Positions 1 through 64,000 of a stretch of 64,000 nt of DNA are shown here, in pieces. The stretch lies in the NCBI RefSeq assembly GCF_988243305.1, contig NZ_OZ547136.1; one strand, given 5' to 3'. Positions within the stretch are counted from its first letter, which is position 1; the number at the start of each line of letters is the position of its first letter. The position numbers and the translations under genes were made by a program. A model generated the notes under the pieces. That model saw nothing but the letters and a program-made list of their open reading frames with translations. It had not been told where the DNA came from and made no database searches.

Positions 1-682
1 CAACCATCAGTTCGCGGCGGGATGCATTGGCTCGATCGGCAGAAAGCTCCCAGTTGCTATATCCTTTCTCACCACTGGCGTAAGGGAAATCATCGGTATG
101 ACCCGAAAGGCTAATACGGTTGGGAATACCATTCAGAACGGGCGCGATGGCGCGCAGAATGTCGCGCATATAGGGTTCGACGTCGGCACTGCCGGTTCTG
201 AACATCGGGCGATTCTGGCTATCGATGATCTGAATACGTAGACCTTCCTGGACCAGATCGATTTTGAGATGTGGACGTAACGCCCGCAGTTTCGGATCGG
301 ATTCAATCAACTGGTCGAGATCGCCACGCAATTTCCGCAATCGACTTTGCTCCATGCGTTTTTTCAGCTCTTCGATGTTCGGCTGCTTATTCACTTCCCC
401 CTGGCTTTGGGTGTAATCATCACCCCCACCGGGAATTGGGCTTTCACTATTAGAAATGCGATCGCCGCCCGTAACCGCAGTCGCCAGTGGAGTCCGGAAG
501 TACTCCGCAATCTGAATCAGCTCTTTTGGGCTGGAGATGGAGATTAGCCACATCACCAGAAAAAAGGCCATCATCGCGGTCATAAAGTCGGCATAAGCAA
601 TCTTCCACGATCCATGTGCTGCCCCGTGGCTTTTGGCTTTGCGTCGTTTGACGACAATAATCGGATGCGCTTGATTCTTCAT
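1..682 (-). CDS. motB: flagellar stator protein MotB (5' portion; 3' end beyond window start)
   Basis: Minus frame open to position 1; N-terminus [16 protein letters not shown] read from revcomp of ~635-682; start overlaps motA stop (ATGA). Confidence 0.85.
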
Positions 683-1566
683 GCTTCCTCGGTTGTCGTC
701 TGTTGTTGCGGATTTTTCACCGCACGCACATGCTCTTCCAGTTCAATAAACGACGGACGTTCGCTGGAATAGAGCGTTTTGCGACCAAACTCAACGGCGA
801 TAGGCGGTGCGTAACCGTTCAGATTAGAAAGCAGTGTGACTTTGACGCATTGCATCATTTTGCTGGTTTCGGCGCTTTTCTGACGTAAAACACTCGCTAA
901 TGGGGAAATAAATCCGTAAGCCAATAAAATACCGAGGAAAGTCCCCACCATCGCATGTGCGATAAGCGCCCCCAGCTCGGCGGCAGGACGATCGGCTGAA
1001 CCTAACGCGTGAACGACCCCCATCACAGCCGCGACAATACCAAACGCCGGAAGTGAGTCCCCGACCAATGCCAGACTGTTCGCCGGGACTTCTGCTTCGC
1101 TTTCGTGCGTCTCAATCTCTTCATCCATCAGGGCTTCAATTTCGAAGGTATTCATGTGACCGCTGATAATCAGGCGCAGATAATCGACGATAAAATCAAG
1201 CATGACGCTATCCGCAAGGATGCGTGGGTAGCTGGCGAAGATCTCGCTCTCACGGGGATTTTCAATATCGCGTTCCAACGAAAACATCCCCATCTGCCGC
1301 GATTTCGCCATCAACCGATAAAGCAGAGCCAGCAGATCCATATACATTGCTTTGGTATATTTGGAGCGACGAAATAGCAACGGCAGCGCCTTCAGCGTGC
1401 CTTTAATCGCTTTGCCATTATTGCCGACGATAAACGACCCAATCCCTGCACCGGCAATAATCACCAGTTCAGCGGGTTGATAGAGTGCTCCAAGGCTTCC
1501 ACCGGTCATCAGATAACCGCCGAAAACTGTACCGAGAACAACCAGGTAACCTAATAAGATAAGCAC
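679..1566 (-). CDS. motA: flagellar stator protein MotA
   Basis: 295-aa ORF recognised as MotA ([20 protein letters not shown]...), 4-nt overlap with motB start. Confidence 0.95.
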
Positions 1567-1692
1567 GACATCATCCTTCCACTGTTGACCATGACAGGAT
1601 GTTCAGTCGTCAGACGTTAACGCGCGATTGGGGGAAAAAAAAGCAGCGGTACGTCGTTACCGCTGCTGGAATGTTTCGCCACACCGTATCAG

Positions 1693-2271
1693 TTAAACAG
1701 CCTGTACTCTCTGTTCATCCAGCAGTTGTGGGATAATATCGGCAGGATTCTGGGAAAGTTTACGTCTTTTTACTGCCCGGGATGGCGGCTGACATAAGCT
1801 GCAGGCAAAGCTGCCAACAGGCTGGTGAGCGTGGGTAATAAAATTGCCGCCGCAGCAGTTGCAGCTGGAAAGTTGCAGTAATCCACTTTCAACAAACCGT
1901 ACCAATGTCCAGGCACGGGTTAATGCCAGTAGCGGTCCTTCTTCTGCTTGCGGGCACTGTTCAAGGTATAAACGGTAGGCTTTGATTACCGCATCGACGC
2001 CATTACACAAGCCGGTTTTCAGTAAAAACTGCCATGCGTTACAGAACATCGAAGCATGAACGTTTTGTTCCCAGGTCATAAACCAGTCGGTTGAGAATGG
2101 CAGCATGCCTTTCGGCGGTGGGCTTCCGCGCAGTTCTTTATAGAGTTTTATCAGGCGTCCGCGACTTAACTGTGTTTCGCTTTCCAGCATCTGCAAACGA
2201 GCGCCCAGGGTGATCAATTCCATTGCCAGCTGAATATCCCGCGCTTCCTGAACAATGCTTTTTTCACTCAT
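1693..2271 (-). CDS. flhC: flagellar master regulator FlhC
   Basis: ORF contains [27 protein letters not shown]...; start taken at MSEK. Confidence 0.95.
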
Positions 2272-2273
2272 GA

Positions 2274-2624
2274 TCACGCCCTTTTCTTGCGCAGCGCTTC
2301 TTCAGGCTGATTAACATCATTCAGCAAGCGTGTTGAGAGCATGATGCCGGTATGAATTTGCTGGAGATCGTCAACGCGGGAATCTTGCGTCAACTGAGTA
2401 ATCGTCTGGTGGCTGTCAAAACGGAAGTGACAAACCAGTTGATTGGTTTCTGCCAGCTTAACCATTTGCGGAAGAGTCAGTGCCGCTAACGTTGTCGCCA
2501 TTTCTTCATTTATGCCGAGACGAAACATTGCGGACGCTTTGTCCTGAACAATCAGACGCTGTGCAAGTAGTAAATATGACAAGTTGATGTCATAAATGTG
2601 TTTCAGCAACTCGGAGGTATGCAT
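2274..2624 (-). CDS. flhD: flagellar master regulator FlhD
   Basis: [29 protein letters not shown]...; alternative upstream start at 2633. Confidence 0.9.
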
Positions 2625-2633
2625 TATTCCCAC

Positions 2634-3404
2634 CCAGAATAACCAACTTTATTTTTATGCGGTCTCACCGCACCCCGTGATGTCGCCGGGAAGCCCCGGT
2701 AAAAAATAATTAGCATTAGAATAGTTGCGATAAGCTGCAATAGGCAGAGCCCCTTTTTTGGATTTAATAAGTCCTTACAAATAGAAGGGGTTCTTTACAC
2801 TTATCTAAGATTTTTCCTAAATCGACGCAACTTTACTCGTCACTACACTCACATACAACGGAGGGGGGCTGCGATTTTCAATAATGTGTGATGCAGATCA
2901 CACAAAACGCTCAATTACTTAACATAAATGTATAAGTCATACTTTTGTTTTGGGTGTATTTCAATCTGTTAAAAAGTTTTTCGCTACGATAGCAAGTAAA
3001 AATGAAACAGGAATAATCGAAATGGGATGTTGCGCACAGTTAAAATAACTCACCGTAAATAATCATCTGCTATAAATAATTGCTTTAATGCAATACCCGA
3101 TAAGCTATTTTTAAACAGACACTTACCGCACAACAAACTAATTAAATACAAAGAAAGGCAACAATCAACTTAATGTTAATAAAATGTTTTACATATATTA
3201 ACCACTTGTTTGATATGGAGAATCAGTACATTATTTTCTTATAATTACAGTTGAAATCATATGATCACCGAGAGTGATTGATTAATTGTATTTACTAATA
3301 ATCACACTAATATTTACCTGTTTGACTGAGTTGGGATTGCGTCGATTCTCCATTAGGAGTAAAGCTTTAATGTCACCTGAAGTTCACAGAATAAGGAACA
3401 GGTT
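2634..3404 (-). promoter_or_regulatory. flhDC upstream control region (long AT-rich leader/promoter)
   Basis: ~770 bp AT-rich non-coding DNA between flhD start and divergent uspC; position matches the known flhDC regulatory region; individual sites not resolved. Confidence 0.5.
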
Positions 3405-3833
3405 ATGAGCTATAGCAATATTCTTGTCGCCGTTGCGGTTACACCGGAAAGTCAGCAACTGCTAGCAAAAGCGGTATCTATCGCCAGGCCAGTAAAGGGA
3501 CACATCAGTTTAATTACTCTCGCTTCCGACCCGGAAATGTACAATCAATTAGCCGCGCCGATGCTTGAAGATTTACGCAGCGTGATGCAGGAAGAAACGC
3601 AAAGCTTTCTTGATAAGTTAATTCAGGATGCGGGGTATCCCGTTGACGAGACGTTTATTGCCTACGGTGAGTTAAGCGAACATATTCTGGAGGTTTGTCG
3701 CAAACATCATTTCGATTTGGTGATTTGCGGTAATCACAATCACAGTTTCTTTTCGCGAGCATCCTGCTCGGCGAAAAGAGTGATTGCCTCAAGTGAGGTC
3801 GATGTGCTGTTAGTTCCACTTACGGGAGATTAA
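3405..3833 (+). CDS. uspC: universal stress protein C
   Basis: 142-aa ORF MSYSNILVAVAVTPESQQLLAKAV... Confidence 0.9.
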   Translation: MSYSNILVAVAVTPESQQLLAKAVSIARPVKGHISLITLASDPEMYNQLAAPMLEDLRSVMQEETQSFLDKLIQDAGYPVDETFIAYGELSEHILEVCRKHHFDLVICGNHNHSFFSRASCSAKRVIASSEVDVLLVPLTGD

Positions 3834-3839
3834 CCGCAC

Positions 3840-7195
<3,356 letters not shown>

Positions 7196-7206
7196 ACTCT
7201 CCTTAC

Positions 7207-8721
7207 TCAGGCAACTGCCTGGCTGACTTTAGGCATCGCAAGGCTTAATGCCTGACGCTCATCTGCCTGCTCGTGTAACAATTCACCGGCGATTTCGCCT
7301 TCGCGCATCACCACAATCCGGTCGGCAACGCCGAGGACTTCAGGTAAGTCGCTGGAGGCAAACAGCACCGCCACGCCCTGCGCTGCCAGCGCATAAATCA
7401 CGTTGTAAATTTCATGCTTAGCACCAACATCAATGCCGCGCGTAGGTTCATCCAGCAAAATGACCTTCATCTCTTCCGATAACCAGCGGCCCAGAATGGC
7501 TTTTTGCTGATTTCCGCCTGAAAGATTCATGATCAGTTGCTCTGCGCCCGGCGTTTTGATGTTGAGCGAACGAATGTGGTGATCGGCATTGTTTTCTTCC
7601 CAACCGTTGTTGATTACACAACCGCCGAGCACATGTTTGCGTCTGGCACTGATGTTGATATTGTCGCGAACGGAGTGCACAGGAATAATGCCTTCCGCTT
7701 TGCGATCTTCCGGGCAGAGCATCATGCCTGCGGCAATAGCGTGGCTCGGTTTACGAATATCAATCGGCCGTTGGTCGATATAAACCTGACCGGCGGTGAT
7801 TTGCGTACCGCCAAACATGCCTTTCATTAATTCGCTACGCCCTGCCCCGACCAGACCAAACAGACCGACAATTTCTCCACTGCGAACCGCCAGACTTATT
7901 GGCGTTCGCACGCCTGGTGCTTTCACAGCATCAAGACGCAGCCGCTCCTCGCCATAACTACGCGGTTGCCAGCCGTAGATATCGCCGATGTCGCGCCCGA
8001 CCATCGCCTGCACCAGCGCGTCATGATCAACCTGCTGCATATCGGTAAAGGTTTTGACATAACGCCCATCTTTAAAGACGGTGATGGCATCACTGAGGGC
8101 AAATATTTCTTCCATACGGTGAGAAACATATAAGATCACGCGCCCTTCTTTACGCAGTTCACGAATAACGCGGAAAAGATTGTCGATTTCACGGGCAGAA
8201 AGGGAACTGGTTGGCTCATCAAAGGCGATGATTTTGGCGTTACGCGCCAGCGCTTTGGCAATCTCAACCATCTGCCACTGACCAATAGAGAGATATTTCA
8301 GCGGCGTATCCGGGTCAATATCCATACCAAGATGTTTAAGTTGTAAACCCGCTTCATAATTCAGCAGTGAGCGATTCACTATGCCGCCTTTATGAGGAAG
8401 CTGGCCGAGATAGATGTTTTCCGCGACGGTCATTTCCGGCACGAGATGCAGTTCCTGATAAATAATCGCCACACCCGCGTTAAGTGCCGCGGTCGTGTCG
8501 GAAAAGGACATTTCTTGTCCATTAATCACTACAGAACCCGTGGTTGGCGCATAGTTGCCGCTGAGGATTTTTAAGAGAGTTGATTTTCCTGCGCCATTTT
8601 CACCCATCAACGCATGAACCTGACCGGCATAGCAGTCAAAACTAATATCCGTCAGCGCCTTAACGCCGGGAAACGTTTTACCGATGCCGCGAAATGAGAG
8701 ATACGGGGTAGACTGTTGCAT
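7207..8721 (-). CDS. araG: L-arabinose ABC transporter ATP-binding protein
   Basis: Duplicated ABC ATPase with Walker [10 protein letters not shown]; start taken at [15 protein letters not shown]. Confidence 0.9.
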
Positions 8722-8790
8722 AACGTCTCCGTGAATCACTGGTCGTTCACACCCCCTCTGCATCATGCAGAGGGGAATTTTTCCGGCAAA

Positions 8791-9780
8791 TTACTTACCG
8801 CCTAAACCTTTTTTCTCCAGTTCTTCTTTAAAGTTGTCACGCGTGATCAGTACCACGTCGGTAACTTCGGTAAATTTTGGCGGTTCAACGTCTTTTGCTA
8901 CCCAGTTGTAAAGCATTTCACTGGATTTATAGCCATGTACGTCCGGGCTTGGCAGCAGGGAACCGTAGAAGCCGGTTGCCTGTGCTTTAGACAGTTCGCT
9001 TACTGCATCCACACCGTTAATACCAATACCGATGATATCGGCTGCTTTAAAGCCCTGACCTTCGGTTGCACGTACGCCGCCAAGTACGGTGCTGTCGTTC
9101 ATACCGACGATCAGCCAATGTTTAACTTCCGGATGTTGAACCAGCATTGAGTTGGCAGCGTCAAATGCCCCCGGGATGTCGTTAGATTTGGTAGGTACCT
9201 GATAAATTTGTTTTTCCGGGAATCCGGCCGCTTTCAGCGCATCCATAGATCCCGTAGTACGGCGACGTGCCGTATCCAGTTCGTTGGCGGTAATCGCCAT
9301 CACCGCGCTTTCTTTGACATCCCAGCCACGTTTCTGCATCTCTTTATACAGTTCCTGGCCCTGACGTTCGCCAATTTTAGTCGCCGCCATCATCACCAGA
9401 GGAACGGTATCCATTGGCTTACCTTTGGCGTTAACAAACTGGTCATCCACGGCAATCACTTTCATATCGTAACCACGCGCTTTCGCCACAATGGCAGAGC
9501 CGAGCTTCGGGTCCGGAGTACAAATAACGAAACCTTTTGCGCCACTGGCTGCCAGGCTATCGATCGCGTTCAATGTTTTTTCGCCATCCGGCACGGCAAT
9601 CTTAATAACCTCAAACCCTAAATCCTTCCCGGCTTTATCGGCAAACTTCCATTCGGTCTGGAACCACGGCTCTTCCGGTTGCTTCACCAGGAAACCGAGC
9701 TTCAAGTTCTCCGCCATAGCGGATTGTGACATAACGGCTGCCAGACCAATGGCTGCCAGGGCTTTAGTAAATTTGTGCAT
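8791..9780 (-). CDS. araF: L-arabinose-binding periplasmic protein
   Basis: 329-aa ORF with signal peptide MHKFTKALAAIGLAAVMSQSAMA followed by ENLKLGFLVKQPEEPWFQTEW. Confidence 0.95.
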   Translation of the reverse strand: MHKFTKALAAIGLAAVMSQSAMAENLKLGFLVKQPEEPWFQTEWKFADKAGKDLGFEVIKIAVPDGEKTLNAIDSLAASGAKGFVICTPDPKLGSAIVAKARGYDMKVIAVDDQFVNAKGKPMDTVPLVMMAATKIGERQGQELYKEMQKRGWDVKESAVMAITANELDTARRRTTGSMDALKAAGFPEKQIYQVPTKSNDIPGAFDAANSMLVQHPEVKHWLIVGMNDSTVLGGVRATEGQGFKAADIIGIGINGVDAVSELSKAQATGFYGSLLPSPDVHGYKSSEMLYNWVAKDVEPPKFTEVTDVVLITRDNFKEELEKKGLGGK

Positions 9781-10576
9781 GGTTCTCTCCAGCTTTAGTG
9801 TCGTTTTGTGTAGGGCAAAAACGAATAACTCTCGTTAATTTAATCGGAAAACAAAGCATTACCTTTTAACTAAAAGATAAGTGACTGTGTTGACATAGTT
9901 TTAGCGAGAAATTAATTCTCCATAGGAGAGCAATATCACATCGCAGAATTACAGTGAGAACGTGCATAAATTTAGCGGGAAAAGACATAGAGAAAGACTC
10001 ATTTGTCAGACAAATCATCGAGTACACAGCAGATTAATCCATAAGATTAGCCTGGAAGTCCTTGTTGTGTTTTGTACCCATACGGAACGTCTTCTTTTTA
10101 ACCAGTCAATTGGCCACATTACCTGGCGTTGAGCTTTTGAAATGGTGTAATAACAGCAACTCAAAGATGTGGAAAATGAGCGTCATTCATTTCGCCATTA
10201 ATTATCACCGTGCTCATTAATTAACAGAACACGTATACTGAGAGCCATATCGCAAATATGAAAAAACGTTTTAAAAAATCATTGCTTCATCATGAATTCA
10301 AATCCCCCTATTAATATCAACAAGATACAAAAAGCATCATCATTAAAATTCATTGCAGTTACATTGATTTCATCAATGAAATGTAAAAATATATAAACTT
10401 GATGATTTAAGCATTTTCTTATACCCGTTCAGACGTTATTCTTATTTCAGATCATCGTCAGAATTGACTCCACGATCACATTTCGGACCGGCAGAAAGGA
10501 ATTATTCTGCAAACAGTAATTATGGTGTTTTGATTTATCTTGCACCTCTCCACTTCTGGATATAAGGATATTAGGT

Positions 10577-11080
10577 ATGGCAACCGCTGGAATGCTTCTC
10601 AAACTCAACTCTCAAATGAACCGCGAGTTTTACGCATCCAATCTCTACCTTCACCTGAGTAACTGGTGTTCTGAACAGAGTCTGAACGGCACCGCCACTT
10701 TCCTTCGCGCCCAGGCACAGAGTAATGTGACCCAAATGATGCGCATGTTTAACTTTATGAAGAGTGTCGGCGCTACCCCCATCGTTAAAGCCATTGATGT
10801 TCCCGGTGAAAAACTGAACTCTCTGGAAGAACTGTTCCAAAAAACGATGGAAGAATACGAGCAACGTTCAAGCACGCTGGCGCAGTTAGCCGATGAAGCT
10901 AAAGAACTGAATGATGATTCAACCGTCAATTTCCTGCGCGATCTGGAAAAAGAACAGCAGCATGATGGCCTGTTGCTGCAAACCATTCTTGATGAAGTGC
11001 GCAGTGCGAAACTTGCTGGTATGTGCCCTGTGCAGACCGACCAACATGTTCTGAATGTCGTGTCGCATCAGCTGCATTGA
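10577..11080 (+). CDS. ftnB: ferritin-like protein FtnB
   Basis: 167-aa ferritin-family [34 protein letters not shown]. Confidence 0.9.
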
Positions 11081-11084
11081 TCAT

Positions 11085-11120
11085 CATCGGCGCTAATGCA
11101 ATTGCGCCGATGAAGTTTTT
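11085..11120 (+). terminator. rho-independent terminator after ftnB
   Basis: Hairpin CATCGGCGC-loop-GCGCCGATG followed by AAGTTTTT, 5 nt after ftnB stop; a second hairpin plus T7 run follows at ~11125-11161. Confidence 0.55.
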
Positions 11121-11159
11121 GAGAAACCGCTGCCTCATCTTTTTGAAGCAGCGGTTTTT

Positions 11160-11411
11160 TTAATGGGATTCGCCCTGTGGGGTAAACTTGAGTTCAATCA
11201 GCGCGATGGCTTTTTGGATTGCCCGCATGGTGACCGGGTCTGCGGCGGCGGGATGGTTAGTAAAGTCGATATTCTTCAGCTGGCTGGACATTTTTTCACG
11301 AACTTCAACGGGCGCGATTACATCGAGAACATCCAGAATTTGTTTGATAACCAACTGGCAAGCAACCACATCAGAAACCAGTTCCTGATCGGCATTCAGC
11401 GGCTGGGACAT
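11160..11411 (-). CDS. yecJ: DUF2766 protein YecJ
   Basis: 83-aa [30 protein letters not shown]. Confidence 0.85.
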
Positions 11412-11496
11412 CGTAAACTCCTGATAGCATTTTGAAAGCCGTTATAGTAGCGGCTTCACATCTTCAGCGATAGTCACATCCACCGTCATCAGGACA

Positions 11497-11525
11497 CAAA
11501 AAAACCTGCCGGAGCAGGTTTTTTG
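11497..11525 (-). terminator. bidirectional rho-independent terminator downstream of azuC
   Basis: AAAAAAA-CCTGC-CGGA-GCAGG-TTTTTT: GC stem flanked by A-run and T-run, directly 3' of azuC stop. Confidence 0.55.
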
Positions 11526-11612
11526 TTATCGGAACATATTGCCTGGCGGTACGTCTTTGAACGTCTTGCAATAGTTATTGAACATACTTTTCAGGATCTT
11601 GCGCAGTTTCAT
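11526..11612 (-). CDS. azuC: small protein AzuC (28 aa)
   Basis: Revcomp reads ATGAAACTGCGCAAGATCCTGAAAAGTATGTTCAATAACTATTGCAAGACGTTCAAAGACGTACCGCCAGGCAATATGTTCCGATAA = MKLRKILKSMFNNYCKTFKDVPPGNMFR; below ORF-track size cutoff. Confidence 0.8.
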   Translation of the reverse strand: MKLRKILKSMFNNYCKTFKDVPPGNMFR

Positions 11613-11874
11613 CGCGGCACTCCGACTATTTGTTATGCAGGTGTTATTATCTTTGCGCTTATAATATGACAACCATCACAAAAATCAATCTTTATGTGAT
11701 GTAAATCACACAAATACCTCTTTAATGTTATAAAAATGATAATCAAAAAGCAGCCCCCCCCTTTCTGACACCTACAGATGGCAAGAAATAGCGCCTGCCA
11801 GGCGTCTTTTCCGGCCATTGTCGCAGCGCTGTAACGCGTAAAATAGTGCTTTCTTTTACTCTTCTGGCTGGACC

Positions 11875-12198
11875 ATGAGACTTCTGATTCTGACTCTTTC
11901 ATTAATAACGCTGGCGGGGTGCACAGTTACTCGCCAGGCTCATGTGGGCGAAGTTGACGCGGCAACAGGTATTGTTCGGTTGGTTTATGATCAGGCTTTT
12001 TTGCAGCATGCCCATACCGATCGTTATGTCAGTCGCGGGATCGCCGATCGCGCATGCCAGCAGGAAGGCTATACCCACGCGATCCCCTTTGGTCAGCCAG
12101 TAGGCAACTGTAGCCTCTTTGCGGGTTCCTTATGTTTGAATACGGAATTCACTTTGTCATATCAGTGCCATCATTCCGCCGTCCCTGTCTTTCTCTAA
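11875..12198 (+). CDS. yecR: lipoprotein YecR
   Basis: 107-aa ORF with lipobox LITLAGC. Confidence 0.85.
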   Translation: MRLLILTLSLITLAGCTVTRQAHVGEVDAATGIVRLVYDQAFLQHAHTDRYVSRGIADRACQQEGYTHAIPFGQPVGNCSLFAGSLCLNTEFTLSYQCHHSAVPVFL

Positions 12199-12369
12199 AT
12201 ATTTTAATCAGCGAGGGGGATCTTCGCTGATTAAATAAATAGCGGTAATGCGTTTTATTCCCATTCGTATTTTTAATAAATGAAGTTTATATTTTACCTT
12301 TTGCAAATAATTAAATAACAAATTATAGTGACGCCACAGCAACAAATATAACCTTTGTGGAGCACTATC

Positions 12370-12867
12370 ATGCTGAAACCAGAAATGATTGAAAAACTTA
12401 ATGAGCAGATGAACCTGGAACTGTACTCTTCACTGCTTTATCAGCAAATGAGCGCCTGGTGCAGCTATCATACCTTCGAAGGTGCTGCCGCGTTCCTGCG
12501 CCGTCACGCCCAGGAAGAGATGATGCATATGCAGCGTCTGTTTGATTATCTGACTGATACCGGCAATTTACCGCGTATTAATACCGTTGAATCTCCGTTT
12601 GCTGAATATTCCTCACTTGATGAATTATTCCAGGAAACCTATAAACACGAACAATTAATCACGCAGAAAATTAACGAACTGGCTCATGCTGCAATGACCA
12701 ATCAGGACTACCCAACATTTAATTTCCTGCAATGGTATGTTTCTGAGCAGCATGAAGAAGAGAAACTGTTCAAATCGATTATTGATAAATTAAGTCTGGC
12801 AGGCAAAAGCGGCGAAGGTTTGTATTTTATCGACAAAGAACTCTCCACCCTCGACACACAAAACTAA
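12370..12867 (+). CDS. ftnA: ferritin FtnA
   Basis: Start at [31 protein letters not shown] within the longer ORF; 165 aa. Confidence 0.95.
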
Positions 12868-12904
12868 TGTTCTCCGGCGGCAGGTTTACTGCCGCCGTTT
12901 CAAA

Positions 12905-13144
12905 TCAGTGACGGCAAATCTTACTCTGATCGGTCGAAAAACCTTCTTCCGAAGGTATAAATTTGCCTTTTGCTGCCAGAAACGCTACCAGCTCTCCCGC
13001 TGTCATCCCTTCTGCCGAGCAAGTGTGAAAACGTGCCTGTTCACCAAAACGCGCTTTAATCGCAGCTTCCAGACTGGCATGCGTATATTGCTCACCTGAT
13101 TCAATCATCATATTTAACACTTCATGACCGTGAATAGAGTCCAT
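12905..13144 (-). CDS. yecH: DUF2492 protein YecH
   Basis: 79-aa ORF MDSIHGHEVLNMMIESGEQYTHASLEAAIKARFG. Confidence 0.85.
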   Translation of the reverse strand: MDSIHGHEVLNMMIESGEQYTHASLEAAIKARFGEQARFHTCSAEGMTAGELVAFLAAKGKFIPSEEGFSTDQSKICRH

Positions 13145-13225
13145 CGTTCCTCCTCAAAAAAAAGCTAGCGTAGCGATTGCCGCTTACCAAGACTTTGCGC
13201 CAGCGCAGGACTGAACGCATTTTAT

Positions 13226-13243
13226 TGTACATTTATATTTACA
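13226..13243 (+). promoter_or_regulatory. TyrR box upstream of tyrP
   Basis: TGTACATTTATATTTACA matches TyrR box pattern TGTAAA-N6-TTTACA, ~90 bp upstream of tyrP start. Confidence 0.55.
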
Positions 13244-13334
13244 CCATATGTAACGCCGGTTTGACGAAGCAGCCGTTATGCCTTAACCTGCGCCGCAGAT
13301 ATCACTCATAAAGATCGTCAGGACAGAAGAAAGC

Positions 13335-14546
13335 GTGAAAAACAGAACTCTGGGAAGTGTTTTTATCGTGGCGGGAACCACAATTGGCGCAGGCATGCTG
13401 GCAATGCCGCTGGCTGCGGCAGGTGTTGGTTTTAGCGTCACGTTAATCTTGTTGATTGGGCTTTGGGGGTTGATGTGCTACACGGCGCTATTACTACTGG
13501 AGGTGTACCAGCATGTCCCGGCAGATACCGGTCTGGGCACGCTGGCAAAACGCTATCTGGGACGCTACGGTCAGTGGCTGACGGGCTTCAGTATGATGTT
13601 CTTAATGTATGCTCTGACTGCGGCATACATCAGCGGTGCTGGTGAATTGTTGGCCTCCAGCATCAGCGACTGGACAGGTATTTCAATGTCGGCAACCGCT
13701 GGCGTGCTGTTGTTCACTTTTGTTGCCGGTGGCGTGGTTTGTGTCGGAACTTCGCTGGTCGATTTATTTAACCGTTTTCTGTTCAGCGCCAAAATTATTT
13801 TTCTGGTGGTGATGCTGGTACTGCTACTTCCGCATATTCATAAGGTGAATCTTTTAACCCTGCCGTTGCAACAGGGGCTGGCACTGTCTGCAATCCCGGT
13901 GATTTTTACGTCGTTTGGTTTTCACGGTAGCGTGCCGAGCATTGTCAGTTATATGGATGGCAATATTCGTAAGCTACGCTGGGTGTTTATAACCGGTAGT
14001 GCGATCCCTCTGGTGGCATATATTTTCTGGCAGCTGGCGACGCTTGGCAGCATTGATTCAACAACCTTTATGGGATTGCTGGCTAATCATGCCGGATTAA
14101 ACGGGCTGTTACAGGCGTTACGCGAAATGGTGGCCTCTCCGCATGTTGAGCTGGCGGTGCATTTATTTGCTGATTTAGCCCTCGCCACGTCATTTCTCGG
14201 CGTTGCGTTAGGTTTATTTGATTATCTGGCAGATTTGTTTCAGCGTTCAAATACCGTTGGTGGACGATTGCAAACTGGTGCAATTACCTTTCTGCCGCCG
14301 TTAGCGTTTGCACTGTTTTATCCACGAGGATTTGTGATGGCGCTGGGTTACGCCGGTGTGGCGCTGGCGATACTGGCATTGATTATCCCTTCGCTGTTGA
14401 CCTGGCAAAGCAGAAAGCACAATCCTCAGGCGGGTTACCGGGTGAAAGGTGGTCGTCCGGCGCTGGTGGTGGTGTTTCTCTGTGGTATTGCTGTGATTGG
14501 CGTGCAATTTTTGATTGCGGCAGGCTTGTTACCAGAAGTGGGATGA
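13335..14546 (+). CDS. tyrP: tyrosine-specific transporter
   Basis: 403-aa polytopic ORF (GTG start) [33 protein letters not shown]. Confidence 0.95.
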
Positions 14547-14595
14547 TTAGATCTTATTGGGTGCCAGAATTAACGCTGACACCCAATTTGACCTC

Positions 14596-15261
14596 TTAAT
14601 GCAGGCAGCACTGCTTAAATTTCTTACCACTGCCGCACGGACAAGGATCGTTACGACCCGGTTTCTCTTCTGCTTTGATCGGTTGCTGAACAGCTTTTTC
14701 CTGCGGATGCGCCATCCAGTATGCATGTAAATCAAGCGCCGCCAGTCGAATGGCATCTACGCTCTCTTCAAACGCTTCTGGCGACATCTTCTCTACCCGC
14801 TCGAAGTTTTCCTCAGTACCGTGCAGCGCAATCGCCTCCAGCGCCGGTTTTAACGAATCGGGCAACGTTGACCAGTCAGAAAGTGCCACGCCCCGCATAT
14901 AGCCAAAGCACCATTCCTCAACAATCGTCAGCTCGCTGCCATCGACTTCTCGCAAACCGAATAACGGCTCAAACTGCTCCGGGAATTCGTTCAGACGCTC
15001 TGCGGTATCGGCCATATGTTGAAAGGCCAGGTTCATAAAGCGCGTCATCTCTTTCTCTGATGCCCAGCGCGGCACATAGTCAGCCCCACCCCACACGGCA
15101 ACCAGCCACTGTGCCGGTTCAATCTCTTGCGGAGAACTCAACACCGCCGTCAATAAACCGTCCAGCTCCGCCACATCAAGAATGGCGTGGTCAGTGTTGT
15201 ATTTGGTCAGAATATCGTCCAGCCATTCCAACTCACTTTCGTTTAACGGTCCCGTTTTCAT
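14596..15261 (-). CDS. yecA: SEC-C motif protein YecA
   Basis: 221-aa ORF ending [20 protein letters not shown] (SEC-C zinc motif). Confidence 0.9.
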
Positions 15262-15456
15262 ACGCTTTTCCTTGTGGATCTCAACTCGCCAGCACCTATC
15301 TTACATGTCGGTCCGTAACAGAGATACTTTTTGAGTGGCTTTGCCGGTGATTAAAAATTAAGGAGGGTGTAACGACAAGTTGCAGGCACAAAAAAACCAC
15401 CCGAAGGTGGTTTCACGACACTGCTTATTGCTTTGATTTTATTCTTATCTTTCCCA

Positions 15457-15543
15457 TGGTACCCGGAGCGGGACTTGAACCCGCACAGCGCGAACGCCGA
15501 GGGATTTTAAATCCCTTGTGTCTACCGATTCCACCATCCGGGC
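15457..15543 (-). tRNA. leuZ: tRNA-Leu (anticodon UAA)
   Basis: Revcomp reads GCCCGGATGGTGGAATCGGTAGACACAAGGGATTTAAAATCCCTCGGCGTTCGCGCTGTGCGGGTTCAAGTCCCGCTCCGGGTACCA. Confidence 0.9.
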
Positions 15544-15555
15544 TCGGGAAGAAAG

Positions 15556-15629
15556 TGGAGGCGCGTTCCGGAGTCGAACCGGACTAGACGGATTTGCAAT
15601 CCGCTACATAACCGCTTTGTTAACGCGCC
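15556..15629 (-). tRNA. cysT: tRNA-Cys (anticodon GCA)
   Basis: Revcomp reads GGCGCGTTAACAAAGCGGTTATGTAGCGGATTGCAAATCCGTCTAGTCCGGTTCGACTCCGGAACGCGCCTCCA. Confidence 0.9.
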
Positions 15630-15683
15630 AAATTCTTCAGGCCTTTCAGCCAGACATCCGCTTGACGCCGATGTCTTTTAAAC

Positions 15684-15759
<76 letters not shown>

Positions 15760-15910
15760 ATTCATCAAGCAATCAGTTAATCACTTGATTTTATTATCGT
15801 CTGGCAATCAGTGCCGCCGTTCGATGCGTTGCATTCTACTTACCTGGCGCGATGAGTCAACGATATTTTTCACCACTTTTGATCGTTTGCTGAAAATTGC
15901 GCCGAAACGA

Positions 15911-16459
15911 TCACTGATCAAGCAAATCTGCACGCGCAGCGCTCAAATATTGCAACATTGACCACAGAGTCAGTACCGCAGCCACAAAGAAAAGTGCAAT
16001 ACCGGCGTACTCAACCCAAATGTTCGGACGCCACAGCAGCCAGGCCAACGCCACCATCTGGGCAGTGGTTTTCACTTTCCCAATCCAGGAGACAGCCACG
16101 CTACTGCGTTTACCCAACTCCGCCATCCATTCACGTAGCGCAGAAATAATAATTTCACGGGCGATCATCGTTGCTGCCGGTAAGGTCACCCACCAGCTGT
16201 GATAATGCTCGGTTACCAGCACCATGGCGATAGCCACGAGAACTTTATCTGCCACAGGGTCAAGGAAAGCACCAAACCGGGTACTCTGGTTCCAGCGGCG
16301 TGCCAGAAAACCATCGAACCAGTCAGTCACCGCCGCGACGCAGAAAATGAGCGCGGCGGCAAACGGCGACCAGGTGACAGGCAGATAAAAGACCAATACA
16401 AAGAATGGGATAAGGATGACACGGAACAGTGTAAGCAACGTAGGGATATTAAATTGCAT
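15911..16459 (-). CDS. pgsA: phosphatidylglycerophosphate synthase
   Basis: 182-aa ORF with CDP-alcohol phosphatidyltransferase motif [11 protein letters not shown]...[10 protein letters not shown]. Confidence 0.95.
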
Positions 16460-16515
16460 AATGACGGGTAACTATCTGTTGTCAGTAAGATTACCCCTAT
16501 GTTGCTACAGAGACA

Positions 16516-18348
16516 TCAATGTTTCAACGACCAGAAGATCTTTTCTGCCAGACCTTGCGAAATACCCGGCACTTTTGCAATTTCCTCAACGCTGGCGTTA
16601 CGTAAACCTTGCAAACCGCCCATATATTTCAACAACATTTGCCGACGTTTTGGCCCGACGCCTTCAATGGTTTCCAGGGAACTGGTATTTTTGACCTTCG
16701 CCCGTTTCTTACGGTGCCCGCCAATCGCGTGATCGTGTGATTCATCGCGAATATGCTGGATAACATGCAGCGCGGGAGAATCTGGCGGCAAAATAAATCC
16801 CTCACCTTCCGGCTCAAAGAACAGCGTTTCCAGCCCAGCCTTACGATCTGCTCCTTTGGCAACGCCAAGAAGCAGCGGATGATTTTTATCCCATGAGACA
16901 TCCAGTTCGGCGAAGACATTTTTCGCCTGCGCAAGCTGGCCTTTGCCGCCGTCAATAAGGATCACATCCGGGATCTTACTGTCGTCGATGGCTTTACCAT
17001 AACGCCGACGCAGCACCTGATTCATCGCCGCATAATCATCGCCCGGCGTGATGCCAGTAATGTTATAGCGCCGATACTCCGCACGCAGCGGGCCGTTAGC
17101 ATCAAACACCACACAGGAAGCGACGGTTTGTTCACCCATGGTATGGCTGATGTCAAAGCACTCCATCCGCTTCACTTCCGGCAATTTCAACACGCTGGCA
17201 AGCGCGGTCAGTCGCTGGTGAACGGTAGATTGCTGCGAAAGTTTGCTGGTTAAGGCCGTCGCCGCATTGGTGCGCGCGAGTTTCAGATAACGCGCCCGAT
17301 CGCCGCGAGGTTTGGTTTGAACATTAATCTTGCGTCCCGCCAGTTCTGAAAGGGAATCGGCGAGCAGCGTTTTATCGCTAAGATTAAAATCGAGCAGGAT
17401 CTCACCCGGTAAGGTGCGCATCTGGCTGCCTTGTAAATAGAACTGACCTACGAAGGTTTCTACCACCTCGCTCAGTTCCGTACCGCCAGGCACTTTCGGG
17501 AAATAGCTGCGGCTGCCGAGCACTTTGCCCTGACGAATGAACAATACATGGACACAAGCCATTCCCGCATCGAACGCCACACCAATAACGTCGAGGTCGT
17601 CGCCGGTATTGGACACAAACTGTTTTTCGGTGACGCGTCGCACCGCCTGAATTTGGTCGCGAATACGTGCCGCTTCTTCAAACTCCAGATTCTGGCTGGC
17701 AGTTTCCATACGGCTAATGAGTTGCGTAAGCACCTGATCATCTTTGCCAGACAAAAACAGGCGCACATACTCGACCTGCTGAGCGTATTCTTCTTCACTC
17801 ACCAGTCCTTCAACGCACGGTCCCAGACAGCGCCCTATCTGATATTGCAGACACGGACGCGAGCGATTGCGATAAACACTATTTTCGCACTGGCGAATGG
17901 GGAATATCTTTTGCAGTAGCGCCAGTGTTTCACGTACGGCATAGCCATTCGGGAACGGGCCGAAATATTCACCTTTAGCATGCTTCGCACCACGATGCAT
18001 CGCCAGACGCGGATGGGTATCGCCACTCAGGAAGATAAAGGGATAAGATTTATCATCGCGTAGCAAAACGTTGTAACGCGGCTGATAGAGTTTGATGTAG
18101 TTGTGTTCCAGCAACAGCGCTTCGGTTTCTGTATGAGTAACCGTTACATCAATTTGCTGGATCTGGGCGACCAGCGCTTCGGTTTTGCGCGAAGCGAGGT
18201 TGCTACGGAAATAGCTGGAAAGCCGTTTTTTCAGGTCTTTCGCTTTGCCGACATAGATAACCGTACCACCAGCATCGTACATGCGATAAACGCCTGGCTG
18301 GCTGGTTACGGTTTTTAAAAACGCTTTTGCGTCAAACTGATCACTCAC
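16516..18348 (-). CDS. uvrC: excinuclease ABC subunit C
   Basis: 610-aa ORF with GIY-YIG N-terminus ([25 protein letters not shown]). Confidence 0.95.
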
Positions 18349-19001
18349 TGACTTGATAATGTCTCCGCATTACACAGACCATGGCGAATTGCCAGGTGAG
18401 TCAGCTCAACATCGCCATGAATGTTTAGTTTACTGAACATACGATAGCGGTAGCTGTTCACCGTTTTCGGACTGAGATTGAGCTGTTCTGAGATCTCATT
18501 GACCTTCTGGCCCTTGGTGATCATCAGCATAATCTGCAATTCACGTTCAGACAAACTGGCAAATGGGCTTTCTGTTTTTTCTGGTTCGATCTGGCTTAAC
18601 GCCATTTGTTGAGCGATGTCAGAAGCAATGTAACGCTGCCCTGAATAGACAGAACGGATCGCACTCACGACTTCCTGCGGAGCCGCGCCTTTGCTGAGGT
18701 AGCCAGCAGCACCGGCCTGCATGACTTTCGCTGGTAAAGGGTTTTCTGTATGGACGGTAAGCATGATGATTTTGACATCAGCTGTGGAACGCGCGATTTT
18801 ACGCGTCGCCTCAAGACCGCCAATGCCCGGCATACTCATGTCCATTAGCACCACGTCAACGGCATTTGCCCGGCACCACTTAACGGCGTCTTCACCGCAC
18901 GATGCCTCTCCGACGACTTTTATACCCTTTATATCTTCCAGAATGCGTCGTATCCCTGCGCGCACCAGTTCGTGGTCATCAACAAGTAGAACGTTGATCA
19001 A
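18345..19001 (-). CDS. uvrY: response regulator UvrY
   Basis: 218-aa [26 protein letters not shown] with C-terminal LuxR-type HTH; 4-nt overlap with uvrC. Confidence 0.95.
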
Positions 19002-19459
19002 AGGAATATCTCCAGAAATAGGGATAACGCTACTGATAGTTAGTCATTCGTATATTAGCGGTTTTTATTGCAACTTTGAAACGTTAAAAATGGTGGGTAT
19101 TCGATTTTTCTCTCGTTTTTGTAAATTCGATTGTCCACAGTTATGGTCACGCCCGTCACCAACGGCTTCTGGGATCGTTTCACAGTAAGCCCTACGATGA
19201 AATGTGACAAAAATTGACTTTATTCAGCAAAAATGAAAATCAGCCCGCTGAATATGTAACATTAATTAACCCGAACAATACGGGCAAAAAACATTCATGA
19301 TAAAAATATTTATTGGTCATTATATTAACGTATTTTATAGCACTGCCGATATCACGCTCAAAAAACAACCACTGCTATTTTTAGCAAAGCTTATGGTATA
19401 CTCCGCCGCCTTAACATTTTTCACCGCAAATTTTCATTGCAACATGACGAGGAAAATAA

Positions 19460-19684
19460 ATGAGTACGCCTGATTTTTCTACTGCCGAGAATAATCAAGA
19501 ACTGGCAAATGAAGTCTCCTGCCTGAAAGCGATGCTGACGCTGATGCTGCAGGCGATGGGACAAGCTGACGCGGGCCGCGTGATGTTAAAGATGGAAAAA
19601 CAGCTTGCGCTGATCGAAGACGAAACCCAGGCTGCAGTATTTTCCAAAACGGTTAAGCAAATTAAACAAGCCTACCGTCAGTAA
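19460..19684 (+). CDS. yecF: DUF2594 protein YecF
   Basis: 74-aa [29 protein letters not shown]. Confidence 0.85.
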
Positions 19685-19751
19685 TATAAAACCGGCTGAG
19701 AGCGTGCCTTTCAGCCGGTTTTTGCATCTGGCACGCAGAACAGAAAAGAGA

Positions 19752-20474
19752 TCAAATTAAGCCAGTAGCGGCCGCGTAACAGGCCACCTGGGTCTTATTT
19801 GGTGCATTGATTTTTTTCTGCATGTTTTTCTGATGGAAATTGACCGTATTCTCAGAGATTGACAAAATCATCGCTATCTCTGCTGATGTCTTCCCTTCCG
19901 CCGTCCATTTCAAAATTTCTTTTTCGCGCTTGCTGAAATTCATCTCTGGCGTCATCACTATTTCATCATTTAAACGCATCAGAGCCATCAGACTTTCGCG
20001 CACCAGTAACTGCATTTTTAATTGCAGTTCATCACTAAGAATGGGTATTTCGCGCGTGCTGCAACGGGAAAAGGACAAAAAGCCCAGCGCCCGATTTGGC
20101 AGCATTAAATACTGAGTGACACCGCGGCGTAAACCATGCGCGCGCGCGGCTTCCCATAACGGCTGAGCTTCGCTGAATAAGTCATCATTCCACATTAAAT
20201 GGCCCTGACTAAAGTTTTCAGGGTTCAGCACCGGATCAATTGCGAGAAAGTTTTTTGCCTGATAATAACTAACCCACGCCTCAGGGTAATTGGTGTAGAA
20301 AGCCACTTTAGGTCGCGTGAATGGTACCGGGTGGCGAACACATAACGAATAGTAGTCGTACTCCAGCTGCTGAGCCTGAAGCTCTATTTCATGGTAGACC
20401 TCTTCTGCGGCCTCCATCCTCTGAAAACGCAACAGCATCGTGCGACGCCAGCTGAAAAAATCCGTATCCTGCAT
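19752..20474 (-). CDS. sdiA: LuxR-family quorum-sensing regulator SdiA
   Basis: Start at MQDTDFFSWRRTMLLRFQRME inside the longer ORF; C-terminal LuxR HTH. Confidence 0.95.
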   Translation of the reverse strand: MQDTDFFSWRRTMLLRFQRMEAAEEVYHEIELQAQQLEYDYYSLCVRHPVPFTRPKVAFYTNYPEAWVSYYQAKNFLAIDPVLNPENFSQGHLMWNDDLFSEAQPLWEAARAHGLRRGVTQYLMLPNRALGFLSFSRCSTREIPILSDELQLKMQLLVRESLMALMRLNDEIVMTPEMNFSKREKEILKWTAEGKTSAEIAMILSISENTVNFHQKNMQKKINAPNKTQVACYAAATGLI

Positions 20475-20703
20475 AGTAAACCGCAACGCCCCTGAGAGTG
20501 AGTATCATTTATAATGATAATTCAAACTATCACATAAATAAGATTTATATATAATTTATATTATTCAGGCAATGAATTACTTTTGCAAGCCATCGCATTC
20601 TCTTATGTTATTAATGAGTTATGCTGATTTATTAAGCACTTTTATTACGCTTGAAATGGCGTCCCGCCCCGACAGGTGAATCGTCGGGGCTGATTTTTTC
20701 TTA

Positions 20704-21456
20704 TTATTGCAGCAGAAACTTCTCGAGGAACTGGCGGGTGCGAGGCTGCTCGGGATCTGCAAATAACGCTTTTGCGGCCCCCTGCTCGACTATCCGCCCC
20801 TGGTCCATAAAGATCGCCCGGTCCGCAACATCCCGGGCAAAGCTCATTTCGTGCGTCACAATCACCATCGTGCGCTTTTCCTGCGCCAGCTGGCGGATGG
20901 TGTTCAGGACTTCGCCCACCAGCTCTGGATCCAGCGCCGACGTTGGCTCGTCAAACAAAATCACTTCAGGACGCATAGCCAGCGCTCGCGCAATCGCGAC
21001 ACGCTGCTGTTGACCGCCAGACAAACGACGTGGATAGCTGGTTTCTTTACCTGCCAGCCCAACTTTCGCCAACAGCTCGCGAGCGCGCACCGTGGCCTCT
21101 TCTTTCGGTTCGCCTTTGACGATCACCGGCCCTTCAATAATGTTCTCCAGCACCGTACGATGCGGAAACAAATTAAAGTTCTGGAAGACAAACCCGACGT
21201 GCTGACGCAACTGGCGAATCAGCGATTTTTGCTGACTTAATGAACGTGCAGTATCAATAGTGATATCGCCAACGGTGATGGTTCCCGCTTCCGGTTGTTC
21301 CAGCAGATTTATGCTGCGTAGCAACGTGGTTTTGCCGGAACCACTCGGACCGATAATTGCCACTACTTCGCCAGGCTTTACCTCGAGGTCGATACCGTGC
21401 AGCACCGTCTGACCGTGAAATTTTTTCACCAGGTTCTTAACTTCAATGGCACTCAT
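20704..21456 (-). CDS. tcyN: L-cystine ABC transporter ATP-binding protein
   Basis: 250-aa ABC ATPase, Walker A GPSGSGKTT, signature LSGGQQQR. Confidence 0.9.
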   Translation of the reverse strand: MSAIEVKNLVKKFHGQTVLHGIDLEVKPGEVVAIIGPSGSGKTTLLRSINLLEQPEAGTITVGDITIDTARSLSQQKSLIRQLRQHVGFVFQNFNLFPHRTVLENIIEGPVIVKGEPKEEATVRARELLAKVGLAGKETSYPRRLSGGQQQRVAIARALAMRPEVILFDEPTSALDPELVGEVLNTIRQLAQEKRTMVIVTHEMSFARDVADRAIFMDQGRIVEQGAAKALFADPEQPRTRQFLEKFLLQ

Positions 21457-22121
21457 TTTGGTTCTCTCTCCTGGCGATTAAGTTGATTCTCAAAATGGTT
21501 CTGCAACGTCGATAACACTGTCGCCATGATCCAGTAGATGAGCGAAGCCGCCAGATACATGGTGAACACCTCCAGCGTACGCGAGGTAATCAACTGCGCC
21601 TGACGGAACAGCTCCGGCACCTGGATTGTCGCGGCCAGCGACGTATCTTTTACCAGGCTGATAAAGCTGTTCGACAGCGGCGGCAACGCCACCCGCGCCG
21701 CCTGTGGCAAAATCGCGCGACGCATGGTCTGCCATGGCGTCATACCAATACTGGCAGCAGCTTCCCACTGACCTTTATCAATAGAAGAAATGGCGGCGCG
21801 CAGCGTTTCGGCAGCATAGGCGGCAGTGTTTAGCGACAGACCAATCATTGCTGACGGAATGGGATCTAGTTCGATGCCAAACTGCGGCAGGCCGTAATAG
21901 ATCATAAACAGTTGTGCGATGAGTGGCGTACCACGAAAAATAGAGATATAAAAACGCGCCAGCCAGCGCACGGGCCAGATTGGTGAAAGGCGCATCAGCG
22001 CGAGAATAAACCCTAGCAGTAAGCCAAAAAACATGCCGCCGATACTGAGTTGCAGCGTATACCCAGCCCCTTTCAGCAGGAACGGCAAGGAATCAATAAC
22101 CAGTTGTATACTTTCTTGCAT
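21453..22121 (-). CDS. tcyL: L-cystine ABC transporter permease
   Basis: 222-aa polar amino-acid ABC permease; 4-nt overlap with tcyN. Confidence 0.9.
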   Translation of the reverse strand: MQESIQLVIDSLPFLLKGAGYTLQLSIGGMFFGLLLGFILALMRLSPIWPVRWLARFYISIFRGTPLIAQLFMIYYGLPQFGIELDPIPSAMIGLSLNTAAYAAETLRAAISSIDKGQWEAAASIGMTPWQTMRRAILPQAARVALPPLSNSFISLVKDTSLAATIQVPELFRQAQLITSRTLEVFTMYLAASLIYWIMATVLSTLQNHFENQLNRQEREPK

Positions 22122-22135
22122 GAGCGTTTCCGGAG

Positions 22136-23288
<1,153 letters not shown>

Positions 23289-23489
23289 GACAGGATTTCC
23301 TTGTGTATGTGGGGTGCTCTGTGGCGCTCTGAGATGTGATTTGATTGAGGGTTTTACAGCGCGGACATTTAACTTCCAGATAACTGAAGCTGGCTCGTGC
23401 CAGTAGCTTGTTACAATGTCGGCACCGTATGTTTCGATACATGGCCGCATAACCTCCTGCTTTGTTGTTGATATCTTTATCACTCAATC

Positions 23490-23506
23490 GATCGACAAAA
23501 ACGATC
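23490..23506 (-). promoter_or_regulatory. pair of GATC (Dam) sites upstream of com-mom
   Basis: Two GATC 13 bp apart within CAATCGATCGACAAAAACGATCGATT; by analogy to the Dam/OxyR-controlled Mu mom promoter. Confidence 0.3.
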
Positions 23507-23698
23507 GATTTGATTTATTTAATTGATACAACAAATAACACGAAATGTCATTAGCGAAAATTTATGAGTTTGATCACTAATTTTAAACGGTGCTGTAACG
23601 CATAAGTGCTGAATGATTGTACATTTGAATACCGCAAAGCAAACAAATCAACTAATTTATAGAAGTCAATTGGTTAATTGCCAGCGTAAGAGGCTGCT

Positions 23699-23992
23699 AT
23701 GGACAATCATGTAACGACGAGAAATCGAAAAATGATTGAAAATGCGGAAATCTATAATGATTATTTTTCCGATTATTCAGATGCCTGCAAATACAGTTCG
23801 AGTGCGGGAGAGTTCATATGCTTCAACTTTTTTATTAAATCTTATGTTTTTCCTCCACAGCAAGAAGATGGAGGTGTGCCACCTCCTGAAATCACTTTGC
23901 ACCGTATAGCCTCCGTCTCAATGATGGAGCAACAGGCTAATGAGCTGTATAGCATTCTGGGAACGATTCTACAAAAGCGTGAATCGGACTAA
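23699..23992 (+). CDS. hypothetical protein (97 aa), opposite-strand cargo gene
   Basis: ORF with AAGAGG SD 6 nt before ATG in an AT-rich segment; plus-strand hairpin plus T-rich tract at ~24128-24160. Confidence 0.45.
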   Translation: MDNHVTTRNRKMIENAEIYNDYFSDYSDACKYSSSAGEFICFNFFIKSYVFPPQQEDGGVPPPEITLHRIASVSMMEQQANELYSILGTILQKRESD

Positions 23993-24159
23993 TGATACCG
24001 GTTCATTTGCCTGCCCGGATGGGGAAGCAGGATTGACTGCTCCATAAGCAGCTATATTTCTGAATACGAAATACTATCCAGCGATTACATATGGCTGGAT
24101 AGCGGCAAAGATGTTTTCATTAGTGTCAAACCGGCAGAGGACACCACCGGTTTGTATTG

Positions 24160-24414
24160 TTACATCATGGTACTGTCAGTTCCGGGCTGAGCCGGGTCTG
24201 GTTGCTCTGGCTGCGCGTCGGTTTTCGGCTCATTATCAGCATCACTGGCCGCAACTGCTGGCCCAATAAGTTTTGCCAGCACTTCATCAACGTAAGTGTC
24301 GATTTGTGCCTCAAAATCCTTGCGGACCTGCGCTTTCAGCAACTTATTTACTTCACCGGAATACAGTGCCTGTTTTACCAGGTCTTCAGTGACGGTGCCT
24401 TTAATTTCTGGCAT
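24160..24414 (-). CDS. hypothetical protein (84 aa, acidic Pro-rich C-terminus)
   Basis: ORF MPEIKGTVTEDLVKQALYSGEVNKLLKAQVRKDF...; third gene of esterase block. Confidence 0.45.
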   Translation of the reverse strand: MPEIKGTVTEDLVKQALYSGEVNKLLKAQVRKDFEAQIDTYVDEVLAKLIGPAVAASDADNEPKTDAQPEQPDPAQPGTDSTMM

Positions 24415-24449
24415 GTATATCCTCCTTATGCGGGAATAAAGCCCTGCAA

Positions 24450-24632
24450 TCAGGGCTGGGTCGGGTCTTTTGGGAGCGGAGTTACCTGCGCTGTTTTACT
24501 GAGTTTTTCAGCTGCTGCGTCCTCAATTTTGCGGCGAACATAATTTCTGATGGCCTTATAACCACCACTCACCAGATATAACGCACATACTGCCGTGCAG
24601 AAATACAATAAAATAAGCTGTAAAAATGTCAT
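24450..24632 (-). CDS. small membrane protein (60 aa, one N-terminal TM helix)
   Basis: Start at second Met with GGGAGGG SD: MTFLQLILLYFCTAVCALYLVSGGYKAIRNYVRRK. Confidence 0.5.
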   Translation of the reverse strand: MTFLQLILLYFCTAVCALYLVSGGYKAIRNYVRRKIEDAAAEKLSKTAQVTPLPKDPTQP

Positions 24633-24776
24633 TATCCCTCCCAATTATTGACATGGTGTTGACACCGGTAATATCTGTTAGGTAAAAAGGTGCACTGCAT
24701 TTTTTGCTTTGGATATAACGATCTTTTTGCCGCCGGTTTCTTGTTTTCCCTTACCGGCGGCATTTTTTTATCCTGC

Positions 24777-26831
24777 TTACGCGTTATTCACTTCCACCAC
24801 GATACTGTCAATCAGTACCGGGTAAGTCGCATTTTTAGTGATATCGGTCACGCGCAACTTGTCTGCCGTAAACGTGCCGACCGGAGACTGCGACAGCATG
24901 AATGGTGTCCCGTCCTTACCATCAATGACCGGCGTCACCTCAATACTGTTGTTACCGGCAAAACGGAAGCCCAGCGTATGCCATTCGTTATTAAATGCGC
25001 CGAATGACCCCAGCTTCGTGTTCTGCGCCGTGTTTCCTTTGTGATACATCACGTTAAGGTCTGTGGCATCGCTCTGTACGTAGAACGATGCCAGCAGGTT
25101 ATGACCGGCATTTCCTTCCAGAGTAACCCCTTGCGGCAGGGCAGAAACCGGCCAGTACAGCGCCAGTGCGTACTGATTAGCCGTAAGCGCGCCATCGAGT
25201 TTAAAACGACAACTGACAAGACCACCTTTACCCAGCAGGTCCGCACCATTACCAGCATCATGCTCAAGGTACCAGGGGGCTCTTCCTGTTTCCTTGGTCA
25301 GTTTCATTGCCTTACCCCCGCTGGCTCCGGCATCATCCACGATTTGAGCCTTGCCACCTCCGGCAGCCCAACCCTGTGGTGTCAACCGTCCTTCAGACTC
25401 AGATGCCCGGTAAGCAAATAGCGTACTCATCGTCGTGGTGTCTGCGGGTGGCGTGGACGGTTTTGATGGTGTATCAGGTGACGGCTTCTCATCCGGTGGT
25501 GTCACGGTCTGCCCGCGCATCAGTTCAGCCGTGCGCCCTGCATGGAGCATAATAGCTGAGGCCAGACGGTCTGAAATGACGCCCCTGCGTGCCCATGAGC
25601 TGAAATGGCTGTCACGCTGTGTCGAAACAAAACTGCCCTGGGTTCGGGATGCTGCACCGTAATACCCGACAGCCACAATATCCGGGTCTTCCGCCGGAGC
25701 ATTCGTTGGCGTGCTCTGTCCATTCTCATCCGTCAGGAACGGTACAAAGAAAATTTTCTGTGCTTCCTTGCCTTTGTAGCCACCGTATACTGCCTCATAT
25801 TTATCGGTGCCAGCGTTTTTCCAGTAATACGTGGTATCACCGCAAATCCACGGCACCGTGGTGGCATTTCCACTCACGCACTGCGCAGCAAGCGGAGCCA
25901 GGTCAGTTCTGAACTGCTGAACCATGGCCGTGAATAAACTATTATGCTGCTGGCTTCCTGAGGCAAGGTCTGCCTCTCCCTGCATCCAGACCACAGCCAG
26001 AAGTTTGTTTTTCGGGTTTTTCGCCAGCGCGACTTTGGTGCGGCTTACCAGGTCCTGATACAGAGGTTTACCGGCCCCCCAGCGTGAAGAATCAGCGGAA
26101 GCACCGCTGGCCTCACTGAATGAGCCGTCGGCTCCAGTGGTGAATGCTGACCCGCCACGACAACAGGGCACCAGAAGTATCCCGGCATTCTGTGGGATAT
26201 AGGGAAGCAGTTTTTTGGCAATATGCAACCCCTGACCGACAGTCCCGTACTGGCCTTTTGCCAGATCAGCTTTCGGGTGGTTTATCCCGCTCATATCCTG
26301 AACATCATGCAGGCAGTGGTCTGCCGGAATGATGTCGTTGTATGTACACGACGTACCGTTGGGCGTTACCGCACTGCGGCGTGCCAGTTGCTTAATGCGT
26401 GGGTCCGGGCGGTCAAACGAATCCGGTAACGGCAGCCCCTCGCCGTAGGCCATGCCATTTGACTGACCCGCGAGAATGACAACAAAGTAATATTCCGGCT
26501 CTGAACTGCTGCCATTCGTGCTACCGGAAGGCCCGGCGTTATCCGGTGCATTCCAGTCGGAGGGCGTGAGCGTTCCGGCCACGTCAGATGTGATTGGAAT
26601 GATGCCAGTCACGCCTGAACTGGTGATTTCTGCACTGGGATTACCGGATACCGGCATTACCCATAATGGCTCTTTCGTGCTGAAGCGGATCACGCAGTCT
26701 GCGAAGGTGATCCCCCCTTTATTACCCGAAGGGCGGAAAGGGCTTTCAATAAATGCCACCGTGCCACCGGCAACCTTGACTGAAAACTCTCCGGGCATGG
26801 CGGAGAGCATTTTCCACTTGGAGTCTGACAT
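24777..26831 (-). CDS. prophage-encoded SGNH/SASA-family sialate O-acetylesterase-like protein (NanS-p-like) with C-terminal lectin-like domain
   Basis: 684-aa ORF; catalytic block YYFVVILAGQSNGMAYGEGLPLPD, VPCCRGGSAFT, AVVWMQGEADL, RDSHFS resembling E. coli NanS; Pro/Thr linker then ~190-aa beta-rich C-terminal domain. Confidence 0.75.
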   Translation of the reverse strand: MSDSKWKMLSAMPGEFSVKVAGGTVAFIESPFRPSGNKGGITFADCVIRFSTKEPLWVMPVSGNPSAEITSSGVTGIIPITSDVAGTLTPSDWNAPDNAGPSGSTNGSSSEPEYYFVVILAGQSNGMAYGEGLPLPDSFDRPDPRIKQLARRSAVTPNGTSCTYNDIIPADHCLHDVQDMSGINHPKADLAKGQYGTVGQGLHIAKKLLPYIPQNAGILLVPCCRGGSAFTTGADGSFSEASGASADSSRWGAGKPLYQDLVSRTKVALAKNPKNKLLAVVWMQGEADLASGSQQHNSLFTAMVQQFRTDLAPLAAQCVSGNATTVPWICGDTTYYWKNAGTDKYEAVYGGYKGKEAQKIFFVPFLTDENGQSTPTNAPAEDPDIVAVGYYGAASRTQGSFVSTQRDSHFSSWARRGVISDRLASAIMLHAGRTAELMRGQTVTPPDEKPSPDTPSKPSTPPADTTTMSTLFAYRASESEGRLTPQGWAAGGGKAQIVDDAGASGGKAMKLTKETGRAPWYLEHDAGNGADLLGKGGLVSCRFKLDGALTANQYALALYWPVSALPQGVTLEGNAGHNLLASFYVQSDATDLNVMYHKGNTAQNTKLGSFGAFNNEWHTLGFRFAGNNSIEVTPVIDGKDGTPFMLSQSPVGTFTADKLRVTDITKNATYPVLIDSIVVEVNNA

Positions 26832-26900
26832 CGTCTTTTCTGCCTGTTTCTGAATTAAACAGAGTCAGAATAGCGACCGCTGAAAAATATGTGTTTTGCG

Positions 26901-26937
26901 GAAATTCAAAAAAGCGTCACGGTACTTTTGGTGACGG
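26901..26937 (-). terminator. rho-independent terminator at gin 3' end
   Basis: Minus strand reads CCGTCACC-AAAAGTACC-GTGACG followed by CTTTTTTGAATTT; stem includes gin stop codon. Confidence 0.45.
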
Positions 26938-27489
26938 AGCTGGTGAGGCAGGAAAATAACGATAAAGGGTGGAAAGGCCAATATCAAATATCAGTGCGAT
27001 TTGTTTACGGGACTCGCCATTAGCCAGCAAACGGGCGATTTGCTCCCGCTCTTTCTCTGTCAGTTTCTGAGGTCTGCCGCCATGACGCCCCTGAGCACGG
27101 GCAGCAGCAAGACCCGCGCGTGTACGTTCAATAATGAGTTCCCGCTCCATTTCCGCCAGCGCGCCCATTATATGGAAAAAGAAACGTCCCATGGGAGTGG
27201 ATGTATCAATATTGTCCGTAATGCTGCGGAAGTTAACGCCGCGTTGCCGGAGTTCTTCTGTTAAAAGGACAAGGTGCTGCATACTGCGTCCAAGGCGATC
27301 CAGTTTCCAGACCAGCAGGGTATCCCCTGGCCGGAGTCGCTTTAATGCGCGTTTAAGTCCGGGACGCTCCCTTGTCTTACCGCTTATTCTATCTTCGAAA
27401 AACAGCTCACATCCTGCACATTCCAGCGCATTTCTTTGTAGCGCCGTATTCTGGTCATTTGTTGACACCCTGATATACCCAATCAGCAT
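26917..27489 (-). CDS. gin: Gin/Hin/Pin-family serine DNA invertase
   Basis: MLIGYIRVSTNDQNTALQRNALECAGCELFFEDRISGKTRERPGLKRALKRL... closely matches Mu Gin. Confidence 0.85.
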   Translation of the reverse strand: MLIGYIRVSTNDQNTALQRNALECAGCELFFEDRISGKTRERPGLKRALKRLRPGDTLLVWKLDRLGRSMQHLVLLTEELRQRGVNFRSITDNIDTSTPMGRFFFHIMGALAEMERELIIERTRAGLAAARAQGRHGGRPQKLTEKEREQIARLLANGESRKQIALIFDIGLSTLYRYFPASPAPSPKVP

Positions 27490-27554
27490 ACGATTTCCTT
27501 ATTATAAAAAGCCGGAATTGTCGCATGAGGAATAAAACAGAGTTAATCCTGGCT

Positions 27555-27580
27555 TTCCTGAAAACCTCGGTTTACGGGAA
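27555..27580. other. gix-like recombination site (left)
   Basis: TTCCTGAAAACC-TC-GGTTTACGGGAA resembles gix/hix consensus. Confidence 0.6.
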
Positions 27581-37586: not shown

Positions 37587-39089
37587 TCACAAAATGAAAC
37601 GGATCTGCGCGGCCATGAAGCGGAACTGGTTAACCAGATCCGGTGTACACATCACATCCAGACGGTTACGGTCTTTTGTGTTGCGCTCCACGAGCAGATT
37701 CTTTTTAAAGGTGTCCAGATTTTCGACCAGCCCGAGTTCCACCCATTCTTCCCCCAGTGCAATCAGCTGGAGCGTCATAATCTCCGGCGTCACGATATTC
37801 TGACCGGGCCGGACGGGAGTACCGTTATCGGCCAGTTTGTGGCGCGGGAAACGCTGCGTGATAAAGGTGCGCAGGGAATAACGCAGATATGACAGGGTGT
37901 AGATGGTTTCTACATCCAGATAGCTGGGATCGCTTTCGCCGTATGCATTCTGACGGTACATCGTCACCTGACGTTCAATCTGCACCACATCAGCGGCCGC
38001 AACGGTCACCGTGGACATGCCGGTATAAAGCAGGCTGTTTCGCTCTTCCCGCGTCAGACGAGCCGGTGCTTCAGGTGCCATACGGGCAGGCAGCGCCAGT
38101 GTCTGTAATGGTCGGGCCGGATCCGTTGACAGGGAGGGCGCACAGACCGCACAAATGGAGGCCGCCCAGACATAATCCGGCTCTGGTGCTTTAGGAATAG
38201 AAGTGCAGGTAAACAGGAAGTCATTACGGGATTCACCAAAACTGGTTGCCGTACCGAAGGTGCCGGTATGCGCCATCCAGACCATACCGTCCGACATTTT
38301 TACCGGTCCCCAGCGTTTCAGCAGTTCATCCGCCAGAATTTTGAGATTTGCCGCATCCTTATAGGGCATGACGATGTAGTTGTACTGACGATTCCCCATC
38401 CCTGAGACGCTACGGGTGATATCGGGGTTTGTTGCCTTCTGTGTTGGCGCGACGAGCTCCAGCGTAAGACCGGCCGGTGTAGTTTCACCGTCATAATAGT
38501 TCACCCGTAAATCATGAGCTGAGCATTCACCGATAAAGCGGGCGTTAACCCCCATGCTCCCTTTAAGTCCTTCAGCATTATCACCACTGACTTCAGCTGC
38601 GATAGCAGTGAATGGCGCATCAGTGTCAGCGTTAATGACCTTAGCCAGCTCTTCCACAAGCTCTTTACCTTTTTTCCCCTTACTGACGGGCAGGAGGTAA
38701 CGGCGACCGCCGATGTAAACACTTAACACCCCGTCTGCCAATGCTGTTCCAATGATATTCATCACGCATGCCCTGGACTGACCTGTTCCAGCCCCCTGTG
38801 CAATGGCATATAACTCTGTGTCAGGGTTAATGGCGATAAATTCCTCTACCATCAGTGCAATCATGGAACCTCGCCCCCAGAGTTCTCTTGCTTGTGAAGC
38901 TCGGGTAATACGTACTGGTACATCAAGCTGACCGCGCCCCTGAATGGTGGTGTCTTTCATTGCAGCCTGACCAAACAACAGTACCGCCTGACGCTGTGGT
39001 GGAGTGCCGGTCACGGCCATTGAATTATTGATTTCAATCTGTACCAGCGGAATGCGATTGTTATCGCCGATATAATCAAAGTTAATCAT
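37587..39089 (-). CDS. contractile tail sheath protein
   Basis: 500-aa ORF; size and position typical of myophage sheath. Confidence 0.75.
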   Translation of the reverse strand: MINFDYIGDNNRIPLVQIEINNSMAVTGTPPQRQAVLLFGQAAMKDTTIQGRGQLDVPVRITRASQARELWGRGSMIALMVEEFIAINPDTELYAIAQGAGTGQSRACVMNIIGTALADGVLSVYIGGRRYLLPVSKGKKGKELVEELAKVINADTDAPFTAIAAEVSGDNAEGLKGSMGVNARFIGECSAHDLRVNYYDGETTPAGLTLELVAPTQKATNPDITRSVSGMGNRQYNYIVMPYKDAANLKILADELLKRWGPVKMSDGMVWMAHTGTFGTATSFGESRNDFLFTCTSIPKAPEPDYVWAASICAVCAPSLSTDPARPLQTLALPARMAPEAPARLTREERNSLLYTGMSTVTVAAADVVQIERQVTMYRQNAYGESDPSYLDVETIYTLSYLRYSLRTFITQRFPRHKLADNGTPVRPGQNIVTPEIMTLQLIALGEEWVELGLVENLDTFKKNLLVERNTKDRNRLDVMCTPDLVNQFRFMAAQIRFIL

Positions 39090-39376
39090 CAGGACGTCCC
39101 CTTGTCTGATGCTGCGGGTTTTTCAGTCGCGGGTTTTTCAGTCGCAGGTTTTTCTGCTGCCGCTCCCGCGGGTTTTCCGGCGGCATCAGTCGTTGCAGAC
39201 GCTGCTGCCGGTGCTGCTTCAGCCGCTTTTTCCACCACCATGACGTCCCCGTCATTAAGACGGCGGCACCAGAACGGGGTGAAGGGTTTTTCCTCTCCCT
39301 CCTGCGCCAGCGGTTTCATGGTGTCCGGATCGCGGATCAGGCATCCCGGCGCGGGTTTGATAAAAATGGTTGTCAT
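39089..39376 (-). CDS. hypothetical head-tail joining region protein (Mu gp38 position)
   Basis: 95-aa ORF with Ala/Pro-rich low-complexity C-terminus. Confidence 0.4.
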   Translation of the reverse strand: MTTIFIKPAPGCLIRDPDTMKPLAQEGEEKPFTPFWCRRLNDGDVMVVEKAAEAAPAAASATTDAAGKPAGAAAEKPATEKPATEKPAASDKGTS

Positions 39377-39379
39377 CTG

Positions 39380-39943
39380 TTATTCCTCTGACGGTCCGGC
39401 TTTTTCACCGGCGGCGGTTGCACCTGGCAGGCTGATGTGCGCCTTAAATTCCGGTGTGCCTTCCGGTTCGGTGAAGGTTTCGTAATGGCGCAGGAAATCA
39501 TCCAGCGAGCTGATATCCGTCAGCGGGTCGATCATTTCCTCGCATGAGAAATAAAGGGCGTACATCACGGCTCCGCTGTCGGCCTGCGTTTCGGTGTAAC
39601 CGTTAACCGCCTTTTCAAAGTAAAGCGGTGAGGTTTTTTCGGTTCTGAAGCCGTTCAGTACGGCAATCAGGCGGGCCACAATCTGATAAAGTCCCGGACG
39701 GCTGACCTCACGGCCATTGAGCATGTCGCCGATGACGTAGAACACCCAGTGACTGACCAGACGCCCACGGGTACGCCCTTCACCGGCACCCAGCCAGGCA
39801 ACATAGATAGCCGGGGCGTTAATCAGCATGGTGCGCAGCACGCTGTCGCTCCAGTCGCCGGGATGGGTGTCAACAGACACCAGTTCATTCCCGAAATACT
39901 CACGGATGCGGGCGATATATGCCTGTTCGGTTTCCGTAATCAT
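39380..39943 (-). CDS. hypothetical virion protein (Mu gp37 position)
   Basis: 187-aa ORF; synteny only. Confidence 0.4.
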   Translation of the reverse strand: MITETEQAYIARIREYFGNELVSVDTHPGDWSDSVLRTMLINAPAIYVAWLGAGEGRTRGRLVSHWVFYVIGDMLNGREVSRPGLYQIVARLIAVLNGFRTEKTSPLYFEKAVNGYTETQADSGAVMYALYFSCEEMIDPLTDISSLDDFLRHYETFTEPEGTPEFKAHISLPGATAAGEKAGPSEE

Positions 39944-40359
39944 ATAAAGCCCTTCTGGTTGCGCCCGAACACCGCCGCATCAGACTGCACCTGCGGTAAA
40001 TCCCCGGATTCAGGGGCCGCACCGTCGGTATCCACGCCGACCGGCACATTGCCGTTCATGACGTCTTTCAGCCAGGCCAGCGCCTCACGGTAACGGTCAC
40101 GCGCCTGATCGGATGCCCGCTGATCGCACAGGTAATAAAAGGCAATCGTGCAGCAGTGCTGAACAAGAACCGCCGGAACCACCGCCAGCGGCAGCGTGTA
40201 ACGGGAAGACAGATAGCTGTCGATAAGGGCAGACGCGTCCGTCAGTGCCCGGTTCAGCTTGCGCGTGTCCGGTTCATCCGAACGGGGCACTGCCAGTAAT
40301 GGCCTGAGCAAATCCTCGCGGTAACGTGCCCGCATATCGGTTTCGGTGGCGTAATTCAT
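39940..40359 (-). CDS. hypothetical virion protein (Mu gp36 position)
   Basis: 139-aa ORF; synteny only. Confidence 0.4.
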   Translation of the reverse strand: MNYATETDMRARYREDLLRPLLAVPRSDEPDTRKLNRALTDASALIDSYLSSRYTLPLAVVPAVLVQHCCTIAFYYLCDQRASDQARDRYREALAWLKDVMNGNVPVGVDTDGAAPESGDLPQVQSDAAVFGRNQKGFI

Positions 40360-40709
40360 GCGCGCGCCTTTTTTGCCTGTCTGGCGTTATTGCCGGTCTT
40401 TTTCCGGGGAGCATCCTGTCCGGCTTCGGCTAAATCTGCACCGGTCTCTGCATGAACCACACCCGCCACGGCTCCCGCATCATCACCAGGCGTCTGTAGT
40501 ATTCGTACAGTGAGGCATGGCTCCGCTTCCAGTCGGGCAAGCTGCTCCGGGGTGACGTCAACCTGCTGGCGTCCCCGCATGAACAGGAACCCCGCACGAC
40601 GAAACTGCGCACGACTGCAACGCACTTCTGCCAGTACCGTGACAGGACTGTCACCACTGACCTGAAGGCCTGAATCATCTGTTGCTGCCACAGTGTGATG
40701 TTCATTCAT
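40356..40709 (-). CDS. hypothetical protein downstream of major head gene
   Basis: 117-aa ORF; synteny only. Confidence 0.35.
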   Translation of the reverse strand: MNEHHTVAATDDSGLQVSGDSPVTVLAEVRCSRAQFRRAGFLFMRGRQQVDVTPEQLARLEAEPCLTVRILQTPGDDAGAVAGVVHAETGADLAEAGQDAPRKKTGNNARQAKKARA

Positions 40710-40752
40710 ATTTGCCCTCCGCAGGGGCCGGGCCGTAAGCCCGGCTCACCGT

Positions 40753-41700
40753 TTACAGATAATCCGCGACAACCAGCTCCAGCTTGCCCTTCATCTCGTT
40801 AGAGACGGTGGTGTTACCGTCCGCGAACAGCTCGCGCTCCAGCAGCTGCACCGCCTGTTTTTCCAGCGAGGTGGGGACAACAATATGGGTGGGTTTGATG
40901 CCGAGTTTGCGGCCACCGTCAGCCTTAAAGTCACGCATGGCTGACCAGCCGTGCCACAGCGCATCCAGCGTCAGCGGTGACTGCATCATGTAGGCCATCT
41001 GCCAGAAGCCGTAGCCCACATTGCGACGGGCGGAAGCACCGAACACAAACTCGTTATCAGTAAACGCACGGCCTTCATCGACTTTTGTCTGGGCAACCAG
41101 TTCGGCCTTGCGGCGATCCTGATAAATCAGCGGTTTTACCGCGCGGGAGCAGTCAAGCAGATACCAGGCCGGGCCGCTGTAATCCGCCTGTGCACCGACA
41201 GAGCCGGTTTTTGCCACAAACATATTGCTGACCATCTGTGCATCACCGGAGCCATCCACTTTGGGGTAAACAGGGTGTTCGGTATCAAAGAAGTTCTGGC
41301 CGTCATAGCAGGCCGCATTCAGACCATCACGCAGTGCAGCAAAGACCAGTTCATCCGGTTGTGCCGCCGCAGCGCGCCCCATCTCCTGGAACAACGGGGA
41401 GTAGATGCCAAGATTGTCGTCTTCAAAGTCATCGCGGCTAATGGCAACGGTGCCTTCAAAGGTTTTGTTCACGATGGCGTAGCCATAGGCTTTCATCTTC
41501 TCGATGACGCGGGAGCCGATCCACTCACGGAACTGCGGGAACTGCCCCAGCCAGCCGTAGGTGTTGGATTTCGACGTGGACGGTACGGTCATCGCAATTT
41601 TCTGGTACTGAGACGGAGCCATGGACATCCCGGCCTGAAAATCAGAACGGTAGCCCGTCATCAGGGCGGTGATCATCGCCGGTGTGATCGGGGTAGGCAT
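40753..41700 (-). CDS. major head subunit (Mu T-like)
   Basis: 315-aa ORF immediately downstream of protease/scaffold gene. Confidence 0.7.
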   Translation of the reverse strand: MPTPITPAMITALMTGYRSDFQAGMSMAPSQYQKIAMTVPSTSKSNTYGWLGQFPQFREWIGSRVIEKMKAYGYAIVNKTFEGTVAISRDDFEDDNLGIYSPLFQEMGRAAAAQPDELVFAALRDGLNAACYDGQNFFDTEHPVYPKVDGSGDAQMVSNMFVAKTGSVGAQADYSGPAWYLLDCSRAVKPLIYQDRRKAELVAQTKVDEGRAFTDNEFVFGASARRNVGYGFWQMAYMMQSPLTLDALWHGWSAMRDFKADGGRKLGIKPTHIVVPTSLEKQAVQLLERELFADGNTTVSNEMKGKLELVVADYL

Positions 41701-42824
41701 TATTGCATTTCCTCTTTCATTTTCAGGAACTCGGCTTCGGTTTTACCCAGCAGATGGGCGGCGGCGATATCTTCAGCCGACAGCGCAGCGGTGGCGGTCT
41801 TTTTATCCGGCACGGTTACGGTGTCGGTCTGAAGAGTGGTCAGAGCCGCAACCGGCTGGCGGGCGTCAAGCTGTGCAGAAAGTGCCGCAACACCAATCTG
41901 TTGTCCGAGTCCTTCCATGTATCCGCGTTCGCTTTTGAAAATGCGTCCTTCGGACTCGGCCTTATCCAGCAACTGCTCCAGCGTGGTGCAGCCGTGTTGT
42001 GCCGACAACGCGACATATTCGGTACGCAGGGCGTTATACGTCTCAACGGGCACGTATTTCGTCAGATCAATAGTGCCGCCAGTTGGTGTGCCTTTTGCGG
42101 TTTCCAGCTCTGCCGACAGGCTGGCAACCTGCGTTTTCAGGGTGTCGTGCGCATCCGCACGGGTTTTGAGCCCGGTAAGGGCAGACAGCGCCGCCGTGCC
42201 CAGTTCCGGTGTAAATTCGTCACCGTCGGCCACGGTCAGACCGAGCGCCGTCAGCAACTGGCGTAATTGCTCATTCATGGAGGTGTCCTTTAAAGGAGGG
42301 TTTAAGGCGTTATAAAGGTCATCCGCCGACAGTGCGGCGACAGGATTCATGCCAGTCAGACCGGGGTCACCGGTAATAGCCAGCATCCGAAGCTCAACAG
42401 GTTCACCGGTGATTTCGTCATAACCAATCACCGGGGAAAACCAGGGAAATTCGTTATTGCGCAGGTGTTCAATGGCCGGAGGGTTCCAGTCCGGACGCAC
42501 TTCAAAACCCCGCTCTTCACTGAAGCGGAAGTTTTCCGGTGAGGCCATGACAAAACCGGCAGCCGGTGCCGGATGCCCCTTAATCAGGGTCTGGTGGTTG
42601 TAGTCAATTTTTACCGGCTGATTGAGCGCCACAACCCGGGATACCATGCGCTCAACGGCCGCATGGTTAATCAGCCAGCCTTCCGCCGGTTTTTCCGGGC
42701 GACCGTCACGGGCCTTTACCCGACCGGCTGGCATGATCTGACACCAGTCACCGTCCCCGTCTGCGGACAGGCTGATGGCATTCAGAATGGCATAAGCAAG
42801 TTTGGGCGTGTTTTTCGTCTTCAT
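41700..42824 (-). CDS. head maturation protease/scaffold (Mu I-like)
   Basis: 374-aa ORF with coiled-coil C-terminal half, upstream of major head gene. Confidence 0.65.
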   Translation of the reverse strand: MKTKNTPKLAYAILNAISLSADGDGDWCQIMPAGRVKARDGRPEKPAEGWLINHAAVERMVSRVVALNQPVKIDYNHQTLIKGHPAPAAGFVMASPENFRFSEERGFEVRPDWNPPAIEHLRNNEFPWFSPVIGYDEITGEPVELRMLAITGDPGLTGMNPVAALSADDLYNALNPPLKDTSMNEQLRQLLTALGLTVADGDEFTPELGTAALSALTGLKTRADAHDTLKTQVASLSAELETAKGTPTGGTIDLTKYVPVETYNALRTEYVALSAQHGCTTLEQLLDKAESEGRIFKSERGYMEGLGQQIGVAALSAQLDARQPVAALTTLQTDTVTVPDKKTATAALSAEDIAAAHLLGKTEAEFLKMKEEMQ

Positions 42825-43001
42825 TCCGGCAGCATAAGCCGGTGTTTTTCGGGGCCGGTTTTGCGGGACTTCAGAAAGTGCTGACAGGGGAAAAATGAGA
42901 AAGGCGCTTCACGCAGATTTTAAAGCCCGTTAAATACAGGTTAGAAAATCACGACACGCGCCTGAAGAGGGTAAGGTAATGCGTTTGTATACCTTAAACC
43001 A

Positions 43002-43475
43002 TTACGGCGTTTCTGTGGCCTTTTTAAAGCGTTTTCTGATTTCGTCCATGATCTCCTGTTCTGCCACCTGATCAAAGCCCATATACGGACGTGCGCCAAT
43101 GGCCGCCGGTCCCGGTGGCATACCAGGCAGGCCACCCCACTGATGAATGGCCGCATAAGGTTCATTTGATCCAATCAGCGCCCAGGTATCGCCATAATCC
43201 GTGGTCAGGCGGCGGGCCAGATCGCCGTTCAGTGTCAGGATTTTGCCGGGCGTGTATCCCTTACGGGTACGCCACTTGCGGTAAGGATCTGACCAGTCAT
43301 GCCAGCGTTCGCCGTCCGGCTCTTTTTCCTGTTCAAACGCCATTTCTGACGATGACAGAAGACTCTCCGCCACACTGCGGGCCAGGTCTTTTCCGCCGCC
43401 CACAAACTGAAGCCGGGCAAACACCCGCTGGAGACGCGTAACGTCAACAACGACAGTGGCATCAATGGATGACAT
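43002..43475 (-). CDS. virion morphogenesis protein (Mu G-like)
   Basis: 157-aa ORF between F-like and I-like genes. Confidence 0.55.
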   Translation of the reverse strand: MSSIDATVVVDVTRLQRVFARLQFVGGGKDLARSVAESLLSSSEMAFEQEKEPDGERWHDWSDPYRKWRTRKGYTPGKILTLNGDLARRLTTDYGDTWALIGSNEPYAAIHQWGGLPGMPPGPAAIGARPYMGFDQVAEQEIMDEIRKRFKKATETP

Positions 43476-43596
43476 ATTGCCTCCGCATAAAGGATGAATA
43501 TAAAATAAACAGGCGGTCAGTGTACGCTTAACTGGTAAAGTCGGTGCCTGCCTCCGGGTGGATCATGTATGCGGGTTCGACCCCCGCCACTGACCG

Positions 43597-44928
43597 TTAA
43601 TCAATTTGTCCTTCCAGCACCTCAAGCATTCCGCCCCGGATATCCGATTTCAGCTTATCCATATTGATAACCCGGTAAGCATTCACAATCACATCCAGTT
43701 TGTCGGGCTGATGTTTCAGACTGTACGGTGCATTAACGGCAATCTGCACACTGCCATCCTTATTTTCCACGATATACATCAGATTTTTGTGCCGTTTGTC
43801 CCACAGCACCGCTTTTGGCTTTGCCAGCATTGCCGGTAAGCGCCCGAAGTCCTCTGGCATCAGGGCGATGCCGTCATTCTGATGTTTCACACTGTCTGCA
43901 TGGAGCACATTTTTACCGCTCATCGCCAGCAGGCGGGCCGGTGGCGTTCCCGTCCGGCTTTCCACTGCCTGCGCAATGCTTTCAGTCATAAAGCCCAGCG
44001 TGCGGATATCGTTACCACCTCGCCGGGTCTGCATGATGTTTTTTGCCCAGATGCGGAACGCCAGCTGCCGCTCCGGGCTGTTGTTCATCTCCTGAACCAC
44101 CATTTCCCGTAACGCCGGGCTTTTCACCTCGATCAGTTTGCGGATCAGCGCCTGGTCTGTGCCGAACGCTGCCGAGCCGGGGTTATATGACCAGCCCACA
44201 TCCGGTGTCATGGTTCTGGTGCCATCTGAATATGTGGTCACCGGCATTTCTCTGACTTCTCCGGTCTGTTTATCCACGCCAGCCTCAACATTGCGGGTGG
44301 AGAGATGATCCTCACCGGATGAAACGGATAACCCCATTGCATCCAGACGAGCCTGAGACAATGGCCGCACACGGCAGCGGCAGTTCCAGCCATTAGGTGG
44401 GTAGTGTGTTTTCCAGAACGGATCGTCATAGCGGAATACCAGACCGTTAAGGGCGGAATGCGACGGGCGGGTACGGCTGTCCATGACCGCCACATACTGC
44501 CAGAACGGATGCGTGTCCGTGTTGTTCATCATCTGCGTGTAACGCCCGGCATTGTAAGCCACACGGGTGTTCACGTTGTAAATCAGCGCCAGACGACGGG
44601 GACTGCCCAGTTGCACTTCTTCCGCGTTACCGTCGCTGTCCACCACAATCTGCTTTCCCCACCATCCCAGCTTTTGCAGGCGTGGCGTCAGCGTGCGGAT
44701 AAATGCTTTCTGTGAAATTCCCTCATCAATGGCCCGCTGCACTTCGGCCTGTAACGTGGTCACCACATCCAGGCGTGCCGCTTTTGCTGCCGTGAATGAG
44801 CGGGCATGAACATCCGCGGCTGTTTCGAACCAGTTCCAGCTGATATGCGCCCCTTTGACACGGAAGTATGCTACCGCCTCTTTTGAGGGAAGCGTGGCGG
44901 CATAACCTAAATCAATCCCCTGTGTCAT
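43597..44928 (-). CDS. head morphogenesis protein (Mu F-like)
   Basis: 443-aa ORF containing NGWNCRCR motif typical of Mu F/SPP1 gp7 family. Confidence 0.7.
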   Translation of the reverse strand: MTQGIDLGYAATLPSKEAVAYFRVKGAHISWNWFETAADVHARSFTAAKAARLDVVTTLQAEVQRAIDEGISQKAFIRTLTPRLQKLGWWGKQIVVDSDGNAEEVQLGSPRRLALIYNVNTRVAYNAGRYTQMMNNTDTHPFWQYVAVMDSRTRPSHSALNGLVFRYDDPFWKTHYPPNGWNCRCRVRPLSQARLDAMGLSVSSGEDHLSTRNVEAGVDKQTGEVREMPVTTYSDGTRTMTPDVGWSYNPGSAAFGTDQALIRKLIEVKSPALREMVVQEMNNSPERQLAFRIWAKNIMQTRRGGNDIRTLGFMTESIAQAVESRTGTPPARLLAMSGKNVLHADSVKHQNDGIALMPEDFGRLPAMLAKPKAVLWDKRHKNLMYIVENKDGSVQIAVNAPYSLKHQPDKLDVIVNAYRVINMDKLKSDIRGGMLEVLEGQID

Positions 44929-46501
44929 CCAGCATCCCCTTCATTTCCGCAGCAAACATGGCATCACTGAGCAGCGTCATCAGGCGGGAATCATCCATTT
45001 CACGATAAAGGGCAGGCAGGTCTGCCAGCGCATCCGCCAGCCCCCGCGTTCTGATGGCATCAATGACCGGCTCCAGTACCGGGTCGATGGCCTCCTGTAA
45101 GCGGCGGGCAGGCACCGCGTCCCCCATATCATCCAGTTCATCACGCGGCGTGCTTTTCGCTTCCGGCAGTCTGGCTGACAGCGCCGTCTGCTCTGTTTTT
45201 TCCTGTTTTTCCGGTGGTGTTTCCCTGTCGGTCTGAGCCGGTTCATTGCCACTCTGACGGACACGGAATATGGCTTCACCGGGCGTGGGCTGCGGAATAC
45301 CGGTCTGCTCCCGTATCCAGGGATCAGAAATATCCATCCCCGTACTGAGCTGCATCACCGCACTGGTGATTTTGGTGATATCACCTGGTTCTTTGGTCTG
45401 GAAGCAGATACGTGGCAGACGGCGGATATCAATAGTGTGCGTGGTGTTCAGGGCGTACAGCGGATACACCAGATCGCGGTTCAGGGTTGCAGCCAGCTGC
45501 CGTAAATCAGAATCCCTGATTTCCCGGCGCACCTCGTTATGCACCTCACCCAGCGAGCGCGCGCCTTTGTCTCCGGCTTCCGTGGTCAGCGTGCCGCCGA
45601 GTATTGCTTTGGAGATGGAACGCTCCCCCCACGAAATCATGGTTTCAAATGGATCGGCCTGACCGTTTGCTGCCGCCTGAAATTCCAGCGACATCCCGGC
45701 CGGGATGATCCCGCCTGTACGTCGCCCGATATCCATCACCGCCCGCATCAGGGCGCTTTTCTGCTCCGGTGTTGCCCCGGACGGGTATTTCCCGACCTTC
45801 ATCGGCAGTCCGTACACCTCCAGAAATTCGGCCAGATCGCGCACGGAATAGTTTTTGAAAATGAACGGCCAGATAAGCGTCCTGACAAGCCCCGTTGCGC
45901 CACCGTAACCGGTCCGTGAACGTGACTGATGCACTATCCAGCCAAAAGGCTGAAACGCCACCCCGGCATGGCTGCCGTCACGCAGCCGCAGTTCGCTCAA
46001 ATCATCCGGGTTAAGGCAGAAATGCCCGCTGTCACGCCAGCGGATGGCGCGGATGATGTGCATTTTACCGAGCATCCCGTGCTCAATTTCCATGCAGGAA
46101 TAGCCCTTCAGGATGGCATCCGTGGCGTCAAACAGCATGGCATCAAACCAGTCTGCGGAATGCAGATATTCGTCGAGCATTTCCGCGTCCTTTTTCTCAT
46201 TCGCGCTGGCGTTCGGTGGCGGCTCAATACTCCATGGCACCCCCTGAATGGCAAGACGTCGCTTGCCCAGCTCCGCAAAAAGGTGGGTGTCCTTTTCTTC
46301 AATATCAGCGGCCAGATCGGACTGGGCAATCAGATCGCCACGTTCAGCCCCGCGAAGGCACTGCGCCGCCCGGTTCGGGGTGATACCCGAAGCCGGATGT
46401 TCAATATAACGGCTGGCAATCTGCGGAATATCCAGCGCGGCACTCTGCATCTCCGGGTCAAAGGAGAAAGGTTTTCCGTCAGTATCAATGATGCGTCCCA
46501 C
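44912..46501 (-). CDS. portal protein (Mu H-like)
   Basis: 529-aa ORF directly downstream of large terminase. Confidence 0.7.
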   Translation of the reverse strand: MGRIIDTDGKPFSFDPEMQSAALDIPQIASRYIEHPASGITPNRAAQCLRGAERGDLIAQSDLAADIEEKDTHLFAELGKRRLAIQGVPWSIEPPPNASANEKKDAEMLDEYLHSADWFDAMLFDATDAILKGYSCMEIEHGMLGKMHIIRAIRWRDSGHFCLNPDDLSELRLRDGSHAGVAFQPFGWIVHQSRSRTGYGGATGLVRTLIWPFIFKNYSVRDLAEFLEVYGLPMKVGKYPSGATPEQKSALMRAVMDIGRRTGGIIPAGMSLEFQAAANGQADPFETMISWGERSISKAILGGTLTTEAGDKGARSLGEVHNEVRREIRDSDLRQLAATLNRDLVYPLYALNTTHTIDIRRLPRICFQTKEPGDITKITSAVMQLSTGMDISDPWIREQTGIPQPTPGEAIFRVRQSGNEPAQTDRETPPEKQEKTEQTALSARLPEAKSTPRDELDDMGDAVPARRLQEAIDPVLEPVIDAIRTRGLADALADLPALYREMDDSRLMTLLSDAMFAAEMKGMLDDTGD

Positions 46502-48168
46502 TACCAGCCCCCCCGATCAAATTCATGATATGCCTCATCGTCATCACGATAACCGCCCTCCATTGCCCGCGACCGCTCCGGTAGCGCCTGACAGGCTGAT
46601 TCATCCAGGATGAAGCCCTCCATGTATGACGCCCGGTTTGCCATACAGAGCGCCACGGCAAAATCACCATGGCGGCGGGCGTTCGCAGCCGTTGCGTTCT
46701 GGTCCTTCGTGCGCCCCTTGTCGATTTGCGGGATACCATTCACTACCTTCACATGGCGCAAATCATCAAGCGTGGTCTGATGGCGGGCGACGAGGATATT
46801 CTGATCTTCAAACTCGGCTTTCAGTTTTGGCATCCACTCGCCGTACCACTTCGGCGACAACATCACGCAGTCGATGATATCCGGGCCAAAGGCCAGCAGT
46901 GCGGCCTCTGCCAGATAGCCGCCGTTACCGGTGGCGTCGAACGCCGCACCGACCAGCGCCGGAACGCGGGTCAGGATGTACATCATCACCTGTTCCTGCT
47001 GGGCATACGGCAGGTTGCGCAGCTCCACGCGAAACACCTCGCGCTTTGCCAGGGATTCGGTGATTTCCAGCAGCACAAAGCAGGACAGGTCACCGGTGCG
47101 GGCAAAGTCTTCCCCGAAGCTGAAGCGGGAACGGGGATTTAATTTCTCTAAAAGCGGTTTTAAATGTTCTTCACACCAGGTTAAAACTTCCGATTCACGC
47201 AGCCATGCGGCACGGCTGATGAAGTTGTCCGGGGCTTCAAACGTCAGAATCGGGATGTCGCGGATCATCGCCATTTCAATAAGCGCGTGGGGGATATAGG
47301 CACCGCCGGATTTTTTCGGGATACAGCCGTATTCCTCGTCGGCATCCTCACGGGTCGGGGCGTTTTTGTAGAGATCATCACGCCATTTCTGCTCGCTTTC
47401 CGGTGACCATTCCTGATCGGTGACGTAACAGATACGACGGTACAGCCCGTCCGCAATGGCATCATCCAGGGTTATGCGGTGGACGCTGTAATCCTTGCGC
47501 CCCTCGCGGGCTTCCTGAATGTACTGATTAAACAGATTATCGACGCCGTTATGCGTGGAGATAATACGCACGCGCGCGCCCCACATAGTGAGCGCCATTG
47601 CCGCCTTGAGAAGCTCATCCAGTGACTCGTGGAACGCGGCTTCATCAATCACCACATCCCCCTGAAGGCCGCGCAGGTTTGACGGACGGGAAGACAATGC
47701 CTGAATTTTGAATCCACTGTTCGGAAAGCGGATCATGTAGGTCAAAATTTCTTCTTTTTTATCCCGATCCCAGAATGTCTGCTCATACACATCAGCATCT
47801 GCCAGCTGGTTAAAGGCACGGGAGAACAGCGCGCAGGCAGAAATATATTCCAGCGCCATCTCCTGCTTTGATCCCACATAAAACACATTGCGGCCACCAC
47901 GACGCTTCGGTTTTGCAGCAGTAATGACGTTACGCCCGGCTTCCGCCCAGGTAAGACCGGTGCGGCGGGATTTCTCCGCGATGCAGACCTGACTTTCATC
48001 TGCAAACCAGCGGGCCTGATAATCCAGAAACACCGGCATATCACCGGGCAAATCAAGGCTGTCCGGCACATCCACGCCCAGCAGGGCTTTTTCACCTGAC
48101 AGATCAATTTTGCGGGGAGGCGTCATTTGCATCAGTGAAGGCGACGTTTCTCTGGCTTTGTTCATCAT
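46501..48168 (-). CDS. terminase large subunit
   Basis: 555-aa ORF; size and position upstream of portal. Confidence 0.75.
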   Translation of the reverse strand: MMNKARETSPSLMQMTPPRKIDLSGEKALLGVDVPDSLDLPGDMPVFLDYQARWFADESQVCIAEKSRRTGLTWAEAGRNVITAAKPKRRGGRNVFYVGSKQEMALEYISACALFSRAFNQLADADVYEQTFWDRDKKEEILTYMIRFPNSGFKIQALSSRPSNLRGLQGDVVIDEAAFHESLDELLKAAMALTMWGARVRIISTHNGVDNLFNQYIQEAREGRKDYSVHRITLDDAIADGLYRRICYVTDQEWSPESEQKWRDDLYKNAPTREDADEEYGCIPKKSGGAYIPHALIEMAMIRDIPILTFEAPDNFISRAAWLRESEVLTWCEEHLKPLLEKLNPRSRFSFGEDFARTGDLSCFVLLEITESLAKREVFRVELRNLPYAQQEQVMMYILTRVPALVGAAFDATGNGGYLAEAALLAFGPDIIDCVMLSPKWYGEWMPKLKAEFEDQNILVARHQTTLDDLRHVKVVNGIPQIDKGRTKDQNATAANARRHGDFAVALCMANRASYMEGFILDESACQALPERSRAMEGGYRDDDEAYHEFDRGGW

Positions 48169-48413
48169 GCTTTACCTGTCAGAATGCTTTTGATTCGGGA
48201 CTCAAGCTCTTCAGTCATCACGTCCACGCCGCTCAACTCATCAGTGGCAGCCTCTGCCAGCAGCGAATGCAGTTGTTCCAGGGATATTTCCCCGGCAATG
48301 CTGAGTTCAGTCAACTCACGACATACCTTTATGGTTTCAGGAGGTAACTGTGTTGCAAGACTGAATGCTTTCTGATGGGCACTGCTCATCAGTGAGCGGT
48401 TATCTGTTGCCAT
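48165..48413 (-). CDS. hypothetical protein, paralogue of C-terminal segment of the upstream gp27-like protein
   Basis: C-terminus AATDELSGVDVMTEELESRIKSILTGKA aligns with AVTDELRGVDGMSEQIEFRIRQMLLGKA of ORF 48424..49005. Confidence 0.4.
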   Translation of the reverse strand: MATDNRSLMSSAHQKAFSLATQLPPETIKVCRELTELSIAGEISLEQLHSLLAEAATDELSGVDVMTEELESRIKSILTGKA

Positions 48414-48423
48414 GATTCACCTC

Positions 48424-49005
48424 CTACGCCTTACCCAGCAGCATCTGCCTGATACGGAATTCGATCTGCTCGCTCATGCCATCCACGCCGCGCAACTCAT
48501 CGGTGACCGCATTCGCCATCTCTTCAGCAAATGCGGCCCGGATTTCTTTTTCACGCTTAATGCTGCGCTCGGCGGCACTTTCTGCACGCTGTGCCGACAG
48601 GAGGATGTCCTTAATAAGGCGCATATCCACATCGCTGTCGCTGTTCAGGGATTCGGTGGCGGCACGCAGACGGCGGTACATCAGGGCACGGGACATCTCC
48701 AGAATCAGTGCCGTGGTTTCACCGGTCGGCTTATCCCCCAGTTCGGCCATCATGGCTTTTGTCTGCTCGCGTAAATCACGCAGATTACGGGCAATCAGCT
48801 CATTACGGGAGGCTTCCCGGCTGATGGCCGCCGGTGAGAGCTGCTGCTCTTCCGGCAGACCTGCTTCACGGATCAGACGGTTGATTTCCTCGCGGATCTG
48901 GACCTGCGTCAGACGTTTTTCACGCAGCATTTCCAGCAGCGGCTTACGGATGCTGTCGGGGAGCAAATCCACCTTGCGTACACGGCCACGCGTCGGCTTA
49001 TCCAT
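48424..49005 (-). CDS. terminase small subunit-like protein (Mu D/gp27 position)
   Basis: 193-aa ORF upstream of large terminase; synteny. Confidence 0.55.
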   Translation of the reverse strand: MDKPTRGRVRKVDLLPDSIRKPLLEMLREKRLTQVQIREEINRLIREAGLPEEQQLSPAAISREASRNELIARNLRDLREQTKAMMAELGDKPTGETTALILEMSRALMYRRLRAATESLNSDSDVDMRLIKDILLSAQRAESAAERSIKREKEIRAAFAEEMANAVTDELRGVDGMSEQIEFRIRQMLLGKA

Positions 49006-49007
49006 CG

Positions 49008-49298
49008 TTACCCCCTTGCGCGTGGTTTCTTCACACCCGGAACAGTGGCACGACCTTCCGCCACATCCTGACCCCGGCCGGTCAGTTCAGCGATGAAATA
49101 ACCGTTAACAAGCGTGCGCTTACGCACCAGTCCCTGCTCAGCAAGCCAGGCAATGTGGGTGTGAACGGTGTCGCGGGACACGCGGTGGCCGTAATCATCC
49201 AGGCAGTCCTGAAGCACGGATTCGCCCAGTTCGCCGTTGTAATCCGCCAGCGACCGCAGAATGACAAGACGCTGATCTTCAGTAATGAAATCACTCAT
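49008..49298 (-). CDS. hypothetical protein (Mu gp26 position)
   Basis: 96-aa ORF; synteny only. Confidence 0.4.
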   Translation of the reverse strand: MSDFITEDQRLVILRSLADYNGELGESVLQDCLDDYGHRVSRDTVHTHIAWLAEQGLVRKRTLVNGYFIAELTGRGQDVAEGRATVPGVKKPRARG

Positions 49299-49602
49299 TG
49301 TGTTTTTTCCTTACAGCCTGCTCCAGCAGCAGTTCGTTCTGGTGGGAGACGGATTTCAGGGTGGCATTGGTGGCCTTAAGCTCACCGCGCAGGGTGGTGA
49401 TTTCGATATTGAGTCTGTTCACCTCCTGCTGCGTGGGCAGGCCGGAAATCCGGCTCTCCACCCGCTCAACCCGGTCGGAGAGTTTTTCAAAGGCCTCGCG
49501 GGGGACAAAGGTTTTGCGCATCAGCGCCATAAAGATCCCCCCGGCCGTGGCTGTTGCCGACAGGATCGGCACGACATAATCTTTAACGATGCTGACCCAC
49601 AT
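49291..49602 (-). CDS. hypothetical membrane protein (single TM helix; Mu gp25 position)
   Basis: N-terminal hydrophobic segment VVPILSATATAGGIFMALM then coiled coil. Confidence 0.4.
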   Translation of the reverse strand: MWVSIVKDYVVPILSATATAGGIFMALMRKTFVPREAFEKLSDRVERVESRISGLPTQQEVNRLNIEITTLRGELKATNATLKSVSHQNELLLEQAVRKKHNE

Positions 49603-49810
49603 GACCGGCCTCCATGATGCTCTGGCAGTTCACACAACGGATGGCATCCGGCACGGCAACCAGACGGGCGGCCGGAATGTCACCCCCGCAGTCTGCGCAT
49701 ACACGCCTGCCCGGAGTCTCCTCCACCCGGCACTTACGTGTCAGCCGGTCACAAAGGGCGCGTTCTGTTGCCCGCTCCACGACTGCCTGAGCACAATCTG
49801 AATCATCCAT
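49583..49810 (-). CDS. TraR/DksA-family C4 zinc-finger protein
   Basis: Start at MDDSDCAQAVVER within longer ORF; CADCGGDIPAARLVAVPDAIRCVNCQ four-Cys motif. Confidence 0.6.
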   Translation of the reverse strand: MDDSDCAQAVVERATERALCDRLTRKCRVEETPGRRVCADCGGDIPAARLVAVPDAIRCVNCQSIMEAGHVGQHR

Positions 49811-49820
49811 ACCTTTTTCC

Positions 49821-50192
49821 TTACTTCGTCTTTCCTGCCGGAACAGCAGTCGTTCCGGCCATATCAGTAAATTCATGCTGTCGCTGTGCCTCCAGACGGC
49901 GGATGCTGGCCTTGTCCACGTTGCAGTTCTTAATCACCGCCAGCAGTTGCAGGTTGTAAGTGACCGATGCGCCAAACGTGAACGGCTGCGGCACAGGAGG
50001 AACCAGACAGTCAGCCAGCCATTCAGCGGGGATCGGCACCGGCTTCACCGGCACGTATTTCACAGACGGCCCGCCGCACCCGGTCAGCCACATCATCAGG
50101 CACAGGAACAGAGGCCGCAGGCACCGTTGCCAGCGACCGGCGGACAATGCTCTGCTGTTCCTCGCTGTGCTGCATGTTCTGCTGTTTTTCAT
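49821..50192 (-). CDS. putative outer-membrane spanin lipoprotein (o-spanin)
   Basis: Lipobox LTGC after hydrophobic stretch, Pro-rich periplasmic part; begins inside i-spanin frame. Confidence 0.45.
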   Translation of the reverse strand: MKNSRTCSTARNSRALSAGRWQRCLRPLFLCLMMWLTGCGGPSVKYVPVKPVPIPAEWLADCLVPPVPQPFTFGASVTYNLQLLAVIKNCNVDKASIRRLEAQRQHEFTDMAGTTAVPAGKTK

Positions 50193-50523
50193 TCGTGGCC
50201 GCCTTACTGATTTGTGAAATGAGTTGCAGGGTACGTTGCTGGTTTGCCAGCACCAGACGGGCTTCGTCCCGTTCACGCACAAGCACATGATTATTGTCTT
50301 CAAGACGCTGTGTCTTCTGGTGCATTCCCCATACCACGGCAGCCAGCACGCTCATCACCCCCAGCGCCGCCATACACCCTCCGGCAATCAGGGCCGGTAA
50401 GGGATTATTCACCGCAGCCACAGCACACCCCGGAGCACCACAACGACACACAACAGCGCAATCATGAGTGGTCGCCAGAAGCGGTTCAGACTTTCGGCAA
50501 ATCGTAGCGACATAACCATTCAT
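50023..50523 (-). CDS. putative inner-membrane spanin (i-spanin)
   Basis: TM segment ALIAGGCMAALGVMSVLAAVVWGM followed by coiled coil; immediately downstream of endolysin; start uncertain. Confidence 0.4.
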   Translation of the reverse strand: MNGYVATICRKSEPLLATTHDCAVVCRCGAPGCAVAAVNNPLPALIAGGCMAALGVMSVLAAVVWGMHQKTQRLEDNNHVLVRERDEARLVLANQQRTLQLISQISKAATNEKQQNMQHSEEQQSIVRRSLATVPAASVPVPDDVADRVRRAVCEIRAGEAGADPR

Positions 50524-50986
50524 CCGCCGAACGGCGGGCCTCAAGACCGGGGAGTTTTACCCCCTTTGAATAAATCCAGCGGATATACTGCTTACAGGAC
50601 GCGGGCATCTGCCCGGCATTGATCAGGCGCAGAAGCGTGGAGTTGCGAAAGTTCGTTTCACCGGCCCAGAAGATCCACGAAGCCAGCGCCACCGTCTGAC
50701 CACGGGTAAGCGGCACCTGAACATGACGATCGATAGCCGCAAAGGCCCATTTCATGTCCTTTTCCAGCAGTTCCAGACATTCTTCATCGGTTTTTGTCAT
50801 ACCCGGTTTCACATCCGGGCCGGTATGGCCGTGGCAGATGGTGGGGGTGCCGGTGGGGTCGAGATACGTGGTGTTTTCTTTCCCTTCCCAGTAGCCGGTG
50901 TAGTGCGTGGCAATAGTGAACGTCCCGGCTCCGGCCAGAACAAGGGCAATCAGCTTTTTACGCAGTGGCGCGGGGAGTTTTGGCAT
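50486..50986 (-). CDS. endolysin (GH24 lysozyme) with N-terminal signal-anchor-release-like segment
   Basis: E...D...T catalytic pattern (YWEGKENTTYLDPTGTPTICHGHTG) after hydrophobic Gly/Ala-rich N-terminus KLIALVLAGAGTFTIA. Confidence 0.8.
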   Translation of the reverse strand: MPKLPAPLRKKLIALVLAGAGTFTIATHYTGYWEGKENTTYLDPTGTPTICHGHTGPDVKPGMTKTDEECLELLEKDMKWAFAAIDRHVQVPLTRGQTVALASWIFWAGETNFRNSTLLRLINAGQMPASCKQYIRWIYSKGVKLPGLEARRSADEWLCRYDLPKV

Positions 50987-51057
50987 TGTTACGCTGTCTC
51001 ATGGTGTTCTCTGAGCCAGCGTAACCGTGGGAAAAAGGGGGCAGGATTTGCGGAATA

Positions 51058-51480
51058 TCAGAAAAGCCGGGGCTGCGTGCGCTCCTGATGCAGGCGACGC
51101 TGGTTGCGGATAACGGAGTAAATCTGCGTCTCTGACATCTGGTAATGGCGGCGCAGGGTTTCAATTTTTTCGCCCTGGCTCCAGCGGGAAAAAATTTCAT
51201 TATTGCGCAGTTCGGTGAAAAGGGATTCACCGACCGGGAGATAATAACCACGCCCGCCCATGTACCCGGCCTGTGCGGCTGCAACCTTACGGGCAAGCAT
51301 TCCCGCCTGAGCAGGTTCAATCCCCTGACGGTGCAGTTCAGCACTGATCACATCAACCAGGTCCCGCAGCGTGCCGGGCCAGTTCTTTTTCAGCTCATCA
51401 TCAGGAATATCATCCAGACGGTCAATCAGCGCGTGCAGCTGTTCGCTGTCACCAAACATGCTCATCTGTGTTTCAGCCAT
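51058..51480 (-). CDS. Mor/C-family transcriptional activator
   Basis: 140-aa ORF with C-terminal HTH LRRHYQMSETQIYSVIRNQRR resembling Mu Mor/C. Confidence 0.7.
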   Translation of the reverse strand: MAETQMSMFGDSEQLHALIDRLDDIPDDELKKNWPGTLRDLVDVISAELHRQGIEPAQAGMLARKVAAAQAGYMGGRGYYLPVGESLFTELRNNEIFSRWSQGEKIETLRRHYQMSETQIYSVIRNQRRLHQERTQPRLF

Positions 51481-51550
51481 ACCCGCCTCCGGTCATCATT
51501 ACACAGGGCAAGTTTAAAATAAAAATCCCGCGCTGTGGCGGGATTTGGGG

Positions 51551-52063
51551 TTAAAAGGGGGAGGATTCTTCATACAGCCTGCAAACGCGCTCATAACTCA
51601 TCACTGTACGCGCTGACATCCCCAGCACATCCAGCATCTTGCGGCGGTGCCAGCGTTTGAGACGCTCCAGCACATCAGAGGCCAGCGCGGGGTGTTGTTC
51701 CAGCCACTGCCAGTTAGCCACACCTTCGCCGCCGTTCTGAGCGACCGTCTGCGATTTCACCCAGCGGTTAAGGGCTGTTTCCCCGCCATCAGAGATAAAG
51801 CCCTGCCGGTGCATCACCTTCCAGATGGCGCGAATTTTGGCGGTCACCGTACCCGGTTTTAAGGCCCGGTTAACCGGCTTCTGACGCACTTTAAAACCGC
51901 GTTTTTTGAAAACATCCAGCACGCGGGATAACTCATCCGGTGACATATCCCGGCAACTGGGTTTACCGGTGGCTGCCAGTAGTACGGATGTGTAGGTCTC
52001 ATGGTCAAGCTGTAGATCGCGTTTTGCGACATGTATTAAGGTAATCAGGGAAGCGCGATTCAT
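51551..52063 (-). CDS. GemA/gp16-like protein
   Basis: N-terminus MNRASLITLIHVAKRDLQLDHETYTSVLLAATGKPSCRDMSPDELSRVL resembles Mu-like gp16 (GemA) family as I remember it. Confidence 0.6.
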   Translation of the reverse strand: MNRASLITLIHVAKRDLQLDHETYTSVLLAATGKPSCRDMSPDELSRVLDVFKKRGFKVRQKPVNRALKPGTVTAKIRAIWKVMHRQGFISDGGETALNRWVKSQTVAQNGGEGVANWQWLEQHPALASDVLERLKRWHRRKMLDVLGMSARTVMSYERVCRLYEESSPF

Positions 52064-52127
52064 TATCGTGTCTCCGTAACAACAGGCGGCATGGCAACGC
52101 CGCCCGGATAAAACTAAAGGTATCGAT

Positions 52128-52475
52128 ATGAAAATAGATTACGATGAAGTATTAAGTATTCTCACAACTTTTCAGGATGCTGAAACACCTTTCCTTACAC
52201 TACAGGATCTGGGCATGGCTGAGGCAGAAGGAGAGGAAAAGGATAAAAAAGTTTTTCATCTTATGCTTCTCGCTGATAATGGCTCAATTGTTAATGGTGA
52301 TATGCAGTCAGAAACACCCAAATATATTGGTTTCTTTTTCCATTCTCTGGGCGTTGGTTTCAGAAACACGCCCATTATGCTTACCCAGCAGGGGCATGAT
52401 TTAGCTAACGCCCTGAGAAAAAACCAATCCTTGAAAGAATCAAAAAGGAGTTTACAGACGCACCATTTGATCTAA
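52128..52475 (+). CDS. hypothetical protein (115 aa) on opposite strand within early operon, low GC
   Basis: AAAGG SD 7 nt upstream of ATG; AT-rich; only plus-strand gene in this otherwise minus-strand early region. Confidence 0.5.
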   Translation: MKIDYDEVLSILTTFQDAETPFLTLQDLGMAEAEGEEKDKKVFHLMLLADNGSIVNGDMQSETPKYIGFFFHSLGVGFRNTPIMLTQQGHDLANALRKNQSLKESKRSLQTHHLI

Positions 52476-52498
52476 TTAAAGAAGTTACCAAATCAATG

Positions 52499-52807
52499 TT
52501 AACCAGGTTCGTCAAAGAACGTATTGGGATTGACTGAACAACTTAATTCAGCCAGTAATCGCAGGGCGGCGACAGCCGCCTGCTTGTCACTTCTTTTAGC
52601 TATTTCCGCAAGAGTATGCACAATCCATAACGGACTTAACGCCACGGCTGAATCCAGAATCATGTCATCCATAATAATTTCTGGCATATCCCGCTTGTCA
52701 CATTCTTTATCCATAAAAGAAACGAATTTCTCTGCATCTTCCGGTTTCATGCCTCCGGCGATAAGGATTTTGCGATATTCATAAGACGATCTTAATTCAA
52801 TACTCAT
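52499..52807 (-). CDS. hypothetical protein (102 aa)
   Basis: ORF in low-GC island. Confidence 0.4.
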   Translation of the reverse strand: MSIELRSSYEYRKILIAGGMKPEDAEKFVSFMDKECDKRDMPEIIMDDMILDSAVALSPLWIVHTLAEIAKRSDKQAAVAALRLLAELSCSVNPNTFFDEPG

Positions 52808-52822
52808 TATTCACCTGCCTGC

Positions 52823-53215
52823 TTAATCTGTTTCCAGTGCTTTGCTACGGGCTATAGCCTCACATTCAAAAAATACCGACTCCGGCACGCGCTCTTTTAA
52901 TTCACGAACAAGGAAATCATTAACGCGTTCATGACGTCTTATATTTCTTTCCTTTTCCTCCTGGCGCAATACAGCAAGGCGGTATTCAACAGCCCGGCGT
53001 TGTTTCTGAAAGACAGCCAGTGCTTTTCTGGCAGCATTACGCCATGCATCATCGCCACATGGTGCGTATTCAAGCTGAAATTTAATCTCTTCAATAGTTT
53101 CTTTGATTTTTGCCAGCAAGCTAAGACAGTCGCTTATTGTCTCCAGCTTTTCATTATCAATATAACTTCTCACGCATTCACCTCCCGTAATTCCGGTAAA
53201 GCCGAAATATGACAC
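52823..53215 (-). CDS. hypothetical coiled-coil protein (start probably internal)
   Basis: ORF overlaps upstream gene by 46 nt; Lys/Glu/Arg-rich. Confidence 0.4.
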   Translation of the reverse strand: MSYFGFTGITGGECVRSYIDNEKLETISDCLSLLAKIKETIEEIKFQLEYAPCGDDAWRNAARKALAVFQKQRRAVEYRLAVLRQEEKERNIRRHERVNDFLVRELKERVPESVFFECEAIARSKALETD

Positions 53216-53499
53216 CAGTGCGTCACCTGTCCGTCTTCATCTTCAAGGCAGGCTCCGGTTTCTTCATCAACAAAAAAGCCTTCATACCCCATATGGCCGA
53301 TGCGCAGCTCCTGACGGTGACCATACTGAACAATCAGCACGACAGCCTCCATATCAGGTGGGAAAGTATCATTCAGTGAATGCCAGGGATAACCGCGTAA
53401 ATCCCCGAAATAAACACCGGTCAGCGTTCCGCCACAGAGCGGCATTCCGGCGGCACACACAAGAGGTTCATCTGATTCAACAAATAAGGTCGTTATCAT
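53170..53499 (-). CDS. hypothetical protein (109 aa)
   Basis: ORF, 4-nt overlap with upstream gene. Confidence 0.4.
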   Translation of the reverse strand: MITTLFVESDEPLVCAAGMPLCGGTLTGVYFGDLRGYPWHSLNDTFPPDMEAVVLIVQYGHRQELRIGHMGYEGFFVDEETGACLEDEDGQVTHWCHISALPELREVNA

Positions 53500-54047
53500 G
53501 GCGTTAACTCCCGTAATACAGCGTCCTCGGCAGTCCGGCGACGGTAATAAACTGCGTGAGCAGAATGTTCAGATATTCCAAACTTTTCGCCAATTTCCCG
53601 GAATGACAGACGGCGTGGGTAATCGGAATCACGCAGCGCACGTATAAGACGTACATCATCATCAGATATGCGCGTGCCGGGGCGTAACTCTCCGCACTTT
53701 GTTAATCCAGCACCAATCATTCCTGCCCGACATCTGACAGAATCTTTATTACGTCCGAGATATTCTCCCATTTGCTGGCAGGTCATTGTTCTGGCATTTT
53801 TTCGAATAAACTTATCTTCATCAGGTGTAAATCTTGGGTGTTTATATTTCAGTAACTCCGGGTATGAACTGCGCAATACACCAGTCCGGTTATATACAGC
53901 CCAGACAGTTCTTTTTATTCTGGCAGCAATATCCTTAACCGGGGTGGATGAATAAAGCGCAATCAGCAGCGCATCTTCTTCAGGTGTCCACGGACGGACA
54001 TGAGCGGGGGCGCGACCTTTTAGTCCCATGGGTTGTAATTTCATCAT
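53496..54047 (-). CDS. hypothetical DNA-binding protein with repeated HTH-like modules
   Basis: Three similar segments WTPEEDALLIALY...IKRTVWAVYNR / FTPDEDKFIRKNAR...MGEYLGRNKDSVR / ISDDDVRLIRALR...FREIGEKFGISEHSAHAVYYRR. Confidence 0.45.
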   Translation of the reverse strand: MMKLQPMGLKGRAPAHVRPWTPEEDALLIALYSSTPVKDIAARIKRTVWAVYNRTGVLRSSYPELLKYKHPRFTPDEDKFIRKNARTMTCQQMGEYLGRNKDSVRCRAGMIGAGLTKCGELRPGTRISDDDVRLIRALRDSDYPRRLSFREIGEKFGISEHSAHAVYYRRRTAEDAVLRELTP

Positions 54048-54050
54048 GCA

Positions 54051-54566
54051 TCACCCCCTGACTCGCTTTTCAGCAGCATAAAACTCATCAGACAGTATTT
54101 CGGTCATTTTCTGTTTTGCGGGTTTTACGCCGCACTGAAGGTAAATCACATCGTCAACGCAGAACCACTTCACAGGGCCAAACAGGATTGCCGAGAAATC
54201 AATACCCAGCCAGAACAACAGCGCATCGGTTCTGGCATACGTGACGGGCGAATATTCACGCCACAGACTGTTCAGTTCATCAGAGGCAACACGCAGGGTT
54301 TTAGGGATACGTGATGTGCGCGGTGTGCAGCTCCAGCCATTCGACGCAGTCGGTTTTCGCCATAAGTCGCGATGAAAAGGATATTTGTCCTCCGTAAAAC
54401 GCAGTCCCTTAAAGCAAAATCCACTGATACCGGATACAAATACCGACCGGCACGCAACATTCAGCACGGCCTCAAGGCGTTTTGCCTCATCCTTAACTTT
54501 CTGGCAGTCCTGCTGGTATTTTTGCCACGCAGCCAGCGCGGAAGGGTTTGATGTTTTAAAGAACAT
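54051..54566 (-). CDS. hypothetical protein (171 aa)
   Basis: ORF translationally coupled to neighbours. Confidence 0.4.
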   Translation of the reverse strand: MFFKTSNPSALAAWQKYQQDCQKVKDEAKRLEAVLNVACRSVFVSGISGFCFKGLRFTEDKYPFHRDLWRKPTASNGWSCTPRTSRIPKTLRVASDELNSLWREYSPVTYARTDALLFWLGIDFSAILFGPVKWFCVDDVIYLQCGVKPAKQKMTEILSDEFYAAEKRVRG

Positions 54567-55099
54567 TACGCCACCTCCGCAGATATCCCGGCAGGCGCTG
54601 CTGTCCGGTCAACAATCAGGTAGCGCAGAACATGTTCAGTGATATTCCAGCCGCTTAAACCGCAGATAATGACGCCCAGGCGTATGTCGATATACGCCAT
54701 CACAAACTGGGGCACGCCTTCTTTCATGGCCTGCTCATCAACTTCAGCCACCACATAAACGGTTTCACAGGTCAGAACGCCCTGAGCAAATTCCCACGCC
54801 ATCGACGGAATATCATGCCCCTCAATCCATGGCAGGGATTTTCTGAAGCCGCACCACTGAACATCATCAGCCGCAGATTCCTGGCTGCATTTGCGACGAA
54901 CCGGCTGCACCGGGCGGGGGCGCGGAATATCATAAAAACCGTTACATTCCGTCAGCACGCCTGCATCAACCGCATCACGCAGAAAATAAACCATGGAGGA
55001 TGGCGGCATATTCATTTTTTCAGCCAGTACACCGCAGGTCAGGCGGCCATAAATACGCAGCCAGTTTTTAACCCCTTCAAGCACTTTTGCATCAATCAT
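54566..55099 (-). CDS. hypothetical protein (177 aa), possible N-terminal winged helix
   Basis: ORF downstream of gam. Confidence 0.4.
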   Translation of the reverse strand: MIDAKVLEGVKNWLRIYGRLTCGVLAEKMNMPPSSMVYFLRDAVDAGVLTECNGFYDIPRPRPVQPVRRKCSQESAADDVQWCGFRKSLPWIEGHDIPSMAWEFAQGVLTCETVYVVAEVDEQAMKEGVPQFVMAYIDIRLGVIICGLSGWNITEHVLRYLIVDRTAAPAGISAEVA

Positions 55100-55244
55100 G
55101 ATTTATTTCCCCACCACATTATTAATGACGATATAAACGTATTTCATATTTCTTAACCCTTATTTTCTGTTTTCAGGCGCAAGCAGTCCCCTGACGCGAG
55201 CGCCATAATTAAAATGAAGTGATATTTAATTGATTAATGCGGTG

Positions 55245-55775
55245 TTATTTATTCAGTCCGGCGTCCTGTTCAAAAGGCTCGACATAAAAACTTTCAGCGC
55301 CTTTATTCACCTTGATACCGGCAATGCCTTTCACCGCATCCGGCTCCGCCAGGACGGCTTCCTTGTTCACTTCCTCTTTCGTGCGGATGAAACGCTCAAG
55401 CCCCATACGGCGCAGCATTTCAATCACACCTTCCACATCACGGCTGACGCTGCATGATGGCGTTCCCAGCCGCCATGACACCGTTCCGGTGGTCAGATTG
55501 GCTGTTTTGGTTTTGCCGCCGTTCGTCAGCTCATCACGGTTGGTTTTGCACCAGTCCTGAATCCCTTTAAAAAGCACTTTGATTTGCTTTTTAAGATTTT
55601 CAATCTGCGGCGTATAACGGGCGGTGATTTCTGCCACTTCGTCATTCATCGCCGTTTCCAGGCGCAGCGCCTCTCGCTGAATATCTCCCAGGGTGCGGAT
55701 ATCACGGCTGACTTCTTCCCGGGTCTGCGGTGCCGCCTCGGCTGCGGCCTTTAATTTTGTAACGCGTTTAGCCAT
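55245..55775 (-). CDS. gam: Gam-like host-nuclease inhibitor (DNA-end binding, Ku-like)
   Basis: MAKRVTKLKAAAEAAPQTREEVSRDIRTLGDIQREALRLETAMNDEVAEIT...ELTNGGKTKTANLTTGTVSWR closely resembles Mu Gam. Confidence 0.8.
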   Translation of the reverse strand: MAKRVTKLKAAAEAAPQTREEVSRDIRTLGDIQREALRLETAMNDEVAEITARYTPQIENLKKQIKVLFKGIQDWCKTNRDELTNGGKTKTANLTTGTVSWRLGTPSCSVSRDVEGVIEMLRRMGLERFIRTKEEVNKEAVLAEPDAVKGIAGIKVNKGAESFYVEPFEQDAGLNK

Positions 55776-55786
55776 TTTGTTTTTCC

Positions 55787-56107
55787 TTATTGCAGTGTGC
55801 CTGATGCTTTATGCACGCGGTGGCGTTTAATGATGGCATCCGCTCCAAAAGACTGTGCAGATGCCTGAAATTCCGCTGAGAGAAACTGAATAATTGCAGG
55901 ACTGTGATACTGGAGAATACTTGCATAAACGTCACAGAGTGACGTCGGCCTGTTATCCGTATCACGTTCTGTTTTCACATCCACTCCAATCTTTTCATGC
56001 ACTTCAACACAGTCATTGCCTGCCAACTTTTCGTCATGCGAAACATGATTAAATTCAAAAATAACGCGTACTTTGCTCATGGAATTACCCCTGTTGATTA
56101 AATTCAT
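55787..56107 (-). CDS. hypothetical protein (106 aa), tandem paralogue A
   Basis: Starts MSKVRVIFEFNHVSHDEK; N-terminus similar to adjacent ORF. Confidence 0.4.
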   Translation of the reverse strand: MNLINRGNSMSKVRVIFEFNHVSHDEKLAGNDCVEVHEKIGVDVKTERDTDNRPTSLCDVYASILQYHSPAIIQFLSAEFQASAQSFGADAIIKRHRVHKASGTLQ

Positions 56108-56357
56108 TACCGTTAATAACCCCGGAAGCCATGCCTCTGTCTTTCATGAATGCACTGGCTTTCATTGCCACAAGCTCTGCGAAGTTTCTGCTTTCCGCGA
56201 GCATAACCACCCCAAAAATCATGGCGGGTCCATCACCTTTCTGCTTTATCCCGGTTGAACGTATGTCCAGACTTACCCCCATGCGCACTGTTCCATCAGC
56301 GTTTTTATGGATAACGTGCTCCTTATATTCGAAAATAATGTGTACGACTTTACTCAT
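56085..56357 (-). CDS. hypothetical protein (90 aa), tandem paralogue B
   Basis: Starts MSKVVHIIFEYKEHVIHKNADG. Confidence 0.4.
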   Translation of the reverse strand: MSKVVHIIFEYKEHVIHKNADGTVRMGVSLDIRSTGIKQKGDGPAMIFGVVMLAESRNFAELVAMKASAFMKDRGMASGVINGNEFNQQG

Positions 56358-56635
56358 CCTCTGGTCCTCGTTCTGTTTGGATAACTGACCCGGCGTCTGA
56401 CCTCACGGCAGAACCGAATCATGGCATTAAAGGCTTCTTCCTCCGTCACCGCTTCCGGTATCCCCGGAACCAGTAACTGCTCCTGTTCATCACGTCCATG
56501 ACGCGCCATAACCTCAATCACATGCCGTACCGTGGCAGGCTTTCCGGCAACTATCGGCAATGCACCTTCCGGCAGGACGTAACCAAACTCAATAAGACCA
56601 CTCGACCACGCCCATGCAATGAGATTTTTTTTCAC
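56354..56635 (-). CDS. hypothetical protein (93 aa)
   Basis: ORF, coupled to neighbours. Confidence 0.4.
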   Translation of the reverse strand: MKKNLIAWAWSSGLIEFGYVLPEGALPIVAGKPATVRHVIEVMARHGRDEQEQLLVPGIPEAVTEEEAFNAMIRFCREVRRRVSYPNRTRTRG

Positions 56636-56636
56636 C

Positions 56637-56903
56637 TCACACCTCCCAGTAAACCGTGCAGCCGCTGATGCGGGTGGCCTTCACACGGCGGCGCAGGCCG
56701 TTGGTCTGTATGGTGATTTCAATTTCACCGGTTCCCTGCACGTTGCCTACCGGCGGCGTGGTTTTCAGTGCAAAACGTTGCGGATAGCGCTTACTGCGTT
56801 CCAGTACCGCACCGGCAAGTTCGGTCAGACGGCGCGCGCTGTTCAGGGAGTCGAATAAATTCATTTTGTTACCGCAGGATTGCATATTCATATAACACCT
56901 CAT
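56637..56903 (-). CDS. hypothetical protein (88 aa)
   Basis: ORF. Confidence 0.35.
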   Translation of the reverse strand: MRCYMNMQSCGNKMNLFDSLNSARRLTELAGAVLERSKRYPQRFALKTTPPVGNVQGTGEIEITIQTNGLRRRVKATRISGCTVYWEV

Positions 56904-57131
56904 TTAGCTGACTTGTTTCGCACCAACAGAACGGCATATTCCGCTGTAAACTTCTGTCGCACCTTCGCGATCAAGTCCGGCAGATATCACCATTCGTGTG
57001 CGGTCATTAAATTCAAAAAGTAAATCGCCACATTCTTTATTTTCGGCCAGTGAAATCACCTTCACGTTATCGAAATTAACCAGGTAAAAGCGTCCGTAAA
57101 TATCAGGAATATTAAATACCGCCATAATCAC
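56904..57131 (-). CDS. hypothetical small protein at the kil position (directly downstream of B)
   Basis: 75-aa ORF overlapping B stop by 4 nt; in Mu the gene at this position is kil; assignment by position only. Confidence 0.35.
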   Translation of the reverse strand: MIMAVFNIPDIYGRFYLVNFDNVKVISLAENKECGDLLFEFNDRTRMVISAGLDREGATEVYSGICRSVGAKQVS

Positions 57132-58069
57132 ACCTGTGAGAGTAATTCAGGGTTGGTATAAACCTCTTTAAAGGCCGCATTAATATGTTTTTCTGTCAGC
57201 GCCGCGCCTTCACCGCTGGCGGTGAGCCACGCCTGGTTAAGCGTATGTGTCAGAACGCGTAACGCTCCCGGCTTTTCAGCGATAGCCTGCATGACGGCCA
57301 GCTCAGCCTCACCACTGATCCCCCACGCCATGGCAATGGCCAGCACATCCGCCTTTTTGGCCTTGCGAAGTTGTTTTGTACGGGCAAGACGGCTGAACAG
57401 GCGCGATAAATCATCAAAGGCGCGGCGTCCACCTTTAAACAATCCGCGCGGGTTACCAATAAGCACCATCCCGATCCCCGTGGCGTCCTGAATTGCCCGG
57501 AGTTGCTCCAGACCGTCAATACCAAGATGATCCGCCTCATCCACAATCACCAGTCCACGCGTTCCCATCAGGCGACGGCGGATGGCGCGGGATAATGCCC
57601 CTTTGTTCGCGCGGGTGTAATCAATCCCCAGCGCATCGGCCAGCTCCAGCAGACACTCCGTGACGCTGGAGTGCGCGGGTGACAGGGTGATCATCCAGGT
57701 GTTTGGTTGCTCCTGGCAGTAATTACGGGCAGTGGCCGTTTTACCCACACCCGGTACGCCCACAATAACGTTAATACAGCCCATCAGGCGAACCGCCTGA
57801 AACAGTGCGCGCAGCTCCTGGACTGTCTGAGTTTCCACAAACTGCGGCGGTTCCGGCAGTGCGCTTTGTTTATTCCAGTTCTCATACCAGGAGCGCAGGG
57901 AAGCAGCCACAGCAGCGTTATCGCCTTTATATTTTCCCTTACGGAAAGCCGATAATGTGCCGTCGGAAATTCCCGCCTCTCTGGCGATGGCATACTGCGT
58001 CAGTACGCCGCCATCAATAAGTTCATCAATGGTCTTGATTACATCGTTAATATCGGTCATATTATTCAC
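57128..58069 (-). CDS. B: transposition ATPase / target DNA activator B (AAA+)
   Basis: 313-aa ORF, Walker A GVPGVGKT, N-terminal HTH; directly downstream of transposase. Confidence 0.85.
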   Translation of the reverse strand: MNNMTDINDVIKTIDELIDGGVLTQYAIAREAGISDGTLSAFRKGKYKGDNAAVAASLRSWYENWNKQSALPEPPQFVETQTVQELRALFQAVRLMGCINVIVGVPGVGKTATARNYCQEQPNTWMITLSPAHSSVTECLLELADALGIDYTRANKGALSRAIRRRLMGTRGLVIVDEADHLGIDGLEQLRAIQDATGIGMVLIGNPRGLFKGGRRAFDDLSRLFSRLARTKQLRKAKKADVLAIAMAWGISGEAELAVMQAIAEKPGALRVLTHTLNQAWLTASGEGAALTEKHINAAFKEVYTNPELLSQV

Positions 58070-58142
58070 CTCGCTTGAGACAGCATTCTCCGAGACTGAA
58101 ACCTCAAATAACCTGAGTCACTCCTCGGGTTATTTTTTTATT

Positions 58143-60233
58143 TCAGGCCAGCGGATCACTTTCTTTTAATTTCGCTTCGAGCAACTGCAATCCCCGCTGG
58201 AAATTACGCTCGTATTCTTCATCAGGTTCATCGTCAGCGACCGGTTGCTGAACGATCACCGTATTACCCACAGGGCGGTATATATTTTCCAGCCACGGCT
58301 CCTGTGGCTTGTGCTCCAGCACGTTGACAATCTCATCCTCGGCATCACGGATTTTTTCCTCTGCGCGTTTACGCATGCCTTTAAGGCGCTGCTGCTGTTT
58401 GTGGTATTCCGCGCTGACCGGGAAGGCTTCGCGTTTATTGCCGTCCCATACCGCCTCGCAAATCACGCTGCCATCCAGGCGACGTACGGTAATTCGTTCG
58501 GCATCATGAATGTCATAGCTGATAAGCACCTTACGACCATGCTCGTCACGCAGCTCGGGCGCGTAGTAAATATTATTCAGCCAGCGTATTTCACAGCGTC
58601 TTACAGGGCGCTCCACCATCGGCCGGAACATATCCCGCAGTTCAACATCGGACAGCCATTCAATTTCCGTGTCCTCTTCCGCCAGGCGTTTTTTTCTGAA
58701 CTCCGCCGGGCTGTAATGTTTACCGTTCGGCTTCATGGGTAATTCATCGTGCGGCCGGTTGTTGTACCACTCAACACCATCACGAATGGCATCAATCAGT
58801 TCAGCCCAGGACGGTGAATCACGCATCGCTGACTGCTGCCGGGCGTTCAGCCGTTTGCCCTGTTGCAGGGCAGTAAATGCCGAGCGTAAATCGCGGTTGG
58901 TTTTGCGTAACGTCTCGCGATCTGCACCTTTCCCGAAATAGGTGCGGTATTTACGGGCTATGCGCATCGGTAATGTGCGGTTAAGCCGTTCGATAATGCC
59001 TCGTCCCTGCGGATTACCGGCAATCCCGGTCGGGTGATTAATCCCCAGTCGCGGCAGTATCCCCACAACCTCCTTATCCAGGATGTCGGCGGTTTCCCCG
59101 GAGCCGTTATCCGAGTAATACAGAAACGGTTTGCCGTGATGGCGAATGCCGTGCTGTATGGCACCGGCTACGGCGAAAACATTTTCAGCCAGGTCAAGGC
59201 TCCAGCCCACCACAAAGCGCGTGCCACCGTCGATAACAAAGGTCACTTCCGGTGCAAATGGCCGACCGTGAACCGGGTGTGCGCATTTCAGCTTCATGCC
59301 GTGACCGTCACCAATCCAGACATAATTCACCGGCATTTTTGACCAGTCGCGGCGCGTGAATCCCTCAAGCTGGCGGTATTCACTGCCGGTCACCCGGCCT
59401 TTTTGTTTCACCACTTCCGGCAGTTTCTTCATTGCGCGGCGAATGGTGTCATAAGACGGCATGATATCGAGCATATAAGGCTCATCAGCGTGCCGGTGCT
59501 GCCATTCAGCGACAAAATCCTCGTAAGCCTCGGTCATTGGTCGGCCGTTTGACTGGCGATACTGCGCCAGAAATTCGGGCAGCCAGTTAATATCTTCGGC
59601 TTTTATTTCCTGGCGCTTACCCGGTGCCAGTAAAAGCAGGCGTTCAGCGGCGTTCTGCGCCTTGTTAAAGGCCGCAATCCAGCGTTTCAGCGTGATTTCA
59701 CTTAACGCGCGGCTGTTTCCCTTTTTGGCGTTCGCCGTCTCAACCATTGCCACAATGCGCTCGTCCAGCTGCGAACGTGCCAGGTTGTCAACGATAAACC
59801 GGATAGCCTTCGCACAGCTGAAACCAGGTTGTTGCGCGACTTTCAGAACTTCGCTGACGATCGCGATTCGTGCATCAGCCACCTGGCGCTGGTTTTCAGT
59901 CAGGGCATTAAGGCGTTCGACCATCAGTTGTGGTGATCCGCGATATGCCTCCACCGCATCAACCACGGCAGGCGAGCGTCTGGCCTTTGTCACCACTGGA
60001 GCCGGTGATTCATCGACTTTTTGAGTCATCAGTTGCAGGGCGTAGCGTTCACGTAATGCCTGCTGCGTCACTTCAGGTAAACAGTCGATGCTGTATTCAG
60101 TTGCTTTAGAGCCTGAGCGACGACGGGAACAACAGCTTTTCCCTTGTACGTAACGTTGTAATGCCTGGCGAATACCTTTTGTTGTAGCAGGCATTCCGGG
60201 CGCACCAATCAGTTCTTTTGCAATGACATACAT
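58143..60233 (-). CDS. A: Mu-type DDE transposase A
   Basis: 696-aa ORF directly downstream of ner; N-terminal DNA-binding domain and central catalytic region of Mu A size. Confidence 0.85.
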   Translation of the reverse strand: MYVIAKELIGAPGMPATTKGIRQALQRYVQGKSCCSRRRSGSKATEYSIDCLPEVTQQALRERYALQLMTQKVDESPAPVVTKARRSPAVVDAVEAYRGSPQLMVERLNALTENQRQVADARIAIVSEVLKVAQQPGFSCAKAIRFIVDNLARSQLDERIVAMVETANAKKGNSRALSEITLKRWIAAFNKAQNAAERLLLLAPGKRQEIKAEDINWLPEFLAQYRQSNGRPMTEAYEDFVAEWQHRHADEPYMLDIMPSYDTIRRAMKKLPEVVKQKGRVTGSEYRQLEGFTRRDWSKMPVNYVWIGDGHGMKLKCAHPVHGRPFAPEVTFVIDGGTRFVVGWSLDLAENVFAVAGAIQHGIRHHGKPFLYYSDNGSGETADILDKEVVGILPRLGINHPTGIAGNPQGRGIIERLNRTLPMRIARKYRTYFGKGADRETLRKTNRDLRSAFTALQQGKRLNARQQSAMRDSPSWAELIDAIRDGVEWYNNRPHDELPMKPNGKHYSPAEFRKKRLAEEDTEIEWLSDVELRDMFRPMVERPVRRCEIRWLNNIYYAPELRDEHGRKVLISYDIHDAERITVRRLDGSVICEAVWDGNKREAFPVSAEYHKQQQRLKGMRKRAEEKIRDAEDEIVNVLEHKPQEPWLENIYRPVGNTVIVQQPVADDEPDEEYERNFQRGLQLLEAKLKESDPLA

Positions 60234-60234
60234 A

Positions 60235-60483
60235 TCATGACGCCTTTCTCATATAGCTCTTAACCTGGTATCGACTGGGCCAGATTTCTTCAGGCGATAC
60301 CCCAAGAGCATCAGCAATTATTTGCTGATACGGTCGGCAAGGAGTACGTAATACGCTTTTCAGCGAATCCCTGCTGTAACCAGCCTTTAAAGATAAAGAG
60401 CGCAGTGATAAGCCAGCCATGTGTAAGCGCGCCTTGATGATTTCAGGCGGCCAATCGTGATCTGAAACTTCTCTTCTACTCAT
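60235..60483 (-). CDS. ner: Ner-like DNA-binding regulator
   Basis: 82-aa ORF with ...QIIADALGVSPEEIWPSRY resembling Mu Ner/Nlp family. Confidence 0.8.
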   Translation of the reverse strand: MSRREVSDHDWPPEIIKARLHMAGLSLRSLSLKAGYSRDSLKSVLRTPCRPYQQIIADALGVSPEEIWPSRYQVKSYMRKAS

Positions 60484-60650
60484 ACTTCCTCTATTCTAAA
60501 AAGTTACCCGCGCGGATATTCGTGCGGATATCTGTACGGGTAAATAATAGAACAAACAAAAGAACCAAATCAAGGTATTTTGTTCTTTTTATTCTTTGCG
60601 GTGTTTTTGTTATTAATATCAATAAGATAAATAAAAAGGAACCTGAGAGC
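60484..60650. promoter_or_regulatory. c-ner divergent promoter/operator region
   Basis: 167-bp intergenic region between divergent c and ner; contains IR TTACCCG...CGGGTAA (60504..60543) around direct repeats GCGGATATT/GCGGATATC. Confidence 0.5.
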
Positions 60651-61235
60651 ATGAACATGAAAAACAGTTCTTTTCTCGACGAAGGAAAAGAACCAGTGAT
60701 CGAACGGATTTTTCGTCTTGCAGAGCGTTACAAATCGAGAAGTGAGGCGGCTAGAGCATGGGGAATAAACGTTCAGACATTGCAGAACTACTACAAAAGG
60801 AGAAACAATCAGCCGCCACCACAACCAAGAAAGCACCATCTCCAGAACATTGCAGAAAGAGAACATGTATCTATGGAGTGGCTGGTCAATGGTTATGGTG
60901 ATGAGCCAAGCATGAAAAAAGAACCAATTGAACAAACAAAAAGAACAAAAAAACAAAGAATTGATGATAGTGATTCCATCATCATGAGGGCGTGGGACTC
61001 GCTAACTTCATCTGAACAAGAGATTTTGTCCAACTTATTGATCAGAAAAGGGGCCGAACTACTAACCGTTTTGCTTGATACAGATATTCAAAAACTGCAC
61101 TCATTGAGCGGAGTCAAAAGAGCACTAGCATTGAGTCTACAAGAGTTACCCGATGATACTGTAAGAGAGATTTATGAAGAATGTGAAGCTAAGGTTAATC
61201 ATTTAAATGTAACCCAGAAAAAGGCTGGTGCGTAA
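60651..61235 (+). CDS. c: prophage repressor c (Mu c-like)
   Basis: Start at internal MNMKNSSFLDEGKEPVIERI; HTH-like EAARAWGINVQTLQNYYKR; divergent from ner; ORF-track start 60522 would leave no room for operators. Confidence 0.7.
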   Translation: MNMKNSSFLDEGKEPVIERIFRLAERYKSRSEAARAWGINVQTLQNYYKRRNNQPPPQPRKHHLQNIAEREHVSMEWLVNGYGDEPSMKKEPIEQTKRTKKQRIDDSDSIIMRAWDSLTSSEQEILSNLLIRKGAELLTVLLDTDIQKLHSLSGVKRALALSLQELPDDTVREIYEECEAKVNHLNVTQKKAGA

Positions 61236-61321
61236 GGGAGTGGTGCAATTTTTGTGCTGTAGTACACTCCTTTAAAGACAATCTGGAGAAAAACGTTTTA
61301 AGCCTTTTTAAGCGTCAATCC

Positions 61322-63105
<1,784 letters not shown>

Positions 63106-63192
63106 ATTCACCCCGAATGTTGTTATGTCTGTTTGCAGTGTAGAGCCATTGTTTGTAAACACAAAAACAACTCCGCTACATCTTATTCTTAT

Positions 63193-63744
63193 TTAATATA
63201 TATCAGAAGCAGGCAGGCTGGAGGATTTCTGCACAAGTCCGGTACACGTTTGACGCTGATAGTGTTGATACTTCCGTAACGCAATGCGGTAATTGTTGGT
63301 GCTGGTGGTGGGCAGCCACGGGGCGAGGATTTCATCAAGGAAACCGTCCTGCAGCTGATCGAGGGAAATATTTTGCTCGTGTAGATGATTACCCAAACGG
63401 CGCAGACGAACGACATATTCACGCACCGTACCTGGGCTCATTTCAGTTTGTTCAAAAAGAAATTGCTTAAAGCCGATAATATCGAAAAAATCACTTTGCG
63501 TTTTGCAATGTAAATCACCGCAGAATCGGCACAATGCCGCCCATGATTTTTGTTCCACTTGCCAGCCATTTTCATCAAGCAGCATGTCCAGGCGGGAAAT
63601 CTCGATTTTATTCACTATTTTGCCGTCGCGAACGAGGGTAATGCGGTCGAGTAATTTACGGCAATGCGCGCAATGAGTCTGGCTGTGTTTAAAGTCTTTA
63701 AGATAGCGGCTTAATGGCCGTCTTTTCAGGTGCTGCACCATCAT
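63193..63744 (-). CDS. fliZ: flagellar regulator FliZ
   Basis: Start at MMVQHLKRRPLSRYLKDFKHSQTHCAHCRKLLDRI. Confidence 0.9.
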   Translation of the reverse strand: MMVQHLKRRPLSRYLKDFKHSQTHCAHCRKLLDRITLVRDGKIVNKIEISRLDMLLDENGWQVEQKSWAALCRFCGDLHCKTQSDFFDIIGFKQFLFEQTEMSPGTVREYVVRLRRLGNHLHEQNISLDQLQDGFLDEILAPWLPTTSTNNYRIALRKYQHYQRQTCTGLVQKSSSLPASDIY

Positions 63745-63790
63745 TAAGAACTCCTGGTAGTCAAAATTAAAGTGCGGCATTTACTGACGT

Positions 63791-64000
63791 TATAACTTAC
63801 CCAGTTTAGTGCGTAACCGTTTAATGGCCTGGCTGTGTAACTGACTGACCCGCGATTCCCCGACCTCCAGCACCGCGCCAATCTCTTTGAGATTCAGCTC
63901 TTCCTGGTAATAGAGGGTTAATACCAGTTTTTCGCGCTCCGGCAACGTTTCGATAGCTTCCATCACCCGCTGGCGCAGATTACTGTCCAGCAGCTGTTGT
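63791..64000 (-). CDS. fliA: flagellar sigma factor FliA (3' portion; 5' end beyond window)
   Basis: Revcomp reads ...[37 protein letters not shown] stop. Confidence 0.85.

Follow-up and report, generated by a model that had tools for sequence, protein, structure and literature searches.

One C-type Mor/C activator, and most likely a two-tier lytic programme, in an E. coli Mu-like prophage

Transcription activators of the Mor/C family bind a dyad that lies just upstream of, or overlaps, the -35 region of promoters lacking a -35 element, and they activate sigma-70 RNA polymerase. [quoted passage not shown] In phage Mu, two such proteins act in a two-step relay, Mor and then C (PMC4390567, PMC2582627). 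Mu C ends a middle operon (gp18-20, C) that is driven by the Mor-dependent promoter Pm, and the late promoters of Mu, which have no -35 element, require C bound at -52..-34 (PMC2582627). Among the core genes of the reference transposable phages, 'late regulator Mor/C' is listed as one gene (PMC8705779).

The stretch of DNA analysed here, hereafter the window, is 64 kb long and contains a Mu-like prophage inserted in dcyD, the host gene for D-cysteine desulfhydrase, whose neighbours are fliY, fliZ and fliA. The features that define the prophage and the region of the activator gene are the following:

22423..61496, minus strand: the whole Mu-like prophage, ~39.07 kb, in dcyD, with a TACA 4-bp repeat at both ends
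61484-62296: N-terminal part of dcyD, the host gene split by the prophage
22136-22558: C-terminal part of dcyD, the host gene split by the prophage
60522-61235, plus strand: repressor gene (c)
51551..52063, minus strand: gemA (gp16 family), the final gene of the early operon (Pfam GemA PF06252, E 2.8e-28; 47% identity to Mu GemA)
51058..51480, minus strand: single Mor/C-family transcription activator gene, C-type, 140 aa (Pfam PF08765, E 6.7e-31)
50486..50986, minus strand: endolysin (phage lysozyme) gene, the first late gene (Pfam PF00959, E 6.8e-36)
41700-42824, minus strand: head protease gene I
26917-27489: gin-like invertase gene
22551-23483: mom

Read along the minus strand, the gene order starts with the repressor c (itself on the plus strand), ner, the transposase gene A, B, and the kil-like, gam, gp11-like and gp12-like genes. 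Next come the gene of the SANT/Myb 'D5-like' protein (183 aa), three short ORFs, a DUF2513 gene of opposite orientation and gemA, followed by the 140-aa gene, the lysozyme gene (lys), a spanin-like gene, a TraR/DksA gene, a DUF2730 gene and the head and tail genes, and it ends with the gin-like invertase gene, a 684-aa SASA/DUF6645 gene and mom. The activator gene is separated from gemA by 70 bp and from the lysozyme gene by 71 bp.

Several features of the element can be recorded in their own right. Target duplications of Mu are 5 bp long; here the junctions, near 22419-22423 and 61496-61500, have a direct repeat of only 4 bp (TACA), the fifth base being unlike, and a 4-bp duplication is annotated in the GenBank record LC727895 for its related Mu-like insertion. 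The 684-aa gene between the gin-like invertase gene and mom (24777-26831, minus strand) encodes a SASA carbohydrate-esterase domain together with DUF6645; it looks like cargo (a moron), possibly acting on surface polysaccharide. The gap between the F-like and G-like head genes (43476-43596) carries a conserved tRNA-like sequence on the plus strand, which is also present in the related elements L008 and L009. It was matched neither by ARAGORN nor by Rfam at gathering thresholds, and its equivalent in strain JE86-ST02 bears the PGAP label 'tRNA-OTHER'. Just past the lysis genes, a TraR/DksA-type C4 zinc-finger protein is encoded at 49583-49876 (minus strand), and the position of this gene is kept in many Mu-like elements (L007, L008, L009, L011, L013, HS6 and Pmp9). 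No homologue was detected in Mu, and a role of the protein as an RNA-polymerase-binding modulator of late transcription is possible. Finally, the DUF2513 gene (52128-52475, plus strand) and the adjoining ORFs of 102 and 130 aa (52499-53215, minus strand) are all three missing from the relative L007. The GC content of 52001-54000 is 0.447, against about 0.56 in adjoining prophage DNA, and the DUF2513/orf102/orf130 stretch just upstream of gemA looks like a recently exchanged accessory segment.

[quoted passage not shown] The protein matches the Pfam Mor model PF08765 over practically its full length (model positions 2-107 of 107) with 106.9 bits against a cutoff of 24.9, and PHROG 532, 'late transcriptional activator', at 1.4e-44. 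In BLASTP its identity is 40% to Mu C (gp21), over 136 residues, and 28% to Mu Mor (gp17), and the solved structures rank in the same order, with Mu C (PDB 9l0x) the best match at 2e-28, followed by Mor (PDB 1rr7) at 2.5e-11. Like Mu C, it is 140 aa long, is encoded directly upstream of the endolysin and combines a GG..Y.P.G linker with a C-terminal HTH. The family-invariant linker residues are kept as G75, G76, Y80, P82 and G84, and the HTH region aligns without gaps to residues 80-134 of Mu C. The net charge is -6 over residues 1-70 and +4 over residues 71-140, compared with -3 and +5 in Mu C. Membership of the family is consequently indicated by the full-length profile match, by size and charge, by the linker residues and HTH, and by a position between gemA and the lysis genes of a transposable phage. 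The features shared with Mu Mor are the family itself and the place after gemA in the gene order. An identical protein occurs on >1000 public contigs, where it is already named 'Mor transcription activator family protein'. The original prediction, made from the DNA alone, had placed a 140-aa Mor/C gene ~70 bp before the endolysin gene, and both this assignment and its coordinates are correct.

The same prediction held that no second paralogue was evident among the ORFs, and proposed a search of the early ORFs with a Mor-family HMM, in which a second member would have spoken against it. We built a family HMM from 147 diverse members, drawn from an exhaustive search of 1.8 billion representatives, and searched with it, all filters disabled, the complete six-frame set of 1512 stop-to-stop ORFs (25 aa or longer) of the window. 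The search returned a single match, the 140-aa gene (E 7e-52), and the runner-up (E 2.4) lies outside the prophage. As a control, Mu Mor, Mu C and the query were left out of the HMM; in Mu DNA it still recovered C (4e-48) and Mor (1.1e-33), and in the window it again gave one match and no second. Two paralogous Mor/C genes in series were therefore not found in the window, the same HMM giving one match here against two in Mu. When hhalign compared the family profile with the prophage ORFs of 50 aa or more, 318 in all, it also revealed no diverged copy: the activator itself was found with 100% probability, and the second best hit, at 17.5%, spans only the HTH of the 183-aa SANT/Myb-like early protein. 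Pfam scans of about 20 early ORFs gave no further Mor match. The alternative that a second activator is present and too diverged to be recognised is thus unsupported, since the HMM, the profile-profile comparison and synteny all yield no copy.

It is improbable that a middle-stage regulator of another kind is hidden among the early ORFs in the role of Mor. The candidate that comes first to hand is the following:

53496-54047, minus strand: 183-aa SANT/Myb 'D5-like' protein, with three Myb/HTH-like repeats and a match to PHROG 323, 'transcriptional regulator, D5-like', at 2e-52

These repeats and the PHROG match would suit a regulator, and the protein ranks second in the hhalign comparison, though at the low probability given above and through the HTH alone. 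It has, however, no match to the Mor/C fold, and its homologue was not detected in L008, L009, L011 or L013, which nevertheless have the layout of terminator, activator and lys. Moreover, gp9 of Mu bears the same RefSeq name, 'transcriptional regulator, D5-like', and therefore a regulator so named coexists with Mor in Mu and does not replace it; a tblastn search of Mu with the 183-aa protein itself gave no match. This protein is seen only in the E. coli lineage of the prophage, with 72% identity in L007. As for the other early ORFs, orf130, orf102 and DUF2513 are missing even from L007, a relative that is 87% identical, which also counts against a hidden regulator among them. Only orf109, which is acidic, is kept across relatives with the same layout, and it gave no HTH-type match in Pfam or hhalign. 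In our assessment, neither the SANT/Myb protein nor the TraR/DksA zinc-finger protein is a likely substitute regulator.

One Mor/C gene is the rule for Mu-like phages, and the Mor-then-C pair of Mu is the exception. A tblastn search with the activator against 50,697 phage records matched 48, among which two matching places occur only in 14 Muvirus records (Mu, D108, SfMu and Yersinia Mu-like phages). The HMM yields exactly one copy for each of BcepMu, HS6 and MuM16-1, whose genomes are complete, and for the Pmp9 record, and one copy each for the enterobacterial or metagenomic relatives L002, L007, L008, L009, L011 and L013; L010 and L012 also gave one copy each, on short contigs with too little DNA to exclude another. 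For the majority of these single-copy proteins, C gives the higher score and Mor the lower. In the four phages named first, the single member (BcepMu gp01, MuM16-1 p13 from Shewanella, HS6 gp44 from Pseudoalteromonas and Pmp9_0007 from Pasteurella) is encoded after gemA and before the lysis and head genes, as in the window. Closer to the present element, the E. coli 'Mu-like phage' LC727895, inserted in an Stx phage, has the same layout and an activator that is 84% identical. Of 5426 complete E. coli genomes, 230 have the arrangement of gemA, Mor and lysozyme, already annotated, and they form two classes by sequence identity (80-90% and 95-99%); Salmonella (L008) and further enterobacterial elements (L011, L012) show the same arrangement. 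Since every Mu-like phage or prophage examined outside Muvirus has one Mor/C gene, the pair of Mu is the unusual state. The searchable literature contains no explicit sentence to the effect that only Mu has two, and the claim rests on the present survey together with the core-gene list (PMC8705779). The single activator of this prophage is accordingly ordinary, because one copy is normal for Mu-like phages. The suggestion that the regulatory cascade may be shortened fits these data, but it misleads where it implies a departure, as all the non-Muvirus elements examined have one activator.

The survey also bears on whether a recent deletion removed mor and the first part of a middle operon and left a defective prophage. 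Compared with Mu, mor and gp18-20 are indeed missing between gemA and the C-type gene. We nevertheless regard such a loss as very improbable: the layout is the same in the 230 E. coli genomes of both classes, in Salmonella L008 and in L011 and L012, the prophage otherwise appears complete over 39 kb from c to mom, and single-copy activators occur in isolated Mu-like phages that form plaques or can be induced.

Two candidate C-type promoters were found upstream of late genes:

51040..51064, minus strand: candidate activator-binding block of the lys promoter, TTTCTGATATTCCGCAAATCCTGCC, overlapping the stop codon of the activator gene and resembling Mu Plys TTTCCTGTCACCATAATCC
51018..51023, minus strand: -10-like hexamer TACGCT of the lys promoter, 20 nt after CAAATCC, an exact pattern match
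42831..42877, minus strand: second late-promoter candidate, upstream of gene I, TTTCTGAAGTCCCGCAAAACCGGCC, with TATGCT 20 nt after CAAAACC

The intergenic gaps upstream of lys (71 bp) and of gene I (177 bp) have in common the block TTTCTGA(T/A)(A/G)T(T/C)CCGCAAA(T/A)CC(T/G)GCC. Within it begins a module without a -35 element, CGCAAA(T/A)CC, 20 nt and TA(C/T)GCT, whose spacing is identical upstream of the two genes. In ungapped comparison, 20/25 positions of the block and 30/46 positions of the longer stretch match, and none of 500 shuffles was as good. Both modules are kept in L002 and L007 (98% and 87% identical), the gene I copy with the same motif, spacing and hexamer. Part of the lys promoter region is homologous to Mu Plys, where the C element TTTCCTGTCACCATAATCC lies at -52..-34 and TAGACT follows ATAATCC by 21 nt. 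An (A/T)AATCC motif thus stands 20-21 nt before a weak -10, without a -35, in both, and the prophage and Mu also agree in CTG(G)C(A)TCAGAGAA, which follows the lys hexamer and surrounds the start site. When the whole of Mu was scanned in a comparable way, Pm and Plys, both known, were the sole results. A canonical sigma-70 promoter was detected neither in the gap before the activator gene nor in that before lys. From the shared module, the likeness to Plys, the check on Mu and this lack of a canonical promoter, we infer that the lys and I modules are C-type late promoters of the prophage.

Some properties of these sites call for a more careful reading. A clear dyad was not found in the candidate sites upstream of lys and I. 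The ATG of gene I lies only 6 nt after the TATGCT hexamer, so that the predicted mRNA of gene I would be almost leaderless, which counts against this -10 candidate. The 14-nt motif CCNCAAATCCNGCC is not enriched in the window when up to two mismatches are allowed (12 found, 7.75 expected), and it is informative only as exact and one-mismatch copies in three intergenic gaps. A copy at 36525-36538 was set aside, as it lies within the tape-measure gene, and the region upstream of mom showed no such motif. Furthermore, the module is not universal, since the more distant L008 (18430-18527) and L009 (18140-18200) carry upstream of gene I three to four tandem repeats of TTTTGAA(A/C)G in place of the CGCAAAACC-type module. 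These repeats suggest that the head-gene promoter of the two relatives receives another regulatory input, either in its place or in addition.

The prophage also differs from Mu in what lies in front of the activator gene:

51523..51546, minus strand: intrinsic-terminator hairpin AAATCCCGC-CACAGC-GCGGGATTT, from a terminator scan, followed by the T-run TTATTTT (51522-51516)
51511..51516, minus strand: -10-like hexamer TAAACT, 6 nt past the hairpin, a candidate promoter of the activator gene without a -35 and with a putative function

Mu mor overlaps the gemA stop codon and lies within the early transcript, and Mu C closes its middle operon; here, by contrast, a terminator separates gemA from the activator, and the gene stands alone, 70 bp past gemA and directly behind the early terminator, with no Mor. 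Compared with a Mu-type middle operon, a terminator is present and a -10-like hexamer is kept, the dependence of this promoter on an activator being only putative, and the prophage has no gp18-20 homologues. As RNA, the hairpin folds at -13.5 kcal/mol (z -3.7). Its arms, the T-run and the hexamer are kept in L007 (the 87% class of E. coli), L008 (Salmonella), L011 (in two copies) and L012, the hexamer reading, at about the same position, TAAACT in L007, TATAGT in L008 and TATACT in L011 and L012; the decayed prophage L009 keeps the hairpin arms alone. The flanking sequence has diverged in all the elements with the block, whose activators are only 48-84% identical; those of L011 and L012 have 40-57% identity to Mu C or Mor. 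Other assignments in this gap were rejected: TGTAAT (51498-51503), with which as a -10 the centre of the hairpin would fall at -43.5, a position like that in Mu Pm, is absent in L007 and L008, and neither L011 nor L012 keeps the weak -35 GCCACA that the hairpin loop offers 17 bp ahead of TAAACT. In L011, whose activator has 57% identity to Mu C, a 140-aa gene with a signal-peptide-like N-terminal stretch is inserted between gemA and the activator gene (5366-6003), and it is flanked by two near-identical blocks of terminator hairpin and TATACT, as though the insertion had duplicated the block.

An arrangement of this kind is not shared by all single-activator phages. The activator gene overlaps gemA in BcepMu and MuM16-1 and the preceding ORF in HS6, and because of this overlap it lies inside the early operon in these phages. 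The window, L008, L011, L012 and Pmp9 instead have an intergenic gap before the activator, and in the enterobacterial ones this gap holds a terminator hairpin. The conserved block of terminator and -10-like hexamer before a stand-alone C-type gene is, in our opinion, the one element here that is mildly new.

Taken together, these observations make it most likely that this sole Mor/C activator, a counterpart of C, would run a two-tier lytic programme without a Mor-driven middle step. The early operon would lead to the single activator, and the activator to the late promoters. At the lys and I modules the activator would, like Mu C, bind in dimeric or tetrameric form and recruit sigma-70 RNA polymerase to the two promoters. 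Its first expression would most likely come from partial read-through of early transcripts past the terminator after gemA, because the gene sits behind a strong intrinsic terminator. This expression could be reinforced by the conserved -10-like hexamer just past the hairpin, which may be activator-dependent.

It can be hypothesised, as a refinement of this two-tier programme, that positive autoregulation replaces Mor, the hairpin being at once the early terminator and the binding site of a Pm-like promoter without a -35. Read-through would then prime a little activator, which would turn on its own gene and the late promoters in a switch-like commitment. We consider such autoregulation possible, although it is not the reading we favour. 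It is consistent with the conservation of the hairpin arms AAATCCCGC and GCGGGATTT, the T-run and the -10-like hexamer beside activators of 48-84% identity and diverged flanks. The left arm of the hairpin, moreover, carries the AAATCC core that is also found in the lys promoter, and its AATCC is the core of the late-promoter sites in the window, L009, L011 and Mu. The hairpin site matches the lys site at 12/14 positions (5/1000 shuffles), a short match, and its match to the gene I site is not significant (173/1000 shuffles). Mu itself offers a parallel: on our own reading of the sequence, with +1 at base 9224, the Mor site AGTAA-AGCCGG-TTAAT lies at -51..-36 and overlaps the hairpin after mor, taken as the early terminator. 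That hairpin, with its T-run right after mor, resembles the hairpin/-10-like block of the prophage. The placement at -51..-36 is consistent with published work (PMC4287176, PMC4390567).

Other details argue against autoregulation. The distance from the site to the -10-like hexamer is 22-24 nt, compared with 20-21 nt in the late promoters, and no counterpart of TTTCTGA, which forms the distal part of the late module, stands before the activator gene. In L009 the late sites read GTAATCC and the hairpin CAAATCC, with no co-variation between the two. GC-rich hairpins are in any case common as terminators, and their conservation may reflect shared descent, while TGTAAT, the hexamer that would put the hairpin centre at -43.5, is not kept in L007 or L008. 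Self-activation is thus a weak reading, because of the spacing, the missing distal half-module and the lack of co-variation in L009. That the sole C-type activator acts as a self-activating switch across the enterobacterial clade, with feedback primed by read-through in the place of Mor, is a proposition that we hold to be rather doubtful. The two-tier programme remains the preferred reading.

Beyond annotation, the result carries little weight; a single activator is the standard state, and the gene already carries this annotation. The lys and I modules and the block of terminator and -10-like hexamer provide targets for mapping the timing of a two-tier Mu-like cascade, and they could also be used to build inducible late-gene reporters for a prophage that is widespread in E. 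coli (230/5426 complete genomes). For the family as a whole, the comparison corrects the expectation, derived from Mu, that Mu-like phages need two activators in series: a single 'late regulator Mor/C' is the general design, and the Mor protein of Mu is a lineage-specific addition.

What the first reader, a model, noticed from the sequence alone, without database searches (positions are those of the whole stretch)
52100..53220. Low-GC island in the early region containing an opposite-strand gene
Between gemA and the next early genes the sequence becomes visibly AT-richer. It holds one plus-strand 115-aa gene (52128..52475, own SD, antisense to the early operon) and two minus-strand genes of 102 and ~115-130 aa. 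An opposite-strand, compositionally distinct insert in the Mu-type accessory early region is the pattern expected for horizontally acquired defence, anti-defence or exclusion genes. None of the three proteins is recognisable to me.
Basis: partly seen in the sequence, partly recalled or inferred. Interest (0 to 1): 0.55.

Follow-up and report, generated by a model that had tools for sequence, protein, structure and literature searches.

The report
Broken prophage gene with conserved partner
The AT-rich patch in this E. coli Mu-like prophage holds a backwards-facing accessory gene (DUF2513 family, broken here by a one-base deletion) that across many phages comes paired with the neighbouring forward gene, an arrangement known from two phage "defence plus self-immunity" systems, although its function is untested.

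Summary
GC is 0.417 over 52100-53220, against 0.55-0.60 in the adjacent core and late genes, and the three ORFs exist. It is not one 1.1-kb insert, though. Only 52037-52562 differs from the common O157-type relatives, and that segment is the plus-strand gene. The two minus-strand genes (phrog_1988, phrog_6158) are ordinary AT-rich early genes shared by most of 231 E. coli genomes carrying this prophage type.

The plus-strand gene belongs to DUF2513/phrog_585. It has a confidently predicted winged-helix fold, is acidic, and has no literature. The window's 115-aa ORF is a frameshifted allele (A6 instead of A7) of a 136-aa protein and lacks the conserved C-terminal helices.

In 13 of 18 DUF2513 lineages the gene converges on, and usually overlaps, a phrog_1988-family gene that runs with a lytic operon. 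This occurs in two unrelated settings: the Mu-like early operon and a myovirus baseplate operon. The partner often occurs alone.

The layout matches Tab/anti-Tab (phage JBD26) and TerI/anti-TerI (Listeria phage), with no sequence homology to Tab/anti-Tab. My best reading is a decayed copy of a candidate defence/self-immunity pair. The function is inferred, not shown.

The parts
51551..52063 (-). gemA (gp16 family). Last GC-rich core gene before the AT-rich stretch. The early operon runs right to left through here into mor.
   Evidence: ORF. RefSeq name from the 99.6%-identical TOE17 locus. GC 0.55, GC3 0.61.
52037..52562 (.). The only segment without homology to the common O157-type relatives. 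It holds the 5' end of gemA, a 64-nt spacer, the DUF2513 gene and the last ~21 codons of the phrog_1988 gene.
   Evidence: blastn breakpoints against L002 and L003. The complete segment is in 5 of 5426 E. coli genomes. Relatives carry two minus-strand genes (98 and 65 aa, GC 0.40-0.46) here instead.
52085..52104 (-). GC-rich hairpin (GGCGGC-N8-GCCGCC) in the gemA/DUF2513 spacer. On the early-operon strand it is followed by TGTTGTTAC and then the gemA Shine-Dalgarno sequence, so it looks like a terminator. Role unexplained.
   Evidence: Sequence. Fold -22 kcal/mol, z = -2.2. The same hairpin has a clearer T-tract (TCTTTTTTGG, TTTCTTTTGG, ATTTTTTATGG) and a compensatory C-G to T-A change in L022, L006 and L052. 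It is retained in L060 after deletion of DUF2513.
52128..52475 (+). Frameshifted DUF2513/phrog_585 ORF: 115 aa, of which residues 1-97 are native and 18 are out of frame. The ancestral 136-aa frame would end at 52537.
   Evidence: Pfam DUF2513 E = 2.9e-4. phrog_585 E = 7e-18. AlphaFold2 model of the restored protein: pLDDT 97.2, winged helix plus three C-terminal helices.
52418..52423 (+). A6 homopolymer run, which is A7 in intact copies. Site of the 1-nt deletion that truncates the protein at residue 98.
   Evidence: Run lengths: window and L020 have 6; L001 and L013-L019 have 7. All five complete E. coli genomes have 527 bp where the window has 526.
52499..52807 (-). phrog_1988-family gene (102 aa), co-oriented with the early operon. 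It is the conserved convergent partner of DUF2513, and the ancestral 3' overlap is 39 nt (52499-52537).
   Evidence: phrog_1988 E = 1.3e-38. Partner HMM hits across loci. N-terminal 76 residues are 93% identical to the O157-type protein and the C-terminus differs. No Pfam or PDB match.
52823..53173 (-). phrog_6158-family early gene (116 aa). AT-rich, but conserved in relatives at 93% identity, so not part of the variable cassette.
   Evidence: GC 0.43, GC3 0.34.
53170..53499 (-). phrog_6925-family early gene (109 aa), where GC returns to about 0.50. It marks the right-hand edge of the AT-rich patch.

Best explanation
What it is (well supported). This is a patch of the mosaic accessory early region of an E. 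coli Mu-like prophage. Its rare component is a ~0.5-kb cassette carrying a reverse-oriented DUF2513/phrog_585 gene. In this window a 1-nt deletion in an A-run has truncated that gene. The adjacent phrog_1988 gene is a regular early gene of these phages and is the conserved convergent partner of DUF2513.

How it most likely works (inferred). The intact pair is built like the prophage 'defence plus self-immunity' modules Tab/anti-Tab and TerI/anti-TerI. Being antisense to the lytic operon, DUF2513 would be made from the repressed prophage. As a small acidic winged-helix protein, it would bind a component of phage development rather than read DNA in the usual way. The phrog_1988 protein, made only when a lytic operon fires, would neutralise it so the phage can complete its own cycle. 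Phages that carry phrog_1988 alone would thereby escape DUF2513-bearing lysogens. In this window the DUF2513 side is probably dead and only the partner remains intact.

Shown: the anatomy, family assignments, fold, co-occurrence, the contexts and the decay events. Inferred: expression in lysogens, protein-protein neutralisation and any anti-phage effect.
For: Pair conservation. 13 of 18 DUF2513 clusters (80% identity) have a convergent phrog_1988-family gene at their 3' end, with overlaps of 39, 33, 30, 18, 15 or about 0 nt. PHROGs assigns the distant L041 pair to the same two families.

Contexts. The pair occurs in two unrelated operon settings. One is the Mu-like early operon, upstream of gemA (window, L022, L025, L036) or between gemA and mor (L038). 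The other is a myovirus baseplate operon between the spike and wedge genes (L009, L039-42). In both, the partner is co-oriented with the operon, overlapping the upstream gene by 4 nt in L039 and L041, and DUF2513 is antisense.

Asymmetry. The partner is often alone: O157-type L064-79, L084, L088-93 and L095, and most of 231 E. coli genomes. DUF2513 of this subfamily is rarely without it.

Decay. Losses mostly remove DUF2513 and spare the partner: the frameshift (window and L020, which are 99.5% identical and not the same sequence) and a 357-bp deletion (L060). An ISKpn26 deletion (L004) removed both. The one case of partner loss alone (L019) is a remnant that IS1 cut off from the rest of the early region.

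Precedents. In JBD26, tab (83 aa) lies on the opposite strand with its own promoter. [quoted passage not shown] The two always occur together. In the JBD26 record the genes converge with a 47-nt overlap and have lower GC than their surroundings. terI lies on the opposite strand of the early lytic module, and its self-immunity genes are in the early operon.

Protein features. In L033, DUF2513 follows an Arc/Mnt-like repressor gene on the strand opposite to Ant anti-repressor genes. The putative recognition helix is net negative across 86 family members (mean -2.4) and the family's median pI is 5.2.
Against: There is no experimental or transcript evidence. No sigma-70-like promoter was found upstream of DUF2513, although the same scan also misses the proven tab promoter. 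The AlphaFold2 model of a DUF2513-linker-partner fusion gave only pTM 0.61, with the partner's C-terminal tail at pLDDT about 51, which does not establish a complex. PADLOC gives no hit, and there is no homology to Tab or anti-Tab.

Confidence: 0.35

Rival explanations
1. Stand-alone regulator moron. DUF2513 is a small winged-helix transcription factor expressed from the prophage that regulates phage or host genes. Its adjacency to phrog_1988 reflects only where it first inserted and the later co-inheritance of two overlapping genes.
For: Confident winged-helix fold whose best structural matches are DNA-binding regulators. Weak relatedness to YjcQ. More distant DUF2513 members occur without the partner, at the edge of one prophage (L011) and between the lysis and terminase genes of a Klebsiella phage (L005). 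The partner occurs alone in most relatives.
Against: The pair recurs in an unrelated baseplate operon and at a different position relative to gemA, with both genes intact at 34-39% identity to the query. The would-be recognition helix is acidic across the family. No operator-like repeats or promoter were identified.
Confidence: 0.3
2. Regulatory switch inside the phage. The pair acts as a repressor-like protein and its antagonist, or the convergent transcription itself together with the hairpin upstream of gemA throttles read-through from the early operon into gemA-mor (or into downstream baseplate genes). This would tune the timing of lytic development rather than act on other phages.
For: In Mu-like phages the cassette sits immediately before gemA-mor. 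A terminator-like hairpin with a compensatory change is conserved in cargo-bearing variants (window, L022, L006, L052) and is absent from the O157 type, where gemA overlaps its upstream gene. The convergent 3' overlap would create antisense RNA. In L033 the gene lies in an immI-like Arc/Ant region.
Against: The window's T-tract is degenerate. L025, L036 and L008 lack this hairpin. The module is dispensable: it is deleted or frameshifted in several prophages and absent from most relatives. Protein-level conservation of both genes argues for more than a cis effect.
Confidence: 0.12
3. Nothing functional here. In this window the plus-strand gene is a pseudogene and the AT-rich patch is just the usual mosaic of neutral accessory early genes, with no present phenotype.
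For: The frameshift removes residues 98-136, which are conserved across the family: matches run to residues 133-136, with P100, K106, A112 and P113 invariant in close relatives. Independent losses are seen in L060 and L004. Other early genes are equally AT-rich.
Against: This concerns only the present copy and is compatible with the best explanation for the intact module. The frameshift lies in a homopolymer, so an assembly error or a reversible slip cannot be excluded, although two non-identical records share it. The partner and the other genes are intact.
Confidence: 0.15

Closest known systems
Tab / anti-Tab of Pseudomonas Mu-like phage JBD26 (Patel et al. 2024, PMC10884400)
   Same: A small gene sits on the strand opposite to a lytic operon of a Mu-like phage. 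A small partner gene is co-oriented with, and tightly coupled to, the upstream operon gene. The two genes converge with overlapping 3' ends (47 nt in JBD26, 39 nt here). Both proteins are acidic with no enzymatic domain. Both genes have lower GC than their surroundings. The opposite-strand gene is almost always accompanied by the partner.
   Different: No sequence similarity. Tab is 83 aa, whereas DUF2513 is 136 aa with a winged-helix fold. The location is between the terminase genes in JBD26, not in the early or baseplate operon. In this family many orphan partners exist. Expression, binding and anti-phage activity are demonstrated for Tab and untested here.
TerI / anti-TerI (TERi) of Listeria prophage phi10403S (bioRxiv 10.1101/2025.02.27.640495)
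   Same: The defence gene lies on the opposite strand within the early lytic module and overlaps a gene on the other strand. The self-immunity genes belong to the early lytic operon. This is the same operon class as in the window.
   Different: TerI is 65 aa and there are two immunity proteins. The host is Gram-positive. A tblastn search of DUF2513 against 50,697 phage records found only two Klebsiella phages, so no relatedness was detected. No direct comparison with the TerI sequence was made.
Pfam DUF2513 (PF10711) / YjcQ (PF09639); PHROG 585
   Same: Sequence-family membership. RefSeq names the intact protein 'DUF2513 domain-containing protein'.
   Different: The match to the Pfam model is weak for this subfamily (21.6 bits). 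The family has no known function, and the paper library holds nothing on it.
MarR / PadR / TubR-type winged-helix DNA-binding proteins
   Different: No sequence-family match. No whole-protein structural match at E < 0.001. The recognition helix and the overall pI are acidic.
BstA / aba (Owen et al. 2021, PMC8585504) and phage P22 immI (mnt-arc-ant; own knowledge)
   Same: The general logic is a prophage-expressed function with a built-in way of sparing the phage's own lytic cycle. An opposite-strand, lysogen-expressed gene is embedded in a late region. L033 places DUF2513 in such an Arc/Ant island.
   Different: BstA is a large protein and its immunity element is DNA. In immI the proteins are RHH repressors and an anti-repressor. 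There is no homology to either.

Membership tests
Pfam DUF2513 (PF10711) / PHROG 585 | Significant match to the family profile over most of its length | tested here: met
   Pfam E = 2.9e-4, model positions 1-96 of 100. 49 of 86 aligned relatives match at E <= 0.001 and 72 at E <= 0.1. phrog_585 E = 7e-18 over 1-126 of 128.
Pfam DUF2513 (PF10711) / PHROG 585 | Full-length, intact protein (about 130-145 aa, including the C-terminal helices) | tested here: not met
   The window copy is frameshifted after residue 97 (A6 against A7) and loses residues 98-136. Family matches extend to residues 133-136.
MarR/PadR-type winged-helix transcription regulators | Winged helix-turn-helix fold | tested here: met
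MarR/PadR-type winged-helix transcription regulators | Sequence membership in a MarR or PadR profile family | tested here: not met
   No Pfam MarR or PadR hit for the query or any of 86 relatives. No NCBIfam hit. No PDB sequence hit.
MarR/PadR-type winged-helix transcription regulators | DNA-binding surface (basic or polar recognition helix and wing) and sequence-specific DNA binding | tested here: inconclusive
   Net charge of the putative recognition helix averages -2.4 and of the wing about 0. Only the last helix is basic. Binding itself cannot be tested with these tools.
Tab/anti-Tab-type prophage defence with self-immunity | Sequence homology to Tab or anti-Tab | tested here: not met
   hmmsearch bit scores below 0 and no meaningful blastp hit.
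Tab/anti-Tab-type prophage defence with self-immunity | Small gene antisense to a lytic operon, convergent with a partner that is co-oriented with and tightly coupled to the operon | tested here: met
   Window: 52128 (+) against 52807-52499 (-), 15 nt after the upstream gene. L039 and L041: the partner start overlaps the spike gene stop by 4 nt. 3' overlaps range from 0 to 39 nt. JBD26: 47 nt.
Tab/anti-Tab-type prophage defence with self-immunity | The opposite-strand gene is always accompanied by the partner | tested here: met
   13 of 18 clusters overall. Among relatives of 34% identity or more with sequence downstream, only L032 and L033-35 lack it, and L019 lost it to IS1. This is 'mostly' rather than 'always'.
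Tab/anti-Tab-type prophage defence with self-immunity | Own promoter and expression from the repressed prophage | tested here: inconclusive
   No consensus promoter found. The same scan misses the proven tab promoter, so it is uninformative. No transcript data are available.
Tab/anti-Tab-type prophage defence with self-immunity | Direct binding of the partner to the opposite-strand protein | tested here: inconclusive
   AlphaFold2 of a linker fusion with 14 paired rows gave pTM 0.61, partner pLDDT 72-90 and tail about 51. Interface metrics were not available.
Tab/anti-Tab-type prophage defence with self-immunity | Anti-phage phenotype, and lethality to the phage of losing the partner alone | not testable with these tools
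   Indirect evidence only: natural losses mostly remove DUF2513 or both genes.
Known defence systems (PADLOC-DB 2.0) | Match to a model of a known or candidate defence protein | tested here: not met
   No hit for DUF2513, the 116-aa or the 109-aa protein. The 102-aa protein gives only E = 0.068 to PDC-S72. No hits for the L033, L041 or L052 neighbours.

The most novel reading that the evidence does not exclude
phrog_585 (DUF2513) and phrog_1988 form a previously unrecognised, widespread prophage defence/self-immunity pair in Mu-like and other tailed phages of enterobacteria. A winged-helix protein made in lysogens blocks a step of incoming phage development by protein binding. The phrog_1988 genes found alone in the early operons of most E. 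coli Mu-like prophages, including the O157 Mu-like prophage type, are counter-defence genes left over from an arms race among these phages.
Probability: 0.3. Interest if true: 0.65.

Novelty: new member of a known kind. Interest (0 to 1): 0.42.

Why it matters
If the inference holds, a domain of unknown function with no literature (DUF2513) and a common but anonymous Mu-like early gene (phrog_1988) would both gain a role. The 'opposite-strand defence gene plus lytic-operon self-immunity gene' design has so far been shown in Pseudomonas and Listeria phages. It would then extend to E. coli prophages, with a simple sequence signature for finding more cases: a convergent, overlapping pair in which one gene is coupled to a lytic operon. 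It would also explain why this site next to gemA keeps exchanging cargo. For this particular window the practical message is more modest. The island is a mosaic of ordinary accessory early genes, and its most unusual gene is probably broken.

Tried and rejected
PADLOC, NCBIfam, PDB sequence searches (single sequence and profile), Foldseek against PDB and BFVD, and Rfam all gave no informative match. The one Rfam hit (an archaeal snoRNA, below its gathering score) is chance.

Literature searches for DUF2513 and PF10711 returned nothing, and the YjcQ hits were irrelevant.

Sigma-70 promoter scans were negative, but a positive control showed them to be uninformative.

The search for related loci with the broad alignments failed for lack of a conserved block. 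Narrower alignments worked.

The fusion-protein structure prediction was ambiguous.

I first took the junctions in L013, L014, L016 and L017 for host-phage junctions. The ORFs at 28500-31000 are tail and baseplate genes, so these are internal prophage deletions.

I rejected the idea that the conserved C-terminal 'F-x-E' tail of the partner exists only because of the overlap with DUF2513. DUF2513-less relatives (L088-93) keep it.

I considered and rejected homology with Tab/anti-Tab. I also rejected the reading of the whole 1.1 kb as one horizontally acquired insert.
Full report
**Setting**

The window is E. coli chromosome carrying a Mu-like prophage on the minus strand. Reading right to left: repressor and ner near 60.2-61.2 kb, then transposase A and B, Gam and a string of small early genes. 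After these come gemA (51551-52063), mor, the lysis genes and the late genes. Query 51500-53600 matches 231 of 5426 complete E. coli genomes. Only five of them cover the whole query, at 97.9-99.6% identity (TOE17, JE86-ST05, JE86-ST02, JKHS016, 102651). Most of the rest, largely O157 and other STEC strains, cover about 72% at about 92% identity.

**Checking the observation**

- GC over 52100-53220 is 0.417. The window as a whole is 0.516, and the adjacent gemA, mor, lysis and late genes are 0.55-0.60.
- Only 3.8% of equal-length windows are as low. Within the prophage, the only other such place is the repressor/ner region.
- GC3 is 0.37, 0.40 and 0.34 for the three genes, against 0.57-0.67 for core genes.
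- The three ORFs are present at the stated coordinates. RefSeq and the PHROG alignment favour a 116-aa form of the third gene, 52823-53173.

**The patch is not one insert**

- Against the O157-type relatives, homology is lost only between 52037 and 52562.
- That 526-bp segment holds the first codons of gemA, a 64-nt spacer, the plus-strand gene and the last ~21 codons of the 102-aa gene.
- Relatives carry two unrelated minus-strand genes there (98 and 65 aa), which are themselves AT-rich (GC 0.40-0.46).
- The 102-aa gene (first 76 residues 93% identical) and the 116-aa gene (93% identical) are shared with those relatives.
- Several other early genes are just as AT-rich: SANT183, p106, p75 and the repressor.
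- The low GC is thus a property of the mosaic accessory early region as a whole. The plus-strand gene is its one rare element.
- The site next to gemA is a hotspot. Strain PO06021 carries an unrelated 79-aa opposite-strand gene there, overlapping a convergent 95-aa gene. S1-CAM-01-A has an ISKpn26 there.

**The plus-strand gene**

- In all five complete genomes and in seven IMG/VR loci the gene is 411 nt (136 aa). RefSeq names it 'DUF2513 domain-containing protein', WP_000687317.1.
- The window has A6 where the others have A7 (52418-52423). The frame shifts after residue 97 and the ORF ends at 52475 instead of 52537.
- One other record, L020, shares the short run. It is 99.5% identical to the window over 5.7 kb, with 26 mismatches. 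The frameshift is therefore an allele seen in two non-identical sequences, although a homopolymer assembly error cannot be fully excluded.
- The restored protein matches Pfam DUF2513 weakly (E = 2.9e-4) and phrog_585 clearly (E = 7e-18).
- An exhaustive HMMER search found 114 cluster representatives, nearly all stand-alone proteins of 130-145 aa aligned end to end. The lost residues 98-136 are therefore a conserved part of the family.
- AlphaFold2 gives a very confident model (pLDDT 97.2, pTM 0.89): a winged helix followed by three helices.
- The family is acidic (median pI 5.2). The helix that would read DNA is net negative (mean -2.4 over 86 members), and only the last helix is basic.
- There are no PADLOC or NCBIfam hits and no papers.

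**The conserved pair**

- Two relatives with about 50% identity sit in the same layout. Each lies opposite to its neighbours, beside gemA, and overlaps a convergent ~100-aa gene by exactly 39 nt. That gene is homologous to the window's 102-aa protein.
- I collected 39 viral loci with DUF2513 relatives and 41 with relatives of the partner, then scored the ORFs with family HMMs.
- 13 of 18 DUF2513 clusters (80% identity) have a convergent phrog_1988-family gene at their 3' end. The overlaps are 39, 33, 30, 18, 15 or about 0 nt.
- The five without it are a contig-end case (L032), a lineage in an Arc/Ant island inside a siphovirus tail module (L033-35), and three distant members.
- The pair occurs in different places:
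  - upstream of gemA in Mu-like early operons;
  - between gemA and mor in L038;
  - inside a myovirus baseplate operon, between the spike and wedge genes, in L009 and L039-42.
- In the baseplate setting the partner's start overlaps the spike gene's stop, and DUF2513 is again antisense.
- PHROGs independently confirms the baseplate context and assigns that distant pair to phrog_585 and phrog_1988.
- The reverse association is weak. The partner is a regular early gene just upstream of gemA in many lineages with no DUF2513 (O157-type, L084, L088-93, L095).

**Decay pattern**

- DUF2513 is frameshifted in the window and in L020.
- It is cleanly deleted in L060 (357 bp, equivalent to 52122-52478), with the partner and hairpin retained.
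- It is removed together with the partner and the 116-aa gene by ISKpn26 in S1-CAM-01-A.
- The only locus that lost the partner but kept DUF2513 is L019. It is a remnant in which IS1 joins the locus to host DNA, so the phage can no longer grow lytically.

**Comparison with known systems**

Two experimentally characterised systems have this architecture.

- *Tab/anti-Tab in the Mu-like Pseudomonas phage JBD26.* tab (83 aa) lies on the opposite strand with its own promoter, is expressed from the prophage, and blocks tail assembly of invading phages. [quoted passage not shown] It is needed for the phage's own growth and is always found with tab (PMC10884400). In the JBD26 record the two genes converge with a 47-nt overlap, and both have lower GC than their surroundings.

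The DUF2513/phrog_1988 pair shares the strand logic, the coupling of the partner to the lytic operon and the convergent overlap. It also shares the small acidic proteins, the co-occurrence asymmetry and the compositional deviation. It shares no sequence similarity with Tab or anti-Tab. I therefore describe it as working like these systems, not as a member of either family.

**Weak points**

- I could not show expression. Promoter scans are negative, but they also miss the proven tab promoter.
- I could not show binding. A DUF2513-linker-partner fusion, modelled with 14 paired and 48 unpaired rows, gave pTM 0.61. The partner was moderately confident and its tail disordered. The value is intermediate and no interface scores were available.
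- Overlapping genes are inherited together regardless of function, and the winged-helix fold invites the simpler reading of a regulator.
- I therefore give about 0.35 to the defence/self-immunity mechanism, 0.30 to a stand-alone regulator and about 0.12 to an internal timing switch. The remainder goes to 'no present function' or something not considered.

**Unexplained element**

The gemA/DUF2513 spacer holds a GC-rich hairpin (52085-52104). On the early-operon strand it is followed by a T-rich tract and then the gemA ribosome-binding site. It recurs with a clearer T-tract and a compensatory stem change in L022, L006 and PO06021. It is absent from the O157 type, where gemA overlaps its upstream gene. 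A terminator in front of gemA-mor is unexpected, and I did not resolve its role.

**Verdict**

The window itself is fairly ordinary. What deserves follow-up is the family-level lead, a conserved convergent pair with the architecture of known prophage defence/self-immunity modules.

Noticed in passing
L013, L014, L016, L017 (junctions equivalent to window 32394|51952, 28738|51764, 29572|51866): Three different internal deletions of the same prophage remove baseplate-to-mor and most of gemA. All end inside gemA, just short of the intact DUF2513 gene, and the early region is retained. The clustering of right-hand endpoints within about 190 bp is unexplained.
   Followed up: partly
window 52085-52104 (also L022, L006, L052, L060): A conserved GC-rich hairpin followed by a T-tract on the early-operon strand lies immediately upstream of the gemA ribosome-binding site. 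It occurs in variants that carry opposite-strand cargo. The stem has a compensatory C-G to T-A change. A terminator here would cut off gemA-mor.
   Followed up: partly
L052 935-1442 (E. coli PO06021, same site next to gemA): An unrelated 79-aa opposite-strand gene overlaps a convergent 95-aa gene by 20 nt at the same site. Both are AT-rich (GC 0.42 and 0.40) and have no PADLOC hit. This may be a second module of the same design.
   Followed up: partly
L019 about 4490-5230; L004 3688-4668: IS elements have hit this locus twice. IS1 truncates the phrog_1988 gene and joins it to what looks like host DNA. ISKpn26 replaces the DUF2513 gene through the 116-aa gene in strain S1-CAM-01-A.
   Followed up: partly
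window 61484-62296 and about 61496: The repressor-side end of the prophage (about 61496, inferred from a Mu-type TG end) interrupts the host gene dcyD. Only profile positions 1-235 of 328 of D-cysteine desulfhydrase remain. The cystine-binding protein gene follows intact.
   Followed up: partly
window 60200-61600: A second AT-rich patch of the prophage (GC about 0.39-0.41) covers ner, the divergent repressor gene and the end region. The repressor ORF has GC3 0.37 and no NCBIfam match.
   Followed up: no
L041 5464-5862 (+): Another opposite-strand gene (132 aa, hydrophobic, no PHROG or PADLOC match) sits inside the same baseplate operon, between the hub and spike genes.
   Followed up: no
L033 1556-5529: A P22 immI-like island lies inside a siphovirus tail module. 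Two Ant-type anti-repressor genes are on one strand. An Arc/Mnt-like gene followed by DUF2513 is on the other, convergent with a 348-aa phrog_6191 gene of unknown function.
   Followed up: partly
E. coli JE86-ST05 and JE86-ST02: The DUF2513-bearing segment matches at two to three places per chromosome in these strains, which would be consistent with more than one copy of the Mu-like prophage.
   Followed up: no
window 2000-3200 and 9200-10300: The lowest-GC stretches of the window (0.375-0.40) lie outside the region examined here and were not studied.
   Followed up: no

Follow-up and report, generated by a model that had tools for sequence, protein, structure and literature searches.

A Myb-like triple helix-turn-helix protein next to gp11- and gp12-like genes in the early region of a Mu-like Escherichia coli prophage

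For decades the semi-essential early region of bacteriophage Mu has carried the label "largely uncharacterised", and the literature describes it as "largely unknown" (PMC3820752). Low-level transcription from Pe is reported to run through the semi-essential genes in Mu lysogens, with a proposed benefit to the host (PMC3820752), and the functions arm, cim, and sot are reported to lie in the region, in a paper that makes no ORF assignments (PMC4553209). Among its genes are gp9/E8 (99 aa), upstream of gam; gp11 (Mup11, formerly E10-E12), directly after gam and overlapping gene 12 by 1 nt; and gp12 (Mup12, formerly E13), followed by a 60-aa gp13. A literature search found no functional or experimental study of gp9, gp11, gp12, or the triple helix-turn-helix (HTH) family described below.

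In Myb repeats, three regularly spaced tryptophan or other aromatic residues form the core, and the manner in which the R2R3 repeats of c-Myb bind double-stranded DNA is known. Members of the Lrp/AsnC family carry an N-terminal HTH and a C-terminal RAM/ACT-like effector domain, and GcrA, which binds sigma-70 and also has a Myb-like DNA-binding domain, depends on methylated sites. The locus compared with these systems here lies in a 64,000-nucleotide stretch of contig NZ_OZ547136.1 (the window). The analysis provides handles on the semi-essential region and not a solution to it.

Gene layout and junctions

Three genes on the minus strand form the locus, encoding a gp11-like early protein of 177 aa (54566..55099), a gp12-like early protein of 171 aa (54051..54566), and a triple Myb-type HTH protein of 183 aa (53496..54047), all three as ORFs at the positions that the preliminary description had assigned to them. 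Their flanks encode MuA, MuB, Gam, GemA, Mor, and lysozyme, in the same order as in Mu. Values of dN/dS between 0.10 and 0.30 across the trio indicate purifying selection, with 0.13 for the 171-aa gene and 0.30 for the 183-aa gene; on this account they are genuine early genes, conserved in this Mu-like prophage of E. coli. Their families are known ones of an ordinary kind, with entries in Pfam, PHROGs, and RefSeq. The trio would be transcribed within a long early transcript running from the transposase genes to Mor. Promoter-like and terminator-like sites in the region were no more frequent than in shuffled sequence, an Rfam scan of the region gave no match, and an NCBIfam search returned nothing useful.

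The preliminary description considered the three ORFs coupled by overlaps of 1-4 nt, which is correct for the 177-aa/171-aa junction (TAATG, overlap of 1 nt) and for the junction of the 183-aa gene with the next ORF (ATGA, overlap of 4 nt), whereas the 171-aa and 183-aa genes are separated by a 3-nt spacer. Read directly from the sequence, this junction is AGGGGG-TGA-tgc-ATG (54045..54060, minus strand), with the stop codon, spacer codon, and start codon in one frame; the AGGGGG just 5′ of the 183-aa start, inside the end of the gp12-like gene, is a likely ribosome-binding site. An identical 3-nt spacer separates the gp12-like and HTH genes of E. coli STEC1585. A gp12-HTH fusion produced by stop-codon read-through was considered since the ORFs share a frame, and was rejected because in Salmonella the orthologous genes lie in different frames, with an overlap of 4 nt. 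Co-expression would be maintained by ribosomes passing from one gene to the next at the three junctions (TAATG, TGA-3nt-ATG, and ATGA). The next ORF, 3′ of the triple-HTH gene, encodes 109 aa (53170..53499, minus strand; phrog_6925, E 9e-51), has a dN/dS of 0.13, and follows the HTH gene in most Mu-like loci and in Salmonella; it shows no homology to Mu gp14.

The gp11- and gp12-like proteins

The 177-aa protein is 69% identical to Mu gp11 over its full 177 aa, its gene likewise lies directly after gam with a 1-nt overlap with the following gene, and it matches all 78 profile positions of Pfam PF25754 Gp11_C (E 5.8e-41; 139.2 bits against a cut-off of 27). By sequence it is an orthologue of Mu gp11, with nothing notable differing. 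Its layout comprises a winged-helix-like three-helix domain at about aa 1-50, seen in a low-confidence model, a disordered linker at about 50-90, and the Gp11_C alpha/beta domain at 90-167. Foldseek matches of the protein to Lrp/AsnC-type architectures, with that low-confidence model as the query, are not significant (E 0.14-3), and sequence comparison with the PDB gave no credible match.

The 171-aa protein shares 54% identity with Mu gp12 over 99% of its length and falls in phrog_2314 (E 1e-84); its placement in PF26885 Phage_Mu_Gp12 comes through 94%-identical relatives to which that family was pre-assigned. Sequence similarity identifies it as an orthologue of Mu gp12, with the same gene position and five residues fewer at the C-terminus. 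In the AlphaFold2 (AF2) model (pLDDT 80-94), the predicted fold consists of a strand, a long helix, a beta-hairpin, and a mixed alpha/beta region, for which no solved structural analogue was found; no PDB sequence matched either. A fused gp11-linker-gp12 model reproduced both folds, but the common winged-helix domain dominated the fold searches, and no structural analogue was established for Gp11_C or gp12. Phages of Klebsiella, Pseudomonas, and Vibrio carry remote gp12 relatives, 26-30% identical, in their early regions.

These matches alter the picture of a trio unusual for Mu, as two of its members are homologues of Mu gp11 and gp12 and the third has a shorter Mu relative, gp9/E8. The proteins had also been thought larger than typical Mu early proteins, which is wrong for the gp11- and gp12-like pair, as both Mu counterparts have 176 aa. 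Since gp9, gp11, and gp12 are themselves uncharacterised, the homology found does not extend to well-characterised Mu early proteins. The trio may have the host-takeover or regulatory role first suggested for it.

Modules and relatives of the 183-aa protein

The 183-aa protein is identical to RefSeq WP_000977058.1, named "SANT/Myb-like DNA-binding domain-containing protein", and belongs to a 100% identical cluster of 447 member sequences. It is basic, with 35 K+R against 22 D+E and a net charge of +13. Residues 2-182 match phrog_323 (E 2e-52), whose label "transcriptional regulator, D5-like" is annotation only and is carried by the Mu and D108 gp9 records as well.

AlphaFold2 predicts an entirely alpha-helical protein (mean pLDDT 79.6) of three three-helix modules at residues 22-59, 75-110, and 129-169, each with a pLDDT of about 84-93, followed by a C-terminal helix and with no beta-alpha-beta domain. 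Short linkers connect the modules, each of which has the layout of a Myb/SANT-like HTH, a three-helix repeat of about 50 aa in which the HTH is made by helices 2 and 3. Module R1 (aa 18-59; 53871..53996, minus strand) starts with WTPEED and has predicted helices at 22-31, 37-44, and 48-59; it aligns to the R2 and R3 repeats of c-Myb and to the B-Myb repeats, and its W20 is invariant in a broad family alignment. Module R2 (aa 71-110; 53718..53837, minus strand) starts with FTPDED and has helices at 75-83, 90-97, and 101-110. Module R3 (aa 125-169; 53541..53675, minus strand) starts with a degenerate ISDDDV and has helices at 129-140, 149-156, and 160-169; its residues 130-164 give sub-threshold Pfam matches to HTH_AsnC-type and HTH_10 families.

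Three W/F-TP-E/D-ED repeats had been proposed. The motif [WF]TP[DE]ED occurs exactly twice, at residues 20 and 73, which are 53 residues apart, and is found in no other ORF among the 819 that the window contains (stop to stop, 40 aa or longer), a distribution that chance does not account for. In the supposed third repeat (residues 125-171, ISDDDV...) the W/F-TP part is missing. Sequence self-comparison of the modules is weak (R1/R2 z = 2.5, R2/R3 z = 1.9, R1/R3 none), and it is at the level of predicted structure that the three-fold repeat is real. The structure prediction envisaged in the preliminary description gave three modules by AF2. Foldseek with the whole 183-aa model found nothing in the PDB at E <= 0.001, a null probably owed to the arbitrary relative positions of the modules.

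Searched alone against the Myb/SANT-like Pfam families (PF00249 / PF13921), the protein stays under the gathering cut-off of 24.4 bits with a score of 20.7 (E 4.5e-4); two of its relatives, P0034 at 32.4 bits and P0024 at 24.4 bits, attain it. A profile built from 28 family members matches the PDB sequences of c-Myb (E 4.8e-8), B-Myb (E 5.4e-8), and 2LVS (E 1e-5), the range for the R2R3 structures of c-Myb and B-Myb (PDB 1H88, 1A5J, 1MSE) being 5e-8 to 6e-7. In c-Myb and B-Myb, three-helix repeats, each about 50 aa long, likewise stand in tandem with a W-[TS]-x-EED start and equal spacing. Unlike these two, the 183-aa protein has a third module nearer to bacterial HTH types (AsnC-type, sigma region 4), and it is a phage protein that lacks an activation domain. 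The Myb tryptophan triad is not kept in the family: W20 is invariant, the position of F73 is aromatic or aliphatic, and the second and third positions are aliphatic. Because only the first Myb aromatic position is kept, the protein is termed Myb-like and not canonical Myb.

The Cbp1-type CRISPR-repeat-binding protein (PDB 2LVS) is also small and basic and consists only of tandem HTH modules and linkers. It is the top Foldseek match to the 183-aa model (probability 0.99, 103 columns, 22% identity, though with an E of only 0.07), and its profile match covers residues 34-113. This is an archaeal chromosomal protein, however, and its TM-scores against the model are low because the relative module positions differ. 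A further candidate identity came from alleles 72-74% identical to the 183-aa protein, which RefSeq names Lrp/AsnC family; it was set aside, as the protein has no RAM/ACT domain and its HTH_AsnC-type match scores 19.1 bits against a cut-off of 27. Taken together, the sub-threshold Pfam Myb and HTH_AsnC matches, the RefSeq name, the AF2 model, and the family profile at E ~5e-8 support the original description of the protein as consisting of Myb/SANT-like, also sigma-region-4-like, HTH units.

Family distribution and proposed function

Mu gp9/E8 aligns to residues 65-167, spanning R2 and R3, with an hhalign probability of 98.3% (E 1.2e-14; HMM E 4.6e-14), a relationship that pairwise BLAST leaves undetected. 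It shares PHROG 323 and is also an early gene of the semi-essential region, but it has two modules instead of three, lacks the N-terminal peptide and R1, and lies upstream of gam whereas the 183-aa gene lies downstream of gp12. By these profile comparisons Mu gp9 and the 183-aa protein found in Mu-like prophages of E. coli and Salmonella form one HTH family. A single family gene was present in every Mu-like element examined, its place being ahead of gam in some and behind gp12 in others. The gene follows gp11-gp12 in 41 of 41 Mu-like viral contigs, and this order recurs in Salmonella prophages; the long HTH gene is not at the post-gp12 position in Mu, D108, or SfMu, where gp12 of Mu precedes gp13, to which the 183-aa protein has no homology. 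In P2-like prophages (18 contigs) a family gene is part of the early operon and precedes the adjacent replication initiator gene, A. Long multi-repeat relatives lie on short metagenome contigs with uninformative context.

Variation in the family is unevenly distributed. Helix 3 of R2 is the most variable element (entropy 2.76 bits in the broad alignment) and helix 3 of R3 is also highly variable, while helices 1 and 2 of R3 (DVxLIRxLRD, FxEIGxKF) are the best conserved part. Also conserved are the C-terminal helix and an N-terminal peptide, MxLKPMGxPGKCPAH, which is predicted to be disordered. In a comparison of two prophage variants from E. coli, the HTH gene has a dS of 0.60 and its flanks one of 0.15; judged from these sequences, the gene is an allelic mosaic patch with a separate recombination history.

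Most likely, as far as can be inferred, the trio occupies the central part of the semi-essential early region in a transposable, Mu-like prophage of E. coli, and the HTH gene is a portable cassette for an accessory regulator that is expressed from the early transcript and reads DNA sequence as a monomer (probability of this reading about 0.55). Like c-Myb R2R3, a single molecule of the protein would contact double-stranded DNA, monomeric binding being assumed from the tandem architecture only, and would read about 25-30 bp because the third helix of each module would enter successive major grooves. The hypervariable third helices would fix allele-specific targets, and the conserved elements, namely the N-terminal peptide, the KCGD linker, helices 1 and 2 of R3, and the C-terminal helix, would form a constant scaffold or partner-binding surface. 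The protein's role, early in the lytic cycle, would be accessory, either regulatory or architectural, and not that of an essential replication component. Third-helix variability could equally reflect a lack of constraint or an arms race at a protein-binding surface, and the conserved, predicted-disordered N-terminal peptide points to a protein partner outside this main explanation. A specificity-variable early regulator would explain a conserved early function in two major temperate phage groups. The presumed recognition helices differ between alleles, one of which, WP_198790362.1, is 72% identical to the 183-aa protein.

A far more speculative extension, to which little probability is attached, makes the family a "reprogrammable" DNA-reading cassette common to two temperate lineages that are unrelated, the Mu-like phages and the P2-like Peduoviridae, with a constant scaffold and partner peptide and fast-diversifying recognition helices. 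Such a cassette might read phage Dam-methylated sites as GcrA does, and might drive an early host-takeover or replication-enhancing step, and if real would supply a molecular player for a Mu function such as arm or cim.

The triple-HTH protein might instead be a host-takeover factor acting on RNA polymerase, a sigma region 4 mimic or GcrA-like protein that redirects early lytic host transcription. Pfam Sigma70_r4 or Sigma70_r4_2 is recorded on several close homologues and also scores on relatives, and GcrA (PF07750) matches fall on multi-repeat relatives; the window protein itself has no GcrA or Sigma70_r4 match at E <= 0.1. A Dam-type methyltransferase directly 5′ of the HTH gene in several P2-like prophages recalls the methylation dependence of GcrA, but this adjacency is limited to about one third of P2-like viral contigs and none of the Mu-like ones. 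The conserved N-terminal peptide and C-terminal helix, which have no obvious DNA role, would suit a polymerase contact; the strongest significant similarity, however, is to DNA-contacting Myb repeats, and the concentration of variability in third helices fits a change of DNA specificity, leaving this alternative improbable. Much the same standing is given to the idea that gp11, gp12, and the triple-HTH protein form one three-part module, for example Mu arm or cim, in which gp12 would bridge two DNA binders, gp11 with its winged helix and the HTH protein. The invariant gene order, the tight junctions, and the reported presence of arm, cim, and sot in the region (PMC4553209) are in keeping with such a module. 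The parts nevertheless occur separately: the HTH family is found in P2-like phages that have neither gp11 nor gp12, gp12 relatives stand without gp11 or the HTH protein in the Klebsiella, Pseudomonas, and Vibrio phages, gp12 is missing from Yersinia phage vB_YpM_23, which has gp11, Mu has gp11-gp12 and no long HTH gene, and the HTH gene recombined separately, as the contrast in dS indicates.

The accessory-regulator reading also has to be weighed against the quite unlikely case that at least one of the trio is a defence, anti-defence, or superinfection-exclusion gene that serves the lysogen through low-level early-promoter transcription. Pe transcription of this kind is reported in Mu lysogens (PMC3820752), and the HTH gene is mosaic and fast-diverging, as accessory genes often are. 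Against this, neither a catalytic nor a membrane domain is present in the trio, gp11 and gp12 belong to the conserved, core-like gene set of Muvirus genomes, and the anti-phage defence profiles of PADLOC-DB gave no match at E <= 0.1 for any of the three proteins. One chance-level PADLOC match fell on a neighbouring gene.

The early operon and its gp11- and gp12-like genes

The early half of a Mu-like transposable prophage lies on the minus strand of the window, between 50 and 61 kb. Genes for transposase (58143-60233) and MuB (57128-58069) are followed by five small ORFs and Gam (55245-55775), which lies directly before the three ORFs studied here; three more small ORFs then precede GemA (51551-52063), Mor (51058-51480), and lysozyme (50486-50986), with all named genes on the minus strand. 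Prophage DNA at 99.8% identity to the window is found in E. coli TOE17, in which RefSeq annotation calls the identical three ORFs, and 231 of 5,426 complete E. coli genomes contain related DNA. Neither promoter-like sites (4 versus 5.6 expected) nor terminator-like sites (5 versus 4.2) exceeded shuffled sequence and Rfam had no match in the region, which fits a single long early transcript.

The 177-aa protein (54566-55099, minus strand) matches Pfam Gp11_C (E 5.8e-41) and phrog_1949 (E 8e-106) and is 69% identical to Mu gp11 over its full length, while the 171-aa protein (54051-54566, minus strand) is 54% identical to Mu gp12, and its close relatives were already assigned to PF26885 Phage_Mu_Gp12. 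The preliminary description took these proteins to be larger than typical Mu early proteins, yet Mu gp11 and gp12 have 176 aa each, occupy the same positions after gam, and share the same 1-nt overlap; both proteins are therefore typical Mu early proteins. The Mu record lists gp11 and gp12 as hypothetical, and the semi-essential region has been described as "largely unknown" or "largely uncharacterized" (PMC3820752).

An AlphaFold2 model of a gp11-linker-gp12 fusion (block alignment of 53 sequences) predicts a gp12 part with a strand, a 28-residue helix, a beta-hairpin, and then mixed alpha/beta structure (pLDDT 80-94), a moderately confident Gp11_C domain (pLDDT 67-83), a disordered linker at gp11 residues 50-90, and, at low confidence (pLDDT 48-60), an N-terminal three-helix bundle. 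The two genes are separable, with gp12 relatives found without gp11 in Klebsiella, Pseudomonas, and Vibrio phages, and gp11 without gp12 in Yersinia phage vB_YpM_23.

All three genes had been described as overlapping by 1-4 nt. This holds for the 177-/171-aa junction (TAATG, 1 nt) and for that between the 183-aa gene and the next, 109-aa ORF (53170-53499, minus strand; ATGA, 4 nt), but the 171- and 183-aa genes, which share a frame, lie 3 nt apart (AGGGGG-TGA-tgc-ATG), an arrangement still compatible with re-initiation. As only a single Cys codon stands between this TGA and the in-frame ATG (54045-54053, minus strand), read-through would fuse both proteins. The same arrangement is present in E. 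coli STEC1585; it is probably incidental, because the Salmonella relatives overlap by 4 nt in a different frame.

A DUF2513-domain gene on the plus strand (52128-52538; WP_000687317.1 in the TOE17 copy) lies amid the minus-strand operon between a 102-aa ORF and GemA, and is a possible moron or accessory gene; Mu gp15 is likewise on the opposite strand in a similar position. The stretch from gam (or DUF3164) to gp11 varies: in the window it is 145 nt of non-coding DNA (55100-55244), in Yersinia phage vB_YpM_23 (locus L009, 934-1482) it holds a 182-aa ORF, and in Salmonella prophages (loci L018, 4368-4946, and L019, 4392-4946) it holds either a DUF5420 protein or an ORF of 184 aa. Within the prophage (28000-61300), G+C content is 55-60% in the late genes (~30-52 kb) and 45-50% in the semi-essential early region (52-56 kb), a drop that fits a mosaic, often exchanged early region.

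A triple Myb-like protein

The 183-aa protein (53496-54047, minus strand) is identical to RefSeq WP_000977058.1, a "SANT/Myb-like DNA-binding domain-containing protein". The three repeated HTH-like modules noticed earlier are borne out by its AlphaFold2 model (13-sequence alignment, pLDDT 79.6), which predicts three three-helix modules, R1 (aa 18-59), R2 (71-110), and R3 (125-169), and a C-terminal helix. The motif [WF]TP[DE]ED appears twice, 53 residues apart, and is absent from every other ORF of the window (819 ORFs scanned). Scored alone, the protein falls under the Pfam Myb threshold; a 28-member family profile matches c-Myb R2R3 (E 4.8e-8), B-Myb (E 5.4e-8), and the tandem-HTH protein 2LVS (E 1e-5), which is also the top Foldseek match of the model. 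Since the Myb tryptophan triad is not kept in the family, "Myb-like" is the right level of assignment. Alleles at 72-74% identity carry the RefSeq name "AsnC family protein", which is unjustified for a protein lacking an effector domain.

The protein is basic (35 K+R versus 22 D+E). Its N-terminal peptide, M-x-L-K-P-M-G-x-P-G-K-C-P-A-H-V-R (residues 1-17; window 53997-54047), is strongly conserved family-wide and predicted to be disordered (pLDDT from below 50 to 62), which suggests a partner-binding short linear motif or an arm for the DNA minor groove.

Selection and possible function

Compared with the E. coli STEC1585 prophage variant, all four genes are under purifying selection, with dN/dS of 0.10 (gp11-like), 0.13 (gp12-like), 0.30 (183-aa gene), and 0.13 (109-aa ORF). 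Between two E. coli prophage variants (window 53496-54047 and locus L010, 3397-3948), dS is 0.60 in the HTH gene versus 0.15 in both flanking genes, and dN/dS is 0.30 versus 0.10-0.13; given the difference in dS, the HTH gene is an allelic mosaic, or recombination, patch. Across the family, the most variable elements are the third helices of R2 (2.76 bits) and R3 (2.52 bits), and the most conserved are R3 helices 1-2, the K-C-G-D linker, and the N-terminal peptide.

In c-Myb R2R3, HTH modules that follow one another are known to occupy consecutive major grooves. On the most likely reading, the 183-aa protein would bind dsDNA in the same way, as a monomer with its modules in successive grooves; its third helices would set allele-specific targets, and its conserved parts (peptide, linker, and C-terminal helix) would serve as a constant scaffold or partner surface. 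It would then act early, as an accessory regulator or an architectural factor. A takeover factor directed at RNA polymerase, sigma-region-4-like or GcrA-like, is an unlikely alternative reading of these modules, and it is just as doubtful that gp11, gp12, and the HTH protein form one three-part module; the independent occurrence of the parts speaks against an obligate one. A role in defence or exclusion is less probable still, and PADLOC gave no matches.

The finding is real but ordinary: two of the genes are orthologues of Mu genes that are themselves uncharacterised, and the third belongs to a catalogued family of Myb-like HTH phage proteins. The family identities, three-module architecture, purifying selection, cassette distribution, and variable third helices are computed rather than experimental results. 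Added here are a link to Mu gp9, a cassette common to P2-like phages, and recognition-helix variability, which make function open to experiment.

Distribution of the HTH family

A phage tblastn search with the 183-aa protein gave no match in Mu, D108, or SfMu, and in Mu and D108 an unrelated 60-aa gp13 sits where the window has the HTH gene. A two-module relative does exist in Mu: gp9/E8 (99 aa), encoded upstream of gam, matches the family over residues 65-167 of the 183-aa protein (hhalign probability 98.3%, E 1.2e-14). A plain HMM also detects it (E 4.6e-14) and gives the same result for D108 and a Yersinia Muvirus phage. Window-type E. coli and Salmonella prophages have the long form after gp12 only, with no family member before gam, and therefore every element examined carries just one.

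Mu-like contigs make up 41 of 60 related IMG/VR contigs, all with the order gp11-gp12-HTH. The 18 P2-like ones, which carry integrase, Cox, and replication gene A, have the HTH gene in their early operon, ahead of gene A and sometimes immediately preceded by a Dam-type methyltransferase. The P2-like context recurs in Logan contigs, NCBI contigs, and Citrobacter phage Shae_phiSM. The HTH gene is thus a cassette that moves from one early operon to another among unrelated temperate phages.

In P2-like loci (L003, L004, L005, L015, L016, L017, and L064-L069), the HTH gene often lies right after the Dam-type (MethyltransfD12) gene, sometimes overlapping it, and before gene A; a PAPS-reductase-like gene separates the HTH gene from gene A in L015 and L067. 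A full-library profile search returned 9,889 proteins at E <= 0.001, including ~25 clusters of full-length, ~180-aa proteins. Many members are longer: metagenome proteins of 400-880 aa (P0023, P0026, P0029, and others) have 5-9 tandem Myb-like/sigma-region-4-like HTH units, fused in P0023 to a superfamily 2 helicase (ResIII/Helicase_C type); the contigs of such long proteins (L020-L022) are too short for gene context. Mycobacteriophage tblastn matches to R1-R2 lie within or adjoin methylase and HNH endonuclease genes.

Follow-up and report, generated by a model that had tools for sequence, protein, structure and literature searches.

A 40-bp element at positions 60504 to 60543 of the window (the whole stretch of 64,000 nucleotides of contig NZ_OZ547136.1 that was analyzed) is probably the operator at which the Ner protein of a Mu-like prophage shuts off the early (transposase) promoter. 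The proposal, which rests on comparison of sequences, draws on the statistics of a nested palindrome with a 12-bp period, on its conservation across related phages, and on the way in which it follows the ner gene. A second set of repeats, centered on the -35 hexamer of the same promoter, changes with the immunity repressor gene c and probably contains the operators of that repressor.

RESULTS

Prophage and gene order

The window holds a Mu-like transposable prophage of ~39 kb, from about 22.4 to 61.496 kb, with its control region at the left end; the genes there are arranged as c, reading toward the phage end, a 167-bp control region, and then ner and A, leading inward. The annotated end that this element has in LC727881 corresponds to 61496, which was taken as the phage end. 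Each prophage end carries three repeats of GTATCAAA, in inverted relative orientation (22440-22504 and 61325-61479), which gives the prophage its length of ~39 kb; seven copies of the repeat were observed in the window versus 1.8 expected, and those at the ends are probably transposase-binding sites. The prophage interrupts dcyD, as the flanking open reading frame on this side (ORF; 61484-62296) covers only positions 1-235 of the D-cysteine desulfhydrase model, which has 328. The same Mu-like element occurs in 232 of 5,426 complete E. coli genomes, inserted at many sites; O157:H7 and further Shiga-toxin strains account for many of the carriers, and at least two records place the element within Stx phages. 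In the literature searched, Sp18 of O157 Sakai, which is not necessarily this same element, is described simply as an intact Mu-like prophage.

The transposase gene A (58143-60233, minus strand) encodes 696 amino acids with Pfam matches to Mu-transpos_C and to a Mu DNA-binding domain, the latter being an N-terminal domain of the Mu type (PF02316; E = 6.9e-6). Directly upstream, at the head of the early operon, lies ner (60235-60483, minus strand), annotated as the same ORF by PGAP and encoding an 82-residue helix-turn-helix (HTH) protein, WP_001310454.1. This protein matches Pfam HTH_35 (PF13693; E = 2.5e-19), the PHROG 769 transcriptional repressor family (3e-26), Mu Ner in PDB (1NER/1NEQ; 9e-9) and EnrR (7F9H; 1.6e-8), and it is 39% identical to D108 Ner (E = 2e-14). 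The ner leader (60485-60503, minus strand) comprises a Shine-Dalgarno sequence, GAGGAAG (60485-60491), and a conserved 13-nt block that reads CTTTTTAGAATAG on the minus strand (60491-60503). The leader block CTTTTTAGRATAG, compared between the window and loci such as L051, L066, and L068, does not vary among relatives, even where Ner identity is as low as 68%. It also adjoins another palindrome (TTGATAACTAAgTTTAGTTATCAA) next to a Ner of greater divergence.

The start of c and the limits of the control region

The earlier note described a 167-bp divergent region, and this region does span 60484-60650, between the ner ATG (complement of 60481-60483) and an ATG at 60651. Its limits depend on where c begins. 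The c ORF listed from 60522 exists, as that note reported, in the form of a mechanical ORF (60522..61235) with a GTG start, the GTG lying in the middle of the palindrome. Our analysis supports a predicted translation start at ATG 60651, or possibly at 60657, and not at GTG 60522, in agreement with the earlier suggestion that c starts at 60651. PGAP places a CDS at the matching position (60651-61235, plus strand), encoding a c-type repressor of 194 amino acids (WP_001056416.1) that aligns with the PHROG 3037 transcriptional repressor family (2e-59) from residue 1 onward, and in the closest c allele (L005/L015), which is 90% identical at the nucleotide level, a stop codon interrupts the frame 24 nt before the ATG and the gap measures 166 bp, compared with 167 bp here. 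A likely Shine-Dalgarno sequence of c, AAGGAA, was read directly at 60636-60641 (plus strand), and AAAGGAAC precedes the c ATG in most relatives. The distance from the c start to the edge of the element is 103-107 nt in relatives and 107 nt in the window, and the conserved KEPVIERI motif of c lies 150-154 nt from the element edge in every locus. The 43-residue extension that the GTG start would add has no match in Pfam and would be translated through both the proposed Ner site and the early promoter. ATG 60657, which is also conserved and has GAGAG 7 nt upstream, is the alternative start.

Anatomy of the 40-bp element

On the plus strand, the element reads TTACCCG / CG / CGGATATTCG / TG / CGGATATCTG / TA / CGGGTAA. 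Direct reading located every repeat that had been listed earlier for 60504..60543 exactly where it had been placed: TTACCCG at 60504-60510, GCGGATATT at 60512-60520, GCGGATATC at 60524-60532, and CGGGTAA at 60537-60543. A repeat finder returned a 12-bp direct repeat, CGCGCGGATATT / CGTGCGGATATC (60509-60520 / 60521-60532; 83%), and an inverted repeat, longer than the one noted earlier, whose 19-nt arms (60504-60522 / 60525-60543) are 79% complementary with 2 nt between them. The layout is that of a half-unit, two free bases, a 10-bp unit, two free bases, a second 10-bp unit, two free bases, and a second half-unit, with a period of 12 bp; put differently, there are four units spaced by 12 bp, in which G-ATAW-C cores are flanked by CCG/CGG and between which three 2-bp positions vary freely. 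As a palindrome, the element scores 15 of 20 complementary pairs, a score that was reached at 4 of about 64,000 positions in the window and in 8 of 5,000 dinucleotide-preserving shuffles of the 167-bp region.

The inner unit CGGATATTCG (60513-60522) has the core GATATT and corresponds to the family columns T26 A27. C29 C30, which are invariant or nearly so. Its neighbor CGGATATCTG (60525-60534) has the core GATATC and corresponds to G12 A13 T14 A15. C17 C18, all invariant in the 13 closer elements, T14 being lost once two more distant ones were added. The earlier description of TTACCCG...CGGGTAA as flanking a pair of direct repeats is correct as to the repeats themselves; what has to be revised is their relationship, since together they form one single nested object whose inner units are inverted copies in relatives. 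Most relatives read GGATAACCG / CGGTTATCC at the inner units, while the E. coli lineage carries ATAT in both AT blocks, and it is because ATAT is self-complementary that the units look direct in the window.

Conservation of the element across relatives

Relatives were taken from annotated phages (the Mu-like element inside Stx phages, Pseudomonas phage VW-6B, and Yersinia phage Tongde), from E. coli genomes, from IMG/VR by means of the Ner protein and the conserved leader, and from metagenomes, where a scan anchored on the ner leader yielded seven loci with one new variant. Viral contigs were also scanned with the pattern TAACTTTTTAGGATAG; about a third of the matches were unrelated chance matches and were discarded. 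About 16 distinct versions of the element were obtained from related phages, all in the same position and all aligning without gaps. In ner sense, the order common to all relatives is the c start codon (on the other strand), A-rich repeats, a -35 hexamer TTGAyw, 17-18 bp, a -10 hexamer resembling TATnnT, the 40-bp element at a distance of 0-1 nt, the invariant leader block, a ribosome-binding site, and the ner ATG.

Thirteen columns are invariant in the 16 versions (T2, C5, G12, A13, A15, C17, C18, T26, A27, C29, T38, A39, and A40), and variation is greatest at columns 8-11, 20-21, and 32-33. Self-similarity of the aligned elements amounts to 0.61 at a shift of 12 and 0.70 at a shift of 24, against a background of 0.1-0.3 at all other shifts. 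Dyad symmetry is equally marked, with 83.6% of symmetric positions paired, compared with 23-48% when the partners were slid by 1-3 columns. Seven pairs are altered on both sides, including a clean A-T to T-A swap at columns 16/25. Among loci with one identical Ner, the polymorphic columns are 9, 20, 21, 30, 32, and 33, five of the six falling in the three 2-bp centers (8-9, 20-21, and 32-33), and the position, symmetry, and period of the element persist even in phages with Ner identities as low as 68-76%. Judged by this alignment, the sequence of the element is itself constrained, beyond pairing. One natural variant, on metagenome contig QZMH01000043.1, carries C30T, at a base that is otherwise invariant, together with G33A; the two changes restore complementarity with columns 11 and 8 and raise dyad symmetry from 15/20 to 17/20.

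We attach next to no probability to the view that the repeats arose by chance within a short stretch of intergenic DNA. It would be in keeping with a count of promoter-like sites that is no higher than in shuffled sequence; the shuffling result for the palindrome (8 of 5,000), together with the conserved position, symmetry, and period, rules it out.

Folding of the element as RNA

An RNA hairpin is the only serious rival to a Ner operator. The palindrome would then act mainly as RNA, forming a stem-loop at the 5' end of the early (ner) transcript, or of a c transcript that begins to the left of the element, and stabilizing the mRNA, and, with the CUUUUU that follows, it might serve as a leader attenuator. 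Both strands do fold better than shuffles (-14.4 kcal/mol, z = -3.2, in ner sense; -22.4 kcal/mol, z = -5.3, in c sense), pairing is kept through the two-sided changes at seven pairs, and, on the ner strand, every relative has a T-run, CTTTTT, after the element. A symmetric protein site, however, predicts equal maintenance of pairing, so that covariation cannot decide between a function in RNA and one in DNA. Several other features speak against the hairpin: specific bases are invariant beyond complementarity, direct periodicity at 12 and 24 bp is meaningless for a hairpin, a terminator scan does not flag the element, and in relatives of the L003 type, the T-run lies 10 nt beyond the stable stem. 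Furthermore, the predicted start of the early transcript lies about 6-8 nt inside the element, which means that the conserved outer arm (T1 T2.. C5 C6) would be absent from ner RNA. A scan of 60100-61600 against Rfam 15 at E <= 1 returned only a trpB motif, with 26.7 bits versus a gathering score of 59 (E = 0.4), and thus did not assign the element to any known RNA family. We consider a primarily RNA-based function improbable.

The predicted early promoter and other candidate ligands

The predicted early promoter, Pe (60544-60573, minus strand), consists of a -35 hexamer TTGATT (60573-60568), an 18-bp spacer, and a -10 hexamer TATTAT (60549-60544) that directly abuts the 40-bp element, so that the element would cover about -1 to +35 of the early transcript. 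A consensus promoter scan of the region found two sites versus 3.0 expected, which is not above shuffles; all relatives nevertheless retain the same hexamers, spaced by 17-18 bp and placed so that the promoter-like site stops 0-1 nt short of the element. For c, the consensus scan of the gap found no site on the plus strand, and two candidates picked manually, TATTCT (60492-60497) and TAAGAT (60623-60628), lack a credible -35. A comparison by eye showed that AAATCAAGGTATT at 60565-60577, which overlaps the -35 hexamer, agrees with the IHF consensus WATCAANNNNTTR in 12 of 13 positions; it is conserved in relatives of the TTGATT type and not in those of the TTGACA type. A search of the 64-kb window for further Ner sites found only one isolated CGGATATCCG, a perfect copy of the idealized inner unit at 43637-43646, near the 3' end of an ORF on the minus strand (43597-44928); this copy is probably due to chance.

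The genes A and ner are adjacent, which means that co-occurrence with the element cannot separate transposase from Ner. The element could be bound by the N-terminal domain of the transposase, as an enhancer or IAS-like site comparable to O1-O2 in Mu, or by a host factor. The transposase does carry a DNA-binding domain of the Mu type, the Mu enhancer lies in the equivalent control region, and, with regard to a host factor, half-sites such as TTATCCGCA in relatives match a DnaA box at eight of nine positions by eye. Against this, the element is unlike the end repeats GTATCAAA, and the abutment on the Pe -10 hexamer, together with the parallel to the Ner sites of Mu and D108, fits Ner better, and no finding points specifically to transposase or a host factor; we therefore regard binding by either of them as an unlikely main function.

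Separation of probable Ner sites from probable c sites

Exchange of c alleles between related prophages provided a means of assigning the two sets of repeats. Ner WP_001310454.1, together with an element that is identical or nearly so, is found alongside at least three alleles of c: WP_001056416 (in the window), WP_052078241, and the 176-residue WP_000077537/8. Loci L023 and L024 have identical Ner proteins and identical elements and differ in their c genes. That the element stays constant when c is swapped makes it a candidate operator for Ner and not for the c repressor. On the available sequences, the element stays with ner and not with c, at a distance of only 20 bp from ner that would let plain linkage explain the association; the difference between Ner types in ATAT versus ATAA/TTAT comes from one lineage.

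The repeats that surround the -35 hexamer behave differently. They form a near-palindrome of 46 bp (60551-60596, without strand; 20-nt arms, 80% complementary by the repeat finder) that is centered on the Pe -35 hexamer and has AAAGAAC/GTTCTTT in its arms, and 6 of the 20 AAAGAAC/GTTCTTT sites in 64 kb fall within 60559-60946. Among relatives, AAGAAC, AATACC, and AACACC types were seen, and these sort with the recognition helix of c: TLQNYY goes with AAGAAC/GTTCTT, TL(N/K)SYF goes with AATACC/GGTATT, and TLKNYY goes with a mixture. The types of Ner with its element and of c with its repeats were found in all four combinations. Between the window and the L001 type, identity is unbroken from ner through the element to the -10 hexamer, breaks beyond it except for a short island at the -35, and resumes only at the phage end, which places the junction between two exchangeable cassettes, c with its repeats and the ner-A module, at the Pe -10 hexamer (60544-60549). 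A c operator should change with the repressor allele, and this holds for the repeats at 60551-60596 and not for the element at 60504-60543; the A-rich AAAGAAC/GTTCTTT repeats are thus probably the c operators.

These comparisons bear directly on the possibility that the 40-bp element is instead the operator of the c (immunity) repressor, which would block Pe just downstream of its -10 hexamer. The position of the element would permit such repression, and the HTH region of c (SRSxAARAWGINxxTL) is fairly conserved across the family, as is the element. Across the change of the c helix from TLQNYY to TLNSYF, however, the element is the same or is altered only at its free 2-bp centers, in three comparisons (the window versus L001/L006/L008, L023 versus L024, and L003 versus L027), and it is the -35 repeats (AAGAAC versus AATACC) that do change. 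We consider a c operator at this position very unlikely. The repeats had been put forward earlier as candidates for repressor/Ner operators; the assignment to operators and to Ner is supported by the way in which the element follows ner, and the part concerning the c repressor is not, given the constancy of the element when c differs.

Related repeats were also noted within c. A perfect 9-bp inverted repeat, GTTCTTTTC-9-GAAAAGAAC, lies at 60667-60693, inside codons 6-15, and most relatives have similar AAAGAAC...GTTCTTT palindromes near the beginning of c, within ~15 codons of its start; among them is L023, which is of the AATACC type on the promoter side. Such a palindrome may serve for autoregulation, form a structure in the RNA, or reflect a constraint on the peptide. 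Two more copies of AAAGAAC lie at 60917-60960, in the Lys-rich linker region of c, where gaacaaacaaaaagaac nearly repeats 60550-60566.

DISCUSSION

Our results suggest that the control region of this prophage is divided between two regulators, with a probable Ner operator on one side of the Pe -10 hexamer and probable c operators on the other. Ner turns down early transcription in Mu and D108. Here, Ner molecules would bind the units spaced by 12 bp, probably as closely packed pairs on each AT core in the manner of EnrR, and several of them together would cover the start region of Pe, from about -1 to +40, blocking initiation or promoter escape. Binding would thereby turn down the early operon as a whole, including ner itself and the transposase genes. 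Should the c promoter read across this region, as its counterpart does in Mu, Ner would block that promoter too. The c repressor, for its part, would act on separate sites, the AAAGAAC/GTTCTTT repeats that flank the -35 hexamer at 60551-60596.

More tentatively, the four-unit array may support a cooperative assembly of Ner from the -10 hexamer to about +40 that silences both Pe and a face-to-face c promoter, in a system whose Ner and c cassettes reassort freely; we see this fuller model as a possibility with the balance of probability against it. Its second part is suggested by the junction, as two separate sets of sites that meet exactly at the Pe -10 hexamer could allow a cassette of A, ner, and the Ner operator and a cassette of the c operators and c to reassort freely. 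If this were true, free swapping of cassettes would give rise to combinatorial immunity types across Escherichia, Yersinia, and Pseudomonas phages with related loci. At the level of the individual prophage, telling Ner sites apart from c sites yields a concrete map of the lysis/lysogeny switch, and the overlong mechanical c ORF is corrected. An element of this kind is an expected control element for a Mu-like phage and will not surprise a specialist; no paper describing the operator of this phage group was found in the literature searched for Ner operators.

By its setting, the element resembles a Ner operator in several respects: an adjacent HTH_35 gene heads the transposase operon, the dyad and repeat structure exceeds chance, and the element follows Ner, subject to the caveat of linkage. 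Sequence similarity to the Mu and D108 operators is absent, and such similarity is not really a defining feature; no motif is shared between the element and either operator, and the operators of Mu and D108 also differ from each other.

The Ner operator of D108 has been described as a "61-base-pair operator" (Benevides et al. 1994, as relayed in PMC10434027). In the D108 sequence, we find a perfect inverted repeat with 11-bp arms, CCGTGAGCTAC-8-GTAGCTCACGG, located after TTGATT-17-TACATT and about 25 bp before ner. The two systems are alike in that the operator, proposed in our case, lies between the -10 of the early promoter (here a predicted one) and the ner start codon and has dyad symmetry with a spacer of free sequence. 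They differ in that D108 has two 11-bp arms within 30 bp and binding that was shown biochemically, whereas the window has four units spaced by 12 bp within 40 bp, with GATAWC cores and binding that we infer.

Mu shares the gene order (left end, c, control region, ner, A) and, if the early start is where we predict it, a site just downstream of the Pe start and upstream of ner; the Mu Ner site is unlike the element described here in sequence and size. The Mu sequence contains CTAAGT-6-ACTTAG at 1035-1052 of AF083977, after the annotated Pe (991-1028) and before ner (1099), and the GenBank record, in which Ner is a negative regulator of early transcription, assigns the two promoters that it annotates in the c-ner interval (991-1028 and 1063-1101) to the region or site of Ner binding. 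A further difference concerns the repressor: Mu c shares its DNA-binding domain with the N terminus of the transposase, whereas the c protein in the window belongs to PHROG 3037, and BLASTP related it neither to Mu c (E = 0.19) nor to the N terminus of its own transposase (59784-60233; E = 0.61). The Mu arrangement of a domain shared by repressor and transposase therefore does not apply here.

EnrR, itself a protein of the Ner family, offers a structural precedent. In its crystal structure (PDB 7F9H/7F9I), two monomers are packed on a 6-bp palindromic AT core, CTATAG, with G/C at +/-3 (PMC9023278), and this core resembles the GATATC and GATAAC cores that lie 12 bp apart here. EnrR is, however, a global binder of AT tracts that counteracts H-NS, a xenogeneic nucleoid-associated protein and not a phage switch protein, and since its base-contacting residues Arg47 and Arg55 are not aligned with arginines in the window Ner, the binding geometry is to be taken as an analogy only.

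The lambdoid Cro/CI switch is comparable in having two divergent regulators around one short control region and a small second repressor that lowers early transcription. In lambda, both proteins share the same operators, whereas the evidence here points to separate sets of Ner and c sites that reassort independently. As far as can be judged by comparing the sequences, the proposed Ner operator of this prophage is thus known in position and logic and is new, relative to Mu and D108, in its sequence and in the number of its units.
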